Part shown: piece by piece, positions 1-64,000 of the stretch
Layout of the letters: every line of letters starts with the position of its first letter
Position numbering within the stretch: position 1 is the first letter of the stretch
Virus record (IMG/VR): IMGVR_UViG_3300005805_000047
Coordinates: 1-64,000 of that record
DNA: 64,000 nt
Origin: a virus
Direction: 5' to 3' (one strand)
Notes under the pieces: model-generated
Databases searched by the model: none
The model's input: the letters and a program-made list of their open reading frames with translations, nothing else
What the model was told of the DNA's origin: nothing
Position numbers and translations under genes: made by a program

Positions 1-1
1 C

Positions 2-178
2 CCCGCACAAGGTCAGCCAGTTCAGCCACCGGTTGAGCCAGTTCAGCCACCGGTTGAGCCAGTTCAGCCACCGGTTGAGCCAGTTCAGCCACCGGTTGAC
101 CCGGTATTAGACTGTGCTGCATGCGGCGGTGGACCAGGACTGTGCTTCACGGTCAAGGGAGAAACAGGATGTATTTAA
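2..178 (+). CDS. 3' end of a Pro-rich protein, (PVQPPVE)x4 then a Cys-rich C-terminus; 5'-truncated by the window
   Basis: Hand translation of frame 2: PAQGQPVQPPVEPVQPPVEPVQPPVEPVQPPVDPVLDCAACGGGPGLCFTVKGETGCI*, TAA at 176-178. Not in the ORF track because the start is outside the window. Confidence 0.75.
   Translation, partial: PAQGQPVQPPVEPVQPPVEPVQPPVEPVQPPVDPVLDCAACGGGPGLCFTVKGETGCI
14..100 (+). repeat. 21-bp coding tandem repeat (CCAGTTCAGCCACCGGTTGAG) x~4
   Basis: Near-perfect head-to-tail copies, no spacers, unit length a multiple of 3. Confidence 0.95.
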
Positions 179-193
179 TAATACGAAAGAACA

Positions 194-676
194 ATGGCCA
201 TGGCAACTGAAAACAACGCATGGGAAAACGTGTCCCCAAGTATCGAACAAACCCAAGAAAACTTTTTTAGCGAATGGGCTGGTATCGAAAGAAAATTTGG
301 CGAAATCGGTGAGCCCGGATACTCAGAACAAACGATTACGGTTAGGAACTTTGCTGGAATTTTTGGGCACAGCAATCCAGTAGACGTGAGATTCACCTTG
401 TATAGAGGCGAAGATGGCTTACTTCTCTGCATTCATGGTTGCTACTTGGAGAACGGAATTCAAAAACCGTTTATATATAATGTCCACCCAGATCACCAAA
501 GACAAGGAATCGGAACCACAGTTGCCCAATACATCATTGCTCGATATGAGCAAGAGTTTGGCAAACCATTTTCCTATGTGGACAGCTGGCAGAATGTAAC
601 CTACACTTTGCCCAGCGCAAATTTCGCCAACAAATACGCCACAAACGCATTATCACAAACCACAGAAAACGAGTAA
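194..676 (+). CDS. GNAT-family N-acetyltransferase
   Basis: Acetyl-CoA-binding motif A: VHPDHQRQGIGT. Confidence 0.75.
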   Translation: MAMATENNAWENVSPSIEQTQENFFSEWAGIERKFGEIGEPGYSEQTITVRNFAGIFGHSNPVDVRFTLYRGEDGLLLCIHGCYLENGIQKPFIYNVHPDHQRQGIGTTVAQYIIARYEQEFGKPFSYVDSWQNVTYTLPSANFANKYATNALSQTTENE

Positions 677-679
677 ATC

Positions 680-973
680 ATGTCAGATGCACAGCAACCA
701 ATAAACCCACTTACACATCCGCAACAATTTGAATTTTTTGCTTTTGTGGTTGAAGGCGAAGTGGCTTCAATTATTCCGGTGAAAACAGATGCCGAGCTTC
801 TTGTGGCCGCGTGGTCATCTGACCCGAAAGTCATCAAACTGACGTCTGAACAAAAAAATGTTGTCCAAAACGGAGACCTGTTGGGCGCAGATGGGTCTTT
901 TACGAACCCAAACAATACAGGTAGTGGCTATTACACGGGAACTGGAACGATGGAGCCAACAGAACAATCATGA
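680..973 (+). CDS. hypothetical protein
   Basis: 97-aa ORF tightly packed between neighbours, ATGA overlap with the next gene. Confidence 0.7.
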   Translation: MSDAQQPINPLTHPQQFEFFAFVVEGEVASIIPVKTDAELLVAAWSSDPKVIKLTSEQKNVVQNGDLLGADGSFTNPNNTGSGYYTGTGTMEPTEQS

Positions 974-1197
974 GTGCATGGCAGGATTACAAAAAGAAGC
1001 TTGGCACAACTCGACCATGGGATGTTTTGAATCAAAATATCCCAAGAGTTGACGACGCTAAATACGCAGACAGAATCGCCGAATGTGCCGGGTGCGACAG
1101 GCTCCTTAAACCAACGTTTCAATGCAAAGAGTGCGGTTGTTTCATGAAGCTCAAAGCTCGACTAGAGGAAGCCACTTGCCCCATCGGTAAATGGTAA
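970..1197 (+). CDS. small Cys-rich (CxxC...CxxCxC...C) metal-binding protein, DUF6171-like
   Basis: CAGC...QCKECGCFMKLKARLEEATCPIGKW. Confidence 0.7.
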   Translation: MSAWQDYKKKLGTTRPWDVLNQNIPRVDDAKYADRIAECAGCDRLLKPTFQCKECGCFMKLKARLEEATCPIGKW

Positions 1198-1209
1198 AAA
1201 GGTTATGTC

Positions 1210-2610
1210 ATGGCCAATCAGCGCAACGCGCGAATACTGTTTGATATACCCAAGATTGAATTAGAGCCACACCTAGTAACAAATATTTTGTCGGAAAGAA
1301 ATTTCCAAACGCTCAAGACGGAAGTATTAAAGGTGTTAGCAACAGCCCCATACGATCCGTTGGTCGCAAGATGGAATGCTGGAATGCTTGTTCCAGACGA
1401 AGTCCAAAAAGAATTGCTCCAGAAAGTCAGGGCAATTTGCAAGAACGATGACATCCAATATGCATACAACCACCTAGTGAAGTACCAAATAAAAGATGGA
1501 TGCATACCAAGTCTGTGGGAGCATGTTGACCAAAATGGTTCACATGTTTCGGTGAACATAACGATAGAAACAACCATTGACTGGAAGCTAATTGTTGAGC
1601 GACAGACATTTGATCTGAGCGAGAACTCAGCCGTCATATTCAAAGGACAGGAACACGACCATGCGCGACCGCCGTACCCCAGCTCAAACCCTGACGACTA
1701 CGTGATTCAATGGTTCGCTGAATATGCAACATCAGACCACTGGATTATCACTCAAAATGAACTCCCCGTCAAAGACGGTATCGGTCGCTTTGGAAGAGAC
1801 GGCGATGTCAGATTTTTCAATAGGCACAGGTATTTCCCGATACCAGATCCACCGTCTTTGGCTACAACATGCAATCACGAACATGTTCGCAATCAATACG
1901 CAAACGTACTTGGCTTTTATGAATGGCTCAACGACACAAGTGAGCAAACAAACGAGATAGAAAAAACAAACTACGAACTGGTTGAAAAAGAGCAACTGTT
2001 CCCTGGGTTGAAGGTTTACGAAATTGGCAATGCGGCCGCAGATGTTCTGTGGGGGCTGACAGTAAATTCTTGCTACAAGCAATGGTCAAGAGCGGCATAT
2101 GGTGCACAAGACAAAATGGTTTCGGAAAGCATGAGATATGAAACGTTTTTCCTTTACGAAAAACACAAAACATGCCATCCAGTCGACCCAATAACCAGGC
2201 TCGCCAGCGATGTATTTAGTATTTTTGACGAGGCAGTTTCAATGTATTCAAGTGGATACCCTGCCCTAAGGAAACTGACACCAGAGGAAATAAATTCATC
2301 TACCCCACATAGGGCGACAATTATGAGATCTGCTGTTGGAAACGAATTCACAATCCATGCCGATGAGCAACCAGACAAACCAAGAATCGTTACGGCCATC
2401 ATGTATCTGAATGACAGTTATACCGATCGCAACAACAGCTACACGGGCGGGGAACTTGTATTTGACCAAATTGGCATAGAAATACAGCCAAAGGCTGGAC
2501 AAATAGTGATATTTCCATCAAATTATTTGTTTTCACACATAGTAAAACCTGTTGCTTCTGGGGTCAGATATGCAGTATCTAGGTTTTACTGCTACTCAGG
2601 GAATAGCTAA
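1210..2610 (+). CDS. tandem two-domain 2OG-Fe(II) dioxygenase; C-terminal domain prolyl-4-hydroxylase-like
   Basis: N-domain HVD...DHARP. C-domain HAD...RIVTAIMYLND..YTGGELVF..PKAGQIVIFPS..FSHIVKPVASGVRY (HxD...H...R). Confidence 0.85.
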   Translation: MANQRNARILFDIPKIELEPHLVTNILSERNFQTLKTEVLKVLATAPYDPLVARWNAGMLVPDEVQKELLQKVRAICKNDDIQYAYNHLVKYQIKDGCIPSLWEHVDQNGSHVSVNITIETTIDWKLIVERQTFDLSENSAVIFKGQEHDHARPPYPSSNPDDYVIQWFAEYATSDHWIITQNELPVKDGIGRFGRDGDVRFFNRHRYFPIPDPPSLATTCNHEHVRNQYANVLGFYEWLNDTSEQTNEIEKTNYELVEKEQLFPGLKVYEIGNAAADVLWGLTVNSCYKQWSRAAYGAQDKMVSESMRYETFFLYEKHKTCHPVDPITRLASDVFSIFDEAVSMYSSGYPALRKLTPEEINSSTPHRATIMRSAVGNEFTIHADEQPDKPRIVTAIMYLNDSYTDRNNSYTGGELVFDQIGIEIQPKAGQIVIFPSNYLFSHIVKPVASGVRYAVSRFYCYSGNS

Positions 2611-3308
2611 ATAAAGAGTTCGTGATAATACTCAGGATTGCCCAAAGCCCCAGTCATGAACGTATTGAAAGAAAGACTAACTCGACCGTCGGTATTTGAT
2701 TTGTAGACAGTGTGCCACAGCGATGAAGGGAAAATCAAAAGCGTTCCCTCTGTTGCTTCTGCCCTCTCTGAATCTGAATTGAAAACCGTCTGCTCCAAAT
2801 TTTTGTATCTAAACGAAACATCCCCGGTTGTGACTTTCACAAAGTTGATCCCGTCACCATCGCTTGTTTTTACGTACAAAACACCGCTCAAAAGACTGTT
2901 TGGGTGATGATGCATGTGGTGGAAACCACCCATATCTGTATGGGTTAGCCATGCTTGTGTGATGTGTACAGAAACGTCTTCCGTCGCACCATACGCATAA
3001 CGCATAACCGATCTGACTGCTTCTGCGCAAAAATTGGCAATATCGGCAAGTTCTTCGCGTCTAAAGATATAGGTATCAGTTGTAACTGAATTGCCCCCAT
3101 TCCTTCGCGCCGTAGTGCTCAGTAGGTGGTCAAACGCTAACTGCTCCACCTCTGTGAAGTCACGTCCAAGCCTAAAAATTGATAATGGTATAGGGAATAT
3201 ATGTCTGATTTCGTCGGGTTGTAATAGACCACTGTCGTTCGGTGCGACATAATTAAATTTTCCCGGTATCGGCTGTGTACCAGATTTGTGTTCTTCCCAA
3301 GTAGGCAC
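2607..3308 (-). CDS. 2OG-Fe(II) oxygenase, TIGR02466-like
   Basis: HHMHHHPNSLLSGVLYV...EGTLLIFPSSLWHTV...RVSLSFN. Confidence 0.85.
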   Translation of the reverse strand: MPTWEEHKSGTQPIPGKFNYVAPNDSGLLQPDEIRHIFPIPLSIFRLGRDFTEVEQLAFDHLLSTTARRNGGNSVTTDTYIFRREELADIANFCAEAVRSVMRYAYGATEDVSVHITQAWLTHTDMGGFHHMHHHPNSLLSGVLYVKTSDGDGINFVKVTTGDVSFRYKNLEQTVFNSDSERAEATEGTLLIFPSSLWHTVYKSNTDGRVSLSFNTFMTGALGNPEYYHELFI

Positions 3309-3309
3309 A

Positions 3310-3495
3310 CTAAGCCTTGTCGGCCTCGGTGGCTGATCGAAGTGCGGCCATTTCGCGTTCTAGGACGGTTAGTTGTTGGCGCAACTTTTGAGTCATGGCT
3401 TTCAGGATGGCATTCTCTCTGGAGAGTGCGCCAATTTGGTTTGTCAGTTCGGCCAAAACAATATCTGCCGAAACATTTGAAAGAATGTCACTCAC
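3310..3495 (-). CDS. small coiled-coil hypothetical protein
   Basis: Heptad-rich 61-aa ORF abutting both neighbours. Confidence 0.6.
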   Translation of the reverse strand: MSDILSNVSADIVLAELTNQIGALSRENAILKAMTQKLRQQLTVLEREMAALRSATEADKA

Positions 3496-3802
3496 TTTTG
3501 CTATCCTCCAGTGTTGAAGTGTTTAATCCGGTGGTGCCACCGAGGTCATCAGAAGTGTAGTGGATATCTGGATTACCACCGAGAGCTATCACCATTTCTC
3601 GAAGTCTGTCAACTTCTTTCATTGCCTCGGCAAGAGCCATAAAAATGCTCATTTCCCCTTCGGTAAAATTAGGAATTCCGTTTTGTGTATCGCTCATACC
3701 TTGACCTTTCGTAAGTTGCCTAAGTTGTGCTTCCGACACTTGAGTGAAACCAGCACTTTGGGGTTTGCGCCGCTTGTAATTATATTTGGATTTATTGCCC
3801 AC
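3488..3802 (-). CDS. hypothetical protein
   Basis: 104-aa ORF, GTG start 7 nt downstream of a TAGGAT hexamer. Confidence 0.6.
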   Translation of the reverse strand: MGNKSKYNYKRRKPQSAGFTQVSEAQLRQLTKGQGMSDTQNGIPNFTEGEMSIFMALAEAMKEVDRLREMVIALGGNPDIHYTSDDLGGTTGLNTSTLEDSKSE

Positions 3803-3841
3803 TCATGGAATCCTACACCAGTGTTCTGCTAGGTTTATGAC
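3803..3841. promoter_or_regulatory. back-to-back divergent -10 elements giving probable leaderless transcripts
   Basis: Plus: TGC-TAGGTT (3830-3835), 6 nt, then ATG 3842. Minus: TAGGAT (3815-3810), 7 nt, then GTG 3802. No Shine-Dalgarno on either side. Confidence 0.5.
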
Positions 3842-4867
3842 ATGGCTATGGACGAGAGGATATTCATACTGGTACCCTCCTTCAACGAGGATCACCTCAG
3901 GATCACCGTAGAGGGCGCTCTCAGGGCTGCTGATAAGCCAGAAAACTTATTCTTTGGCATATGCCAGCAGTCTACAACTGGCGAATTTGAGGATTTCAGG
4001 TCTAATCCAAATATCCGAGTCATGAACGTTTTCTGCCATGAACCGAGAGGTGCAGACCTAGCCAGAGTAGTCGCGGGGGCTCTCCACAATGATGAGCCGT
4101 ACATGCTCAAACTTGACGCCCATCACCTATTTGCAGAAGGCTGGGATACAACCCTTATATCAAAACACAAAGAACTAGAAAAGGAATTCGAAAAGCCTCT
4201 CATCACCCAGTATCTGCCCAGATACATCATTCGAGATGGCGAAGTTGAAAAGCTCGATCAATCAGAGGGTTTTGTTACCACCTCTCCGTCGATGCAAATG
4301 TTTGACGATTTTCGTGCTGTAATGACCTGGATGCCGGTTTATTCGTATGGTGCACCAGCAAAGAGTCCATGGTCGGAACACCACTGTATTTCTAATCATT
4401 TCGTATTCTCTCGGTCGTCATTTTTCTGGGAATTGCTTCCAGATCCGGCCCTTATGTTTGAAGGTGATGAACCATGTTTGGCCTTACGCGCATGGACGCG
4501 TGGGTACAGGATGTTTGCAATACCGGAACAAGTATTGTGGCATAGATGCAAGTTTCCCGAACTTCCAGAACATGAGGGAGACGGCGGTATCGGACAAATG
4601 AACGGATTACTCGACGAAGGTGATTGGCGTCATGTTGATGAATACAACAACAGATTGCGCCGAATTAGTGGCAAGTTTAGAACCGAACAAATTCTTACCG
4701 GTCAAATACTTGGCTATTGGGGTTCACCGACCAAGGAGCTACTTGACGATTACTACAAGGCTGCGGGCTTTGATGTTTTGGATCTGTACAAAAAGATGAA
4801 CGAGTGGCACCTGAGTAGCTATGGCTTCAAGTTTTCGGATACAACCGGAATAGTTCCCAGGCCTTAG
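3842..4867 (+). CDS. GT60/Gnt1-like (GlcNAc-transferase family) glycosyltransferase
   Basis: IFILVPSFNE..A.KPENLFFGICQQ..EPRGADLAR..EPYMLKLDAHHLFAEGWD (DxH) and DPALMFEGDEPCLALRAWTRGY..VLWH follow the motif order of Skp1-hydroxyproline GlcNAc-transferase-type enzymes. Confidence 0.8.
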   Translation: MAMDERIFILVPSFNEDHLRITVEGALRAADKPENLFFGICQQSTTGEFEDFRSNPNIRVMNVFCHEPRGADLARVVAGALHNDEPYMLKLDAHHLFAEGWDTTLISKHKELEKEFEKPLITQYLPRYIIRDGEVEKLDQSEGFVTTSPSMQMFDDFRAVMTWMPVYSYGAPAKSPWSEHHCISNHFVFSRSSFFWELLPDPALMFEGDEPCLALRAWTRGYRMFAIPEQVLWHRCKFPELPEHEGDGGIGQMNGLLDEGDWRHVDEYNNRLRRISGKFRTEQILTGQILGYWGSPTKELLDDYYKAAGFDVLDLYKKMNEWHLSSYGFKFSDTTGIVPRP

Positions 4868-5238
4868 CTGGAGATACCACCAGAGGTCAATACTGCAAAC
4901 CTGATTTCAACATTGTTCAGATTGGACAATTCAATTGAGTGTGTTTCGTACTCATATGAACCAACCACTTTTATTGAGTTGGATTTGTTATCAAAGAAAA
5001 CATAAACGATCATGGCCGACGATTCGTTGGCTGAGTAAAAACGAACACCCTCAAATTTCTTTCCGACTTCATCAAACATTGTTGCCGATGGTTCAAGCAA
5101 GGCTTTTGAGGAGAAGCTGTCTAGGTATTCATTCCAGTCAGCATCGGCTGAGTCGGCGCCAAGTTTGGCATCAAGATCCGCTAATTCGTCTGCTGCTGCT
5201 TGTGCAAGTTCTTCTGCTGATGTTGCTTCTTCAAACAT
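4864..5238 (-). CDS. hypothetical protein at the end of the tail-fibre operon
   Basis: 124-aa ORF directly after the fibre gene. Confidence 0.5.
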   Translation of the reverse strand: MFEEATSAEELAQAAADELADLDAKLGADSADADWNEYLDSFSSKALLEPSATMFDEVGKKFEGVRFYSANESSAMIVYVFFDNKSNSIKVVGSYEYETHSIELSNLNNVEIRFAVLTSGGISS

Positions 5239-5250
5239 GTACTGAGCCTA

Positions 5251-8004
5251 TCAGGCAAATACTGTTACAGAGTTGGCCAAGCGTGGGTATCCAGCACGGT
5301 ACTGGTTGAAGGTTGACTGACCCGTGTAGCCGTTTTCTGCCCAGCCGCCGTCTGACCCGTTTGCGCCAGTATTGAAGTTGTATCCCCAGCTAAACATTTC
5401 GCCGTTGTCGTATAGAACGTGGAACCCAACTGCCCAAGAGGAGTGTTGAACGATATTGAATTCAACGATTCCTTGTCCAAATCGTGGCAACAGGTTCGTG
5501 AACTCAAAACCAATCACCAAGGCGTCTGTGTTGTTGTCTGATGAACGAGCATTTCCTGAGAAAGGAATCATCGGGTATTGACCGCGATAAGTCGTTGAGT
5601 TGGCCGAAAATCCAACGAGAGCCCATCTATCTGTTGTGCCAGTGAACTGTTGCAGGCCGGCATTCCATGTTCGGCTTCTCACAATGACGCCCGTGTATCC
5701 GTTTGAGTTTGCTCCGTCGCCGCCACCATATGGATAGAAGTCGTAGATGTTGCCTTGTATTCCCGCTGGAAGCTGGGTCATCAAAACAGGAGCTGTTCTC
5801 TGGTTTGTTGTTGCATCACCGACCTGACCGAACTGGTTGTTGCCCCATGCATACAAACTTCTGTCATCTGTAAGACCGTAGACAGTTGATCTCTGATGTC
5901 CAGCAGCCTTCATGCGGATCCAGGTCCTGCCAGCAGGACGAGTTGCCTGAGCCCAAGTCAGAACGGACGCAGTTGCTGATACGTTACTGTTTCCATCTTG
6001 GCCGTCTGTTGTGAGACCAGCAGTATAAATGTGATTGTTCGTTCCACCAAACAAAATGTTCGTTGTGCAGCGGTAGACGGTTCCAGTATCGGTTGAACCG
6101 TTGTGCTGGAGCGAAATATCAACTGGAATTCTTGAGTTTGATGCCAGTGTTGCTTCGAGCGAAAGGATACGGGTCGGAACGTTTCTCTGAGTCTGGTCAC
6201 CAAGACCAAGTGTTCCGCGGCCATTGTAGCCCCAGCCATAAAGCTCGTTTTGGTCGTTTGCTGCGTAGCAGGTGCCGTCCTGAATTGAAGGCGACATTGC
6301 CCACCATGTTACCTTGGCACGAACTGGACTGAACGAGGTGGTGTCATTCAAGTTTGTTCCGCCGCCAGTGACGATTCTCTGGAGGTTTGTGTCGCCAACC
6401 AAAATTGGCATAGTGAAGTTGTTCGTTGTGTTGCTGCCGAGCGTTCCGTAGTCGCCGCGACCCCACATCCACAATTCGCCTTCTCGCGTCAATACGCCCC
6501 AAGCTTGGCCTGTGCCGGTGTCAAAGTTGTTGCGATCCGTCCAGTGCTGAAGGTCAACGCAGGTTCGTCCCTGCTCGTAATCAAAGAACGGGTGTGCCTT
6601 GAAGAAGTGGTAGAAGTTGTCAGTGAAGAACATGTTCGTGTTCGTTCCGCTTTGGAACAAACGACCATGACTCGTTACGAGAGAGAAGCTTTCTCCAGTT
6701 CTTGTTCCGTACAAAATAACTTCATCTGGGCGAAGTGGGTCAAGCCACTGTGCGTACTGCATGTCGCGCAAGCGGTAGTTTGCTTCGTCAAAGCTGTATG
6801 TAGAAGTAAGAACCCAGTCACCCCAGTGGTTGATCGGCAAGTTTCCGGCGCTGTGATAACCACCAACACGCACCGACTTTCTGTCGGCCTGGATGTAAAA
6901 CCCTGTGTTGTCCAAGTCAGATGTTCCGCCACGCGAATACTGGTTGACCGGCATGAAGCAGTAGTCCTGATCAAGCCATCTTGGCTTCTGGCACGGAGTA
7001 CCATCTGGGTAGTTGAAATCCTGAATTCGCGAAAGACCAAAAGCCTGGTAGCGCGAGTTAGTTACATTCGTAAAACGGACGTCAGCGCGTGGACTGACGG
7101 TAATTGTTCCAGTCATTGCTGTTGGGTGGTTACCGCACACGTAGTAGAAAACACCTGCCGTTTGCGGAACCCACTCGATTGTCCCCACATCATCGCCGTT
7201 GTTGACGACACCAGCTGGGGCAACGTGTGAACCCAAAGTCCATGTTTCGCCTGGGATTGTCGAGATATAGAAAGGATGGCCAGCAGCGTTGATTGAGATG
7301 ACGATTCTGTCGCCAACACGAACGCTCAAAGATGGATCACTTTGCGTACCGGTTAGATCAGTTCCAACGAACGTGTAGTTGCTGCTTCCGTCGTTTGCAA
7401 CTGTATACGCAACCGTTCCGCCAGTACGAGTAAATCGCGAAACCTGAGCTGCGTTGTTGGTGTTGCCTTCTCTTGCAGAAGATGTCTCAAATGTTACGAG
7501 ATCCTCTCCAACCCCTTCGTCATCTGCTACCGCAAAGCTCTGCGAAATTCCCGTTGTGTAACCAGTGTTTGGGTTTGTTACACCGTCAGCGATTCTTGTT
7601 TGCTGAAGCTGTGTAGCAGTACCACCAGTAAAGGTCTTGTTTGCGCCCTGTGATGAGGTCGTCAGATACTTTACGGTAACGCGGTTACCAGAAAGTGTTT
7701 TGTTTACTGCACCAGAACTCAACTTCAACGAAGTTGCATCGCGGTAAAGAACACCCTGAGATGTTTCTCCAAGCGCATTGTTGGCCACAAGAAGTGCAGT
7801 GTCGGCGTCGAGGGTCATCAAGGCCCACGGCGAACCTGCCGGAGTTACTGACGTATCGCTTTGTGGAGCATAACCAGTAGTAGTCGCTGTCGCTGAGTAC
7901 AGCGCTTTGCGATAGGAGACAACATCACCTGAAACATAGGTCGTTGAGGACGACCATTCACCCTTATAGTTTGGTCTCAGTTTTGCGATATCAAGGATGG
8001 CCAT
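5251..8004 (-). CDS. tail fibre/receptor-binding protein with a cupredoxin-like domain and RCC1-like beta-propeller repeats
   Basis: N-terminal GEWSSSTTYVSGDVVSY unit; GHPFYI...YYVCGNHPTAMTGTITV; RCC1 repeats LWMWGRGDYGTLG, LYGWGYNGRGTLG, LYAWGNNQFGQVG. Confidence 0.8.
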   Translation of the reverse strand: MAILDIAKLRPNYKGEWSSSTTYVSGDVVSYRKALYSATATTTGYAPQSDTSVTPAGSPWALMTLDADTALLVANNALGETSQGVLYRDATSLKLSSGAVNKTLSGNRVTVKYLTTSSQGANKTFTGGTATQLQQTRIADGVTNPNTGYTTGISQSFAVADDEGVGEDLVTFETSSAREGNTNNAAQVSRFTRTGGTVAYTVANDGSSNYTFVGTDLTGTQSDPSLSVRVGDRIVISINAAGHPFYISTIPGETWTLGSHVAPAGVVNNGDDVGTIEWVPQTAGVFYYVCGNHPTAMTGTITVSPRADVRFTNVTNSRYQAFGLSRIQDFNYPDGTPCQKPRWLDQDYCFMPVNQYSRGGTSDLDNTGFYIQADRKSVRVGGYHSAGNLPINHWGDWVLTSTYSFDEANYRLRDMQYAQWLDPLRPDEVILYGTRTGESFSLVTSHGRLFQSGTNTNMFFTDNFYHFFKAHPFFDYEQGRTCVDLQHWTDRNNFDTGTGQAWGVLTREGELWMWGRGDYGTLGSNTTNNFTMPILVGDTNLQRIVTGGGTNLNDTTSFSPVRAKVTWWAMSPSIQDGTCYAANDQNELYGWGYNGRGTLGLGDQTQRNVPTRILSLEATLASNSRIPVDISLQHNGSTDTGTVYRCTTNILFGGTNNHIYTAGLTTDGQDGNSNVSATASVLTWAQATRPAGRTWIRMKAAGHQRSTVYGLTDDRSLYAWGNNQFGQVGDATTNQRTAPVLMTQLPAGIQGNIYDFYPYGGGDGANSNGYTGVIVRSRTWNAGLQQFTGTTDRWALVGFSANSTTYRGQYPMIPFSGNARSSDNNTDALVIGFEFTNLLPRFGQGIVEFNIVQHSSWAVGFHVLYDNGEMFSWGYNFNTGANGSDGGWAENGYTGQSTFNQYRAGYPRLANSVTVFA

Positions 8005-8038
8005 TGCATCTCCTACTTGAATTTATAGTTCTTGTTTA

Positions 8039-10048
8039 TTACTGGTAGCGCATTTCCATCGGATAGTGGTTGTAAGCCGGCAATGTGTAGCCAGTTGAAA
8101 CACCATATGTTGCTTGGTTGTTCTGGTAACCAGAAATAAAGCTTCGTCCATCTCTGAAAATCCACTGAACCGTAAACCATGCGTTTGTCGAACCCGACTC
8201 GCCGTGTCTAAACACGATGTCTACGAGACCTTGACCGAAGTTCGGAAGACCGAACGTGATTTCTCGGCATGGAAGGTTTTGTGTCCACTGTTGGTCAACG
8301 CGACGATCTGCTCCGTATGTGCAGCCAACTCCGCCACCCCAGTAGCCAGCGAACGCATAGCGATCCTGACCGGTTGTTGCGTCATAAGCCTTGAAGAACG
8401 TGTAGAAGCTGCCGGACGACGCATCATCTGTTGTGCCGTACGCATTTGCGAACGACCAGACATAACGCATGTTGCCCTGGAAACCTGATGGCAAACCAGT
8501 AACTTCAACCGGTTGAGCACGATGCGTTGTGTCGTTGATGAATCCGAGTTGCTGGTTTCTGTTGTCACCCCAAGCGTACAGGTGGCCGCTTGTTGTGATT
8601 CCGAAAACGGAAGCCCATGAGGATCCGTTTGTGAAATGAATCTGACCCCATGTTCTTGTATCTGGGCAAACAACTTCGATCCAAACAACCTGCGTCTGTG
8701 CGGTAGTTACACCGCCAATACCCAAGTCGCCTCTTTGACCGCGGCCGCAAACATAAAGTCTTCCGGCATTTGTGAGAACCGCTGTCATGCAGTTGAACTG
8801 GTTTGTGTTGCCATCGAATGGCATGAACACTTGGCGAATTGTGTCGCCAGCAACGGTGTTCTGCATGATTGTCTCAAGCTCGGTAAGACGAGTCGGAATG
8901 TTCAGCTGTGTGACGTTGTTGCGTCCAAGGCTGTTCGAGACTGGGTTGCCCCAACCCCAAATCTGGCCGTTGTCCAACCAAGCGATTGCGACCGAGTCGG
9001 CACCTTCTGGTTTCTGTCTCCACTGGAAACCAACAACCTGTGCTGTCGTTCCCCATTGGGTCTGACCAATGTTTACCCAGGTTGTGCGGTTTACGGTGTC
9101 ATTTTGGCCGAGGATTCCCTCAACGTTGTAGCCAGAACCAAACAAACGACCATCAAGTGTTCTAACGATCACAGTTTGTGATGGGTTATTCGTGTACATG
9201 TTGTTTGCATGACGGAAGTGAACGCCAGTTGCACGACGGCCAGTAGATGGACCGAAGTAGGCAGAACGCTTGAATACCGTGCTTCTTACGGTGGTGCCTT
9301 CGCCCCATTCACCAGATGCATTCAATCCAGCCCAGTACAGGTTGCCCTTTGTCGTTACGACAACTGCACCATATGACCATGCTGAGACATATGCAAAGAA
9401 TTCATCTGAGTCAAGCGCAGTGTCAAACTGGCAGTAGTTGAACACAACCGAGTAACGAGTTCCTGGGTATGTCACTGTCGACATTTGATCGTCGTAGTGG
9501 TTGTTACCCATCGATCCGCCGTAGTTGTAACCGGAAACTTTCACAGCTTTACGATCTGGCGTGATGTAGTAGAAGTTGCGGTTGCCGCTTCCTGCGGCAC
9601 CTTCGGCCTGGATATCAAAAGCAACATGCGACAAGTAGCGATTGAACTGCTCGCCCGGGTACCAAACGGTTGTTCCGTCTGTTACGGCAGATGTTCCAAC
9701 GTATGGAATCGAGTTTGGACGGCCAGCTCTTGGTCTCCAAACTGGTGCAGTGCTCTTTCCGGTGCTTGTTAGAACAAGTCCCGGCTCTCCGTAAGAAACG
9801 CCAGTTACGCCACCAGTACCGCGAACGAGAACTTGGTTATTTGAAGCAGAGGCATTTGCCGAGGTTCCAACAACGTCAAACGATGCCGCATCAGCATCAA
9901 ACAGGCCAGCAGAGGCATATGTCTTGTCGGCCTTGCACACATAGACGACATTGCCATTGAAGCCGACATCGAGAGCCTTGAACGACGCAATTGAAGCGAA
10001 GTTACCGACCCAGTTGAAGCGGACTTTTCCGAGGTTGACTGTTGCCAT
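8039..10048 (-). CDS. second RCC1-repeat tail fibre/receptor-binding protein
   Basis: MATVNLGKVRFNWVG N-terminus similar to neighbouring fibres; LYWAGLNASGEWG, LFGSGYNVEGILG, LYVCGRGQRGDLG, LYAWGDNRNQQLG. Confidence 0.8.
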   Translation of the reverse strand: MATVNLGKVRFNWVGNFASIASFKALDVGFNGNVVYVCKADKTYASAGLFDADAASFDVVGTSANASASNNQVLVRGTGGVTGVSYGEPGLVLTSTGKSTAPVWRPRAGRPNSIPYVGTSAVTDGTTVWYPGEQFNRYLSHVAFDIQAEGAAGSGNRNFYYITPDRKAVKVSGYNYGGSMGNNHYDDQMSTVTYPGTRYSVVFNYCQFDTALDSDEFFAYVSAWSYGAVVVTTKGNLYWAGLNASGEWGEGTTVRSTVFKRSAYFGPSTGRRATGVHFRHANNMYTNNPSQTVIVRTLDGRLFGSGYNVEGILGQNDTVNRTTWVNIGQTQWGTTAQVVGFQWRQKPEGADSVAIAWLDNGQIWGWGNPVSNSLGRNNVTQLNIPTRLTELETIMQNTVAGDTIRQVFMPFDGNTNQFNCMTAVLTNAGRLYVCGRGQRGDLGIGGVTTAQTQVVWIEVVCPDTRTWGQIHFTNGSSWASVFGITTSGHLYAWGDNRNQQLGFINDTTHRAQPVEVTGLPSGFQGNMRYVWSFANAYGTTDDASSGSFYTFFKAYDATTGQDRYAFAGYWGGGVGCTYGADRRVDQQWTQNLPCREITFGLPNFGQGLVDIVFRHGESGSTNAWFTVQWIFRDGRSFISGYQNNQATYGVSTGYTLPAYNHYPMEMRYQ

Positions 10049-10061
10049 TTTGTTTTATCTC

Positions 10062-13000
10062 CTATGCCAGTTGCAATATGCCTGATGATGTAACCGACGG
10101 TGCCATCGTTGCTGGCAGCAATGCGTGCTCAACAAATGTACCACAGTCATAAACCGGGTCATCTGTACCCACATTAGCCGTCAGTTCACCAGTCGAATAA
10201 TTGATTGAGAAGCCCAAAAACACTGGACCAACCTCGTGGACACCCGACGAAGTCTTGAATGTCAGGTTTTTCGTAGCCGTACTATAGCTGGCTTGACCAA
10301 CTGTTGACGTTGAAAGGGCCGTTGTTGCAGCCGCTGTGTTGGCCGCGTCATTCGTAAGCACAGCTCCAAGAACGCTTCCAGTTGCAAGATTTGTGTACTT
10401 GAGACCGGTTGCAGTGGTCGAATCCGCCTGCAAGAAGGTGTTGTTATCACCAACAGTGAGTGATGTCACCGAATCAGCCGCATCTCCAACAATCAGGTCG
10501 CCCTTAGCATTGGAAATGCTTTCTGCAATCACATTTGAGCTGTTTACTTGGATTGAAGTAGCTACACTGATCGTGGCCGCTTCAAGGTTGTCCACCTCGA
10601 CACTGTCAAGAACGGCATCGGCGAAGTCGACTGTTTGTGTCGGCTTTGCATCAAGGTCCTTGAAGAACTTCCAGTGACCGTCTGAAGCGTCTTTGACAAG
10701 ACCTGAGTACTTGGCTCGTGCAGAAACTGTTGCGGTTCCCGAAGTTCCAGTTTCTGCAAAGTCAGCTGTATCTACAGCGAATTCAAACGTTGTCGTAGTC
10801 GGTGTTGCTGTAATAAGGTGCTGACCGTTCAGTGCCGCAAGTGAACCAGCAATTGTGACGAAGTCGCCAACCTGGAAATTGTGAGCAGCTGAAGTTGTCA
10901 TTGTTGCGACGTTGGAAACAACTTCGCGCAACGACAAGTTTCTTACGATTGATTCGGCGAGCGGGAATGCTGCCTCACCAACGAATGCAAAGTCAAGAAC
11001 GTTTGCAGGGTTTGGTGACGCAACATAGATCATCGGGTCGCTTACTGCGAGGTTGTTGGTTTCGAAGGTTGTTCCTTCTCCAGCAACCGTGATCTGGCCC
11101 TGAATGTTTACGTTTCCTACGATGTCGGTATTTCCGGCAACGTTCAAATTGCCTTGGATTCCAACACCACCAACGACAGTGAATGCACCAGTTGACGGAC
11201 TGATTGATTCTGTGGCAATTTCTACGTGTACGTTCTGGAATGGTGTGATAACCATCTGAACTGAGTTGTCACTCAATCCACCAGCACCGAAGACAATCTT
11301 GTTTTCGGAACCATTTGAGCCAGTTGCAAGCACCAGGTTGCCGGAACCAGATGTTCCAGCAGGAGCTTCCATGAAGATGTAGCCGTCATGTCCACCAGTG
11401 ATTGTGAAGTCTGGGTCATTGAATGCGGCCGACGTGATACCCATGTCGATCCAACCGGAGTCATCGGTTCCGATGTCTGCATAAGCAAGGAAGTCCGTTG
11501 ATGAGTTTCCGGCTGTTCCAATGTTGCGGAATGCAATCTGCGCAAAGTCATCCGTGTCTGCTTGGAATGCAGCAATCGGGAATGTGAGTGTTTCTGCAAA
11601 CGCTGCTGCGCCGTCACCAACCGCAATGAAGTCAAGACCGCTAAGGTCAAAGTTTCCTTCAACGTTCAAGTCTCCCTGAATGTTGAGGTTTCCTTGGACA
11701 CCAACGCCACCCTGTACGGTGAGTGCACCAGTTGACGAGCTTGTGGACTCGGTAGCAATTTCGATGTGGACGTTCTGATCTGGGGTGATCGTCATCTGCT
11801 CGGTTCCGGTAGCAAAACCACCGGCCGCGAAAACAATCTTGTTGTCGGTTCCCTTGTCGCCTGTGGCAAATACAAGGTTTCCGGTTCCACCTTCAGTTGC
11901 AGCATCTTCTTCTGCTTCGTAGAAGATGTATGCAGTGTTGCCACCTGTCAGAGTAAATGCTGGGTCACCGAAATCTTTTCCTGTGACACCCATCGATACC
12001 CAACCGGCGGAGTCTGTTCCGTTTGATGAGTAAGCAATGATGTCTGTTGACGATGTTGGATCTTTGTGGCGGAACGCTATTTGTGCGAACGATTCTTTGT
12101 CTGTCTGGCCATCGTCATACTGAACAACGAGAGCGGCACTTGTAAGTCCGCCTGCTTCTGTCTCGGCGAAAGCAAGGGCGCCGGGACCCATTTTCTGGGT
12201 TTCGCCCTCAAGATTGACTTCATCCGTCCAAAGAGGATCGGTTCCATCTGTCGTAAGAACTTTATTTTCGTTGGTGTTTTGTGCAGGCAGATAGTCAGCA
12301 CCCTGTGCGTAGACATCCCAGTTGGCAGCGTCGCCAGCAAATGTTGCTCCAGCAACATGGTCTGCTGTTGCAATATATGTTGTTACACCATCAAACGCAA
12401 GGTCTCCGATGAGGTATGTCTGAGCTGTTGCCCATGTTCCTCGCCAACGTGTTCCTGCATTGAAAAGTTCAAGGTTGCCATCATTGAGGTCATCGGCAAA
12501 ATCTGCTGCTGACTCATGGCGGGCGAGAACGATGTACGTTTGACCGCCGTGACGAACGAGGTCATCAATTTCGTATTGAATTCCATCGTCCCAGTTGCCG
12601 CGATACGACAAACCAACTGCTTGTACGGCCCATGGGTTTGTTGCTGGAAGAATGTAAGCGTCATCAGGTCTTTGACCTAGTGAAACGTGCTCAAGCGCGC
12701 GATATGTGCGACTGCCGACTGTTACTGTGTCGTTGAGGAAGTACTCTTCATCTGGGTCGTATTCTCCGCGAGCGTTTGTTCCCGGAGCAAAAAGGTCCCA
12801 GTCCGCTGCTGTTTCAACATCTCCCGGAACGTCACCAGTAGTGTCTCTCTTGGCAATAAATACGTTTCCACCAAGTCGAACAACGTCGCCCTCTTGGTAG
12901 GCAGTTGTTGAGCTCCACTCACCTTCCCAGTTGAAACCTTCAAGGAATTTTTCCCATTTAGCTGGGTCATCGTCTGGTTGAACACCGACCGAATGATCAA

Positions 13001-13271
13001 TTGCGCTATACAAAAGTCCACCGTAGTTGACGATGTCACCAACGATGTAGGTTTCTGCAGAGTTCCACTGGCCGCGGAAGTTGTAGCCCTCAAGCATGAG
13101 TGACCAGTGGCTTGTTTGGGTCGGAAGAATCGCGGCAGCATTGGTGGCGTTCTTGTAGACGTAGAGGTTACCGCCGTAGCGAACTACGTCATTGACCTTG
13201 TATGTCGTGGCAGTGCTGTACGTGCCAAGGAACTGTAGGCGAATCCTACCAAGATCAATCAACTGTGGCAT
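10062..13271 (-). CDS. long tail fibre protein with ~6 [WY]xxxxxYxx[GN]DxV repeats and an internal duplication
   Basis: Repeats such as GQWNSAETYIVGDIVNYGG and GEWSSTTAYQEGDVVRLGG; two copies of FAQIAFR..SSTD..GNLV.ATG..NKIVF.AGG..QNVH.EIATES. Confidence 0.8.
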   Translation of the reverse strand: MPQLIDLGRIRLQFLGTYSTATTYKVNDVVRYGGNLYVYKNATNAAAILPTQTSHWSLMLEGYNFRGQWNSAETYIVGDIVNYGGLLYSAIDHSVGVQPDDDPAKWEKFLEGFNWEGEWSSTTAYQEGDVVRLGGNVFIAKRDTTGDVPGDVETAADWDLFAPGTNARGEYDPDEEYFLNDTVTVGSRTYRALEHVSLGQRPDDAYILPATNPWAVQAVGLSYRGNWDDGIQYEIDDLVRHGGQTYIVLARHESAADFADDLNDGNLELFNAGTRWRGTWATAQTYLIGDLAFDGVTTYIATADHVAGATFAGDAANWDVYAQGADYLPAQNTNENKVLTTDGTDPLWTDEVNLEGETQKMGPGALAFAETEAGGLTSAALVVQYDDGQTDKESFAQIAFRHKDPTSSTDIIAYSSNGTDSAGWVSMGVTGKDFGDPAFTLTGGNTAYIFYEAEEDAATEGGTGNLVFATGDKGTDNKIVFAAGGFATGTEQMTITPDQNVHIEIATESTSSSTGALTVQGGVGVQGNLNIQGDLNVEGNFDLSGLDFIAVGDGAAAFAETLTFPIAAFQADTDDFAQIAFRNIGTAGNSSTDFLAYADIGTDDSGWIDMGITSAAFNDPDFTITGGHDGYIFMEAPAGTSGSGNLVLATGSNGSENKIVFGAGGLSDNSVQMVITPFQNVHVEIATESISPSTGAFTVVGGVGIQGNLNVAGNTDIVGNVNIQGQITVAGEGTTFETNNLAVSDPMIYVASPNPANVLDFAFVGEAAFPLAESIVRNLSLREVVSNVATMTTSAAHNFQVGDFVTIAGSLAALNGQHLITATPTTTTFEFAVDTADFAETGTSGTATVSARAKYSGLVKDASDGHWKFFKDLDAKPTQTVDFADAVLDSVEVDNLEAATISVATSIQVNSSNVIAESISNAKGDLIVGDAADSVTSLTVGDNNTFLQADSTTATGLKYTNLATGSVLGAVLTNDAANTAAATTALSTSTVGQASYSTATKNLTFKTSSGVHEVGPVFLGFSINYSTGELTANVGTDDPVYDCGTFVEHALLPATMAPSVTSSGILQLA

Positions 13272-13549
13272 TACGAAACCTCCATTACAAGATTAGACGA
13301 TGTAGCCGTTTCCCAAGTGAAATCCAGATACTTTTTGGAAGAAATCCATGTTTGGTAGTCATCCACTGAAATACTTAAAGGATTGGGAATTGATATTATC
13401 TCATCATTTTCAATGACCTCAAAGTAGGCCACGCCAGTGGCAGGGTTATACCTCAAACCATAGAAAATGCGACCGTATAGTTCGGTGAGACTGGCTGGCT
13501 CAACCACTACCGGATCTTCCATTAATTGGGTTATGTGAACTTCGGCCAT
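13271..13549 (-). CDS. small tail-associated hypothetical protein
   Basis: TAATG-coupled to both neighbours in the tail operon. Confidence 0.65.
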   Translation of the reverse strand: MAEVHITQLMEDPVVVEPASLTELYGRIFYGLRYNPATGVAYFEVIENDEIISIPNPLSISVDDYQTWISSKKYLDFTWETATSSNLVMEVS

Positions 13550-13884
13550 TATTCACCCTCGACAATCTTGTCAGTCTTTAGCCCAACACAGGCAAAAGAT
13601 ACGACTGGGTGCGAAGACTTCACATAAAGCGCATGATCGTCAGCCAGAGTAAGTTTTTTGGTCTCAAATGTTGTATTTCCGCCAACAATTTGATCCTTAA
13701 CAAAATACATGTATTCGGACTCTGTATCGCCTACTGCTTTGGCATAGACGGATACCCGAGCATCTCCCATGCCCGTATTGGCGCAGGTTACTGACAGGAA
13801 GTAGTCGTATGCTGCGCTTTCTGCAAGAAGTTGAGTCTCAACACCACCTGCTGGGGTGCTGTTACCAAAGTATTCAACAGGCAT
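13549..13884 (-). CDS. small tail-associated beta-rich protein
   Basis: Start taken at MPVEYF, a TAATG overlap with the upstream stop. Confidence 0.65.
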   Translation of the reverse strand: MPVEYFGNSTPAGGVETQLLAESAAYDYFLSVTCANTGMGDARVSVYAKAVGDTESEYMYFVKDQIVGGNTTFETKKLTLADDHALYVKSSHPVVSFACVGLKTDKIVEGE

Positions 13885-14129
13885 TAGTTGCTCCCCATCA
13901 TCCAAGAGGAGATCATTGCTACAGTGCCTTCGTCTGCTCCGCTACTACCACCACCGCCGCCGCCAGAAGGTGCTCTGGCAACAAATTTCTGCTGGGCAGC
14001 CAAATAAGTCAGAGTCATCAAGTTGGTGGCACCAGAAGGGTCAATGGTTACACCGTTGACCGTAATTTCGCCATCAATTGTGGCATCGCCAGCAACCTCA
14101 ATGTCAGTGAGAAATCGTTGTTTAGCCAT
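13884..14129 (-). CDS. small tail-fibre-associated protein
   Basis: 81 aa with a Gly linker, coupled to neighbours. Confidence 0.6.
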   Translation of the reverse strand: MAKQRFLTDIEVAGDATIDGEITVNGVTIDPSGATNLMTLTYLAAQQKFVARAPSGGGGGGSSGADEGTVAMISSWMMGSN

Positions 14130-14132
14130 CGG

Positions 14133-15629
14133 TTACCCCGACACGACTACGCGATAAGCTCCGGTCGCCGGCGCATCGGTGAAAGAAACCGTAACTCTGT
14201 TTGCATTGGTTCTAACCACATCAGCAAAAACTGTGTCATATGTTGCAGTGTCATAGATCTGAACATTGACATCGCGGGTACCAAAGTTATGGTCAATGGG
14301 GTAGGAGTTGAGTATGCCGTCGCCAATTGTCTGAGAGGCAACCCTTCCAAGAACCGGTGTATCAACCGTAAAGGTTCCAGCCGTGTAACCAAGATTAATT
14401 CTTGCATCAGAAGCTGTGCTTGCTCCAGTACCACCATGGAGTACGGCAACATCTGTAGCCGCCCAGGTACCAGTCGAAATAGTCCCAAGCGTCGTAATTG
14501 AGGACTGACCGACATATGTGGAGGCAATGTCAACCGAACCAGTAGTAACACTGATTCTGTCGCTTGTTCCAACGACATCAATTGTGTTGCCTGTCTTGGT
14601 TAAACCGTTTCCAGCAATGCTTTGTCCAGCAGATGAGAACTGTGTAAACTCAAGCGAAGTTGTACCAAGAACAATTGGGCGGTTGGTTGTCAAAACCCAG
14701 CCCGAATCACCCCAGTCATCACCTTGCTCAACGAATACGAACATGCCCGGACCGACTTCTTCATCGCTATCTGCATCCGTTGCCCTAATCCATGGGCCGG
14801 TTTCCTTGGCGATATAGATGCCGTTGTCGGCCATAATGTTTTGGCCACGCACCAGCACTCTGTCGTTGTTCTGAACTTGGACACCGTCAATAATTGGCAA
14901 AGTCATTAGTGGGGAGAGGTTGTTGTTGAGAACAACCCTCACCGACTCTTTGACATCAAGACCAGAGCGAGCGGCATCAACATAGTTTTTTGTTGCAGCA
15001 TCTTGCGGATCCTGTGGTTCTGCCAGACCAGTTATTCTTTGTCCATTGAAACTTACATTGGCAGTTGGTGATGTCATTTGGTCGAGGCGATTTGCCCTAA
15101 CTCTGAGATCTGTGAAGTAGAGGTTGGTGTCGCCCTCGGCAAGGTCATCGGTGTCGTGGTTGGAGATATCAGAAACTTGACCAGTAACATCGCCGGTAAG
15201 GTCACCAAGAACATTTCCCGTGAGGTTCGCAGTTATTGTTCCTGCACTGAAGTCCCCGTTGGCATTTCTTTGAACGAGCTTATTTGCAACGTTGGATGCA
15301 GTTGAGTCGTCAAGTTTGGCTTTATCTGTTGCCGAAATCAAACCAGCTACAGAGGTTGTGGCTTCTGCTATGGATAGTCCGAAGTTTCCATCTGTCTCGG
15401 TTGCAGTAAGTGCAGTGGTGCTTGAGGTGATACCCCTGACCACTTTTCTCCAAACACCAGCACCAGCGCCAGTTGGGATGTAGTAATACTTAAGTGTGCC
15501 CTCAGTGGAGTTGTAGTAAACGCGACCATTAAAGTTCCCATTGAGCGGGTCTTCTGCAAGAACCTGGAACCGACCGTTGAGGATTTGGTTCTGATTGAGA
15601 TCTAAATTGGTTACAAATTTTGTAGCCAT
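14133..15629 (-). CDS. tail fibre protein
   Basis: QDAATKNYVD, KESVRV, DRVLVRGQ..DNGIY, WIRATDAD, LAEGDTNLYFT fibre signatures. Confidence 0.8.
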   Translation of the reverse strand: MATKFVTNLDLNQNQILNGRFQVLAEDPLNGNFNGRVYYNSTEGTLKYYYIPTGAGAGVWRKVVRGITSSTTALTATETDGNFGLSIAEATTSVAGLISATDKAKLDDSTASNVANKLVQRNANGDFSAGTITANLTGNVLGDLTGDVTGQVSDISNHDTDDLAEGDTNLYFTDLRVRANRLDQMTSPTANVSFNGQRITGLAEPQDPQDAATKNYVDAARSGLDVKESVRVVLNNNLSPLMTLPIIDGVQVQNNDRVLVRGQNIMADNGIYIAKETGPWIRATDADSDEEVGPGMFVFVEQGDDWGDSGWVLTTNRPIVLGTTSLEFTQFSSAGQSIAGNGLTKTGNTIDVVGTSDRISVTTGSVDIASTYVGQSSITTLGTISTGTWAATDVAVLHGGTGASTASDARINLGYTAGTFTVDTPVLGRVASQTIGDGILNSYPIDHNFGTRDVNVQIYDTATYDTVFADVVRTNANRVTVSFTDAPATGAYRVVVSG

Positions 15630-15638
15630 GAAACTTCC

Positions 15639-16052
15639 TTAGGTCAAGTAAGCGTAACCAGCGAATGCCGATGTAAAGTTTACCCGAATTTCTAGGTCGG
15701 ACACGTAAGTTATTTCTCCTATTACCACAGTTCCAGCACTATCAACTATTACTATCGACGGCCTGCCACCCAATCCATGGTTTATTATCCATTCTGCTGA
15801 TGGACTTGTCTGAACATGCTCATAGCGAGTAACGATTGCACCTGCCGTATAGAAGGGCGGTGGCCAGCCAGTTTCGGTTTTGGGTCCGAAATACTGCTGT
15901 GTGTCAATGTCAATGTAAAAATCGCCAGGCTTACCAACATCATTGTCTGGGGTTCCGCTTCCAGAGAACCAACCACGTCCACGCGGACCGTAGGGACTGT
16001 GAAGTTGGACTATCACCCTGTTGGGTTCGACTGTTACATAGTTGGCTGTCAT
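15639..16052 (-). CDS. tail-associated structural protein
   Basis: GSGTPDNDVGKPGDFYIDIDT..FGPKT and WIINHGLG motifs common in fibre-associated proteins. Confidence 0.65.
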   Translation of the reverse strand: MTANYVTVEPNRVIVQLHSPYGPRGRGWFSGSGTPDNDVGKPGDFYIDIDTQQYFGPKTETGWPPPFYTAGAIVTRYEHVQTSPSAEWIINHGLGGRPSIVIVDSAGTVVIGEITYVSDLEIRVNFTSAFAGYAYLT

Positions 16053-16450
16053 CTGGTTACCTCGTAATCAAACTTAAATTCACCTTTGAGTAACCGAGAG
16101 ACGTATCCGTCCTCGTTGATTATCTCTATGTCGTAGACCCCTCCGCTGGTAAGGGCTGCCGTTTGGGTGTTGGTCATAAAAACCTGAAGGTTGTTGTACT
16201 CTGCCCCAGGAAATGGTTCGTCTGCATAGGGGTTGATGACCAACCCGCCATTTTCGGTTGTTAGGGTTGCTATTGGAGTGGTACTTTCAAGCGTCCTTCT
16301 GACCTGCATTCTGGCCGTATGACCGCGAAGGTCAAATGGCTCATAGGTATTACCAGATGGATCAGCATCAAGGTCTGGTTGTTCAACTTGAATGAGCAGG
16401 TTGAGCACAGCCCCCTGCTGACAGACAATGTTGTATACACCAGCAATCAC
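16049..16450 (-). CDS. baseplate/fibre adaptor-like Ig-fold protein
   Basis: QGA..FDLRGHTARMQVR..GVYDIEI..RLLKGEF pattern. Confidence 0.6.
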   Translation of the reverse strand: MIAGVYNIVCQQGAVLNLLIQVEQPDLDADPSGNTYEPFDLRGHTARMQVRRTLESTTPIATLTTENGGLVINPYADEPFPGAEYNNLQVFMTNTQTAALTSGGVYDIEIINEDGYVSRLLKGEFKFDYEVTR

Positions 16451-16516
16451 TACAAAACACCCCCAGACGCTACTTTAACCCATTGTAGGTCAGGCTGGGT
16501 TTTTTGCCAGCAAGAA

Positions 16517-16732
16517 TCAGACGACGCTGGCTGAGTCCTTGTTTGGACCGACCTTCTTGAGACCCATTGCCATGGCGATTGAGAGAGCAACGGCAACAAC
16601 GCCAACTTTGAGGTTGTCTGACTTGACGAGACCGTCAAAGTCTGCACCAGTGGCAATCCATGCTCCGAGGTAAGCCTGGAGGAAGGTTCGTACGGCTCTT
16701 TCTGCTGTGTCCTTAATGAATTTCATTTCCAT
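16517..16732 (-). CDS. holin (r1t-like)
   Basis: 71 aa, AERAVRTFLQAYLG motif, two hydrophobic segments; AAAGGA RBS before ATG 16732 (shorter than the track ORF). Confidence 0.7.
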   Translation of the reverse strand: MEMKFIKDTAERAVRTFLQAYLGAWIATGADFDGLVKSDNLKVGVVAVALSIAMAMGLKKVGPNKDSASVV

Positions 16733-16781
16733 GTCTGATCCTTTCGATCGTTTGGATAACAACATTTTATCACTTTTGGTA

Positions 16782-17999
16782 TTAGCCAAGGACGTTCTGG
16801 TCAAACACCCCAAAATCAGAGCTATCAAGGATGAAGGCAATTGTGTCCACGGATTCATGAACGAACACAAAACCAGCAGGTCTGGTGGGTTCTGCGGCGG
16901 CCAAGACCGTTGGGCTTTCTGCTCCTGCCACTGCTGCATCTGCCGTCTCGGTGTTGAGTGTGCGAATGCCTATCACCCATGGATCACCCTCATAAACTGG
17001 GGTGACAAGAACCAGTTTATTTCCAGTCAGCACAGTCTTGACTGCCTCCCTGACTGAAGCCCTGCTCCCTGCCGCATGACCATAGGTTTTTGTCTTGACT
17101 TGCCAGCGACGGTAATCAAAAGCATCCGTGTCGTAGAGCTCTTCACCATCAACAAGTATGTTTGATCGCAAACGACTACCGGTGAGCATTGCTCCCCAAT
17201 CCAAATACTCTGAAAGCATTAAATCTGGATCCGTCAATTCGCTTCGTGTCAAAATGTTGTATGGGTGATCGTCAATTCTCACATCGGCATGACCAAGTTC
17301 ATTGTGGTCAAATGTTGAAAGTTGTACATATCTGTCAATAACCTGAGACATGTCTGCCGTCATGGAGTGATACAGTTTTGCAACTGGTCGTGTGGGGTTT
17401 TCGCTGTCCAAGTCAACATCCCTGACAATATCCGGAATGTACGGAAAGCTGTTTTGTGATATCTGATTAAATTTCTCAGGCATTGACAATGTCAGGCACG
17501 GGCAAGACAAATAAACAGACTTTGTATTGTCTGTTGCCATAACTATCGTTATCGACACGTCTGCATATGGAAAATCATCGTTCCCGAATGTATATTCATT
17601 GGAATAAATGGCATTCCAAATACCAGCCTCTAGGGTTTGGGTATTCGGAGTCACCCCCGTGTATGAAATTGCTGGTGGGTGTATGTAGGTTGAGACCTGT
17701 ATATCCGAATCTGTATAAACCATTCCATTGAACACCAGTGCCTCTTTGATGTGTGGCCACGAAACCTCTGTTTGGGTAAGCCTTATAATCGTGTTCAGGG
17801 ATGCCGAGTTGGTCAGTTTGAGCGAGTACCGATCGGCTCGGTAGAAAAAATCCTCAACGACAGAAAAGGTTGCAGGGGAATCAGCAATCCATGTCTGATT
17901 CTTGATAGTTGTAAGTGGTATTTTTGTTCCAGCGAAATCAAATCGTCGCAAAGCATTGCTTGGTGACAGTAAATTCTGCTGAGCAATTTTTAGCCTCAC
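16782..17999 (-). CDS. baseplate wedge protein (P2 gpI-like C-terminal region)
   Basis: Follows gpJ; GSRASVREAVKTVL...EPTRPAG motif. Confidence 0.6.
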   Translation of the reverse strand: MRLKIAQQNLLSPSNALRRFDFAGTKIPLTTIKNQTWIADSPATFSVVEDFFYRADRYSLKLTNSASLNTIIRLTQTEVSWPHIKEALVFNGMVYTDSDIQVSTYIHPPAISYTGVTPNTQTLEAGIWNAIYSNEYTFGNDDFPYADVSITIVMATDNTKSVYLSCPCLTLSMPEKFNQISQNSFPYIPDIVRDVDLDSENPTRPVAKLYHSMTADMSQVIDRYVQLSTFDHNELGHADVRIDDHPYNILTRSELTDPDLMLSEYLDWGAMLTGSRLRSNILVDGEELYDTDAFDYRRWQVKTKTYGHAAGSRASVREAVKTVLTGNKLVLVTPVYEGDPWVIGIRTLNTETADAAVAGAESPTVLAAAEPTRPAGFVFVHESVDTIAFILDSSDFGVFDQNVLG

Positions 18000-19204
18000 A
18001 GGTAGTCCAATGTGATGTCAATGTCATCAAAATCCAGCAGCGGAAGGCTTCCTTTGCTGTTGAATATGAGGTCACCGTTCGCATCTGTTGTTGAATCGTC
18101 GCACGTGATTGATATGGATGTAACGTAGGCAACATTCGGTACTGAGTTTATTTGACCCAATACAGCATTTTTACGGATTGCTGGATCTGTTCCGGGGAAG
18201 TTGTTTGGCGAGAAATAATATGAAAGGGTTGTTTGAATTGCATTCAAGGTTGAGACATAATCTGTATCGGATGCGATTTTTATACTTGCCGTAACCGTTA
18301 CTGGCAAAATTTTAATATCATCAACAATGATGAGTAGTCCAGCAAGAACGCGATCAGATAGTTCTTCGTACAACTTGATTTTCTCAAACTCCGACAATGC
18401 CCTGCCATCGCCATAGACAAATAATGATGTATAACCAGGTACATCGGCGGCGCCAATAAGTCGATTTGATAAGGAGTTTGTCAAATCATAAGCTTTTGCC
18501 CGAGAGAGAAAAGGGTAGTTGGATAGGGCATATGTTTCTATTTGTTTTGCAGTACTTGAAGTAACTGTCATTGATTGCAGAAATGTTGCGAACCTAGCCA
18601 GAAACTCAGAATCGCTTTCGCCAGTTGTGCCCTGAAAGAAGCCGCTTTGGGCAACAGCAGAGTCAACTACTGACTGGGAATTAAGAATGGTCAAAACGGT
18701 ATTCTCTGGAACCGTACGTCGTTCCCCAATTTCTAGTGCTGTCAGGTTTACATCAATTGATGGAAGCGGGGTGGGCGGATCTGCTTCCAAGTCTGGCTCT
18801 ACTGCCTCAATGGTTATGGCGGCTGGAAGTTCGTAGTATTCTCGGTAAACCTGCCCGCCGGCTTCAAAAGCGAACTCAAATGTCGTTCCTGCCTCCAGTT
18901 GACCTCCGGCATAATCAATTGCCGTTATGGTTGCAGGGACAACTGCGTATGTTCCATTGCGTCTGGTTACACCCATCAAGGCGGCCACACCCTCAATCAA
19001 CTGATTTGGAATTGCATTGATGTGGTTGATGGCAATTGTGCTAATGAAGGAAAAAGCCTGAAGGAGTCCATCCTCAATAGTTCCTGGGCGAATTGTCAAC
19101 TGAGGGACATTCAACTGCACCAAATCAAGTGCGGTCAAATAAAGTTCTGCTGGATCTTTGTCGTACAGACGGAGATTTATATATTGACTAAAGTCAACTG
19201 ACAT
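17996..19204 (-). CDS. baseplate J-like protein
   Basis: GVTRRNGTYA, GTTGESDSEFLARF, VPNVAYV; position in the baseplate cluster. Confidence 0.8.
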   Translation of the reverse strand: MSVDFSQYINLRLYDKDPAELYLTALDLVQLNVPQLTIRPGTIEDGLLQAFSFISTIAINHINAIPNQLIEGVAALMGVTRRNGTYAVVPATITAIDYAGGQLEAGTTFEFAFEAGGQVYREYYELPAAITIEAVEPDLEADPPTPLPSIDVNLTALEIGERRTVPENTVLTILNSQSVVDSAVAQSGFFQGTTGESDSEFLARFATFLQSMTVTSSTAKQIETYALSNYPFLSRAKAYDLTNSLSNRLIGAADVPGYTSLFVYGDGRALSEFEKIKLYEELSDRVLAGLLIIVDDIKILPVTVTASIKIASDTDYVSTLNAIQTTLSYYFSPNNFPGTDPAIRKNAVLGQINSVPNVAYVTSISITCDDSTTDANGDLIFNSKGSLPLLDFDDIDITLDYL

Positions 19205-19205
19205 T

Positions 19206-19505
19206 TTATAGCCTCCTAAATTTGACTCGGAGGTTTACCACTCCAGTTCGTTCGTTTTGTTCACCCTCTGCTTCAAGTATGCGTACTTCTGGAACAAAAC
19301 GTGAAGCTTGAATCATAAACAAACCCCTATTCACTGTCCTAAATGACGGATCCAAAACCCCAAAAGTCGGAGTGTATGGGTGTGTTCCGGGTTCTGTTAG
19401 GGCGGCCATGCTTAGCAACTGAGCATAAAAGTCATCAGTCCCATCTTCGAGGGTCGCCAAAGACCCGTTTTTGTCAAAAGTTAGTGGAAATTTGAGTGTT
19501 GACAT
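19206..19505 (-). CDS. baseplate wedge gp25/gpW-like protein
   Basis: LKFPLTF..LTEPGTHPYTPTFG..PEVRI; start at MSTLKF. Confidence 0.7.
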   Translation of the reverse strand: MSTLKFPLTFDKNGSLATLEDGTDDFYAQLLSMAALTEPGTHPYTPTFGVLDPSFRTVNRGLFMIQASRFVPEVRILEAEGEQNERTGVVNLRVKFRRL

Positions 19506-19506
19506 A

Positions 19507-19881
19507 TCAGGGGTTCTCCAATGCAGAAACTCGCACATCAAGGGCCGCAATGGCCGCATTTATGACAGCTACTGCTTCTGCCAATTCTACTTTCGTAGCA
19601 AAGACATCGAGGGCAACATTCATTCTACCAATAACGACCAACTCGCGATTGTCGTTTGCCAGAAAGGCACAAAGAACTGAGTCTCCCTTTTTGAGTTGCT
19701 TAGCTTTCGTTGTATCTAGGGCAACTACCTTTGCCACATTTACGCCCAACCCAGGGATGCGAATTGAAACAGTATTGCCACTACCCACGGATGTGACTGT
19801 TCCAGCATAAAGACCGCCACCCCTAAATGGAAGGGCTGCGCCATTTTGTCGATTTATTAAATCTGGGTGTTGGTCTCTCAT
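19507..19881 (-). CDS. short baseplate spike-like (OB-fold) protein
   Basis: GLYAGTVTSV..VSIRIP..KKGDSVLCAF..VVIG, lying between hub and gp25-like genes. Confidence 0.55.
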   Translation of the reverse strand: MRDQHPDLINRQNGAALPFRGGGLYAGTVTSVGSGNTVSIRIPGLGVNVAKVVALDTTKAKQLKKGDSVLCAFLANDNRELVVIGRMNVALDVFATKVELAEAVAVINAAIAALDVRVSALENP

Positions 19882-21122
19882 GCTGGGATATCCGGTCTTT
19901 GTTTCTTCCCAGTATCTACTGGGAGTGTTTCGCCTCGTGTTATGTACGGAACAAGAACATCTGGGCCAATTGCATCGCCCGTACCTGGATACTTTGGACC
20001 AACCGGAAGATACAATTTTTCCTTGGGCTTTCGCTCTGGCGTCTGAAACTGAATACCAACTCCGTTTGGTGATCGCTCTTCAAAGTCCACTGACGTAACC
20101 AAGTAGTAACCGGTAAATGTGGGTATGTCTCCCACGAATACGGTCATGCCCGGACGAATACCAACGCCATTGGTTCTTTCCACTATGGCACTTCCCTGCC
20201 CCTCCATTACGTCTTGGTCTGACCTACTCATTTGTGGCATTTTCTGAGTTTGGTAATCTCTGCCAATGTCTCCGGGAACCAAGGGTATGTATCGACGCGT
20301 AACCCGCTTATCTTCAAGCTTGTCAGTTTTGGGATTTTTTATTTGTGCTACATAGGTAATTGCATCTGGACCCCACTTGTACATCAGCCATTTCATTGAA
20401 GCGAAATAAAGAACATTGTCAACTTCAAAACATTTGAACTTTGCCTGTTGGGCGAGGTTTTGGATAACATCCCAAAGAGAGTCTGCTTCGTTCTCGCCAC
20501 TCGCTTGAGTAATTTTCTGCTTTTTTGTAGTTTGCTCAGCAACGAGTTTTAGTCCGTATTTGTCGCATGCCGCCTTAACAAAAGCAGTTCCAGTGCCGGT
20601 GATAACGCCTGGTTTCTTGTCGCGCTTCATTTGTTGAACGCGCTTGGGGCGACACTTGACCGTCCAGATTGGAGAGACACTCTGCTCTTGGTCTACGGAA
20701 ATATCGGCAACTTCCATTAAGAGATTTACGAGCTTAATTCCGGCCACTTTTTCCACATCATCAAATTGTGACTCAGCTATAGTTTTGGAAAGATAGGTAA
20801 CATCCCTGCCGATATTGAAGTAATTGGCGGCCGCAAATGATTCTGGCGAACCTCGCTCGCCTTTCGCTGCTCGATAGTCGCGATCAATAATTTTAAGGGT
20901 TATTTCCGTAACCTGATCCATGCCATAGTTGACCGAACAGGACAGTATTGAATCATTGAGTTGCTCCTTAATTCCTGTCGGTATGTCACCAAATGTGACA
21001 TTGAATAATTCGGCCCCCCTAATTGGAAGCGAGCCACTGGTGTAAACTTTTGATGGATTTCCGTATTCATCAGTGGAATACCCACCATCCGTCGTTTGGG
21101 TAGTAGATGTTGAATTGGACAC
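19878..21122 (-). CDS. baseplate hub protein (gpD/gp27-like)
   Basis: SLWDVIQNLAQQAKFKCFEVDNVLYF; IRPGMTV..FTGYYLVTSV. Confidence 0.7.
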   Translation of the reverse strand: MSNSTSTTQTTDGGYSTDEYGNPSKVYTSGSLPIRGAELFNVTFGDIPTGIKEQLNDSILSCSVNYGMDQVTEITLKIIDRDYRAAKGERGSPESFAAANYFNIGRDVTYLSKTIAESQFDDVEKVAGIKLVNLLMEVADISVDQEQSVSPIWTVKCRPKRVQQMKRDKKPGVITGTGTAFVKAACDKYGLKLVAEQTTKKQKITQASGENEADSLWDVIQNLAQQAKFKCFEVDNVLYFASMKWLMYKWGPDAITYVAQIKNPKTDKLEDKRVTRRYIPLVPGDIGRDYQTQKMPQMSRSDQDVMEGQGSAIVERTNGVGIRPGMTVFVGDIPTFTGYYLVTSVDFEERSPNGVGIQFQTPERKPKEKLYLPVGPKYPGTGDAIGPDVLVPYITRGETLPVDTGKKQRPDIPA

Positions 21123-21124
21123 TG

Positions 21125-24046
21125 CTAGAAGCTCCTATTGACGCCAGTTTCAAGCAATAGATATTCTTTGAATTGTTCTTGGGTTGGCACAGGTATGTCC
21201 GTGCACTTCTTTTTACACGGACGAATAGGTGGCATTTGGACAATGCTCACATTCTCAATTGGTATTTCCTGAAGGGTCATACTGCAAGTTGCTCTAGAAA
21301 TTTGATTAGGAACTGCAGAGTTCCCAGCAAGACCCTGCGCTGGGGTTCTCTGAACCGCCGTAACTGTAAAGTCTGCTATAACAAATTCCATTCCCCTAGT
21401 TTTTGCTAAGGTCGGCCAGCGCACATCATCGGACATAAATTTGTCCATATTCAGAAATGTGACCGGATATGGTGTCTGAGCCATTTCTCGTAATTTCGTT
21501 ATTTGGTCTTCGCAACTATAAAACAAACCGTATCCAGTATTTGCTTCAAACCGTCTGTCAACAATGTCAAAGTTGAAACTTATCTTCAACAATTGAAAGC
21601 CATTCCAGTCAACTATTGGATAACTACCAGTGCGCTCAATTTCTGTCCACCTAGTGCCGATTCCTGAATAATTAACCTCTCGCGGAACGAATGGAAATTG
21701 AAATCGCCTCGGTGGCGTGTCTCCTGCGGTTACACCATCTTTGTAAACTTCATATGTCTGAACAAGTTCGGGAACGCCAGGGATTGATGCCTCCCTGATG
21801 CCTTGTCGATAACCAGGTAGGCCACGAACAACATTGATTCTGATTGTTGTGGTACCGTTGGCTTCTCCAGAAGAACTTGATGCACCGCTTTGTGTTCCGC
21901 TTGTTTGGGTTTTCGCTGCTGGCTTGAGACCTTTAGCAAATGCCCTAAGGGCCAAGTAGAGCGGATCCTGCTTGACCGCCTCTTCTGCTGCCTTTTTTGA
22001 CAAACCACCATCCTTCTGAAGGGCAATGACCTTGGCTGCCAACAATGAATCAAAGAATATGTTTTTTAGCGTCCCTAATGGGGCGCCAAGATTGGCCTGA
22101 CGCTGAAGAAAATTTTGAAGTTGTTTTTGGGTCAAAGATTGAACAGATGCCGCCGTTACCAATTTCCCTGTTGCATCGGTAATTGCTTTTGTCCAATCTT
22201 TGGGAACAGACGGGGTAGTTGTTACTGTCCCCGTACCACCCGTGCCAGTGTTGCTGGAACCAGTTTCGCCAACGACTATTGGTGCAGTGGATGAGTTTCC
22301 GAATCCTCTCAATCCAGTAGAAATTGCTATGCCCTCAACATTGCGCAAACTGATTTTACACGTTGACGAGATATCGTATGTCGTGTAATAAGTTTTTCTC
22401 ACCACGTAAGCAGTAAACAAAGTAGTTGACAGCTTTTGATTTACGGCATTTGCTGCTTCAATCTTTAGGTTTGCCTGATAGTCAATAAGTTGTGTTGTGT
22501 TGAAGCCTAGGGCACTGACGCTGGACTTGAGGAATTTACCAAAATGAAACCCTCTAGCCCAAGGGGCGGACGGCGATAAGAAATCCGCTGCTGCGGATGC
22601 TACTTGGCCAGTAAATGTTGCAGAACTTGTCCCACTCGTTTTGCGTTGCTGTGTTGGGAGAATGTAGTAGTAATTTGCCCTTGCGGCATTTATTGCAGTC
22701 TCTAATTGGTTATTTGTTGGATTAGCAGGCACGACTGGTGCAAATCCCGCTATCCATCCGCCTTCACCAGTGATACCTGCACCAATACCAATAATGGAAG
22801 ATCCATCAACGACAGTTGTCGGCAGAAACGACCCAGATGAATCTGCTTTCGGAGTCCATGATCGAAATGCATTTGGTTGCGCTTCAAATTTATAATTTGC
22901 TGCGATGTGATTCTGGTTTGCACCACTGTAGACAATTGACTTACCACCAGTTGTGGCAAATTGTGCCGCCGAACTCTGGCTTTGCTGGTTTCTTATATGG
23001 GTCTCAATGGTGTCGGCACTTTCTTTGTCAAAATACAATGGTTCCCATTTGCCGTTGATGCGCGCGCATAATCCAACATAATTAAGGTCAATGGTTTTGG
23101 TTGCATTTGAAACTCGCGCCACACTTCCAGGGGGCGTCGTTGGCGGATTTTCGGAAATCGGTATATTTCCAAAGAGTTTTACATTGTCCGGACCAGATGC
23201 TTGTGCAATTGATTCCACCACAGAAACGCTTTTTACATTTGTGTTTGCAGGAATCTCGGATTGTAGGCGTGGTATGGGGTTGGATGGCTCATCTTGAATG
23301 TAATATTTGATGTTTGGGTCAGCATATTCACCAAGACCAGTAATTGACCCCAAGTTCACACCTGGTATCCCGTTTGAATTATAAGTATTTATGCCCGTCG
23401 TTGAGAATCCACTTCCGCCAGATTTGGAATATCCATCCGAATTTTTTGGAGTCAAATCGTAGGAATAACTGGTACTTTGAGGAACTTTAAAGTGATCAAA
23501 TAATACGCCCCAATTGGTAAGCCTCCCACCGTTTACCGCACTCCAGCGAAGCCAAAGCATCTGGTACCAACCAGTAATCATAAAGGCATTTGGTGTCAGG
23601 TCTTGTTGTCTGAGTATTGAGCCATAACCAGAGAACGGCACAGATGGCAGGAAATTGGTCGGAATTTCAGGGCTCCTGACCGAATAGCCTTCTTCTTTTT
23701 TAAATTTTTGATATCTGGGATCTAGGCTGGGTGCATAAATTTCCCTAAACACTCTCATCCATGTTGTTGCTTCAAACACAACATTGTTTCCGAGGTATCC
23801 ACGTATGCGGACATTTTTGATATAACTGGTTGCCTGCACATTGAGTGCTGTTGGAATAATCAAATTTGATTTGTTTGGTTCATCGTATCCATAAGCAAGA
23901 CGTTGATTGGCAATATTGGCCGTATAGGAGCCAACCATGGTTGAACCCGGCATACCCGAATACATGGTGCCAGCAGCATAGTTTGTGCGAGTGGTACCAA
24001 GCAATAGGTTTATGACTTGGTCTGCCCCTGTGTTCCCAGTTGTCAT
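21125..24046 (-). CDS. large tail protein with probable C-terminal tube-initiator domain
   Basis: Follows the tape measure gene; C-terminal FQFPFVPREVNYS..WTEIERTG..P..LLKISF..CSMTLQE. Confidence 0.55.
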   Translation of the reverse strand: MTTGNTGADQVINLLLGTTRTNYAAGTMYSGMPGSTMVGSYTANIANQRLAYGYDEPNKSNLIIPTALNVQATSYIKNVRIRGYLGNNVVFEATTWMRVFREIYAPSLDPRYQKFKKEEGYSVRSPEIPTNFLPSVPFSGYGSILRQQDLTPNAFMITGWYQMLWLRWSAVNGGRLTNWGVLFDHFKVPQSTSYSYDLTPKNSDGYSKSGGSGFSTTGINTYNSNGIPGVNLGSITGLGEYADPNIKYYIQDEPSNPIPRLQSEIPANTNVKSVSVVESIAQASGPDNVKLFGNIPISENPPTTPPGSVARVSNATKTIDLNYVGLCARINGKWEPLYFDKESADTIETHIRNQQSQSSAAQFATTGGKSIVYSGANQNHIAANYKFEAQPNAFRSWTPKADSSGSFLPTTVVDGSSIIGIGAGITGEGGWIAGFAPVVPANPTNNQLETAINAARANYYYILPTQQRKTSGTSSATFTGQVASAAADFLSPSAPWARGFHFGKFLKSSVSALGFNTTQLIDYQANLKIEAANAVNQKLSTTLFTAYVVRKTYYTTYDISSTCKISLRNVEGIAISTGLRGFGNSSTAPIVVGETGSSNTGTGGTGTVTTTPSVPKDWTKAITDATGKLVTAASVQSLTQKQLQNFLQRQANLGAPLGTLKNIFFDSLLAAKVIALQKDGGLSKKAAEEAVKQDPLYLALRAFAKGLKPAAKTQTSGTQSGASSSSGEANGTTTIRINVVRGLPGYRQGIREASIPGVPELVQTYEVYKDGVTAGDTPPRRFQFPFVPREVNYSGIGTRWTEIERTGSYPIVDWNGFQLLKISFNFDIVDRRFEANTGYGLFYSCEDQITKLREMAQTPYPVTFLNMDKFMSDDVRWPTLAKTRGMEFVIADFTVTAVQRTPAQGLAGNSAVPNQISRATCSMTLQEIPIENVSIVQMPPIRPCKKKCTDIPVPTQEQFKEYLLLETGVNRSF

Positions 24047-27000
24047 CTGCGATGTCTTTCATTTTCCAAAGCCAATTTCATCTTGCGCACGGCCGCTTCT
24101 GCCACATCATCTGCATTGGTGTTTCCATAGATGTGTTGCTGTATGGTAATGCCACCAGATGTATTACCATTTCCAGTTCCTGTTTGTATCGGTGACATGA
24201 TCTTTGGTGAAACTGCATCGCCATAAGCACCGGGACCAGGAACAACATGAAGATGACGGTTGGCATTTCGACCATGGAATTCAGCGAAGCCACCGTTGGC
24301 ATGTACGAGTCGCTGATATTGACCAAGGTTTTGGCCGACCAAGTCATACGCCCTGCCGGTCACATGATCGGAATTTGTTGATCCCAATCCATACGTTCTA
24401 AAGGCAGATGTAACTGTTCGGTTACCGGTCAACATGCCATCCAGTGCAGAGTGGCGAGACATGGTTTGACTCAGGCGTGATGAAGTCGTATCTCCGACTC
24501 CCTTTCCGCGCGGTGAACTTGTATCCCCGTTTTCATAAACAAACTTGATGAATTTGTCTGTCATCCACTCTGGCTTTTCATCGCGACCATCAAAGAAGGC
24601 ACCAAACATCTTGATAACTTCGCCATATGTGGTGCGCAACTCTTCCGGCATTTTGTCCAGTGCAATATTGAGGGCATCTTGGTCTTGGACCGCCCTGAGA
24701 CCAAGGTCGGACTCTCTGAACCCATAGCCAGAAACGAGGCTGATGAACTGGTCTCTCGTTAACTTGTCCATGTCAACACCGCCAAAGAGTGTTCCGCTCT
24801 CAAGGTCGGTTGCAAATTGTTTTGCTTTGGACGGGTCAAGGTTCTCGAGGGCCTTGGCCATCATTTGGGCATCTACTTGGAATCTATTATTGCTTGCCGA
24901 TCCATACAGTAATGCATTGACCTGCCCGGCAGCATTTCTGGTCTGAGTCTGAAGGGTGTCATTGATGTAGGACTGAAATGCCATTCCACCCTGACTCTCG
25001 GTGAATAGTTTTTCCATCCCGTAGAGCGGACTGGTGACAAAACCGGGCGTCCCTTCGACCCCTTGGGACCTAGTGAACTCGCTTCCGCCGACGCCAAACA
25101 TTCGCTTCAGTTCAAATGCACCCTGCAATCCACCACCGGCATAGTTGAGCAAATTGGGGGTGAAACCGTATATAAATTCGGCGAACTCGCTATCTGTTAC
25201 CACACCATTTGCGGCATCGTACAAGTCTCTAAATGAGCGCGCCTGCTCAGAAATGGTTGTTGGATCGGCGATTGAATCTATCTGCTTCTTGAACTTTTCA
25301 AGCCCCTGAATTGCGACGTCCATCTGAAGTCCACGAAGTTGCTCTCTTGTCTTAATGACATTGTAACCAAGTTGCTGAACGACGTCATTGAATTCGGTTG
25401 TTGCATCGTAGAGGTTCACGCCCAATTCCATGGCCATGAGTTCAATTTCTTGTTCAGACTTGCCGGTCATTGCCGTCAATTCTTTAAGTCGATTTGCGTA
25501 GACATCCGTCAAGTGGTTCATTGCTTTTTGACGTTGTTCAACTTTGACTATTGATTTTGTTGTTTCCTCTGGCCGCTTCCGCATTGCTGCCACTTGTTTG
25601 TCGTCAAGTCCGAATTGTTGGCTGTTTTTAGCCATATATTCAACCAGTTCCTTATTTGATGCACCGCCTCGGAACATGTCAAGAAGCACATTTTGTTGCT
25701 GACTAATTCGACCACCAGATCCAGCTGCTTTGACTATTTCGGACTTTCCAACCCCGCCACTAGCCATCATGTTTTGCTGGATTACCCCAAGATTGTCCGT
25801 GACGATTTTGTCAAACACTCCCTCAAATGCTTTGCGGGCTTGCTTTTTCTCTTCCTTAATTCTGTTTGCTCGTCCGACAAGAGCACCAACTGCAGTACCG
25901 ATGATTGCACCTGCGGCTGTTCCGAATCCAGGGGCAATCATTGTTCCGATAGCCGCACCAGCCGCGGCGCCAGAGACAGCACCACCAGCAGCAGTTTTTG
26001 CCGTCAATGCAGTGCCACCAAGACCAATTGCCAACCCAGCAAGTGGGTTCATCATTCCGACCATTGCACCAGCGCTGAGGAAACCCTGCGCTTCTTCTGA
26101 GACCATTCCAGATTGGGCGAGCATCCCCATTCCCATCATTACGCCCATGCCGGCCATTCCTGACCCTTGAAATCCTTTTCGCTTGTCACCATCACCGAAA
26201 ACAGCCTGACCCAAACGACTTTTTCTCGTGTCACCAGCCGCCAATCTTGCACTTTGGATAGCTCTACCAATTTTGGTGCGACGTTCTAGTGGTCCGTTGC
26301 TGCCAATTCCCGATGTCGGGGACAGCCAGTTATTGTAAAGACGACCGTTAAAAAACCTTCCCCTCCTGCTGTTCGGGTCAAAAGTCCCTTGGCCATAGGC
26401 TCTATTGCTGGTCATTAGCCAACCTTGATTGGTTGCTGGGCCACCTGGGCCATATGGGCCACTTGGACCACTTGGACCACCTGTACCACTTGGTGGGATT
26501 ACCGTGGGACCACGAGCAGTGAGATAGTTACTATTTGCAATTTCCCTATCTCTCACTCGTCTGGCATAGTCGCCAAGTCGACTTTCTCTAATTCTTCTGC
26601 CAATTCCCCTGTCATAAGCATTGCGTAATCGGGAATCACTGCCATAACCACCTGCGGCATGACGCTGCTTCTCACCGAAGAAACGCGCAAACCGCTCTTT
26701 CCTTGTAATGATCCTTCCGTCTGCTGTGTATCCCTTGGCTTCCCTGCCAAAACTACTAAGCATTCTTTGGTCACTAGGAACTTTGACTGCCCCACTTGTT
26801 GGGTGTTGAAAGAAGGTGACTGGTCTACCACGTTCCATTTGGGTCACCATTTCATAACCCTTATAGCGACCACTTCTCATCATTTGTCCACCGTGCGGAC
26901 CAATGCCTGCTTGAGCACTGCCATATTGGGTTTTTACGAATCGACCACGCGGTGTTCCTGCGAACGGATTTAATACCCCTCTACCGGGAACCACTGTGCC

Positions 27001-28908
27001 GCCTCCACTTGATGCAAAACCAGCACCACCACCACCACCGCCGCCACCCGGCCTGCCCATGTATGGACCAGTAACCATGCCGGGTCGTCCAGGTCCAGTG
27101 TTAATTTGATTTGAACCCGGAACAACACCAGCGCTTCCACCCATGCCTGCCCGCCCGTATTGGGCTATAGGTTTTCCGTTGATGTAAATAACGCGAGAAT
27201 TCACGTTCATGTTGGCAACTTCACGTATGCCAGACATGCTTTCGCCTCTAGTGAAGTATCCCTTGGTATTTTTCATCCCCTTGGCTAAACCGATGAGCAT
27301 CATCAGCGAACCAACACCGCCCAAACCAGTTCCACCGGTTAGTTTTGTGAAACCTCCAAGGAAACTCGTAAACAATTCAATGAGGCTTGTGAAACCTTTA
27401 ATAACCTTATTTATGAATGGAAGTGCCTGGAAAAACAACTTTCTTGCTTCATGGAAATACTCCATTACTTTGGAAATCAGGTTTCCAATGTTTGTACCAA
27501 ACTCCAAAAGTGCCGGTTGATTGACCTGCAATTGATCATTGAATGAATACATGTTTTTCTGTATTTGATCCCAGATTGGCAACCAGGCTTGCTTGAGAAT
27601 TCCCTCAACAACTCTCGCACCTTTTATGAAAGGTTCAAGGGCAGTCTTAATTCTGTTCCATCCATCGGTAAATCGATCCCACCAGTCACCGATGCGCCCG
27701 AAAATTCCCATTGTCTGAGGGAGGTAATCCCTAGTTGTTCTTATAAAGAAGTCAGTAACTTTCTGAACCATGACGGAAATCTTGTCAATAAAGCCAGACT
27801 GACCGAATTCTCCAATTTGCCCCGATGTTCGCTTGAGGGCATTGCTGATTATTGCAAAAACTTCTCTTGTTTCTTTTTTTATCGGACCAAGGAACTGTTG
27901 TCCAAAGTCAGCGAACATGCCCCTGAGCATGTTGAATTCACCCTTGAGGGTGTTGATTAGAGTTCCGGAGACGGCAGCAAATTGCCCATCAACTCCACCG
28001 AGCTTGGCGAGTTCGCCAGATCGCATGGCCGCGGCAAGTGCGTCCTTGGTTTGTCCTTTCTTGCCAGCAGTTTTTTCGTATTCCTCAAGAGCTTTTTTCA
28101 TCTGTGGACTAAACTTCTTGCCAGCAGTAACTACATCTGCATAGGTCTTTTTTGTGTCCTGCAATGTGGCTATGAGTGCACCCGCCTGTTTGGTGCCCTC
28201 TTTCATGTCCATGCCAGCACTTGCAAAATCCATGAGACCCTTGAGTGTTGCTTTGGATCCTGCCGTGAACTTACTGGTCTTGGACACTTCTCCATAAACC
28301 TGCACCAAATTTTCTACACCAACGGCAGCCAAACTGGCATCCATGGTGAGTGCTCGCATCTGTACTCTGGTTTGATTGAGTGCCGAACCGAACTCCTTGG
28401 CCTGACCACGACCAGAAAATGCATACATAGCGGCTTGCTGTTCCCGAAGGGCCGCAGCGACAGTTCCTGCGGCGATGGCTACTCCAGCCATACCTCCAGC
28501 CACCAGTTTCATCACGCCGTGGTAAGCCTTCATGATGAGCTTTCCAGCAGCGAATACCAAATGCACACCAACCATAGCGGCACCCATGGCGGCCATTTCG
28601 AGAGCGACCGCTTTTGCCGTCATGGCGAGGAACTTCATCATTCCAGTTCCCGTCATTTTTATCATCTTGTCAAACGAGTCAAATCGCTTTTTATAACTGC
28701 GACTTACCCTATCAAATTCATTCCCCTCTGAGCGAATTCTGTTTTGGCGTCCACGAGAAGCCAGACCCTCATCTCGGTCTGCTTTCTTTCGTGCTTTATT
28801 GTCTCGTTCCCGTACACCAGCAAGACGTTCTAGTTTGCGTCGGGTGCGGTCAATCTCCCGGTCATCAGATTTGACCTCTATTTTTATTACGACGCGTTCG
28901 TCGGCCAT
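24043..28908 (-). CDS. tape measure protein with C-terminal LAS/M15-like peptidase
   Basis: ~1620 aa, helical and Ala/Gly-rich with hydrophobic segments, downstream of the tail chaperone; C-terminal TSAFR..SDHVTGRAYD..HLH; GGAG RBS before ATG 28908. Confidence 0.85.
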   Translation of the reverse strand: MADERVVIKIEVKSDDREIDRTRRKLERLAGVRERDNKARKKADRDEGLASRGRQNRIRSEGNEFDRVSRSYKKRFDSFDKMIKMTGTGMMKFLAMTAKAVALEMAAMGAAMVGVHLVFAAGKLIMKAYHGVMKLVAGGMAGVAIAAGTVAAALREQQAAMYAFSGRGQAKEFGSALNQTRVQMRALTMDASLAAVGVENLVQVYGEVSKTSKFTAGSKATLKGLMDFASAGMDMKEGTKQAGALIATLQDTKKTYADVVTAGKKFSPQMKKALEEYEKTAGKKGQTKDALAAAMRSGELAKLGGVDGQFAAVSGTLINTLKGEFNMLRGMFADFGQQFLGPIKKETREVFAIISNALKRTSGQIGEFGQSGFIDKISVMVQKVTDFFIRTTRDYLPQTMGIFGRIGDWWDRFTDGWNRIKTALEPFIKGARVVEGILKQAWLPIWDQIQKNMYSFNDQLQVNQPALLEFGTNIGNLISKVMEYFHEARKLFFQALPFINKVIKGFTSLIELFTSFLGGFTKLTGGTGLGGVGSLMMLIGLAKGMKNTKGYFTRGESMSGIREVANMNVNSRVIYINGKPIAQYGRAGMGGSAGVVPGSNQINTGPGRPGMVTGPYMGRPGGGGGGGGAGFASSGGGTVVPGRGVLNPFAGTPRGRFVKTQYGSAQAGIGPHGGQMMRSGRYKGYEMVTQMERGRPVTFFQHPTSGAVKVPSDQRMLSSFGREAKGYTADGRIITRKERFARFFGEKQRHAAGGYGSDSRLRNAYDRGIGRRIRESRLGDYARRVRDREIANSNYLTARGPTVIPPSGTGGPSGPSGPYGPGGPATNQGWLMTSNRAYGQGTFDPNSRRGRFFNGRLYNNWLSPTSGIGSNGPLERRTKIGRAIQSARLAAGDTRKSRLGQAVFGDGDKRKGFQGSGMAGMGVMMGMGMLAQSGMVSEEAQGFLSAGAMVGMMNPLAGLAIGLGGTALTAKTAAGGAVSGAAAGAAIGTMIAPGFGTAAGAIIGTAVGALVGRANRIKEEKKQARKAFEGVFDKIVTDNLGVIQQNMMASGGVGKSEIVKAAGSGGRISQQQNVLLDMFRGGASNKELVEYMAKNSQQFGLDDKQVAAMRKRPEETTKSIVKVEQRQKAMNHLTDVYANRLKELTAMTGKSEQEIELMAMELGVNLYDATTEFNDVVQQLGYNVIKTREQLRGLQMDVAIQGLEKFKKQIDSIADPTTISEQARSFRDLYDAANGVVTDSEFAEFIYGFTPNLLNYAGGGLQGAFELKRMFGVGGSEFTRSQGVEGTPGFVTSPLYGMEKLFTESQGGMAFQSYINDTLQTQTRNAAGQVNALLYGSASNNRFQVDAQMMAKALENLDPSKAKQFATDLESGTLFGGVDMDKLTRDQFISLVSGYGFRESDLGLRAVQDQDALNIALDKMPEELRTTYGEVIKMFGAFFDGRDEKPEWMTDKFIKFVYENGDTSSPRGKGVGDTTSSRLSQTMSRHSALDGMLTGNRTVTSAFRTYGLGSTNSDHVTGRAYDLVGQNLGQYQRLVHANGGFAEFHGRNANRHLHVVPGPGAYGDAVSPKIMSPIQTGTGNGNTSGGITIQQHIYGNTNADDVAEAAVRKMKLALENERHRR

Positions 28909-28947
28909 AGTCACTCCGGGTGGTGCATGTGCCTGATCGGCTAACCA

Positions 28948-29142
28948 TTATTTCCGTAGATCTCGCTCTGCGGCGGCACGATCCTGCTCTATTACTTTAG
29001 CACAAGCCATGCGAATGACCCACTCCACGTCGGTGCAATCAAGGAGTCTTATGGGGTCAGTGCCCCACAATTCGCCAAGTCTGGCGACTGATTTAATTAC
29101 TGGTTCTTCGATTAATTCGTCGAAGACCTCTTCGTAGGGTCC
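28948..29142 (-). CDS. probable -1 frameshift extension of the tail assembly chaperone (gpGT-like)
   Basis: Open frame GPYEEVFDELIEEPVIKSVARLGELWGTDPIRLLDCTDVEWVIRMACAKVIEQDRAAAERDLRK* overlaps the chaperone end and has no convincing own start. Confidence 0.7.
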   Translation of the reverse strand, partial: GPYEEVFDELIEEPVIKSVARLGELWGTDPIRLLDCTDVEWVIRMACAKVIEQDRAAAERDLRK

Positions 29143-29663
29143 TCAGCAGGCTCAATCGTGTCGCCGAACCCAGCAGCATCAAGGATTGCCAATGCAGCCG
29201 CCTCCACGTGCGGATCAAGTCCGAAGAACGCACGAACAGCATCCGGTACTGGTCGAACAGTTTTGGTCATTGCAAGAATGTGATCGTGCGCAAAATTGAG
29301 GGCAAAGCCGTTGTCGTCAAAGACTTCTTCGTCGTTGAACAGTACGCCTTGAGTGGTGTGTCCAATCACGAAAGTCGCAAACTTGGTTGCATCCATTCCA
29401 TTCTTGGTGTCCTCACCGGCTTCTTTGCGCCACTTGCGGACTTGTGACTGGGTGATATTGGGGCTAATTCTTAAAGCCACCCGTGGTCTTTCTGGAACAT
29501 TGATGTAGATGTCCTTGCGGCTCACCTTTTCACCAATTGTTGCAGTCAGTTTGTCTAAGAGTGTTTCGGACTTTTCGGCTTTTGCTGTTGAAGCCTTAAC
29601 TTCCTTTGGCTTTGTGGGTGTTTGCTCTTGGGTGGATTCATCGTCATACAGCGATTCGGCCAT
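29112..29663 (-). CDS. tail assembly chaperone (gpG-like)
   Basis: Between tube and tape measure genes; ends EDPTKRSSTN*. Confidence 0.75.
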   Translation of the reverse strand: MAESLYDDESTQEQTPTKPKEVKASTAKAEKSETLLDKLTATIGEKVSRKDIYINVPERPRVALRISPNITQSQVRKWRKEAGEDTKNGMDATKFATFVIGHTTQGVLFNDEEVFDDNGFALNFAHDHILAMTKTVRPVPDAVRAFFGLDPHVEAAALAILDAAGFGDTIEPAEDPTKRSSTN

Positions 29664-29818
29664 GATTGTTCCTTTCGGGAATTGGTGTTACGGGAGTAAA
29701 CTAGCAGCATACAAAGACGTGGCAGTGCAACTACAGGATATTCAATTCAACCCGACACCCGAATGGGCAGTATTGCTGTAACCCCATCTGAGGGGCTAGT
29801 CAGTTATTTACTGGTTGC

Positions 29819-30355
29819 TTACGCGGCTGTGGTAGTACTGGTAGTGCTGGTGCCGCTGGAAGGCGGGTTCACTTCACTTACCGAAAAGGTGAGGGCAAAT
29901 GTACTTGGGGCACCAGAGGATGAATCTCCATCTGGTTCGGTGAGGCCGACCAAAAGGGCATCTTTGTAAACTCGGTCGTTTGCCGACGAGGTCAAACCGC
30001 AGTTGTAGGTCTTGATTGTTATATTGTAGAAACCAATACCCACATATTGTCTGACTTTCTTGATTGCCAGACCAAGACCGTTTGCGCTCTGGTCGTCGTC
30101 ATAGTGGGCCGTCAGCGTGATGTCGCCGATTTCGGAAGGGGCACAGAGCACGGTTGGCTTACTCTTTCCGCCTTCGTAAATCTTTTCAACAGAAGCAGTG
30201 ATCTCACCGCCCGATACTTGGGCAAATAGGAAGTCTGAACCAGCAACCTGGAATGCAGGTGGTGTTTCTTGACTAGTGCCGGTTCCGAGTGAAGTTACTC
30301 TAGTCGTGCTCGGTGCAATTGACGCCAGTACTTGACGCTGTGCTATTTTGGCCAT
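29819..30355 (-). CDS. tail tube protein
   Basis: Immediately after the sheath; FAQVSGGE..IYEGG..GDITLT..DGDSSSG..FALTFSV. Confidence 0.75.
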   Translation of the reverse strand: MAKIAQRQVLASIAPSTTRVTSLGTGTSQETPPAFQVAGSDFLFAQVSGGEITASVEKIYEGGKSKPTVLCAPSEIGDITLTAHYDDDQSANGLGLAIKKVRQYVGIGFYNITIKTYNCGLTSSANDRVYKDALLVGLTEPDGDSSSGAPSTFALTFSVSEVNPPSSGTSTTSTTTAA

Positions 30356-30365
30356 TATTCCTCCG

Positions 30366-31835
30366 TTATGCGGTGACCGATGCGGTCAGGCTGGACTTGA
30401 CTATCTCAACTTCGATTCGATCGCCGACGCTGGACACCCTCACGCCAATCTTGGCTTTGATTTTCCCGTCAGCGAGGTCTGTTGTTGAATTTAGTTTAGC
30501 ATCACAACGCACGGTGTAGCCGTAATCAATTCTTTCCCCATTGTTGGAGAAAGCTTCAAACAACGAACCAGACAGTCTGTAGCCCTCAAGGACGCTGATA
30601 AGTTTTGACTCAACAGCAGAGAATACTGTTCCGCGACCGTCAATCGCCGTGAACACGAGGGGTTCAATGGCTCGGTAGGCATCTGTGACAATTGAGTTCA
30701 CAGTGTCCTGCGAGGTGATATACCTGAAGTTCGTTGTATCTTGAGAGAGAGACCTTGCACCATACACGCGGATTGTGTTGTTGATTATGCGGATAGCATT
30801 CACGCATTCATCGTCAAGCGCATTTCCATTTGTGCGATCAATGTCCGTCACAAGACCATTGATGAAGGTTGCCTGTGAGTTGATTCCAGCAAACGGCACG
30901 TGAGTTCCGCCTGCATTTGCCGTCTTTGATCTTTTTGCGGCCACATAACCATCTGGTGGAATCAGTCTGTTTACGCCATTGACTGCAGTCGGCGCGTAAA
31001 CCCATGGGTAATAGAGAGCGCCATGCTCAAGGTTTGTCTCATCGGCAATTATTGATTGAGCAAATGTCTTGATTGAAGCAATTGATGCATTTGATGCACC
31101 GTGCAAAATGGCAACTCGGTTGTAGGCATTTGCATGCTCAAGCAATCCAGTGTAAACAGTTTGTGATGACGACTCTGGGCACGAAACTGAACCAGTGCCG
31201 AGAGCATCATTGAAGAGGCTGAGAGCATCCACGTAGTCTTGGTCGACCACGGCAGCCCTATCGTCATCGCCAGCAGAAAGAGCAACTGGGTTTGGCATTA
31301 TTACTGGGTTGCTGGTGTCTGATCCAAGCGAAGCAGTAATGTACTTGCTGGCTTCGGCATGAAGATTGAGTTTTCCAACTGCTTGCTCGCGTGAGCTGCA
31401 GTTTCCTGTTGTGGCAATCTGTTCGTCGTTCAAGAAAATCTTTACAGCAAAAGTTCCCGCAATAGTTCCGGTGACAACTTGTGCCTTGATTTGGCTACTC
31501 CAGCTACCGGCTCCATTTGCCGTGAGAACGATTGTTGGGTTTGCATCTGCGTCATCAATTTCAAGTGAACCAGTTTCTGCGTCACCACCGACAACTCTTG
31601 CGATGTGGCACTGAGTGCCACCTTCCTCAAAGAAGCATTCAACGGTTGGGTGGAGAAGGCTCCACGATGCGTAGCCGCCAAACAAATCCTCAAACTGCTC
31701 AAGACTTGTAACGAGAGTTGAAGTAGCTGTTGGACCTCGCTGGGCAAGACCAACAAAGAAAGCTTGTGATGCTTCGTTGAACAGTGGCACCGAAGGGCCG
31801 GTGCGAACAGAAGTGGAAATGACTACGCCTGGCAT
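30366..31835 (-). CDS. contractile tail sheath protein
   Basis: MPGVVI..FFVGLAQRGP..FFEEGG..ALYYPWV..IPPDG..VNAIR..VYGARSL. Confidence 0.92.
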   Translation of the reverse strand: MPGVVISTSVRTGPSVPLFNEASQAFFVGLAQRGPTATSTLVTSLEQFEDLFGGYASWSLLHPTVECFFEEGGTQCHIARVVGGDAETGSLEIDDADANPTIVLTANGAGSWSSQIKAQVVTGTIAGTFAVKIFLNDEQIATTGNCSSREQAVGKLNLHAEASKYITASLGSDTSNPVIMPNPVALSAGDDDRAAVVDQDYVDALSLFNDALGTGSVSCPESSSQTVYTGLLEHANAYNRVAILHGASNASIASIKTFAQSIIADETNLEHGALYYPWVYAPTAVNGVNRLIPPDGYVAAKRSKTANAGGTHVPFAGINSQATFINGLVTDIDRTNGNALDDECVNAIRIINNTIRVYGARSLSQDTTNFRYITSQDTVNSIVTDAYRAIEPLVFTAIDGRGTVFSAVESKLISVLEGYRLSGSLFEAFSNNGERIDYGYTVRCDAKLNSTTDLADGKIKAKIGVRVSSVGDRIEVEIVKSSLTASVTA

Positions 31836-31844
31836 GGTACCTCG

Positions 31845-32258
31845 CTAAATATCGTCCGTCGTCGGAAGCCCGACTATGTTCTCGTTAGATGATACCCAAT
31901 TATCCTGTTCTGGTTCGGCAACTAAAGTATCAGTTGTTGGTTCTTCAACTATTTGAGGTTGATCGAGGGGCTCATCAGCTGGCTTTACTGGCTCAACAGC
32001 ATCCTGCTTTTTCTTGCGCTTACTCTTGGTTTGGGTATGGGTTGACTCTTGGGTGAAAACCACCAATAGGCCAGCCTCAATGTGTTCAGAAATCAAATTT
32101 GAGGAAGCAACCAATGATGAATGTACTGCGGCATGGCTAAAAGGCGGAATTCGGTGACCAGCATCAGTTACCGCAAGCCAGTATTGCGACTTATTTGTGA
32201 CAACAACTGCACCTGAGAACCCAGGATCCTCGTATCGGTTCGTCAGATTTTTGAACAT
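31845..32258 (-). CDS. hypothetical protein upstream of the sheath
   Basis: 137 aa; ATG lies 6 nt after a TATTAT hexamer. Confidence 0.6.
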   Translation of the reverse strand: MFKNLTNRYEDPGFSGAVVVTNKSQYWLAVTDAGHRIPPFSHAAVHSSLVASSNLISEHIEAGLLVVFTQESTHTQTKSKRKKKQDAVEPVKPADEPLDQPQIVEEPTTDTLVAEPEQDNWVSSNENIVGLPTTDDI

Positions 32259-32272
32259 ACTACAATAATAGA

Positions 32273-32905
32273 CTAATTAACCACGATTTGGTTGGTGTAG
32301 CCGTCGTTGGCAAATGCTTCCCCGGCTCCCTTGGCTTGGTAAGCAATGGTTATTTCATTGACGGTGGCAATATCCTCCCTGTGGACGACCTCGTCAATAT
32401 TCATGGTGTACGACACATAAGCTCCAGCAAGCACCCTGTCGCCCTTGAGGAGAGTCAAATCAGAGAATTCCTCCCTCATGCTGGTCTGGTCAATCTGGAC
32501 CCTGAACGTTCCCCTCGGATCTGTTGCCTGCAAACACGCATCGTCAAGTAAGGCAGACCTAACCACCACAGTAAGCCTGTCCCTCATGGTGGTCGTTGAT
32601 TCAGAACCCTCGGTACGCGACCAAACATAAGTCCTCATTGAGTAGCTAACCCGATACAGGGGGTGCATGCCATCCCAGCCGATTTGGTCAAAAGAGTTGG
32701 TTGAGATAACGACTGTGATAATAGTTGGCCAGTGATCCATGACCAATGGCTCATAGGTGAAATAATCCTCGGGGTCTGGTATGTCTGCATTGCTGACACC
32801 CCAACCATTTCGATACCTAATTAGTCTTTTGGGCAATTCTGCTTTGAGATATGTGTTTACATATTCTTTGGCGAACTGTGGCCCATGCATCAAATATCCA
32901 CTCAC
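32273..32905 (-). CDS. probable tail completion/terminator protein
   Basis: Position in the neck cluster and size; no diagnostic motif. Confidence 0.5.
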   Translation of the reverse strand: MSGYLMHGPQFAKEYVNTYLKAELPKRLIRYRNGWGVSNADIPDPEDYFTYEPLVMDHWPTIITVVISTNSFDQIGWDGMHPLYRVSYSMRTYVWSRTEGSESTTTMRDRLTVVVRSALLDDACLQATDPRGTFRVQIDQTSMREEFSDLTLLKGDRVLAGAYVSYTMNIDEVVHREDIATVNEITIAYQAKGAGEAFANDGYTNQIVVN

Positions 32906-33381
32906 AGCAATGACTCCCTAACGGCGGCAATGTTTCCGTGACAAACATACACGGCAGCCACCTCACCAAAGCGATGGGCAAAGCCAGTCGGTTCAAATAC
33001 AACTTTTCGTTTCGCCATTCGACTAGTTCCGTATTGGTGGAATTTGGCATACTCAACACTTGTTCCAAATGTTGCATCCATGATGTCAATTCGGTTGGGT
33101 GGACCATCTAGGGATGCAAGACTTCTAAATAGCCGACCACTTCTGACCATCGTTCCAGCACCGGGTTCGTGTGCTCGTTTCCAAGTGGCATATTGTGGAT
33201 CAAGTGGAGACCACCCGCCAGATGGAAGTCCGGCTTGTCGAAAATTTTCCTCATTGGCAAACCTGAGCCACTGTTTGGCTCGCCAGAAAACTGGCTTCAT
33301 ATCGTTTGCTCGCTTCTTCATCATGCGAAGACGAAGTATTGCTTTTGCGGCATCCACTTTTATGACAATGCGAGAACTCAT
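32902..33381 (-). CDS. virion morphogenesis protein (P2 gpS/Mu gpG-like)
   Basis: GWSPLDP..MVRSGRLFRSL..GTSVEYAKFHQYGTSRMAKR. Confidence 0.8.
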   Translation of the reverse strand: MSSRIVIKVDAAKAILRLRMMKKRANDMKPVFWRAKQWLRFANEENFRQAGLPSGGWSPLDPQYATWKRAHEPGAGTMVRSGRLFRSLASLDGPPNRIDIMDATFGTSVEYAKFHQYGTSRMAKRKVVFEPTGFAHRFGEVAAVYVCHGNIAAVRESLL

Positions 33382-34025
33382 CCTGCATACCGATTTTTGC
33401 GGTATCTCTTGAGTGCCATTAGTTCTGTCTCAAGAAATCCAGTTTGCATTGGGGCAACATTGCGGGTTTCTAAATCTTTTACGCCAACGACATCGTCGTG
33501 CATGTTTTGCATTTCTCGTGTTGCTGCTCGGAGAATCATTAACTTAAAAATTGGAATGTTTGCACCGTCAAGTCCACCCGTATAGGTCACGGTCACCTCG
33601 TCGTCGGCATATGCGCCGTAAACATCAACACCAAACCCTCGCGGAATGTAGTCAACATCCAACTGAAGGGTTTGTTCGGATCCATGCAATGGTTTGTGTT
33701 TGACCTCAGAAATGCTGATTACTGGCGTATTCAAGAGATAAACAGTGGTGGGCGGATCAAGATAGGTTGTGTTATTCACCGTGCTTCCATAAAACGATTC
33801 ACCGGTTGGGTTTGAATTGACAAAAAACGATGACATCGGTATGCCCGTGTGAACGCTTGGTATTCTGTGGACTTCTGTATATGTTTCAACCTCAACTGGT
33901 CGGCGAAGAAACATTTCAAGTTCGCTTTGTAGACCAGCAAGAATCAAATCGCATGCATCCAGCTGCCTATTGGTCAGACTGATATCCATATAGGTCTTTA
34001 GATCAAAGGCCGTAACGAGTGCCAT
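33378..34025 (-). CDS. head-tail connector/adaptor
   Basis: MALVTAFDLKTYM..TPVISISEV..VTVTYTGG..ALKRYR. Confidence 0.7.
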   Translation of the reverse strand: MALVTAFDLKTYMDISLTNRQLDACDLILAGLQSELEMFLRRPVEVETYTEVHRIPSVHTGIPMSSFFVNSNPTGESFYGSTVNNTTYLDPPTTVYLLNTPVISISEVKHKPLHGSEQTLQLDVDYIPRGFGVDVYGAYADDEVTVTYTGGLDGANIPIFKLMILRAATREMQNMHDDVVGVKDLETRNVAPMQTGFLETELMALKRYRKNRYAG

Positions 34026-34031
34026 CGCTGA

Positions 34032-34226
34032 TTACCTGCCAAGGGCTGCTGCCCTGCGAGCCCTTGCCCTTCTGCGCTCGTTTATTTCCTCGCGAGTTTG
34101 TCTACGAGCATATTCAAGGACTCTTCCGGGGTTCCTGTCCCTTCGGGCAAAGCCGAATATTCGACCGATTCGTCTCGGGATACTGATGTCCTCATCGCCT
34201 ACTTCTGGTGTTAATGCTTGCGGCAT
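34032..34226 (-). CDS. small Arg-rich hypothetical protein
   Basis: 64 aa, GGAGG RBS upstream. Confidence 0.6.
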   Translation of the reverse strand: MPQALTPEVGDEDISIPRRIGRIFGFARRDRNPGRVLEYARRQTREEINERRRARARRAAALGR

Positions 34227-34276
34227 AAGCCCTCCGAACGAACAGATATAGCATCTTTTATGTTATCACCATCTTG

Positions 34277-34822
34277 CTATCTGTCGTCGTTCGGTGGCGC
34301 CTCAATAGTCGGTTCATCCACCTTAATTGCCGACTCAATGGGGACCCAGGCCCGCGAGTATAGGTGATCCTTGATGGCTCGGTGCTTAATGATTGTCCCA
34401 TCAACAAGCAAATCAAATTCGTCAGCCGACATATTCAGGGATGCCATTAGTTCCTTTTCTGTGGCGGCTCCAGCCAAAAGAAGTTTTCTTACTAGGGCAG
34501 AGAGCTTTTTTGAGACGACTGCACCTCGACCACGATTCATCTGTACGTGAAGAATCATCGCTTCTGGCTCAGTGCAATCCACAATTGCTACTGGAACTTT
34601 ATTGCCTACAGATTCTCGAATCCGCTGATTGTTCGTGGCCAGTAAGCACCTCTCATGACCGTCAATAATGGTCATATCGTCCTTGCGGACAATGATCGGA
34701 GAAAGTATCCCGTGTTTGTCTATTGAGCGCGCCAGCACCGCCAAATCAGGGGAGAGCATGTAGGTGGTTCGCCACGGTGCAAGCGAAAGACTGCTCGGGT
34801 CTAGATAAACGACTTCGGTCAT
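34277..34822 (-). CDS. ParB/Srx-fold protein (IbrB/YbdM-like)
   Basis: SIDKHGILSPIIV..IIDGHER..HVQMNRGRG. Confidence 0.8.
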   Translation of the reverse strand: MTEVVYLDPSSLSLAPWRTTYMLSPDLAVLARSIDKHGILSPIIVRKDDMTIIDGHERCLLATNNQRIRESVGNKVPVAIVDCTEPEAMILHVQMNRGRGAVVSKKLSALVRKLLLAGAATEKELMASLNMSADEFDLLVDGTIIKHRAIKDHLYSRAWVPIESAIKVDEPTIEAPPNDDR

Positions 34823-35940
34823 TGTGTGTCCTTTTGGTTTTTTATTATTCTGCCAGCCTTTGTTCCTGGGCCTGCCGGGTTGGCAGAGGTTACATGTATC
34901 GAGTTAAGTAAGAGGGTTCGTATGAGCCAATGAATCGGATACGAGTTGGGGTCGTGAACCATTTTCTTTTTGAAAGTTGAAACATAGCGACGAGCGGCGG
35001 CCTGCATGGTTTTCCCAATCATGAAGTCAGAGATGAATTGACTCACTCCGTCCAGTCCGTCACCTGAGTAAAGTTCCACAATCTTGTCTGGATCCAAATC
35101 TTTCCCTATTCGCCTTTGAGCATCAATGCGGGGGAATACCCGAACGAGTTGATCGTAGAACTCTGGTTCCGTAGCTATGACATCCCCAAGTCTCCGAATT
35201 GCTATTGAGTGAAGGGGTATTCCAACACGAGTATTTGAGCCAGTCATCTCGGCGGCATCATAATATTCGGAATATTCACCGCCAGATTCCGTGATGAACT
35301 TAAACACATCGCTGGTCTGCCAGTCGTATATGACTTTGGCAAATTTGAGAGGCAAACCTCGCTTCACCCCAAAAGGAGTGACAATATAATTTTCGTGCAA
35401 CTTTTGCACACAGGATCGATAGCGAATCATTGACTCGTTGGCGCGGACTCCGGTTATGAATGCAGTCCGACCCCTTTTCCCTTGCATTGTGTAGTAGTCA
35501 ATAGATTCCTTCAGTGGTGCATCATGGGTCAAGCCAAAATTTCTTGCGTTTATTGCGAAATCTGGCATTGGTCTAACGAGTCGACCCTCTCGTTCGCGTT
35601 TGCCACTCCAGAGCAGAGCGGCTTCTCGTCTGCCGAGAATCCAGATTTCTGCACCATACGGCAAGCAATACCACTCCATGTCAACCCACGAGTAATCCCG
35701 AACTTTCATCACATAATCGATGACCATCGGACTGACCATTTCCTCGTCGCGAAAGATTACTTTTACTGGTCCGAGTCCACGCTCTTCGTGAACCTCTTTC
35801 GCTAGGTAAAGAATCGCCGTAGAGTCTTTACCGCCAGAGAACTGAACACATACGGTGTCAAATGTGTCGTAGACATGACGAATGCGAGCACGGGCGGCAT
35901 CTACGCACGAAGCATCAAGGAATAGCCGTTGGCGCGGCAT
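34819..35940 (-). CDS. PAPS-reductase-family PP-loop protein (IbrA/YbdN-like)
   Basis: FSGGKDS, FRDEE, GVRANESMIRY, IYDWQTSDVF. Confidence 0.85.
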   Translation of the reverse strand: MPRQRLFLDASCVDAARARIRHVYDTFDTVCVQFSGGKDSTAILYLAKEVHEERGLGPVKVIFRDEEMVSPMVIDYVMKVRDYSWVDMEWYCLPYGAEIWILGRREAALLWSGKREREGRLVRPMPDFAINARNFGLTHDAPLKESIDYYTMQGKRGRTAFITGVRANESMIRYRSCVQKLHENYIVTPFGVKRGLPLKFAKVIYDWQTSDVFKFITESGGEYSEYYDAAEMTGSNTRVGIPLHSIAIRRLGDVIATEPEFYDQLVRVFPRIDAQRRIGKDLDPDKIVELYSGDGLDGVSQFISDFMIGKTMQAAARRYVSTFKKKMVHDPNSYPIHWLIRTLLLNSIHVTSANPAGPGTKAGRIIKNQKDTQ

Positions 35941-36674
35941 TAAAAGTCAACGTGCGCTTCTAGATAATACAGAAGGCGTTCTGCCGTGGTGCTTCCGTCA
36001 ATCTCTGGATCAGAGCGAAGCCATTTGATGAAGTCGTACCATCGGCTCTGTTGCTCCACGCTGTCAAAAACAATTGTGTACTGAACAACTGCTTGGGGTT
36101 TCTTTACACCTGGTATTGCCGTGCTTCCCAAGGCGGCAACATTCATTTCGTTACCCTTGGGGATGACTGGTGTCGTTTCCTGTTGTTCTTGTTCAACCAT
36201 GACCGGAGGAACAAATTCGCTAGAAGTGAGTATCTCACTTTCGGCATTGGAGACTGTGTCCTCTATCGCCGCCATATCAAACTCATCTATCCCCAGACCA
36301 GACATGAGTTCTGAATATTCTCCGCCTACTTCACTTATCATCTGCACTAGTAAGTCTTCGTCGTAGCCACCGAGATCTGCCGTTCGGTTGTCGGCATAAG
36401 CGAAAGCCGTTGCTTTTTTCTCGTCCCCCTCAAATACCGTGCAGGCAATTGAATCCCAACCAAGTCTTCTGGCTGCTTCATACTGGTGATTGCCAGCAAT
36501 AATTACATAACGTCCGTCACCATTATCGGTTACGACTATTGGTTTTACTTGACCAAACTCTTTATATGAGGCGGCAATTGCGTCCACATCCCCGCGTCGT
36601 GGATTGTCCTTGAGTGGGACAAGACTTGTGATTGGGATGGCCAGAGATGCCAATGATTCATGTATTCCGTTCAT
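35940..36674 (-). CDS. ParB N-terminal-domain protein
   Basis: NPRRGDV..FGQVKPIVV..IIAGNHQYEAA..YADNRT. Confidence 0.8.
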   Translation of the reverse strand: MNGIHESLASLAIPITSLVPLKDNPRRGDVDAIAASYKEFGQVKPIVVTDNGDGRYVIIAGNHQYEAARRLGWDSIACTVFEGDEKKATAFAYADNRTADLGGYDEDLLVQMISEVGGEYSELMSGLGIDEFDMAAIEDTVSNAESEILTSSEFVPPVMVEQEQQETTPVIPKGNEMNVAALGSTAIPGVKKPQAVVQYTIVFDSVEQQSRWYDFIKWLRSDPEIDGSTTAERLLYYLEAHVDF

Positions 36675-37027
36675 ACTTGGACTCGGACATTTGCATTGAG
36701 TGTACGTAGGGCATCCACCTGTGTTCTTAGCGAAAGCAACTTCTCTCGCTTTGCCTTAACTAGGGCTTCTGCGCACTTGTAGTCAAAATCCATATCGGCA
36801 AGCTTGTAGTCTGCCCACGCTTCGCGTTCACGAATTGAGCCTTTGGCTGATAGGTACTCTTTTGCCCACTCCCCCTTGAGGCGAGATTCTTTCTTGGCGC
36901 AATCTTCTGCCAATGACTCAAAAGCCTCGGTGTGGTATTCAAGTTCATCCAGTAGTCCGATGATTCGCTCTTCTATCTCGACCTGGCTGATTGGGGAAGT
37001 TCTTCCAGAACTACTTATTATCGTCAC
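36671..37027 (-). CDS. helical hypothetical protein
   Basis: GTGA overlap with the resolvase stop; coiled-coil character. Confidence 0.6.
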   Translation of the reverse strand: MTIISSSGRTSPISQVEIEERIIGLLDELEYHTEAFESLAEDCAKKESRLKGEWAKEYLSAKGSIREREAWADYKLADMDFDYKCAEALVKAKREKLLSLRTQVDALRTLNANVRVQV

Positions 37028-37566
37028 TTGGAATTTCCTTTCGTAAGTTTGTCTAGTGGGGACCAATCTACTCTTTCCAAGGCATCGGTGTTGGATTTGG
37101 GCCACTCAATTACCGATATTCCAAGCTTGAACCGGAGCATTTCCTCCAAGACCCAAGCATCACACCTGTCCCCTCCGTCGCCACCATCCCATATGATTCC
37201 CGTTCGAGCTGATATGGCAGATACAACTTCTGGCTTTCCGGCATTTCCTTTTCCTGTAGCAAATTTTGCTCTACAAGTTGGTGGTATCTCAACAAACGGA
37301 ATACCTGCTTCAAAGAGGGCAAGTCTCATCACCCCACCAAGTTCACCTATTGAATGAGCCTGAGAATTTCGTGATGCATAGGAATAATGCTCAATCGCAA
37401 TGCAGTCCACAGATTCATGTGTTGCTATTTGGATTAGGTCATTGCGTATCTCGAGCAATCGCTGAACACCACGAGACGATTTCCGGATGCTTACAGTTTC
37501 GCCGGCGACTGAAATGCCAGTTGATGTAAGGGATGGATCTATCCCCATGGTGACAATTTGACTCAC
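37024..37566 (-). CDS. ruvC: RuvC-like Holliday junction resolvase
   Basis: MGIDPSLTSTG, IAIE, KFATGKGNAGK, DRCDA acidic residues. Confidence 0.8.
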   Translation of the reverse strand: MSQIVTMGIDPSLTSTGISVAGETVSIRKSSRGVQRLLEIRNDLIQIATHESVDCIAIEHYSYASRNSQAHSIGELGGVMRLALFEAGIPFVEIPPTCRAKFATGKGNAGKPEVVSAISARTGIIWDGGDGGDRCDAWVLEEMLRFKLGISVIEWPKSNTDALERVDWSPLDKLTKGNSK

Positions 37567-37919
37567 TTGTCCCAACTCCACTTTGCCAAACCGAGTTCAA
37601 CTGCCAAGGCTGGTTGTCTGCCGATTCTGTCGTGACACTTCCTACACACAGCAAGAACATTTTTTTCATCAAGTATTGATCCGCCTTGGGATCGCCTTAT
37701 GAGTTCATGGACATCGCGCGAGCCGTGTCGATGATATGTCTTGAGTCCGTCGTAAGCGGCGAACCGTGGACAAGCCTCACAATAAGGGCGCTCAGAAAGA
37801 ATTTTTGATACAAATGCTCTGCGGTCAACGTACTTCGCTTCCATTTTTTTGCTTCGTTTCCGTATCGGACCACCGCGCTTGAGCGGAGTCTTTCGCTTCG
37901 GCGGCTCGCCACGTTTCAT
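37563..37919 (-). CDS. HNH endonuclease
   Basis: CEAC..DVHELIRRSQGG..NVLAVCRKCHD. Confidence 0.8.
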   Translation of the reverse strand: MKRGEPPKRKTPLKRGGPIRKRSKKMEAKYVDRRAFVSKILSERPYCEACPRFAAYDGLKTYHRHGSRDVHELIRRSQGGSILDEKNVLAVCRKCHDRIGRQPALAVELGLAKWSWDK

Positions 37920-38428
37920 ATGATGTCAGTCGGGCGAATGTTGTCAAACTCCCAGCGTTCATCAAGAAGTGACCAAAGTGCTCTGTCTATCACCGTTTCT
38001 TCAAGGTCGTATTCACGAAGCATGGCGCGGTGCTTGGCTATTCCCCGCCTTAGAAATTCCACGCTCTCCCAGCCACTACTCTCAGCAACCTCTCCAGTTT
38101 CAATCATTGTCGCAACTTCATTGAGTCGCCTCTCAACATGGAATCTGAACCGAGCAATCTTCTTGATTCGAGAATCGTATGATGAGTTCGCTTGGTCAAG
38201 TAGCGCCATGCCCTCATCGCCGAATGACTCGTACCTTTCGGAATCCGATATCCGAGATTTCTCTGTTGCGTCTATTTGTGAGTCAAGATTCTCCAGTAGG
38301 GCAACCAAGTTCTGCCGCCATCTTTCCCAGTTCTCTTTATCAATGAGTAAGCGTCGCTGGTTTGGCGAGAGTTTATTCTTTACCTCTTCTGCGACCATTT
38401 TGGCAAATGTCTGATCGTCAATTGTCAT
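37916..38428 (-). CDS. hypothetical protein
   Basis: 170-aa ORF, ATGA-coupled to the HNH gene. Confidence 0.7.
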   Translation of the reverse strand: MTIDDQTFAKMVAEEVKNKLSPNQRRLLIDKENWERWRQNLVALLENLDSQIDATEKSRISDSERYESFGDEGMALLDQANSSYDSRIKKIARFRFHVERRLNEVATMIETGEVAESSGWESVEFLRRGIAKHRAMLREYDLEETVIDRALWSLLDERWEFDNIRPTDII

Positions 38429-38434
38429 GGTCGT

Positions 38435-39226
38435 CTATTTCCTTCGGGCGCCCCATGCTGGGCAAATTTTCTTGTAGTAGCACCAATCGCACAGACGAGA
38501 AACTTTTGTGGGGAATTCACCAGTGCGCAGGGATGTTTGAATCTCCGAGTGAACATTTGCCACTCGCTCAAGCACTGCTTCGTCATCTTGTGCCGTAGTT
38601 GTCCTGCCAACCGATTTTCCATCCTTCAAATAAATAAGTTGAACTTCTTTGACTGATTTGTCAAGCGTTTTCTCAACAACCACTTTGTAGAGCAGTAGCT
38701 GAAACCACTTTTGATCCATGTAGGCGGCTCGTGGAAATTTTCCAGTCTTGTAGTCTGTGATTTTAATTCCATCGCCGACTTCGGTGATTCTGTCAACAAA
38801 ACCCTTTATTTTGATTCCCGGAAGAACCTCAACGTTGTATTCAGACTCAACACCAATTGGGTTTAGCTGTATCGGGTCTTCCACCATCCACAGGTTCTCT
38901 ACACACCACCACGACTTCCACCTGAACTCACGCATTTGCGATTCGTCCATGTTGAGTGCGGCAAGTCGTTCTATCCAACCCTTCGCCCATACAGCACGAG
39001 ACATTTGTTGAGCATTGGCCAATGTCCGCTGTTCGCTCGGAAGTCGATAAAGATTCTCTAACACTTCATGAACAAATGTGCCCATTACTTGTGCTTCGGT
39101 CTCTGGTTCTGGCATCCCATCAATGCGGCTGTACTTATACCGTTGAGGGCACTGCTCCCAAGTGGATATAGATGATGCCGAGAGATATTGAGGTGCTTTT
39201 AGTTCGGGGCTCTGTTCAGTAGTCAC
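38435..39226 (-). CDS. RecB/Cas4-like PD-(D/E)XK exonuclease with four Cys
   Basis: LSASSI..CP, GTFVHEVLE, GFVDRI, DYKTG, QLLLY, CDWC..C. Confidence 0.88.
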   Translation of the reverse strand: MTTEQSPELKAPQYLSASSISTWEQCPQRYKYSRIDGMPEPETEAQVMGTFVHEVLENLYRLPSEQRTLANAQQMSRAVWAKGWIERLAALNMDESQMREFRWKSWWCVENLWMVEDPIQLNPIGVESEYNVEVLPGIKIKGFVDRITEVGDGIKITDYKTGKFPRAAYMDQKWFQLLLYKVVVEKTLDKSVKEVQLIYLKDGKSVGRTTTAQDDEAVLERVANVHSEIQTSLRTGEFPTKVSRLCDWCYYKKICPAWGARRK

Positions 39227-39238
39227 CGAACAACCTTA

Positions 39239-39886
39239 CTACTTCTCAAAGCTGAGTCTTACCGCCTCTGCCTGAAGTTCTTGAAGTTGATCGAGAGTGG
39301 CATCGCTTGACCGCCGAGGCTTCGGTGCATTGTTTGAAAGTTTCGCCCAGAGGTCATTGAGTTGCGAGCGCTTGGATTCGCTCAACCCCTTGCTAATGCT
39401 TACAAAGTTCTCCCATAGCTGGGTTGATTCATCGGCAGGGGCATCCATTGCTTGCTCAATCTCCATGGCGTCATCACTGCGAGCGAGATAGAGACCAACA
39501 CCGAGTGTTTGGGCGGCCTTCTTGAGGGCATCCGAAATTGCCCCCTTGAATTCATCGCCAAGGTCAACGATTGACCCCTGTTTGGTTCGCTTAATCTTCT
39601 GACCACCAATTCCATCGCGGGAAATTGGCAAACCATTGGTGTCCCAAACAAGTCGAACATGAGCAACAACAAAGTCGGGATCTATTGCATCGCGCTCACA
39701 GCGAACAATGGTAAAAGACCACTTGTCAACACCGAGCACCTTGTTTAGCCGGTTGATGACCTCGCTTACTGGTATGTACGTAAGATTGGTTCCACCCTTA
39801 TTGAGGGTTCGCTCCATCTCTTGTGGGAACGGTTCTGAAAGCGGACTGTAGAAGTCCTTTTTGTCTGTCTTTTCTGATTCACTCAT
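39239..39886 (-). CDS. Rad52/Rad22-family (Sak-like) ssDNA annealing protein
   Basis: LTYI..VINRLNKVLGVDKWS..KGAISDALKKAA..GVGLYL; GGAGG RBS before ATG 39886. Confidence 0.85.
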   Translation of the reverse strand: MSESEKTDKKDFYSPLSEPFPQEMERTLNKGGTNLTYIPVSEVINRLNKVLGVDKWSFTIVRCERDAIDPDFVVAHVRLVWDTNGLPISRDGIGGQKIKRTKQGSIVDLGDEFKGAISDALKKAAQTLGVGLYLARSDDAMEIEQAMDAPADESTQLWENFVSISKGLSESKRSQLNDLWAKLSNNAPKPRRSSDATLDQLQELQAEAVRLSFEK

Positions 39887-40403
39887 CGCTTGCTCCTCCA
39901 TTTGTGTTTCTTACTATTACACTCATGCGCGAATCGCCAGATTCGCAATAACTGTCAGCATTTATGCCAAGTTTCTGCAACTGGGTCACCTTCCAATAGG
40001 AGGGCTGAACGTAATTCAACATTGACTTAGCCAGATCTTCTGGATCAACCTTTATTTCGCCGGTATCCATGTCTATTGACATCTTGTGAAGTTTCTCGGC
40101 AACTGCACTCGCTAAATCTTTGTGCTGCCACTTGGTGCGTTTGGTGGAGTAACTTCGCTCAACCTCGCCACCGTTTGAAAGAATAATTTTGTCATCTTTC
40201 ATCATTGAGCCGACTTTCAATGCAAAGGAGTCGTAGGCAAATTTCAGTTCGGCTTTGGCTCTATTGAATGAAGCAAGCACTTCGCATGCCTCTTCTTGGG
40301 GTGGCTTACCAGAAAGGTAATCCTCAAGTCGACCTTCAAGATCGGACAATCTTTCGTAGAAATCGCCAAGCAGTAGGTCGGCGATGGATGGAGTTGTACT
40401 CAT
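39879..40403 (-). CDS. hypothetical protein
   Basis: 174-aa ORF in the recombination cluster. Confidence 0.7.
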   Translation of the reverse strand: MSTTPSIADLLLGDFYERLSDLEGRLEDYLSGKPPQEEACEVLASFNRAKAELKFAYDSFALKVGSMMKDDKIILSNGGEVERSYSTKRTKWQHKDLASAVAEKLHKMSIDMDTGEIKVDPEDLAKSMLNYVQPSYWKVTQLQKLGINADSYCESGDSRMSVIVRNTNGGASDE

Positions 40404-40440
40404 ATGCCTCGTAGTAAGTAGTGGTGATAATAGGAATTGC

Positions 40441-41745
40441 TCAGACGACGATAGCAGCCCTCTTACGCTGCGGCAACCCCAACCCAGTCAAATACCCAAA
40501 TGCCCCAGTCGCAGAGTCCACTTGGTCGTCGTGGTTGGACGCCTCGGGAAAGGTTGAAAGCTCATCTAGCCAGTCCGTCAACCAAGGACCACGGACGACA
40601 CGAACATTCCCATTCGCCGCCGCCGCGGCAAACGGCCTAGCCCGAGTGATTTTGTCACCAGTTGACCGAATACCCACAAAATCGTAACCAGGAACCACGT
40701 ATCGGGCATACTGGTCAACTAGGGCCTTTCCTGACGATCCGGGTTCTTGCTCCATCCTGATGGCAACACTAGGGCCGTCTTCGGCAGCGGTTTGTTGGAC
40801 TAATTGTTCTACTTTTTCACCCTTCACCCGAGCCCGTCTAACATCCAAGATATAGGAAATTCCCTTATCAAATAGCATAAGTGTTCCTACGGTCCAGTCT
40901 GGATCGGGGTTGTTGCTATTGGGTTCCGTGGCTGCTAGATCCCAAAACCTGACTGCTCTGGCCGAACTGCTGACTATTGGTATTTCATGCTGATCCACAA
41001 CAATGAAAGATGTTCGGTCAAACATTGAGCCAAGAGTGGTCGCCCACCAGTCACCCTCTTCAAGCCGTCGTCGCTCAAGGGGGTCGAGCGCTTGGAGTGA
41101 CCTGCGGTATGAGGAGGCATCAATGCCGGGGTTGTCGGTGAGCAAGGATGGCACGAATATCCGTTTTTCTTGCTTACCCTCAACGATGAAGCGTTGTCGA
41201 ACCCAGTTGGGGGCAGGGTTTGATGCGGCGCGCATCCTTAGGGGAACCTCTGAAAGAGAACCACTAACTGGCCGACGCAAACGAGAGAATAGGTATCGGT
41301 AATCTGACTCTCGGATTTCTGTGACCTCATCCATTCCAATGAACTGAAATTCCGAACCTTTATAGCGAAGGTAATCTCCGGCATTATTTAGGTATCCGAA
41401 GGAAATTCGCGCCCCAGAAGGAAATGTAGCTATGAAGCTGTTGTTATTCCAGTGGACGTCGTCATAGTTGGCAATCCACGATTTGAAGCGATCCATCAGG
41501 GCTCCGGGCAGAGAAAGGTCGGCAAAAGTGCGCCTAAAAAGGATTGCTGAGTAGTTCGGAACATCAACATACTGAAGGGCGGCCATCAGTAATGCCGAGG
41601 ATTTACCACCACCAGCGGCTCCACCAAATAAAGCCTCAAGCGAGTAGCACCTAAGGAAAACTTTCTGAGTCAGAGATGCTTCTTCTGGGCAATACAAGGG
41701 AGCCTTTGGCTCTAGGTACTCCTTAATTTTTTGCCAGTCTGCCAT
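40441..41745 (-). CDS. terL: terminase large subunit
   Basis: Walker A GGAAGGGKS, Walker B IGMDE, ASNP coupling motif, nuclease WDLA..EQEPGSSG..HDDQVD. Confidence 0.93.
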   Translation of the reverse strand: MADWQKIKEYLEPKAPLYCPEEASLTQKVFLRCYSLEALFGGAAGGGKSSALLMAALQYVDVPNYSAILFRRTFADLSLPGALMDRFKSWIANYDDVHWNNNSFIATFPSGARISFGYLNNAGDYLRYKGSEFQFIGMDEVTEIRESDYRYLFSRLRRPVSGSLSEVPLRMRAASNPAPNWVRQRFIVEGKQEKRIFVPSLLTDNPGIDASSYRRSLQALDPLERRRLEEGDWWATTLGSMFDRTSFIVVDQHEIPIVSSSARAVRFWDLAATEPNSNNPDPDWTVGTLMLFDKGISYILDVRRARVKGEKVEQLVQQTAAEDGPSVAIRMEQEPGSSGKALVDQYARYVVPGYDFVGIRSTGDKITRARPFAAAAANGNVRVVRGPWLTDWLDELSTFPEASNHDDQVDSATGAFGYLTGLGLPQRKRAAIVV

Positions 41746-41810
41746 CGTGCTTCCTGTATCAACTATGCTTGCCCGTATCGTAAAATGTATAAGTACAAAC
41801 GGGGGTGAGC

Positions 41811-41981
41811 ATGAACAAAATAAAAGTGTTTCTTACCAACCGCTCAAATGTTGCTAACATTCTAATGGCTTCGTTCGTGCTTCTGACTGCAGTAGGTGCC
41901 GGTTTGATTTTTTTTCCGGCTGGCTTAATTGTCGCTGGAGTAAGTTGCGGCGCTGTCGGACTTTTGCTTGGACTCGAGTAG
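41811..41981 (+). CDS. small two-helix membrane protein upstream of the portal
   Basis: Hand translation MNKIKVFLTNRSNVANILMASFVLLTAVGAGLIFFPAGLIVAGVSCGAVGLLLGLE* (56 aa, not in the ORF track). Confidence 0.7.
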   Translation: MNKIKVFLTNRSNVANILMASFVLLTAVGAGLIFFPAGLIVAGVSCGAVGLLLGLE

Positions 41982-41984
41982 TAA

Positions 41985-43985
41985 ATGGCTTGGAACTCAC
42001 CTAAAAACAAGGGATCGCTTGCTTCATCTGGCAAGTCAGCAGTTGGCCCCGGTGCGCCCATCGCCCAAACGCTTGGACTTGTTGGAAAATCCTACAAAGA
42101 TTCGTGGGACATTGAACGCGCCTACCGAGAGGGTATGCAACGCGTTACTTGGGTTGCTCGTTGTATTGATGTCATAGCAGGGAACCAAGCACGTCTGCCA
42201 ATTATTTTGCGGAAAGACAATTCCCCCGATGGAGAAATTCTTTCTGACAAGAAGATGAACAAATCATCTTTGCTTGAAGTTTTGAATACAAAATCAAACA
42301 TTGGCGAGAATGCTTTCATTTTCAGATACAGACTCTCAGCACAATTGCTCCTCGGCACCCGTGGTGCCTTCATTGAGAAGGTTCGTGGCAGGGATGGAAG
42401 TATCGTCGGACTAAATCTTTTGCCACCCCAAGCAACTGCCCCGATTCCCGATGCAAAGAAATTTGTTTCTGGTTATGAAGTGACACTGCCTCATGGTCAG
42501 ACAACAATTCTAAAGCCAGAGGATGTTGTTTGGGTTCGCCGACCACACCCACTTGACCCCTATCTCTCGCTAACACCCATGGAAGCAGCTGGGGTTGCTA
42601 TTGAGATAGAGAATTTTGCCAAACTTTACAATAGAAATTTCTTAATGAATGACGGTAGACCCGGCGGTTTGCTCGTCGTTCGTGGAATGCTTGACGAGGA
42701 AGACAAGGAAGAACTAAGGAATAGGTTTAGAGGAAATCTTTCTCGCGCTGGACAAACAACCGTTCTTGCCGCAGATGACGGTGCCGAATATGTTGATGTC
42801 GGCGCTTCGCCACGAGATGCTGCCTACATCCAAATGAGGCAAATAACAAAGGAGGAAATCCTTGCTTCATTCGGTGTTCCCGAATCTGTTATCGGCAATG
42901 CTTCTGGTCGAACATTTTCAAATGCTTCCGAGGAAATACGAGTGTTTTGGACCGAGACAATGCTTCCACACTTGGAGCCGATTGCCAGATCTCTTGATGA
43001 GTTAGATGATGTCAACTATGTGGACTTTGATACCAGTGAAGTGCCGGTTCTTATGCTCTACAAACAAGAACGAGAGCGCTACCTAAGTGACGAGTTCTCT
43101 CGAGGTCTCATTAGCCTCAACGAATACCGAATGGGAAGTGGTCGCAAAGAGGTTCAATCGGATCTCGCGGATTCATTGTTGATGAACCCGAACCTCACTC
43201 CAATTGGTAATACGAAAAAGAAAATGGAAGCACCACCAATGATGATGCCGGGTGGTCCGCCACAGGGTGCCGTACCCGGAATGGAAGCAGGCGGGCAACC
43301 TCCAGCAATGCCAGAAATGCCGGGGGCAGGCACTCCACCAGCACCAGAAGGTGCAGAGCCAGACACAATGGCTGGGGCAATCGCCGCCGCCATGCAGCAA
43401 GCCAACCCATCTGGGGCAACCGATGTCCCAATGGCAACGGCAGAGCCAGCACCAATTGGTCAAGTTCCAGTCGAGGTGAAAGAAGCAGATTCAGAGAGGG
43501 CAGTGGAGCGATGGGCAGAAATACTTGGACGCTCATTGGAACGACTCATTGAAAGACAGCAAAGAGTTGTTATGGAGAAGTCCTTTGGGTCGAAGTCAAG
43601 GAAGGCACTGTCATCTGGAACCCTTGAATCTTCATCGGTGTTCAACAAGGACATCTGGGTCAAGCAATTGGAAGACGATGTTCGTCCAGTACTGTTCGCC
43701 ATCATGCAGGACTCAGCAGAATCTAACGGCCTGCCAAAACCAGAAAAGAAAGACATGTTGAAAGCGGCAGAACTGAGCTTGTTGCAACTCCAGGATTTAA
43801 ATGAACAAATTGGCAGAGATATTGAAACGGCAATTAAGTCAGCAATCTCCACAACGGGCGAAAATGCTCGGTCGGCTGTGTTCCGAGAAACCCTTATTGA
43901 GAGCTATGCCCAGATTGATGCCAAGGATCGATTTGTTCTCGCTCAGCATGTTGCGTCATCGCTTTGGGGTCAATTTAGTAATTAG
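41985..43985 (+). CDS. HK97-family portal protein with C-terminal extension
   Basis: WVARCIDVIA, LLLGTRGAF, NDGRPGG, EILASFGVP, FWTETMLP, SLNEYR; ~250 extra residues after the portal fold. Confidence 0.92.
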   Translation: MAWNSPKNKGSLASSGKSAVGPGAPIAQTLGLVGKSYKDSWDIERAYREGMQRVTWVARCIDVIAGNQARLPIILRKDNSPDGEILSDKKMNKSSLLEVLNTKSNIGENAFIFRYRLSAQLLLGTRGAFIEKVRGRDGSIVGLNLLPPQATAPIPDAKKFVSGYEVTLPHGQTTILKPEDVVWVRRPHPLDPYLSLTPMEAAGVAIEIENFAKLYNRNFLMNDGRPGGLLVVRGMLDEEDKEELRNRFRGNLSRAGQTTVLAADDGAEYVDVGASPRDAAYIQMRQITKEEILASFGVPESVIGNASGRTFSNASEEIRVFWTETMLPHLEPIARSLDELDDVNYVDFDTSEVPVLMLYKQERERYLSDEFSRGLISLNEYRMGSGRKEVQSDLADSLLMNPNLTPIGNTKKKMEAPPMMMPGGPPQGAVPGMEAGGQPPAMPEMPGAGTPPAPEGAEPDTMAGAIAAAMQQANPSGATDVPMATAEPAPIGQVPVEVKEADSERAVERWAEILGRSLERLIERQQRVVMEKSFGSKSRKALSSGTLESSSVFNKDIWVKQLEDDVRPVLFAIMQDSAESNGLPKPEKKDMLKAAELSLLQLQDLNEQIGRDIETAIKSAISTTGENARSAVFRETLIESYAQIDAKDRFVLAQHVASSLWGQFSN

Positions 43986-44075
43986 GAATTGCTATTACTG
44001 AATTGATAGTAGTAGTTGCGTCAACCCCAGTAAATGTTGGTTTATCATTACTGAGCGCAACACCGGCAAGGCAGG

Positions 44076-47000
44076 ATGATGGACAACCTTCTTTTTAAGT
44101 CAGGCAACAGTGGTCAAGTAAACATTGATGAGGCGCAGGGCATAGTTGAGTGCTTTGTAGCTGGAATCGGAAACAAGGACTCTGTCGGCGATGTTGTTAT
44201 TTCTGGTGCATTTGCCAAGAGCCTTCTCAGAAGAAAACCACGAGTCGTTTGGGGGCATTCGTGGAATGATCCAATCGGTAAAGTTTTGGAAATGTACGAA
44301 GTTCCCATTGGGGACTATCGCCTACCAGCCAAGATGCGCAATGCAGGAATTGGCGGTCTTTATGCCAAGGTTCAGTTCAACCTAAATTCAGAAAAAGGCA
44401 AAGAGGCTTTTGCGACCGTTGCATTCTTCGGCGAAGATCAAGAGTGGTCTATTGGTTACAAAACCATCGATTCAGTTTTTGACCCAAACCTGCAAGCAAA
44501 CATTCTCAAAGAAGTTGAACTGTACGAAGTATCACCAGTTCTTCATGGCGCAAATCAACTAACTGGAACAATCTCAATTAAGGGCGATGAGAAGGGTCAT
44601 ATGCCCATTATTCCAATGCCGGGAATGGGGGCAACAATGATGCAGGAAATGCCCCGCATTGTTGTTATTGCTGCCCCACAGGATGGTGCCAACGAATCAA
44701 GTGAAGGCGACCCATTTGCTGCAGGAATGTCACAGGAACTTTCACAGCCAGACAAGATGGCACTTCAAGCAGAACTAACTGAACGAACTGGTTCGAAGAT
44801 TGAAGTAATGAATGCAACCGAGAACACCGTCGTGTTTAGACGTACAACACAAGATGGCAAAGCATCGATGTACAGACTCCCTTATCACAGGGAGGGTGAC
44901 CAATATATGTTTGGAAAGCCAGAACCATACACCGCAAACAACCCGACACCTCAACCAATGCAGAATATTGAGCAGAAGCCAGGTGCACCAGTCGTCGTCC
45001 CAAATGGTGGTATTGCATATCGCAATGATGACCAACAAGAAATGCTAAGTATGTTCTCCAACGAGAACATGGTTCAGTCGCCATGGGGTAAGTCAGATGT
45101 ATCCCACCTCATTGAACTACCAGAGTCATACATGGCGAGTGCGAAAGATTTTATTTCTCCAGTTCTTCGCCACCACAAACTTGCTGCCCGACCAAATGCT
45201 AAGGGAATTGTCATTGATGGGTTATTGACAGCAAATGCACTAGATGCTCTCCAGAATGCCGTCAAGGCTTTGGGAGCAACGCTCGGCCAAACGAGCGGAA
45301 ACATTGGCCAGGCAATTGGAAAGATTCGCGACCTTGCGCAAACATTCAATCCGTATGCGCTTGACGGTGACGGCGACGGGTTTGTTCAAGACGGAAGTGC
45401 ATTCCAAAGACCGTATATTCCTATCAAGAAGCCTGGTTTTGATTTACCAGATGTCCGAGGTCGCAAGCGAAGCGGCGATGTACTACTTGACAAGCCACGC
45501 TCTACTCCGAAACTTCCCAAAGACAAGAACACTTGGACTCGCGCACAACGCAACGAAGCGCTACTTGCAGGCATTGTTGAACCAGAGACCAGAGAAGATG
45601 TTTCATTCCTTGCCAATCGTCGCCCAGAAAATGAGGGACTTGCCAAGTATTGGGACATGTCGGAATCTGATCTCACTAAAGAGGGAAACCGACTCGTCAA
45701 TTCCAGAAGGCAATCCACTGGTGCTGAGAAGGAGAAGATTGACGAAGAGTTGCTGAAGGTTTCGCACGAATTCCAGCGACGCGCTTCGTATGCCGAAACA
45801 TTTGGTCAAGAGTTTGTGCCGCCAGCAAAACGCGAAGTCCCAGAAGCGATGGTTCCGGAAGCAGATAAGCCAAAGCCGGCCAAGCCAGGTAGAACAGAAG
45901 CAGAAGGTCTTGCATCTGCCGGAAAAGTGTTTGATGCCCTGAATACCGATGACCTGACAGATGGCAAGGGTTATCGAAAATGGGAAGACTTGGACGATGA
46001 CGAAAAGTTGGAAATGTTCCAAGAAGTCCAATATGACTACCTGTACGAAAACTACGGAAATCTTGGCGACGATGGTCTCGTTGAAGCAATGGAAGATCCT
46101 AGGTATGACGACGAAATCCTCGAACACGCAGAAATGGTTTATGACAAGATAAAAGCCAAGCGCGAAGAAGATGGCGACATGGCGGCAGATTCCGCTATGG
46201 ATAGGGCGCGCGAAGAGGATGGCTTTGGTTCACGTGGAGAAGAACCAGATGCTGATTCACTGGCTCAGCGCGACAGAGAGAGGGCACTTGACGAACAAGC
46301 AGATGCTGCTCTTGATCGTGCCCTTGAAGGTTTCATTGATAAATATGGCGAAGATGAGTTTGACAAGTTAACAGCAGAAGAGCAGGACATCCTCCTTGAG
46401 CAGGGCAGAGATCAAGCAAGGGGACTTGCATCATCTGGAAGCAAACTGCATACCAATACCGATGTATTGATGGAAATTGCTCGCCGCGATGGCTGGAGGG
46501 GTGGCGACAAGCAACCTCCTGTTAGGTCGTACCGAAAAGCACAGGAAGCCCTTGACGACTGGAACAAGCTCTCATTGGAAGAGCGCAACAGCCTGCTTGA
46601 TAACGATGAACCAACAATCAAAGAATTTGTGGATGCACTACTCAAAGCCCGCGACAACAGACTTGCTGGAATCAGATCCGTTCAAGCCGAGCGCAGAAAT
46701 GCCGAACGAAAGCGTCGTGCCGCAGAGGAAAAACTAAAGAGACAGTTTGCCCGCGGCGATACATCGGGCGTAGATACGAGTGCGCTTGCGGACTATTTCC
46801 CCGAGGACGAATACGGCAACCTTGGCCGAAGTGGTCGTGAGTATGTCGATGCTGTTTTGACAAACTGGGCAGAAATGTCCCAAGCTGACAGAGATAAAGC
46901 AATCCGCGATAACAGAACTATCGTCGAGGATCCAGATTCTGTTGTTGAGACCCTCAGGGATGCACTCAGTGAATACGGATACAAAAATCCCAAAATCGCA

Positions 47001-50000
47001 CAATTCCTTGATGAAGCAGAAGCAGAAGCAGACATGCTGGAGATGTCTGGTTTCGAATCGCGGGGTGAGGGCAAGTTCGGGTCAAACCCCGAGGACAGCA
47101 AGGCCGCACAAATATTTGATGCAATTCTTGACAAGTACTGGAAGATGTGGGGATTTGATGTTCCCGATGCAGATGACAAGGGTTGGGATGAGCCGTTTGG
47201 TTTTGCCAGTCTTGGAAATGACGAGGAAGTAAAGCAATCAAAACTTGATGAACTCGTTGGCGGTGTCAGGGAAAGATTGATTGCCGAACTTGAGACTGCC
47301 GATCCAGCAACATGGAGACCATCTTGGAGAAATGATTCTCTTCCAATCAATCCGATAACCGGAAAACCATACAGGGGCTTCAATGCATTCTGGTTGATGA
47401 TGCGCACAAGTGGCGAGAACTACAGAACTGGTCGGTTTGCTGGCTTTAATCAATTGAAAGCACGTGGTGCTCAAGTTCGCAAGGGCGAGAAGGGTGTTCC
47501 CATCCTGCGTCCACAGTTGGTCAAGAAGGAAGATGAAGACGGCAACATTAAGGAATTTGTTGTATTCCGTGGTGCAACCGTATTCAATATTGACCAAGCT
47601 GATGGTGGCGACGAGGCCCTCAGGGCAATACCGGCCGACCTGCCAGAGTCGCAAAGAATTGCAATCCTTGATGAAACATTGAAGGAACTTGGCGTAAGTG
47701 TTCGTACAGAGAACATCACACCGCACTACAACCCGGATGGCGATTACATCTCCATGCCAGATTTCTCAAAGGGAACCAGCCCGCTTGAATGGACTTCAAC
47801 ACTTGCCCATGAGGCAGTGCACTGGACTGGGCACAAGTCGCGCCTTGATCGACCAAGCCTCAGGGATTACAGTTCAGACAAGAAGGTCAGAGCATACGAG
47901 GAACTTGTAGCAGAAATTGGTTCCGCAATGTTGCTCGCCGCACACGGAATAGATGCTCCGTTCCGCCAGGATCACGCCCCATACATCAAGGGTTGGGTTT
48001 CGCTTTTGAAAGACGACCCTGATGCTCTTGGTAATGCATTCAAAGATGCGCAGGCCGCAGTCAACCACATGCTTGAGAAGTCACCAAACCTGCGCAAACT
48101 ATTCGGTGGTCTTGATAATGGCAAGAAAGCACCCGACGTTGATGCCTCAACAGAAGTCAATGTTCCTGTTGGTGCGAGCGAGGGTTTTGCATCGCTACAT
48201 CGCGTTCGCACCCCAGGTAGCGAAGCACTTGCTGGAGTTCTATATGACGACAACAGCGGCGAACTCATGGTCGGCTTCCTCAAGGGTAAGTCGTGGGATG
48301 ATTTGGGCGATGATGAGAGAATCGCTTGGATTGACCGCGTCAATGCAGGGCGCGCAGAAGTTGGTGGATACAAGCGTCCGCTTAACGACTCAGAAATTGA
48401 CGACTTGGCACGTGAAGCATACGAAGATGCTCGTGATGTTGGTTGGTACGTCTATGAAGGCGTCACCATGGAAGAAGTTCAGGAACTTGCCGCAGTAAAG
48501 AGCAAGGGTCGCCACATCAATGCCCTAAAGAAACTCAAGAAGGCCCGCAAGGCATCCGATGAAGATCAGTTCAACTTTTTTGGAAGGTCTGAGCGTGTCC
48601 AAGATGTAGCAAAGACAAAGCAGACCGATGGTTTCTCCTCGCGTGGTGGAAACGACAACATGATTGTCGAAAGAGACCCACGAACTGGTTATATAACAAT
48701 TAGTGCGATGGTTACGGGTGACCGTGGTGCCAGCGAAGAGAATCGCGGAACACGACGAATGAGGGTCATAGTTGCCGGCGGCTCAATAGCCGAAGCAAAA
48801 CGAAATTTCAGAAACAGAATGAAAGAGGACAAAGTTTCATTCGCTGGCGACAGTGATGGATTTGCCTCACGCGGACCTGCTGAACCAAACGAGGGATTGC
48901 GCCGGCATAAATTGATGCCAGTAGATATCCGTGAGAGAATGCCAGAACTTTACTCAACAGAAGATGTGGATACCGAAGATAAGATTTTGGCAGTAAAGTT
49001 TTTCTCACCATACTCCAATTGGACTTGGTACGGAGTTGAGTTTGACGGCGAAGATACTTTCTTTGGTTATGTAGAAGGATTTGAAAAAGAGTGGGGCAAC
49101 TTCTCCCTCAGTGAACTTGCTGGTGCACAGTTGGGTAATGGAATTCCTGCCGTTGAAAGGGACATGAGCTTCCGACCAACGAAGTTTGAGGATCTCAATG
49201 GCGAAGGAATGCCAACAATCACCGAGGATGGGTTTGCTTCCGGTGGCTCAAAGAGAATTGGTATTGAGCCGCAATACAACGATCCACGATGGATTGACAA
49301 AACCCAACAGCGAATTCTGAAACAAAATACAGACTGGAATAGTTTGTCACATGATGACCAAATTGATTGGGCAAACTCTTTCCTTGACGAGTATCTCAGA
49401 GAAAATGAAATGGGTCATGGTTTGTCGGATGTTGCCAACGGTCGCAGACTGACTGGTCGCCCAGACATTGACCTACTGAACTATGCAGAGGATGCATACA
49501 GCAAAATGTCAGATGCACATATGCGTAGGCGAGCCCAATTTGGTGAAACAGACGAAGGTTTTTCATCCGTTGGTCGTCGTACTCGCAGGCTCGGAACCAA
49601 GCCAAGCGATGCCGTTGACTACGTTGCGTGGGATCCAGAGACAGAGAGCCTCTTTGTTGCCTACAAGCGCGGTGACGGTCGTTCACAGATGTATGTCTAC
49701 GAAGGTGTCAACTCCGATGAGGCATTGGCAGTCGAGAATGCAGACAGCCTCGGTAAGGCAATCAACGCAATCAAGAGAGCCAAGAATGTCCGACAGGCAA
49801 CCCCAGAAGAAGTGATGGGTCTTGCCGATACGGATAAGAGAGAAGCGAGCGAGACAAGGAAGCGACTCGCCAGATTGGTGCTTGAAGAGACCAGAGATGC
49901 CCTCAAGGGGATGGAAGTTGAATTCTTGAGCGACACTGAAATAAATGTGTCGGATGGTTCAGAAAAAATGGTTCGCGTCTCCCTTGACCCGGACACATTG

Positions 50001-53000
50001 GAGTTTACGGTCAGCAAGATTCGCACTATTCGCGGCGGCAGGGAAGAGCCAGATGATGAAGAGCTCTACGATAGCGAAAGCGCACTAAGTGCCGGAGATG
50101 TGCGAACGCTTACCGGTCTCTTCATGAACGACCTTCAGAAAGATCTGGATGAGGAAAGTCGTCTTGAGCGAGAAATTGATGATGCTCGACGCGAACTTGA
50201 CATGGCCGGAGATGCTCCAGGGGTCGAGAATGTCGATGTTACATACTCAACAGCACTAGATGCAGTTGATTACAACCCGTCAACACAGGAACTCCGTGTT
50301 TCGTACAAAGACGGCGGAACATACATTTACGAAGGCGTTGACCGAACTGCATTTGAGGAATTCAAGTCTGCCCCAAGCAAGGGTCGCGCAATGAACGACA
50401 TTAAGCGCGCCCACCCATACCGAAAAGATAGCGAGTGGACTGGCGGTGTCGATGAGGATCGTGGCATAGAGGAATTTGATGTTCGTGGCTCAGAAGCAGT
50501 TGAGAAAGTCACCTATGACCCGAGCAAGGAAGAACTCACGGTCGTTTATTCTGGTGGTAAGGGCTACGTCTACACGGCAGTTACCCGAGAAGAAGCAGAT
50601 GCTGTTCGTTCAGCACCAAGTAAGGGTCGCGCAATTAATGATGTAAAGCGTACCCACGATGTTCGAAAGGCAGATGCACCAGTAGAGGAACGACCAACTG
50701 GCAGTCGTGGAATATCTCCTGATGTCAGTAAGGGAAAGTCGTTTGATGAAAGACTGGAACTTCTTGAAAAGTTGACACAAGAAGAAGATGACTTGGCAGA
50801 CCGCCTAAGCGGAGAGTTTGATGGTGCTAATCCAAAGGGTGATTACCTTACCCGTGGCGATGCACAGGGGTCGGCCACTGCCACAAGTCGCAAGAAATAC
50901 GGAACCGATGCATTCAAGCTGCTCAATGATTTGTTTTCCTCTGCAACACCAGCAGAGCGAGAGAAGATTAGGGAATGGTTTGATGGGCGCGAAAAGAGAA
51001 TGTCGGCAGAAAGAGCCGCTCGTACATCACGAACGATTGATCCCGCACCGACAGCAGCACCCAAAATGCCAACTCGCAAACCACCACGAGGTGGCAAGCG
51101 TGTCCGCAACCGCAATGTGGTTATTGAGATGGAGCAGGGCACCCTTGATGAAATTATGGAGGCAGAATCCAAGAACATCACGGTGGATGCGCTTCGTGAT
51201 GCCGCTGGTTCCGTAAATGGAAAGTACACAAAGGGTCCACGTAAGGGCAAGAACAGGGGTTCGGACACCATTACGGTGAGAGATGCAGAAACCGGCGAAC
51301 TCCTCCATGCTAACGAAATACTTCTCACATCATCTGTCATGCGCGGCAGTCCAACGGCTGCCAATAGGAAGCGCGGCTACATCAGAGCACGTTCGTATGC
51401 TGGTCGTCAAGGGCACAACATCACCAAAGATGAAGGTCCAAGTCTGCGCGGCGAAGGTCGTGGAATGACCGATTACGACAAGCGCGTGTACGGTCTTGGC
51501 TCAGATGAAAAGAACCGCGAATACGGTCTCGCTTCACGGTCAAGTCTTGACAGATTGCTGACTGAGCCAACTCCCCAAGAAGAGGTGGAATCCTTCCAGA
51601 GATATCTTGACTCCGAGTACGGCGAGTACTTCATGGACTACACCCAAATGGATGATGAGGAACTCAAGAAAACCTTGATGCAGCGTTACCGAATGAGTCG
51701 CAGTGAAGCAAATGCAACTGCCAGACAGATTCGCAAGGATCAAGACACTTTGGATGAGCTGTACATGGCGGCAGATGATGCTGGCTTTGATTCTCGTGGC
51801 GGACGAGAACTTGTCGTTCCTGACGAATATCGCATGTATGGCGTGACCAAGGATGCCCTACTGGATGAACTATATAGCGAAGATCTAGATGAGGACGAAG
51901 CAGAAAGAATTGCTGATTACTGGGCTCAATCTGATGGTTTGTGGGATAAGTATTTGGATCGCGCAATCAGTAACAACGAGGGCAATGTACTTAGGGCAGT
52001 ATCAGATGCAGCACAACAAGCCTACGAGGATTACCTCAGTGCATCAGCGGACAGCCTTGAGCAGAGACGACTTGACGGCTTTGCCTCGCGTGGTCAGCGC
52101 CTTGGCGAAATTAGGCCGATGGAAACTGCTGGTAATAACTGGATTGAATCAGCACGGCTTGCAGAACCTCTTGACATAATTAATCTTGAAGATGATGATG
52201 CAAGGGAGAAATTTGAGGAAGCCCTAATTGAGGCCGGGGTGCTTGATCGCATCAATACGTCTGAGTACATGGACGATGTCTATGAAAGAATTCTCGTATT
52301 TGCACCAGACACCGACAACGGAATAATGGAAGCAGCCAGTGGTAACCAAGCTAGGAATGCACCAAGAACTCGATACATAGTCCCCACCAAGGACAATAAA
52401 TATGCAATCGTTGAATTTAGTGGCGACTACGACGGTGCACCAGATGGACCTCCGGGTTATTACCCGAACTACGAAGTGGTGGATACGGCCCCGTCAATTG
52501 GAAGCGCCATAAGAAATGTTCAGAAACGTGAACAAAACGACATTGGTGCCCCTACCGGCAGGGCAGGAGGTCGTACATCGGAAGAAGGCTTTACATCCAG
52601 CAGCTACGAAAGTGATGCTGAGTTTCTGACTAGAAGAGCCAAAGAGCGAGAAGATGTGCTTAATGCACCAGTAGTAAAGGGAGAAAAGAGCCCATTACTA
52701 GACATGAGTCCATATAGCGCATTTGATGCATTCTATGGTGGCGGCTCCAAGTTCATTAGGCGCAGTGAGCAAACCTATGATATCTACGGTCCGGTTTCAA
52801 TGCCAATCGCTCAACAAGACAGTGCATTCCATACTGGATTTGCCGATCAAATAGTCAAAGACTTCTCCAGAAGTAATCTGACAATTGATGAACTTGCAGA
52901 CCGATTTGATATCACGCCAACCCAAGTTCAGGAAGTTCTTTTGGATGCCAAAGCAAACATGCTTGACCTTGAGCGACTGCGCGAGAAACAAAAAAAGACA

Positions 53001-56000
53001 TCGTTGCGGTCAACAGAAGAATCTGATATTAGGGCCGGCGAAAGGGTGGAGAAAATTTTTGTTGGCGATCGCAAGCATACAGACATCCCAGAATTGACCG
53101 GAGAAGCCCTTGCAAGACGAGAGCAGAGACTGGCGCATCGAAGAGCCTTGGCAGAGAATGATGCCATAAGAGAAAAAGAAGGTGCTGCGCTGAAAGAACT
53201 TGAGCGCACCACAGAGTATCGAGATGCAGAAAGCAATTACAGCCGAGCTCAAACCTATAACCGTCAACACGAGTACTGGATTGGTAAAGGTATAGAACTC
53301 CAGGAAAACATAGACAATCTCAAGGAGACAGACGACCTGTCTCTCCTCACCACCAGTGCATTAAACGGCGAGGACGTTCTTGACATACTCAAAGAAATAA
53401 ATGAAGATTGGGATTTGGATTTTAGAGATCCAACTGCCGATTGGTACGAAAATGACTATGGGACTTTGGTTGATTGGGATGGCGAAGAAGTTAGTTACGA
53501 CCAACTTGAATGGGATGATTTTGAAGTTGACCTTGAAAGTCTGAGCATCGAAGAACGTCAAAAACTTATTGATGCGGTAAAAGAGAAAAAGAATTGGATT
53601 CTTGAAACAGCACAAAAAAATGCGAGAGAGTTGGGTTTTTCAGAAATTCCAAACGAAAGAGATCTTCAAAAAGCAATCAGGGACAGTAACGCTGCCGCCA
53701 GAAAGCCAATTGAGGATATGAGGAATGAAGTCGCTAAAAAGTTCCCGAAAGTTCGCGTCCCAGAGGAACCCTCAAAGAGATCTTCGCTTTATGGTATCCG
53801 TAATGAAAAGGGTCAATTCCTTGAACTTGAAGAGTTGGCCACTGGGTGGGCAGAAGAAATACGGGTTGCCAAAGCTGAATCAGCAGCGCAAAGAGCTGAA
53901 CTGAATGCCCAATTGAACCGCGGCGACCAAAATCTTGAGGATGGCTTCGCCTCAAGGTATTCACGGTACGAGGGTGGCTGGGATGCAGTTGCTGAGTCCA
54001 GTGAAATGCCAAACCGACCAGAACGAGCAACCCCAATGTGGGACGACCTGGATGAGGATCAGCAGAACGAGTTCATCCACGAAGTGGATTACGACTACAT
54101 GTACGACAACCACTTCGGTCTCGGTGATGATGGAATCGTTGAGGCCATGGAAGATGGAAAATATGACGATGCGATAAGCGAACACGCGCAAATGGTGTGG
54201 GACACAATCGCTGAAAGAAAAGAAAAGAAACGCTTGATTGATGCGGTTACTGCAACTGGGGTAGATCCAGAAATGGCAGGACCAATTGCCGATTACTGGT
54301 TCAACAGCGATGGCATACACGACAAGTACATGAAGAGGAGTAACGGCGACCTCGGTAAAGCAATGGAAGTTGCCTACGAGGATTATCTCAGTGCGTTGGC
54401 AGACATGCAGGAAGATGGCTTTGCCTCTCGCGGTTCTGCAACAAAACCATCCGTTGATGCTGAAACACAGAAAATTATTGAAGGTGCATCGCTTGGTCAA
54501 TTAGCAGAAATGATTCAGGACGATTTGGCTGATCAAGGAAAGGAAATGTACTTCGGAGCAGTTCCCTATATTGATGCCCTATCCACCATGGATTCCATGG
54601 ATGACCGATATGGCGCCGATTCAGCACAAAGTGTCGTTGCCTATGCGCTGAGCAACCTTCAGACCTACAAGGGCGCCAAGGCGCGAGCAATTAAGGCAGA
54701 ACTCAAGAAGCGACTTGATGAAAAAGTCAACAGAGATGGCTTTGCCTCGCGTTCAAGTGGCACAGATTGGGGTCCATTGGCTGGAGAGGTTGCTCCTGCA
54801 AGACCACTTAGGATTGAAACTGAATGGTTGAATTTTGAGGATTTAGACCCAGAAGAGCAAGATCAACTCATTCGAGATGGCATTGAGAACATTGACCGAG
54901 TGGCTCAACCAGACATTGACCTAGAAGCTGAGAGGGACTTCATAATTGAGGAATATGACCGTGAAGCCAGAGCGGCCCGATCCGATGCGGCCGAATCACT
55001 GCTGAAAGAAATATACGAACTCTGGGACCAAGATGCTGATGCCGATAATATTTTCCAAAAAAACGGCAACCTTGCCTACGCAGAAGAACTAGTCAAGAAC
55101 GGAGACTATGTTGAAGATTATGAACTTGCTGAAGCAAGAAATATTGTGGATGAAGTCAGAGAGCGATGGGAAGAGCGTAAAAAGAATTCAGTAGATGACG
55201 AACCCTCGGACATAGACGACGAAGACAGCGATGGCTTTGCTTCTCGTATGCCCAATGATGGCGAACGACTCATGAGGAGAGGGAATAGGGACTTCCTATC
55301 CGATGAGTTCTCGCCACGTGAATATAGGCAGGCAATGAGTGGGTTGGACAAGGTCAGGAATAACACCGGGTCTCCTGTTACCACAGAGGAGAATGCCGCC
55401 ATCAGGAAACTTGCCGACCTCTATCGCGCGAGACCAAAGACAACGCGAAATGAACGAGATGCAATCAACGATGTAGTAAACAGTCTTAATAGTTACAGAT
55501 CTCGCCGAAGTGGTAACGAAGGCTTTGCCTCACGCGGTGGTCGCACGGAACAGATTGATGTACGCAATTCCAGTGCCGTCGAGCAGGTCACCTATGATCC
55601 ATTGAAAGAGGAACTTCTCGTCGTCTATAGCGGCAACAGAGGATACATCTACGAGGGTGTCACTCGTGGCGAGGCAGATGCACTGATTGATGCCCCAAGT
55701 AAGGGGGGCGCAATCAATGGCATCAAGGCAACACACTCGTTCCGCAAGGCATCCGATTCGGATGTTATGGACTTTGATATTGATCCAGTTGCTGTCCGCA
55801 AGGCAGAAGTTGATGCAAACTGGGAAAGGCTTCCTAGTTCCGACAAGGAGCAATACCTCAGGCGCGCGACCAATGCCGGCATAGCCGACGGAACCGGTGA
55901 ATCTGCTGATGAACTGTTGTCCGCCGCCAAGTTGCGAGCCATGGACGACAGAGAACTGGCAATGCTTGAACGTGAAGCAATCGGCAGGGGTGAATCCTCA

Positions 56001-58772
56001 TCGCGCCGAATTGATGTCTCATCTAGCTCTGCGCTCAACTACGTGGACTACGACGAAAAGACGAGAACACTAAGTGTTGAGTTCCGTGGACGAGATGGCA
56101 ATGGGAATGGAACTCTTTACAACTACCAAGGTGTTGAACCAGACGTGGTTGACGAACTTGAGAACTCAGACAGTCGCGGTGCGACCATGCGTAGAATCAG
56201 GGACAATTACGAGTTTACGACGAGCGAGAGACTGCCACAGTCTGCATACGAGGGTCTTTCATCGCGCAGTGAGACGGACAGACTCGCCGCTTGGAAGCCA
56301 GTAAACCAAGATCTCAGAAGCCTGAGAGATCGAGTCAAAGGTAACGAAATCAATGATGGCTTGATTGGTATTGGGGATGCAGAGGTGAGGCCAGGTAGTG
56401 ACTTCTATAGGGCTCGTCGGAGAGCATACATGGGCCTCATGGATGAACTTGAAGAAATAATCGCCAATGCAAAAGAAGAGGGAAACCTTGACTTGGTTGG
56501 GCCGACAGAGAAGTCAAGGGGTCGATTTGAGAGGCTCATCAATGCAGGTGACTGGGCACAGGCCAGATTCCACATGATAGGAGAAATTGCCTCAGTTCGA
56601 GAATCAAGAGCCAGTGCAGAAAACGGCTTTGCCTCGCGGGGTGGTCGCAAGTCAACCGAAGAGTACAAAAAGATAGTTGACTCATTGCCAGATCCGACCG
56701 AGCGTCCGAACAAGAACAGATACATGCAGGCAGCCGATGGTGCTCGCAATGTTGTTGAGGACAGGTATGCACTTATTCATGCTCGTCGCAGAATAGCCAA
56801 AGAGATGGCAGAAGCAAACGGCGTGGAGTGGAAAGACGGCGTAGACATCTTTGATGTTACCAACGGCGATGATGATGATTTAGAAATCTTGATGGATCTT
56901 GACAACAGGATTGAAGAACTCAATAAGTACGTCACTGCCAATGACAAGGAATATAGGCGAGTTCGCAACATGGAACAGTTGGTGCTCCAGAAGGACTCCG
57001 AATTGTCTGACATCAAAGACGGAATAGACCTCGCACTTGAAGAGTACGAAATTACCGAACAAGACATTAGGGAATATTCGGGCGAAAATGCCAAGGAATG
57101 GTTCACCACAACACCAGAGGAAAATACAAACGAATTGGCAAAAAGCCTAAGAGGCAGATTGCTGGATCTGAATAATCATGAGGATGAAAACGACAATACT
57201 TCTCTCTCCAGAGAATATTCGGAAGATATCACCAAAGTCATAAAGTTAATCAGAAATGGAACGCCGGAAGATTTGCGTGAAGCCGCAGAAACAATGCAGG
57301 AAATTATCGGTAAGCAGAGAAGCGATTATCAAGACCGATACAAGTCCTACGAGTATGAAGGCGACGAACTAATTGACTCTGGTTACCGTTCAGTTCCATT
57401 TTTTGACGAGGAATCTGACCTTGACTTGGATGGGGAAGATGATTGGGACTACTCGCAAGAGATAGATGAAGAAGATGGAAGATTGAATGTAATTGCCGAT
57501 GAACTCTACGGTCCTGAGCCAAAGGACAAGGAGACGGTTGACGAGTACATGTCAATGAGTACGGAGGATGGTTTTGCTTCGGGTGGTCGTCGTCGCCCAG
57601 GTCGCCGCAATCAGGGTGGCAACGGCCAACGTATGGCTCCTACGACTCGCTATTCTGATGAAGATAGGCAGAACTTGGCCGATAGGAACATCCTTAGGTC
57701 TCGTAAGCGTCCTGCCAAACGGCGTCAACCACCGGATCAGTCTGAGTGGGAGGGTTTTGCCTCAACGAACCTAATTGACGATGATGTCAATGATATGGCC
57801 ACTGACCCGCGCGGTGCATTTGAGGGTGGCGAACACGGGCCAGGCAAAGATATCTCTCTACGGAAGATGTGGGAAAACATCCGTAGGTCAGGAGAGAATA
57901 ACGAGTGGTTTTCTGAATCAATGAGAGCAGAAGACTTGGCGAGAGATTTGAATATTCCTCGAAATGTCGCACAGGCACTACTTGATGCCAGACCACAATC
58001 TGGTCGACCTGAAATGTTCATTGACAATCCGTATCTGGCCGACACTCTTAGCCAAAGAATAGGCATGAGTAGAACTCGTTTGTTTGGATTTGACCCACTT
58101 AAGTATTACGACGATGAGGGCAACCCAGCATCCACACCAGAAGAGATTGATGCGGCCATAGAATCTGAGCGAGCACGACGTGCGGCGAGACTTGCCGCCC
58201 GAGAAGGTCGCAGAACCGGCAAGGGAGATCTCTATCGCGGTGAATCATCCAATGTTGATGTCCGTGACCTTGAGTCAAAACTCAACATAAAGTTGACCGA
58301 CGATAACGGGGATCTCCTTAAGCCAACTGCCCTTGAGAGAGCGGCACGAGATACTGGTCTGGGTTGGAGTCTTGAGAAGTGGCGTCGCATCCACAGCAGG
58401 GGTGGTGCGTTGACACCGCAAGATATTGAGAAACTTGTCGAGCGTGGGATTCTTGGCAAAGAGGCAATGCCGGAAAGGGGAGACCTTTCTTTTGGGGAGG
58501 TATTCCAGTGGCCAGGGTTTGCAGACCTAGGGTCAAGCAGAATCATTGATGCCCTTTCAGAAACCCTCGGATTGAGCAGGGACGAGATAATGAAACAGCG
58601 TCGAACAATCCAGCAAGCCCTTGCCCTTGCCAACAAGGGTCAGAGAAAGACAATATCCACAAGGAATTTACAGCAAGGGAAACTCAAATTGACCAGAGCC
58701 AAGATTGCAGAACTTGCCGAAAGACTTGGCCTTGATGCTTCTGAGTTTGACCGCTGGTTCAGTGGCGAGTAA
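44076..58772 (+). CDS. 4898-aa polyvalent polyprotein: HK97-type prohead protease followed by motif-delimited modules (ArdC, 6 KTSC, DUF2958, acidic helical repeats, HTH)
   Basis: aa 1-170: GNKDSVGDVVISGAF, WGH, WSIGY, LYEVSPVLHGAN (prohead protease His/Ser/Glu); 23 GFAS-type motifs; HEAVH zincin motif. Confidence 0.9.
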   Translation: MMDNLLFKSGNSGQVNIDEAQGIVECFVAGIGNKDSVGDVVISGAFAKSLLRRKPRVVWGHSWNDPIGKVLEMYEVPIGDYRLPAKMRNAGIGGLYAKVQFNLNSEKGKEAFATVAFFGEDQEWSIGYKTIDSVFDPNLQANILKEVELYEVSPVLHGANQLTGTISIKGDEKGHMPIIPMPGMGATMMQEMPRIVVIAAPQDGANESSEGDPFAAGMSQELSQPDKMALQAELTERTGSKIEVMNATENTVVFRRTTQDGKASMYRLPYHREGDQYMFGKPEPYTANNPTPQPMQNIEQKPGAPVVVPNGGIAYRNDDQQEMLSMFSNENMVQSPWGKSDVSHLIELPESYMASAKDFISPVLRHHKLAARPNAKGIVIDGLLTANALDALQNAVKALGATLGQTSGNIGQAIGKIRDLAQTFNPYALDGDGDGFVQDGSAFQRPYIPIKKPGFDLPDVRGRKRSGDVLLDKPRSTPKLPKDKNTWTRAQRNEALLAGIVEPETREDVSFLANRRPENEGLAKYWDMSESDLTKEGNRLVNSRRQSTGAEKEKIDEELLKVSHEFQRRASYAETFGQEFVPPAKREVPEAMVPEADKPKPAKPGRTEAEGLASAGKVFDALNTDDLTDGKGYRKWEDLDDDEKLEMFQEVQYDYLYENYGNLGDDGLVEAMEDPRYDDEILEHAEMVYDKIKAKREEDGDMAADSAMDRAREEDGFGSRGEEPDADSLAQRDRERALDEQADAALDRALEGFIDKYGEDEFDKLTAEEQDILLEQGRDQARGLASSGSKLHTNTDVLMEIARRDGWRGGDKQPPVRSYRKAQEALDDWNKLSLEERNSLLDNDEPTIKEFVDALLKARDNRLAGIRSVQAERRNAERKRRAAEEKLKRQFARGDTSGVDTSALADYFPEDEYGNLGRSGREYVDAVLTNWAEMSQADRDKAIRDNRTIVEDPDSVVETLRDALSEYGYKNPKIAQFLDEAEAEADMLEMSGFESRGEGKFGSNPEDSKAAQIFDAILDKYWKMWGFDVPDADDKGWDEPFGFASLGNDEEVKQSKLDELVGGVRERLIAELETADPATWRPSWRNDSLPINPITGKPYRGFNAFWLMMRTSGENYRTGRFAGFNQLKARGAQVRKGEKGVPILRPQLVKKEDEDGNIKEFVVFRGATVFNIDQADGGDEALRAIPADLPESQRIAILDETLKELGVSVRTENITPHYNPDGDYISMPDFSKGTSPLEWTSTLAHEAVHWTGHKSRLDRPSLRDYSSDKKVRAYEELVAEIGSAMLLAAHGIDAPFRQDHAPYIKGWVSLLKDDPDALGNAFKDAQAAVNHMLEKSPNLRKLFGGLDNGKKAPDVDASTEVNVPVGASEGFASLHRVRTPGSEALAGVLYDDNSGELMVGFLKGKSWDDLGDDERIAWIDRVNAGRAEVGGYKRPLNDSEIDDLAREAYEDARDVGWYVYEGVTMEEVQELAAVKSKGRHINALKKLKKARKASDEDQFNFFGRSERVQDVAKTKQTDGFSSRGGNDNMIVERDPRTGYITISAMVTGDRGASEENRGTRRMRVIVAGGSIAEAKRNFRNRMKEDKVSFAGDSDGFASRGPAEPNEGLRRHKLMPVDIRERMPELYSTEDVDTEDKILAVKFFSPYSNWTWYGVEFDGEDTFFGYVEGFEKEWGNFSLSELAGAQLGNGIPAVERDMSFRPTKFEDLNGEGMPTITEDGFASGGSKRIGIEPQYNDPRWIDKTQQRILKQNTDWNSLSHDDQIDWANSFLDEYLRENEMGHGLSDVANGRRLTGRPDIDLLNYAEDAYSKMSDAHMRRRAQFGETDEGFSSVGRRTRRLGTKPSDAVDYVAWDPETESLFVAYKRGDGRSQMYVYEGVNSDEALAVENADSLGKAINAIKRAKNVRQATPEEVMGLADTDKREASETRKRLARLVLEETRDALKGMEVEFLSDTEINVSDGSEKMVRVSLDPDTLEFTVSKIRTIRGGREEPDDEELYDSESALSAGDVRTLTGLFMNDLQKDLDEESRLEREIDDARRELDMAGDAPGVENVDVTYSTALDAVDYNPSTQELRVSYKDGGTYIYEGVDRTAFEEFKSAPSKGRAMNDIKRAHPYRKDSEWTGGVDEDRGIEEFDVRGSEAVEKVTYDPSKEELTVVYSGGKGYVYTAVTREEADAVRSAPSKGRAINDVKRTHDVRKADAPVEERPTGSRGISPDVSKGKSFDERLELLEKLTQEEDDLADRLSGEFDGANPKGDYLTRGDAQGSATATSRKKYGTDAFKLLNDLFSSATPAEREKIREWFDGREKRMSAERAARTSRTIDPAPTAAPKMPTRKPPRGGKRVRNRNVVIEMEQGTLDEIMEAESKNITVDALRDAAGSVNGKYTKGPRKGKNRGSDTITVRDAETGELLHANEILLTSSVMRGSPTAANRKRGYIRARSYAGRQGHNITKDEGPSLRGEGRGMTDYDKRVYGLGSDEKNREYGLASRSSLDRLLTEPTPQEEVESFQRYLDSEYGEYFMDYTQMDDEELKKTLMQRYRMSRSEANATARQIRKDQDTLDELYMAADDAGFDSRGGRELVVPDEYRMYGVTKDALLDELYSEDLDEDEAERIADYWAQSDGLWDKYLDRAISNNEGNVLRAVSDAAQQAYEDYLSASADSLEQRRLDGFASRGQRLGEIRPMETAGNNWIESARLAEPLDIINLEDDDAREKFEEALIEAGVLDRINTSEYMDDVYERILVFAPDTDNGIMEAASGNQARNAPRTRYIVPTKDNKYAIVEFSGDYDGAPDGPPGYYPNYEVVDTAPSIGSAIRNVQKREQNDIGAPTGRAGGRTSEEGFTSSSYESDAEFLTRRAKEREDVLNAPVVKGEKSPLLDMSPYSAFDAFYGGGSKFIRRSEQTYDIYGPVSMPIAQQDSAFHTGFADQIVKDFSRSNLTIDELADRFDITPTQVQEVLLDAKANMLDLERLREKQKKTSLRSTEESDIRAGERVEKIFVGDRKHTDIPELTGEALARREQRLAHRRALAENDAIREKEGAALKELERTTEYRDAESNYSRAQTYNRQHEYWIGKGIELQENIDNLKETDDLSLLTTSALNGEDVLDILKEINEDWDLDFRDPTADWYENDYGTLVDWDGEEVSYDQLEWDDFEVDLESLSIEERQKLIDAVKEKKNWILETAQKNARELGFSEIPNERDLQKAIRDSNAAARKPIEDMRNEVAKKFPKVRVPEEPSKRSSLYGIRNEKGQFLELEELATGWAEEIRVAKAESAAQRAELNAQLNRGDQNLEDGFASRYSRYEGGWDAVAESSEMPNRPERATPMWDDLDEDQQNEFIHEVDYDYMYDNHFGLGDDGIVEAMEDGKYDDAISEHAQMVWDTIAERKEKKRLIDAVTATGVDPEMAGPIADYWFNSDGIHDKYMKRSNGDLGKAMEVAYEDYLSALADMQEDGFASRGSATKPSVDAETQKIIEGASLGQLAEMIQDDLADQGKEMYFGAVPYIDALSTMDSMDDRYGADSAQSVVAYALSNLQTYKGAKARAIKAELKKRLDEKVNRDGFASRSSGTDWGPLAGEVAPARPLRIETEWLNFEDLDPEEQDQLIRDGIENIDRVAQPDIDLEAERDFIIEEYDREARAARSDAAESLLKEIYELWDQDADADNIFQKNGNLAYAEELVKNGDYVEDYELAEARNIVDEVRERWEERKKNSVDDEPSDIDDEDSDGFASRMPNDGERLMRRGNRDFLSDEFSPREYRQAMSGLDKVRNNTGSPVTTEENAAIRKLADLYRARPKTTRNERDAINDVVNSLNSYRSRRSGNEGFASRGGRTEQIDVRNSSAVEQVTYDPLKEELLVVYSGNRGYIYEGVTRGEADALIDAPSKGGAINGIKATHSFRKASDSDVMDFDIDPVAVRKAEVDANWERLPSSDKEQYLRRATNAGIADGTGESADELLSAAKLRAMDDRELAMLEREAIGRGESSSRRIDVSSSSALNYVDYDEKTRTLSVEFRGRDGNGNGTLYNYQGVEPDVVDELENSDSRGATMRRIRDNYEFTTSERLPQSAYEGLSSRSETDRLAAWKPVNQDLRSLRDRVKGNEINDGLIGIGDAEVRPGSDFYRARRRAYMGLMDELEEIIANAKEEGNLDLVGPTEKSRGRFERLINAGDWAQARFHMIGEIASVRESRASAENGFASRGGRKSTEEYKKIVDSLPDPTERPNKNRYMQAADGARNVVEDRYALIHARRRIAKEMAEANGVEWKDGVDIFDVTNGDDDDLEILMDLDNRIEELNKYVTANDKEYRRVRNMEQLVLQKDSELSDIKDGIDLALEEYEITEQDIREYSGENAKEWFTTTPEENTNELAKSLRGRLLDLNNHEDENDNTSLSREYSEDITKVIKLIRNGTPEDLREAAETMQEIIGKQRSDYQDRYKSYEYEGDELIDSGYRSVPFFDEESDLDLDGEDDWDYSQEIDEEDGRLNVIADELYGPEPKDKETVDEYMSMSTEDGFASGGRRRPGRRNQGGNGQRMAPTTRYSDEDRQNLADRNILRSRKRPAKRRQPPDQSEWEGFASTNLIDDDVNDMATDPRGAFEGGEHGPGKDISLRKMWENIRRSGENNEWFSESMRAEDLARDLNIPRNVAQALLDARPQSGRPEMFIDNPYLADTLSQRIGMSRTRLFGFDPLKYYDDEGNPASTPEEIDAAIESERARRAARLAAREGRRTGKGDLYRGESSNVDVRDLESKLNIKLTDDNGDLLKPTALERAARDTGLGWSLEKWRRIHSRGGALTPQDIEKLVERGILGKEAMPERGDLSFGEVFQWPGFADLGSSRIIDALSETLGLSRDEIMKQRRTIQQALALANKGQRKTISTRNLQQGKLKLTRAKIAELAERLGLDASEFDRWFSGE
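45903..57770 (+). repeat. dispersed in-frame peptide repeat [DE]G[FL][AS]S[RG]G, 23 copies
   Basis: Copies start at 45903, 46218, 46419, 47046, 47196, 48180, 48627, 48855, 49227, 49554, 51522, 51780, 52074, 52584, 53940, 54414, 54735, 55230, 55518, 56250, 56622, 57567, 57750. Confidence 0.9.
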
Positions 58773-58821
58773 CCGAGTGCTAATGTTGATTGTGAATATT
58801 TCGTTGAAGGGATTTTGCTAA

Positions 58822-60255
58822 ATGAGCATGACAGAGGACGCAGTACCTACGGTAAGTGTTGATGCTGAAGGTGGCATTCTTGGCTGTGCCAAGGGTGTTG
58901 ACATTGCTCAGTGTGGCTACGTCAAGGGCGACAAGGTTTGTGGCAAATGTGGTGCCGTTCCCGTTGAGATGAAGGTTATGCCTGCATCTGTTGCGGCGGA
59001 GTTGCTTGCAAAGGCGGCCAAGTTGGATGAAGAGCTCACCAAAAAGCAAACTACCCCAAAGCCAACTAAGCCAGTTCGCAAAGTGCAAATGGAAGATGCT
59101 GACTCCGATGAAGAAGAGGCCATGGAGGTCGAAGCAGAAGTGGCCGACGAAGAGGCAATGGAAGAAGATGACGAGATGCTGGATGCCGTAGAGGTTAATC
59201 CAGAAGTACCAGAGGCAGATGAAGAGGACGACGAGGACGAAGAAGATCAAGAAGAAATGGCTGAAACATCCGACGAAGAAGAGATGGAGGATGACGAGGA
59301 AGAGGAAGATGACGAAAATGAAATGTCAGCTAACCCTCAGTCGCTTCTGGACAAATTTCGCAAAGCCAGACTTCAGCAAATTGGCGTAAAGTCGGCAGAC
59401 GTTGGCGAGCATGGCTACAAGTGCGCAATGGATGGAAAGGTTTATGCAGGAGGAACACCTCCGTGCGCCGATTGCAGTGGTGGTTGCTTTGGGACCAAGG
59501 GTCAAGTAACGATTCTTCATGCCGAAGGAATTTCTCAAACCCTTGTCAAGGGCGATGTTGTTGATTCTGCCTACATAGACAAAGCAGATATGTTCGTCAC
59601 GACAATTCGTCGCAAAGACGGAAAAATGTTTGACGTTTATGTTGATTCTGTTGGGGAAATTCGAGGACACAACCTTATTGACTCCAGCACAATTTACGAT
59701 CCCTCTGTTGATGATTTGACAATGGTGACATTTGATGAAGCGGCAAATATTGCGATAATGCACCTACAGCGCAAAGACGCCGAAGTGGTGAGCATTCAGC
59801 CAGCTGCATTTGAGGGTCACGAGGCATATGTGGTTGACATTCAGTGCAAGACCGGAGAGAGCTACGATGTGTTCGTAGGTATTGATGGAACATTGCTCGG
59901 CTACGAAACACTTCAAGAGCCAGACATTGAGGAAATTGAAGCAGAAGCCGCCGAAATAGCACTGAAATCGGCCTATCCATATGCCGTAAGGTCAGAACTC
60001 GCTAAAGCAGGCATAGCAATGCCGGATGGTTCTTTCCCCATACTTGCTCATAACGATTTGCTAAATGCAATACAAGCATCAAAGCGCGCGACAAACAAAA
60101 AAGAAGTCAGAGAGCACATTATTCTTAGGGCAAAGACGATTGGGTACGAGAATTCAGTACCGTCATCGTGGGTGGAAATCGGCGCCGCTGAGATTCAGGG
60201 AAGCCTCGAGGAATTCGACAGGCTCCTTGAGGAGCTTGACACGGACAAGGAGTAA
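58822..60255 (+). CDS. acidic head-module protein with Cys clusters, PepSY-like domain and C-terminal DUF6582-like motif
   Basis: CAKG..CG..CGKCG; long D/E tract; FDEAANIA..EVVSI..YVVDI..YDVFV; AMPDGSFPI..DLLNAIQA..VREHIILRA. Confidence 0.65.
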   Translation: MSMTEDAVPTVSVDAEGGILGCAKGVDIAQCGYVKGDKVCGKCGAVPVEMKVMPASVAAELLAKAAKLDEELTKKQTTPKPTKPVRKVQMEDADSDEEEAMEVEAEVADEEAMEEDDEMLDAVEVNPEVPEADEEDDEDEEDQEEMAETSDEEEMEDDEEEEDDENEMSANPQSLLDKFRKARLQQIGVKSADVGEHGYKCAMDGKVYAGGTPPCADCSGGCFGTKGQVTILHAEGISQTLVKGDVVDSAYIDKADMFVTTIRRKDGKMFDVYVDSVGEIRGHNLIDSSTIYDPSVDDLTMVTFDEAANIAIMHLQRKDAEVVSIQPAAFEGHEAYVVDIQCKTGESYDVFVGIDGTLLGYETLQEPDIEEIEAEAAEIALKSAYPYAVRSELAKAGIAMPDGSFPILAHNDLLNAIQASKRATNKKEVREHIILRAKTIGYENSVPSSWVEIGAAEIQGSLEEFDRLLEELDTDKE

Positions 60256-60258
60256 CCC

Positions 60259-63200
60259 ATGTCGCTGGGCGACGGGGAAAAAAACAAGGACATTCGCAAA
60301 AGAGCGAATGACTTTTTGTCATACGGTGTTTTGGGCTGCTGTCCCGGAGTTAAGGCACTTGGCAAGACAGTTGCCGACAAAAACTCTGACAAACAGCCAG
60401 AAAAGGCACTACCAAATGTAGAGAATAATGACGGCTATCGCTTTGACCCAAGTGGTAAGTGGGAGCCGGGAATGATGCTCAACCTGTTCCCCAATTCATC
60501 AAGTAGGGGCGCAATCAATGGCAAACCCAACTTTGGGTGGATTCCAGAGATGCCCGCGATGACACAGGATCAAACTGATCAAAGCTTCACTGAGAAATTA
60601 AAAAAACTTGCCGATGGACCACGCGTCGTTCAGGAAGTTTGGGAAGTTGATGACTCTGGCAATCCAACAAAACTTGTACAGACAGATGATCCAGATGCCC
60701 AAAATACTGAAAGCGACATAAAGGAAAAGGGTCTTGGCAGAACACTGAGAGAAATGAACCCCAACAACACCCTAATTGCAAGGGCGGCTAAACGGTTTGG
60801 GGTGTGGGTGGACGATTTAGGGAAATTTAGGTGCCCACCGGGAACACCAAATGCCAACCAATTCACAGATGAATTCGGCTCTACTTGCTTCGCCGTATCT
60901 GCATCGCAGATTGCGAATGCCGCCCAGGAGGGATTTGCATCGCTCGGTGCGTGGTGGAAGCGCAGGCAGCAATCCAAGCTCCCTTTTTATATAGACGAAT
61001 TCGGAAATGTAACCGAAAACATTGACATCGTCAGCGGACGACAGGAGTATCGTCGCGTATTTACTGGATCTCGAGCAAGAGTTCGTCAGCGAATGCAGGA
61101 ACTAGAGGACAATGTAAATGACCTGCTTCGCATTCATGGAATAACACCTTCAAGCAACAATAATGATGACCTCATTGCATTGATAGAGAAACTAAACCCA
61201 GATCTCAAGGGTAAGTTCATCACATTCAGGGATTCAACCATGATGAAGTTGACCCCATCGCAGCAGCAGAGGCTAAAAAGCCTTGGCATATCCGGTCAAA
61301 ATATTAGAGATTCAGAACGTGGATTCCTAATGAAGATTGCCGAAATGGCGCTTACAGACAGAGATCGATTCTTGCGGCTCGGTCTCGTTCAGGCGTCAAC
61401 GATAAGAATGCCCGACGGTTCAATTTCGGAAGCAATCACATTTGTGGCAAACCCAGATGCCCCACTTGGCGATGTCAAATACACCATAAAATATGACCCA
61501 ATTGAGATAGCAATAAATGCCAAGTCTCAACTCTTGGATGTTCTTGATCATCAGCGCCTAGGGTTAAGAACCACTGGGACTGCCAGTGATGAAGAAGCCG
61601 CAGATTTACTTCATCAGTTTGTAGTAAACGAGACACAGTGGGCAGGGGGTATGACGGCTTCCCTCGGGAAAAACCCATTTATGGCCAAGGGGACGCACAC
61701 GGCCATACATGAAATTGCCCACACAATTCAAGTAGACAAAATGATTGAAAAAGTAAAAGAACAGAAAGGTTCATCTGCTCGTTTATCCAAACTTACAAAC
61801 AGAGAAATTTTTGGCCTGTTGGCTGATGTTGGTGATGATATTGACATGGAGGATTTGGGTCTTGCTGTTTCTGACCTTGACCGAGTGGCATTTTTGGGTG
61901 GAAGATACGGAGCCGTAGAATACGGTAATAGAGGTGCAGTCAGTGAACTTTGGAAAGTTGAAGCAACTGCTGAACTTTATGCCTTGCGAGAAATGGGCGT
62001 AATTGAGGGCGACGACGTTGACAGAGCACTTGAATTCATGGATTCAATGCGTGGAACAAGAAGTCGAGAAATGCGCGAAGCAGGTAAAAAGAAAAATAGA
62101 AAAATAGTTGAGCGCGAAGCCACAAAGAGAAGACCAGCAGATGTTCCAGGTGCTAGAACGGCATCAAAACCCAAACGAGCAAAGTCGGTCAAAAGCCCCA
62201 AATCTGCGGCCACACTAGGGGATTCAATACTTGAAAAGTCTTTATCCAAGCTTGATTCGGAAGAAATTGAGGCACTTGAGAGAATTGGTGACCCTCGCAG
62301 TAAACAAATAATTTCTCTTGTTGATCCCAAAGGTTCCGAAAATGCGATTAAATCCATAGATTCCGGATATAAATTTGCCCGCAAACATGGTGCGGATTTG
62401 GACGAAATTGATGTAACTGATAGTTCTGCTGTTGAGCGTGTTGCCTACGACCCTAAACGCAAAAGGCTTTATGTCACCTACCGCGGCAAAGATGGTGAAT
62501 CCGGCAAGTCGTACTACTACAGAAAAGTAGATGAAGAAGTCGTCCTTGAACTCCACAAGTCAAAATCAAAAGGCAAGTCAATAAATGAAATAAAGCGCAC
62601 ACATGAAGTCATTGATATTGACAAAATTCCAGAAAAGGTTGACAAAAAAAATCCCGAAGAGGGGGACATTGCCTCACAGGTGCAGTTCAACCTCATACCG
62701 ACACTGACAGCCTTAGATAAGTCCGAAGTCGGGGAAGACATGAGGGTTGTAATTAGTGTCAACCCATCCAAGACCGGCGGCGAGATAGAAGATATCAAAG
62801 GGGTAACCACTGCCCGCATCTACCATGATGGAATATCACTCAACCCAGATGAGGTAGTTCTCGCCATTCCTTCTGATGCTCGCGGTATTCCGATTAAGGC
62901 AGGGGACTTTGACAGAGAAGGCACTGGATCAAACTCGCTGTTAATGATGCCACCAATGAAGGTTGCAGTAATTACGGACAAACAAGGAAAACGAGCAGAA
63001 CTGGTAGATCAGGAGTTCTCTAACACCACCCTGACCCGAATGCTGGATGAATGGCCTGCTGGTTCTGATGCAAAAGATGGTCGCCTATTCAATAGTTCAA
63101 GGAATAGGGTTGAGGAAATTGTCGCATCGCACATGGCGATGGGCGAGGGATCCGGAATGCTCCCAGATGGATCAACAACACCGATGTCTGCTCGTCGAAT

Positions 63201-64000
63201 AAGGACAAGAAATACCGATGTATTTGACCGCCACACAAGCAAGAGAAGTGCCACGACAAGACCGACAAAGTCCTACAGGGACAGTGTTTCCTCGGGGCGC
63301 ACTGGCTTCTCTTCAATGGGGACAATTGAAACCCCAGAAGAACGTAGTTTTGGAAGAATGTCCGCACATGTGGAGAATCTTCCCCCATTGCGAACCGATG
63401 CATCTATTGACCCAGAGGTTCAAAGAATAATCAAAGATGCAGGAGATCGGGATGTCTCTCAAATGATTGATGCGGCGGCTGCCGATTTCCATGAAGGAAT
63501 TGACAGAAGGCCACGACTACGGGTTTCTGATGACGAATTATCAAAAGTCATCTCAGACGGCGGTCGTTCATTTTCTGACCGAGGTCATTATTCAGCTGCT
63601 GAGCGAAACTATCAAACCCTTTATGGAATTCACCCAGATGTAGATGATATTGACAGGCCGGTATCCGGATACGTTGTTCATCCAGCACAAGACAGAGCAG
63701 CCCGAGATGCGATGCGACGGAAAGGTATTCAGGTTGGCGATGCACCAATAGAGTGGCCAAGTCAATCAAACCCCCATGGCGATGTTGATGCCGACGGTGA
63801 TATTGAGATAGTCCTCAAACCAGAGGTTTCTGGACGAACTGCTTATGGTTTCGGCTACGGAATTGACGAAAAGACCAGACCTGTTTGGATGAACTCATCA
63901 AATAACTCAGATATTGCCGATGCACTCGTTCACATGGACACAGTCAATGATCCAGAGGCATCCAAGACTCGAATGGTCAATGCATTGTCAGCTTTAGTTG
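60259..64000 (+). CDS. large multidomain protein (>1240 aa, 3'-truncated): zincin HExxH, KTSC, degenerate ART-like and DUF3626-like regions
   Basis: ATG 60259 after AAGGAG; frame 1 stays open to the window end (absent from the track because it has no stop). HEIAH at 61708, KTSC ~62405-62610, EGFASLG 60928, TGFSSMG 63301. Confidence 0.8.
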   Translation, partial: MSLGDGEKNKDIRKRANDFLSYGVLGCCPGVKALGKTVADKNSDKQPEKALPNVENNDGYRFDPSGKWEPGMMLNLFPNSSSRGAINGKPNFGWIPEMPAMTQDQTDQSFTEKLKKLADGPRVVQEVWEVDDSGNPTKLVQTDDPDAQNTESDIKEKGLGRTLREMNPNNTLIARAAKRFGVWVDDLGKFRCPPGTPNANQFTDEFGSTCFAVSASQIANAAQEGFASLGAWWKRRQQSKLPFYIDEFGNVTENIDIVSGRQEYRRVFTGSRARVRQRMQELEDNVNDLLRIHGITPSSNNNDDLIALIEKLNPDLKGKFITFRDSTMMKLTPSQQQRLKSLGISGQNIRDSERGFLMKIAEMALTDRDRFLRLGLVQASTIRMPDGSISEAITFVANPDAPLGDVKYTIKYDPIEIAINAKSQLLDVLDHQRLGLRTTGTASDEEAADLLHQFVVNETQWAGGMTASLGKNPFMAKGTHTAIHEIAHTIQVDKMIEKVKEQKGSSARLSKLTNREIFGLLADVGDDIDMEDLGLAVSDLDRVAFLGGRYGAVEYGNRGAVSELWKVEATAELYALREMGVIEGDDVDRALEFMDSMRGTRSREMREAGKKKNRKIVEREATKRRPADVPGARTASKPKRAKSVKSPKSAATLGDSILEKSLSKLDSEEIEALERIGDPRSKQIISLVDPKGSENAIKSIDSGYKFARKHGADLDEIDVTDSSAVERVAYDPKRKRLYVTYRGKDGESGKSYYYRKVDEEVVLELHKSKSKGKSINEIKRTHEVIDIDKIPEKVDKKNPEEGDIASQVQFNLIPTLTALDKSEVGEDMRVVISVNPSKTGGEIEDIKGVTTARIYHDGISLNPDEVVLAIPSDARGIPIKAGDFDREGTGSNSLLMMPPMKVAVITDKQGKRAELVDQEFSNTTLTRMLDEWPAGSDAKDGRLFNSSRNRVEEIVASHMAMGEGSGMLPDGSTTPMSARRIRTRNTDVFDRHTSKRSATTRPTKSYRDSVSSGRTGFSSMGTIETPEERSFGRMSAHVENLPPLRTDASIDPEVQRIIKDAGDRDVSQMIDAAAADFHEGIDRRPRLRVSDDELSKVISDGGRSFSDRGHYSAAERNYQTLYGIHPDVDDIDRPVSGYVVHPAQDRAARDAMRRKGIQVGDAPIEWPSQSNPHGDVDADGDIEIVLKPEVSGRTAYGFGYGIDEKTRPVWMNSSNNSDIADALVHMDTVNDPEASKTRMVNALSALV

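Follow-up and report, generated by a model that had tools for sequence, protein, structure and literature searches.

A giant phage polyprotein led by a prohead protease carries a recurrent peptide motif, a candidate processing site, at its module boundaries

The DNA analyzed here, a window of 64,000 nucleotides from the 150.9-kb genome of an uncultivated phage, contains one uninterrupted reading frame of 4898 aa (P0001; 44076..58772, + strand), in which an HK97-type prohead protease is followed by a long string of cargo modules. Our sequence comparisons support the view that the module boundaries of P0001 are marked by a short peptide motif that is under selection. We put at roughly 55% the probability that these junction motifs are sites cut by the phage's own prohead protease, and that this cutting frees packaged cargo proteins from the chain.

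A preliminary description had placed an intact HK97-type protease start and a continuation of about 4700 aa in the gene after the portal, and this is borne out by the single frame and its Pfam Peptidase_S78 match. P0001 lies among head-morphogenesis genes: it starts 91 nt past the portal protein gene directly upstream (41985..43985, +; phrog_2662/phrog_12 portal, E 1.6e-63), a scaffold-like gene comes next, and the major capsid protein (MCP) gene follows 10 kb downstream. An assembly artefact can be dismissed since 28 clade homologues of similar size are found on independent contigs, the full-length homologues ranging from 3282 to 5687 aa. No cultured phage was matched when 4.5 kb of the locus served as a DNA query.

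The protease domain (aa 19-165; 44130..44570, +) matches Peptidase_S78 (PF04586) with 38.3 bits against a cut-off of 21, covering profile positions 9-152 of 165. H61 in the segment WGH and S125 in WSIGY are invariant among 25 relatives and can, by analogy, be assigned as a putative catalytic dyad. Searching the PDB with the sequence of this domain gave no meaningful match. Its AlphaFold model (pLDDT 55-77) found the herpesvirus proteases of EBV, KSHV, PRV and HSV as top Foldseek matches, which are weak (E 0.03, probability 0.97, TM 0.33). Together with three small domains, modeled at about aa 220-285, 343-400 and 445-586, the protease forms an N-terminal fragment (aa 1-610; 44076..45905, +) that is present in 27 of the 28 clade homologues. 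This fragment includes a tag of the form F-N-P-x-A-x-DGDGDG-x-VQDG-S-x-F-x-RP (45336..45413, +), which it has in common with the N-terminus of a separate, 3152-aa polyprotein of this genome and which matches the C-terminus of phrog_7924.

The junction motif can be written as x-G-[FL]-x-S-x, with the consensus [DE]-G-F-A-S-R-G in this protein, and it is present at each of the 23 positions that had been listed for P0001. On the + strand, these are aa 611 (GLAS, 45906..45917), 716 (GFGS, 46221..46232), 783 (GLAS, 46422..46433), 992 (GFES, 47049..47060), 1042 (GFAS, 47199..47210), 1370 (GFAS, 48183..48194), 1519 (GFSS, 48630..48641), 1595 (GFAS, 48858..48869), 1719 (GFAS, 49230..49241), 1828 (GFSS, 49557..49568), 2484 (GLAS, 51525..51536), 2570 (GFDS, 51783..51794), 2668 (GFAS, 52077..52088), 2838 (GFTS, 52587..52598), 3290 (GFAS, 53943..53954), 3448 (GFAS, 54417..54428), 3555 (GFAS, 54738..54749), 3720 (GFAS, 55233..55244), 3816 (GFAS, 55521..55532), 4060 (GLSS, 56253..56264), 4184 (GFAS, 56625..56636), 4499 (GFAS, 57570..57581) and 4560 (GFAS, 57753..57764). 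The glycine and the serine are invariant across all 23 sites; position +1 is F in 19 and L in 4 of them, +2 is A in 16, +4 is R in 14, +5 is G in 15, and -1 is D in 10 and E in 7. The strict pattern [DE]-G-[FL]-[AS]-S-[RG]-G given originally fits a subset of these sites only, because the 23 include variants such as GFESRG, GFDSRG, GFGSRG, GFTSSS and GLASAG. In P0001, we counted 21 matches to the core G[FL][ASG]S, compared with a mean of 0.58 and a maximum of 4 in 2000 shuffles. As first proposed, selection appears to act on the peptide: synonymous codons differ from copy to copy, so that selection on the DNA itself is ruled out.

None of the sites falls within a Pfam domain of P0001, in agreement with the original view that the motif lies between, and never inside, recognizable domains. 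In the AlphaFold model of aa 1030-1850, the sites at aa 1042, 1370, 1519 and 1595 lie in linkers with pLDDT below 50 beside confidently folded domains, the model being too poor to judge outside the surroundings of these four sites, and in the model of aa 1-620 the site at aa 611 belongs to a disordered tail. The flanks of the motif are less hydrophobic than the background (0.20 vs 0.26; resampling p<1e-4). Their reported tendency to be acidic upstream and basic downstream is real but modest, with a net charge of -2.3 upstream and +0.2 downstream against a background of -0.9 (SD 2.5). Both the low-confidence linkers between folded domains and the hydrophilic flanks count in favor of cutting by the phage's own protease.

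The cargo consists of about 22-23 modules, 16 of which have no Pfam family. An ArdC-N/MPTase module with an HExxH motif (47199..48182, +), found in 27 of the 28 clade homologues, combines ArdcN (aa 1065-1170; PF08401, E 1.1e-20) with MPTase-PolyVal (aa 1199-1321; PF18818, E 1.8e-29), and its residues H216, E217 and H220 (alignment A1 numbering) are invariant. A DUF2958 module (48858..49229, +; Pfam match at aa 1619-1702) begins at site 1595, a 656-aa module with three KTSC domains (49557..51524, +) at site 1828, and a module with two further KTSC domains (55521..56252, +) at site 3816, so that Pfam finds KTSC five times in P0001. The C-terminal module (aa 4560-4898; 57753..58769, +), with weak, sub-threshold HTH-like Pfam matches, is again present in 27 of the 28 clade homologues, its C-terminal end being conserved.

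The N-terminal 610 aa of P0001 match 193 proteins of 2693-8572 aa, 120 of which were examined for a recurrent motif; giant protease-led homologues thus number at least 120, and the protease is N-terminal in all 120 that were aligned. When the motif scan suggested in the preliminary description was carried out on these proteins, [FLM][ASGR]S[RGST] recurred at z>=4 in 110 of the 120, with a median of 17 copies versus 2.8 expected; five exceptions carry SSRS[KT][KR] instead. Across the family, the motif keeps the shape hydrophobic-x-Ser-[R/G], and its letters are lineage-specific (DGFASRG, [RK]LSSG, PLGSRS, GMRSR). Since the protease domains of lineages with different letters are 74-86% identical, this flavor could stem in part from past duplications and not from the specificity of the enzyme. 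The motif is conserved among relatives and its flanks diverge. Gain, loss and shuffling of modules in related phages break at the motifs, as had been anticipated: 53% of the BLAST HSP starts and 38% of the ends fall within 10 aa of a site, versus 11% for random positions (an enrichment of about 4-5-fold), and single modules of P0001 occur in anything from 1 to 27 of the 28 clade homologues. In addition, the module between sites 1340 and 1746 of the 3152-aa polyprotein recurs inside protease polyproteins of other lineages.

Scanning the proteome of the phage itself, we found that, as far as real genes of the 150.9-kb genome are concerned, the motif is restricted to three giant polyproteins and to two conserved sites in its tail tape-measure protein (TMP). 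The second giant reading frame, P0136 (1456 aa; 60259..64000 in the window and on to genome position 64629, +), contains a KTSC domain and the sites EGFASLG (60931-60942) and TGFSSMG (63304-63315); the third is the 3152-aa polyprotein (genome 93698-103156) with the DGDGDG tag at its N-terminus. The TMP (1623 aa; 24043..28914, - strand) is identified by its match to phrog_167 (E 1.3e-12), its Gly-zipper segments, a sheath/tube gene upstream and a baseplate wedge gene downstream. Its first site (aa 50, E-GLAS-RG; 28756..28767, -) is kept in clade relatives, and the second lies at aa 632 (A-GFAS-SGG; 27010..27021, -). In other lineages, the letters of TMP site 1 co-vary with the flavor of the polyprotein. 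DGFASRG in the polyprotein is accompanied by EGLASRG and AGFASSGG in the TMP (genome G000), RLSSG by SRLSSGK and GRLSSGG (G004), [KR]LSSG[RK] by GKFSSGR and PGFSSGR (G002), and [PA]LGSRS by KALASRS (G003). A clade at 61% identity has the motif in the polyprotein and lacks it at TMP site 1.

In LSSG-type genomes, the MCP carries Q-L-[ST]-S-R seven residues ahead of the SIGEMF of its N-arm, at the delta/N-arm junction; this junction motif is present in 54 of 77 MCP loci, and in the genomes G001, G002 and G004. The LSSG lineages that have it are related by descent. The link to a canonical capsid substrate holds for LSSG lineages only, because we did not find the motif in the capsid protein, portal or scaffold-like protein of this phage's own clade, whose capsid protein junction reads GHSVPTRQLQ|SIGEMF.

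These data bear on the question whether the motif is cleaved at all. It might instead be a selected linker or joint, serving as a flexible hinge, as a repeated docking site at which a chaperone, the portal or the tail channel engages a single long thread while it is packaged and ejected, or as a recombination-friendly junction. Cutting rests on inference, passage through the tail is expected of every protein with the motif (the polyproteins and the TMP), and phage N4 packages and ejects its virion RNA polymerase of about 3500 aa in one piece (Iyer et al., 2017; PMC5512222). Nevertheless, we regard such a role as quite unlikely: an invariant serine, a hydrophobic residue two positions upstream and disordered acidic/basic flanks are typical of a protease site, the motif of the LSSG lineages sits where the capsid protein is known to be cleaved, and the synonymous codon variation excludes DNA-level selection.

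If the motif is cut, the enzyme has to be identified. The cutters could be the zincin metallopeptidases of the cargo itself (MPTase-PolyVal, HExxH modules), acting in the capsid or after injection, and it counts against the prohead protease that none of the three polyproteins bearing the motif in this genome is free of a zincin, the 1456-aa and the 3152-aa protein having HExxH modules as well. MPTase domains have been proposed to process their own chains ahead of packaging, inside the head or once injected (Iyer et al., 2017; PMC5512222), and an action after ejection would explain the sites in the TMP, which is likewise ejected. However, many lineages whose protease polyprotein has no Pfam match to a zincin (e.g., P0035, P0045-48 and P0057; a zincin elsewhere in their genomes is possible) retain 13-16 motifs, whereas L025-type polyproteins possess the ArdC/MPTase module and have only about four, weak copies. 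Moreover, the capsid-protein maturation junction at which the LSSG motif is found is a classical prohead-protease site. Zincins are hence an unlikely choice, and the prohead protease is favored over them on these sequence patterns, because zincin-free lineages keep their motifs and because of the LSSG motif at the MCP junction. The prediction of a complex between the protease domain and a 40-aa linker alignment scored 0.00; run without controls, it is neutral on binding.

A host protease or another phage protease might also cut the motif, the S78 domain then serving only in capsid maturation and in tethering the cargo. The sites in the TMP, which require access outside the capsid, and the motif-free capsid protein of the phage's own clade would fit such an enzyme. 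We give it a slim chance, as lineage-specific letters that co-vary between unlinked genes of one genome are a better fit to a specificity encoded by the phage, and S78 is the sole peptidase domain common to all homologues examined.

Taken with the observed architecture, motif statistics, conservation, co-variation and modularity, processing by the phage's own protease leads us to infer the following course of cleavage, packaging and ejection. An assemblin-like S78 protease and some 430 conserved residues would lead a variable string of modules; the protease domain would cut hydrophobic-x-Ser-[Arg/Gly] at each junction and thereby release separate cargo proteins, which would extend the self-cleavage that prohead proteases are known to perform at their C-terminus. 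Being tethered to the protease, the cargo should be carried into the prohead, and would later leave with the DNA. The two further polyproteins would be processed at the same sites, and the DGDGDG tag on one of them may represent a shared capsid-targeting element. In the preliminary description, the protease was thought to tow its effectors into the capsid, to be cut there. Of this scheme, the data support the protease-led string and the gain, loss and shuffling of its motif-bounded modules; it is doubtful that cutting takes place in the capsid alone, since two conserved, co-varying sites are found in the TMP, a tail protein that is assembled separately. With two sites of the same flavor in the TMP, the protease would have to act outside the sealed capsid as well, be it in the cell that produces the virions or once ejected.

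Alternatively, the chains might be packaged as long threads and be cut, together with the TMP, only after ejection into a new host, which we consider improbable without calling it negligible. A single code would then mark the three polyproteins and the TMP as proteins expected to be delivered through the tail in this family of ~150-kb myophages, an idea that we advance tentatively. It is equally conjectural that the capsid-maturation protease at the head of the largest chain would be the delivered processing enzyme. Should this post-ejection scheme be true, it would be a counterpart in phages of the polyprotein expression of eukaryotic viruses, its lineage-specific code co-evolving across unlinked genes.

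The T4 prohead protease cuts at L/I-x-E, and herpesvirus assemblin, which is fused to its scaffold substrate, cuts at V/L/I-x-A|S, between alanine and serine. In its shape, the motif of P0001 resembles these sites and the A-X-E sites of SPN3US and phiKZ, all known for proteases of the presumed fold, which counts in favor of cutting by the phage's own protease. A virus protease embedded in the chain that it cuts at a repeated short consensus is familiar from picornavirus 3C and from retroviral Gag-Pol. Provided that the sites in P0001 are cut by processing of this kind, tailed phages possess a true polyprotein strategy. It differs from that of the eukaryotic viruses in that the virus is a dsDNA tailed phage, the cargo consists of accessory effectors and not of core proteins for replication or structure, and any homology goes no further than the protease fold.

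Under the same proviso, a single gene and its one promoter would suffice to deliver two dozen proteins in stoichiometric amounts, and any module inserted between two of the linker motifs would enlarge the payload. Anti-restriction and nucleic-acid-binding modules are part of this payload, while two thirds of its modules belong to no known family. The motif provides a rule by which more than 100 giant metagenomic reading frames can be split into candidate functional units, and the resulting modules form an extensive list of putative effectors with an early action, of interest to counter-defense research. A specificity for an S78 protease can be predicted from the motif as well, and the sites in the TMP raise the question where and when a "prohead" protease acts. 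Possibly, the polyprotein system could be adapted as a programmable scaffold for the packaging and release of proteins in phage capsids.

Polyvalent proteins of phages and conjugative elements, as described by Iyer, Burroughs, Anand, de Souza and Aravind, are organized around ArdC-N and MPTase hubs, are encoded near virion genes and were proposed to be packaged, injected with the DNA and proteolytically processed (Iyer et al., 2017; PMC5512222). P0001 is similar in that it unites S78, ArdC-N, MPTase, DUF2958, five KTSC domains and 16 unannotated modules within the head block. The architecture was initially taken to be undescribed. This holds for the linker motif and for the N-terminal protease, neither of which we found reported, but assemblin-like peptidases are already known from polyvalent proteins, "always at the C termini" and with a proposed role in virion-assembly processing (PMC5512222); in P0001 the peptidase lies at aa 19-165 of 4898. 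Polyvalent proteins have 2-15 domains compared with about 24 modules here, and their description (PMC5512222) contains no inter-module motif, no TMP/MCP co-variation and no tag, nor the words "linker" and "KTSC". In the literature that we searched, of which coverage was incomplete, a protease-led, motif-punctuated architecture was not found.

Prohead proteases of the same fold in SPN3US and phiKZ cut at A-X-E sites and undergo C-terminal autocleavage (PMC5694885), and Thomas, Black and colleagues have studied how head and ejection proteins are processed in T4, phiKZ, 201phi2-1 and SPN3US (PMC5694885, PMC10052503). As proposed for P0001, a protease of this fold cuts many internal and ejection proteins at one short consensus in these phages, some precursors at multiple sites, and the cargo mass can be large, exceeding 40 MDa in SPN3US. 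Their motifs end in glutamate (A/S/G-X-E, L/I-X-E), whereas here the serine is invariant and the corresponding position is free of glutamate. Their cargo proteins come from genes of their own and bear N-terminal propeptides or capsid-targeting sequences, whereas here the cargo is fused behind the protease; and their reported substrates are head proteins only, whereas here a tail protein bears the motif.

Among cultured phages, the protease domain has its nearest relatives, at about 41% identity, in fusion proteins of Gordonia, Brevibacterium and Microbacterium phages that likewise contain a protease. In gp27 of Gordonia phage DalanDe (1633 aa, annotated as capsid maturation protease), about 1100 additional residues are fused N-terminal to the protease; a recurrent motif was found neither in this protein nor in relatives with short extensions (535-1025 aa). 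Fusions of this type still carry the acidic scaffold part at their C-terminus, the counterpart of which is a separate gene in the phage studied here, P0002 (58822..60255, +). It encodes an acidic, scaffold-like protein whose C-terminal ~70 aa match the C-terminus of the "capsid maturation protease" fusions of Gordonia and Microbacterium phages; BLAST of aa 171-620 of P0001 against P0002 revealed no similarity. We also considered P0002 as a frameshift extension that would provide the polyprotein with a scaffold C-terminus, and rejected this because an in-frame TAA stop immediately precedes the P0002 ATG.

The open reading frame at 44076-58772 (+) runs unbroken over 4898 codons, as the preliminary description had it, and encodes a protease-led protein in which Pfam recognizes Peptidase_S78 (aa 19-165), ArdC-N, MPTase-PolyVal, DUF2958 and five KTSC domains; 16 of its 24 inter-motif segments match no Pfam family. 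All 23 positions previously listed for a recurrent peptide indeed carry it, with the consensus [E]-[DE]-G-F-A-S-R-G and an invariant Gly and Ser, and the core G[FL][ASG]S is present in 21 copies against 0.58 expected (maximum of 4 in 2000 shuffles). The further statements that codons vary synonymously and that the motifs fall between, never inside, recognizable domains proved correct as well: codons differ from copy to copy, and no site lies within a Pfam domain. AlphaFold modeling of aa 1030-1850 places sites 1042, 1370, 1519 and 1595 in linkers with pLDDT<50 adjoining confidently folded domains, the rest of this model being uninformative. Residues flanking the sites are less hydrophobic than the background. 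In a model of aa 1-620, the protease domain is followed by a disordered stretch (aa 156-219), a small alpha+beta domain (around aa 220-285), an alpha/beta domain (around aa 343-400), a disordered tag region and a helical domain (around aa 445-586), after which the first site (611) lies in a disordered tail; the top Foldseek matches to this model, weak ones, are herpesvirus proteases. We regard it as likely that some protease uses the motif as a processing site. A polyprotein processed by its own S78 domain is the best explanation, to which we assign a probability of roughly 55%.

The same habit extends to relatives. In all IMG/VR contigs with a 61-87% identical protease region, the same frame contains many DGFASRG-type sites. 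Among proteins of 2693-8572 aa, to which the search was limited, 193 match the N-terminal 610 aa, and in the 120 matches listed the protease is invariably N-terminal, with cargo that differs between homologues (UvrD-type helicases, sigma-70 r4/HTH, pentapeptide repeats, RNase T, ArdC/MPTase, KTSC). In each lineage a single recurrent motif emerges from the most frequent 4-mers, with constant shape and lineage-specific letters (DGFASRG, GGLAS[ST], TGLASR, RGMRSR, GLRSR, GLSSG, [RK]LSSG[RK], RFSSG, RGLASGG), the common denominator being an invariant Ser, in most cases preceded two positions earlier by a hydrophobic residue and followed by Arg or Gly. Of these 120 proteins, 110 are enriched (z>=4) for [FLM][ASGR]S[RGST], the median being 17 copies where 2.8 would be expected; five clear exceptions have SSRS[KT][KR] instead. 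In this exceptional lineage (P0038, P0039, P0042, P0053, P0056), [DSG]-S-S-R-S-[KTQ]-[KR] replaces the hydrophobic-x-Ser motif, and arrays of HTH domains are found, preceded by T-G-L-S-[AV]. Because no recurrent motif was found in relatives with short extensions (protease frames of 535-1025 aa at L035, L036, L038 and L043; protease about 70% identical, extension 350-850 aa), the polyprotein habit is a feature of a clade and not general to proteases of this type. The major capsid protein (MCP) junction of one short-extension genome, L246, likewise lacks the motif.

Module gain and loss at motif boundaries, proposed earlier as a check, is evident among 28 clade homologues. Of the HSP starts, 53% fall no more than 10 residues from a site, as do 38% of the HSP ends, compared with 11% for random positions, and a given segment is found in as few as one or as many as 27 of the 28. 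Near-universal presence is limited to the N-terminal 610 aa, the ArdC module and the C-terminal 338 aa. Judged from these alignments, the modules behave as evolutionary units. The C-terminal 338-aa module (57753-58769), kept in 27 of 28 homologues, ends in a conserved L-G-[LI]-[DS]-x-x-E-F-[ED]-K-[WF] element with sub-threshold HTH matches, and homologues show sigma-70 region 4 matches at its position. The module is a candidate for a role in DNA binding or anchoring.

Across the whole genome, only four proteins encoded by real genes contain the motif, all remaining matches lying in short out-of-frame stretches. Besides the polyprotein, these are a 1456-aa frame at 60259-64629 (two sites), a 3152-aa frame (genome 93698-103156; six or seven sites) and the 1623-aa tape-measure protein (TMP; 24043-28914, (-)), with E-GLASRG at aa 50 and A-GFASSGG at aa 632. 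The module between sites 1340 and 1746 of the 3152-aa protein recurs inside protease polyproteins of other lineages. This protein also shares a DGDGDG tag of about 30 residues with aa 415-450 of the polyprotein (window 45336-45413; genome 93806-93883). In loci L047-L086 the tag is a mobile element of about 25 aa with the consensus F-[DN]-P-x-A-x-DGDGDG-F-VQDG-T-x-x-x-RP; it is N-terminal in giant polyproteins that carry the motif (L047, 3094 aa; L070, 2454 aa), forms the extreme C-terminus of many 94-221-aa proteins on other phage contigs (phrog_7924), and resembles a single EF-hand/dockerin-like Ca-binding loop. It may be a docking or capsid-targeting signal.

Several observations favor the S78 domain as the cutting enzyme. 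No other peptidase domain is shared by the whole family, and motif flavor co-varies between unlinked genes within a genome: DGFASRG in the polyprotein of this phage accompanies the TMP sites just given, and in four genomes of other lineages RLSSG goes with SRLSSGK and GRLSSGG (G004), [KR]LSSG[RK] with GKFSSGR and PGFSSGR (G002), [PA]LGSRS (17 copies) with KALASRS (G003) and, as a weaker match, SLSSG with KLGSRD (G001). Prohead proteases normally remove a delta-like N-terminal domain of the MCP ahead of the N-arm, and it is at this position that LSSG-type genomes carry Q-L-[ST]-S-R, seven residues before the conserved N-arm SIGEMF (54 of 77 MCP loci, and G001, G002 and G004). Furthermore, the motif shape parallels consensus sites of the same protease fold, among them L/I-X-E in T4 and V/L/I-X-A↓S in herpesviruses. 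In SPN3US and phiKZ the consensus is A-X-E, and the protease also self-cleaves C-terminally (PMC5694885). Against this assignment, the MCP junction of the phage's own clade (GHSVPTRQLQ-SIGEMF), its portal and its scaffold-like protein P0002 lack the motif, and TMP site 1 is missing in a 61%-identity clade. Moreover, lineages that differ in their letters have protease domains of 74-86% identity, so that flavor may partly reflect intragenic linker duplication instead of changed specificity.

Cleavage by the zincin modules, which occur in all three polyproteins of this genome, is a credible alternative, but 13-16 motifs persist in lineages whose polyprotein has no zincin Pfam domain. For the favored S78 protease, the strictly intracapsid cutting originally proposed is doubtful: the TMP is a tail protein, assembled separately from the head, and its two conserved, co-varying sites imply that whatever recognizes them is not restricted to the sealed prohead. 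Cutting could take place in the cytoplasm of the producing cell or, after ejection, on all tail-traversing proteins.

The system would be a variant of polyvalent proteins and of prohead-protease processing of internal proteins. In T4, phiKZ and SPN3US, the prohead protease processes internal and ejection proteins at a consensus motif (PMC5694885, PMC10052503). Iyer et al. (PMC5512222) reported assemblin-like peptidases in polyvalent proteins and proposed for them a processing role during virion assembly, but placed them at the C-terminus in every case and described no inter-module motif. New are the N-terminal, protease-led chain with >20 sites, a punctuation that is family-wide in lineage-specific letters, and its co-variation with the TMP as well as with the MCP of some lineages; no description of a protease-led punctuated chain was found in the literature searched, the coverage of which is incomplete. 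P0002 (58822-60255, (+)), whose ATG is directly preceded by a TAA stop, is highly acidic, and its last ~70 residues match the C-terminus of protease fusions from Gordonia and Microbacterium phages. These fusions are ordered cargo, protease, acidic region and P0002-like element, whereas here the scaffold-like part is a separate gene and the cargo follows the protease. P0002 has the look of a scaffold half split off from an ancestral protease-scaffold gene and now encoded on its own downstream of the cargo. It contains weak PepSY-like repeats, and its homologous C-terminal ~70 aa carries a G-S-F-P-I...N-A-I motif.

The phage genome is complete (150,897 bp, with direct terminal repeats according to its IMG/VR record) and belongs to a myovirus by its tail gene set, which includes the sheath (30366-31835, (-)) and baseplate wedge and fiber genes; the portal lies at 41985-43985 (+). 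The HK97-fold MCP is encoded outside the window (genome 68701-70143, also L004:4701-6143; Pfam Phage_capsid, E 1.2e-45). Its N-terminal region of ~115 aa, coiled-coil and poly-Ala-containing, resembles the HK97 delta domain despite the separate scaffold-like gene. The GTG annotated as the MCP start probably lies too far upstream, an ATG that begins M-S-E-D-T-G-K being found 18 codons in. Cultured phages include no close relative: a DNA query with 4.5 kb of the locus matched none of them, and in protein searches the nearest protease domains are those of Gordonia and Brevibacterium phages (~34-41% identity). The large terminase (40441-41745, (-)) has its best cultured matches in the archaeal Methanobacterium phages psiM2 and psiM100 (40-42% identity) and in Gordonia phages (41-42%), an odd mix. 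Beside a tail-fiber gene, two adjacent large proteins with matches to RCC1-like (regulator of chromosome condensation) repeats (5251-8004 and 8039-10048, both (-)) are probably receptor-binding or fiber proteins.
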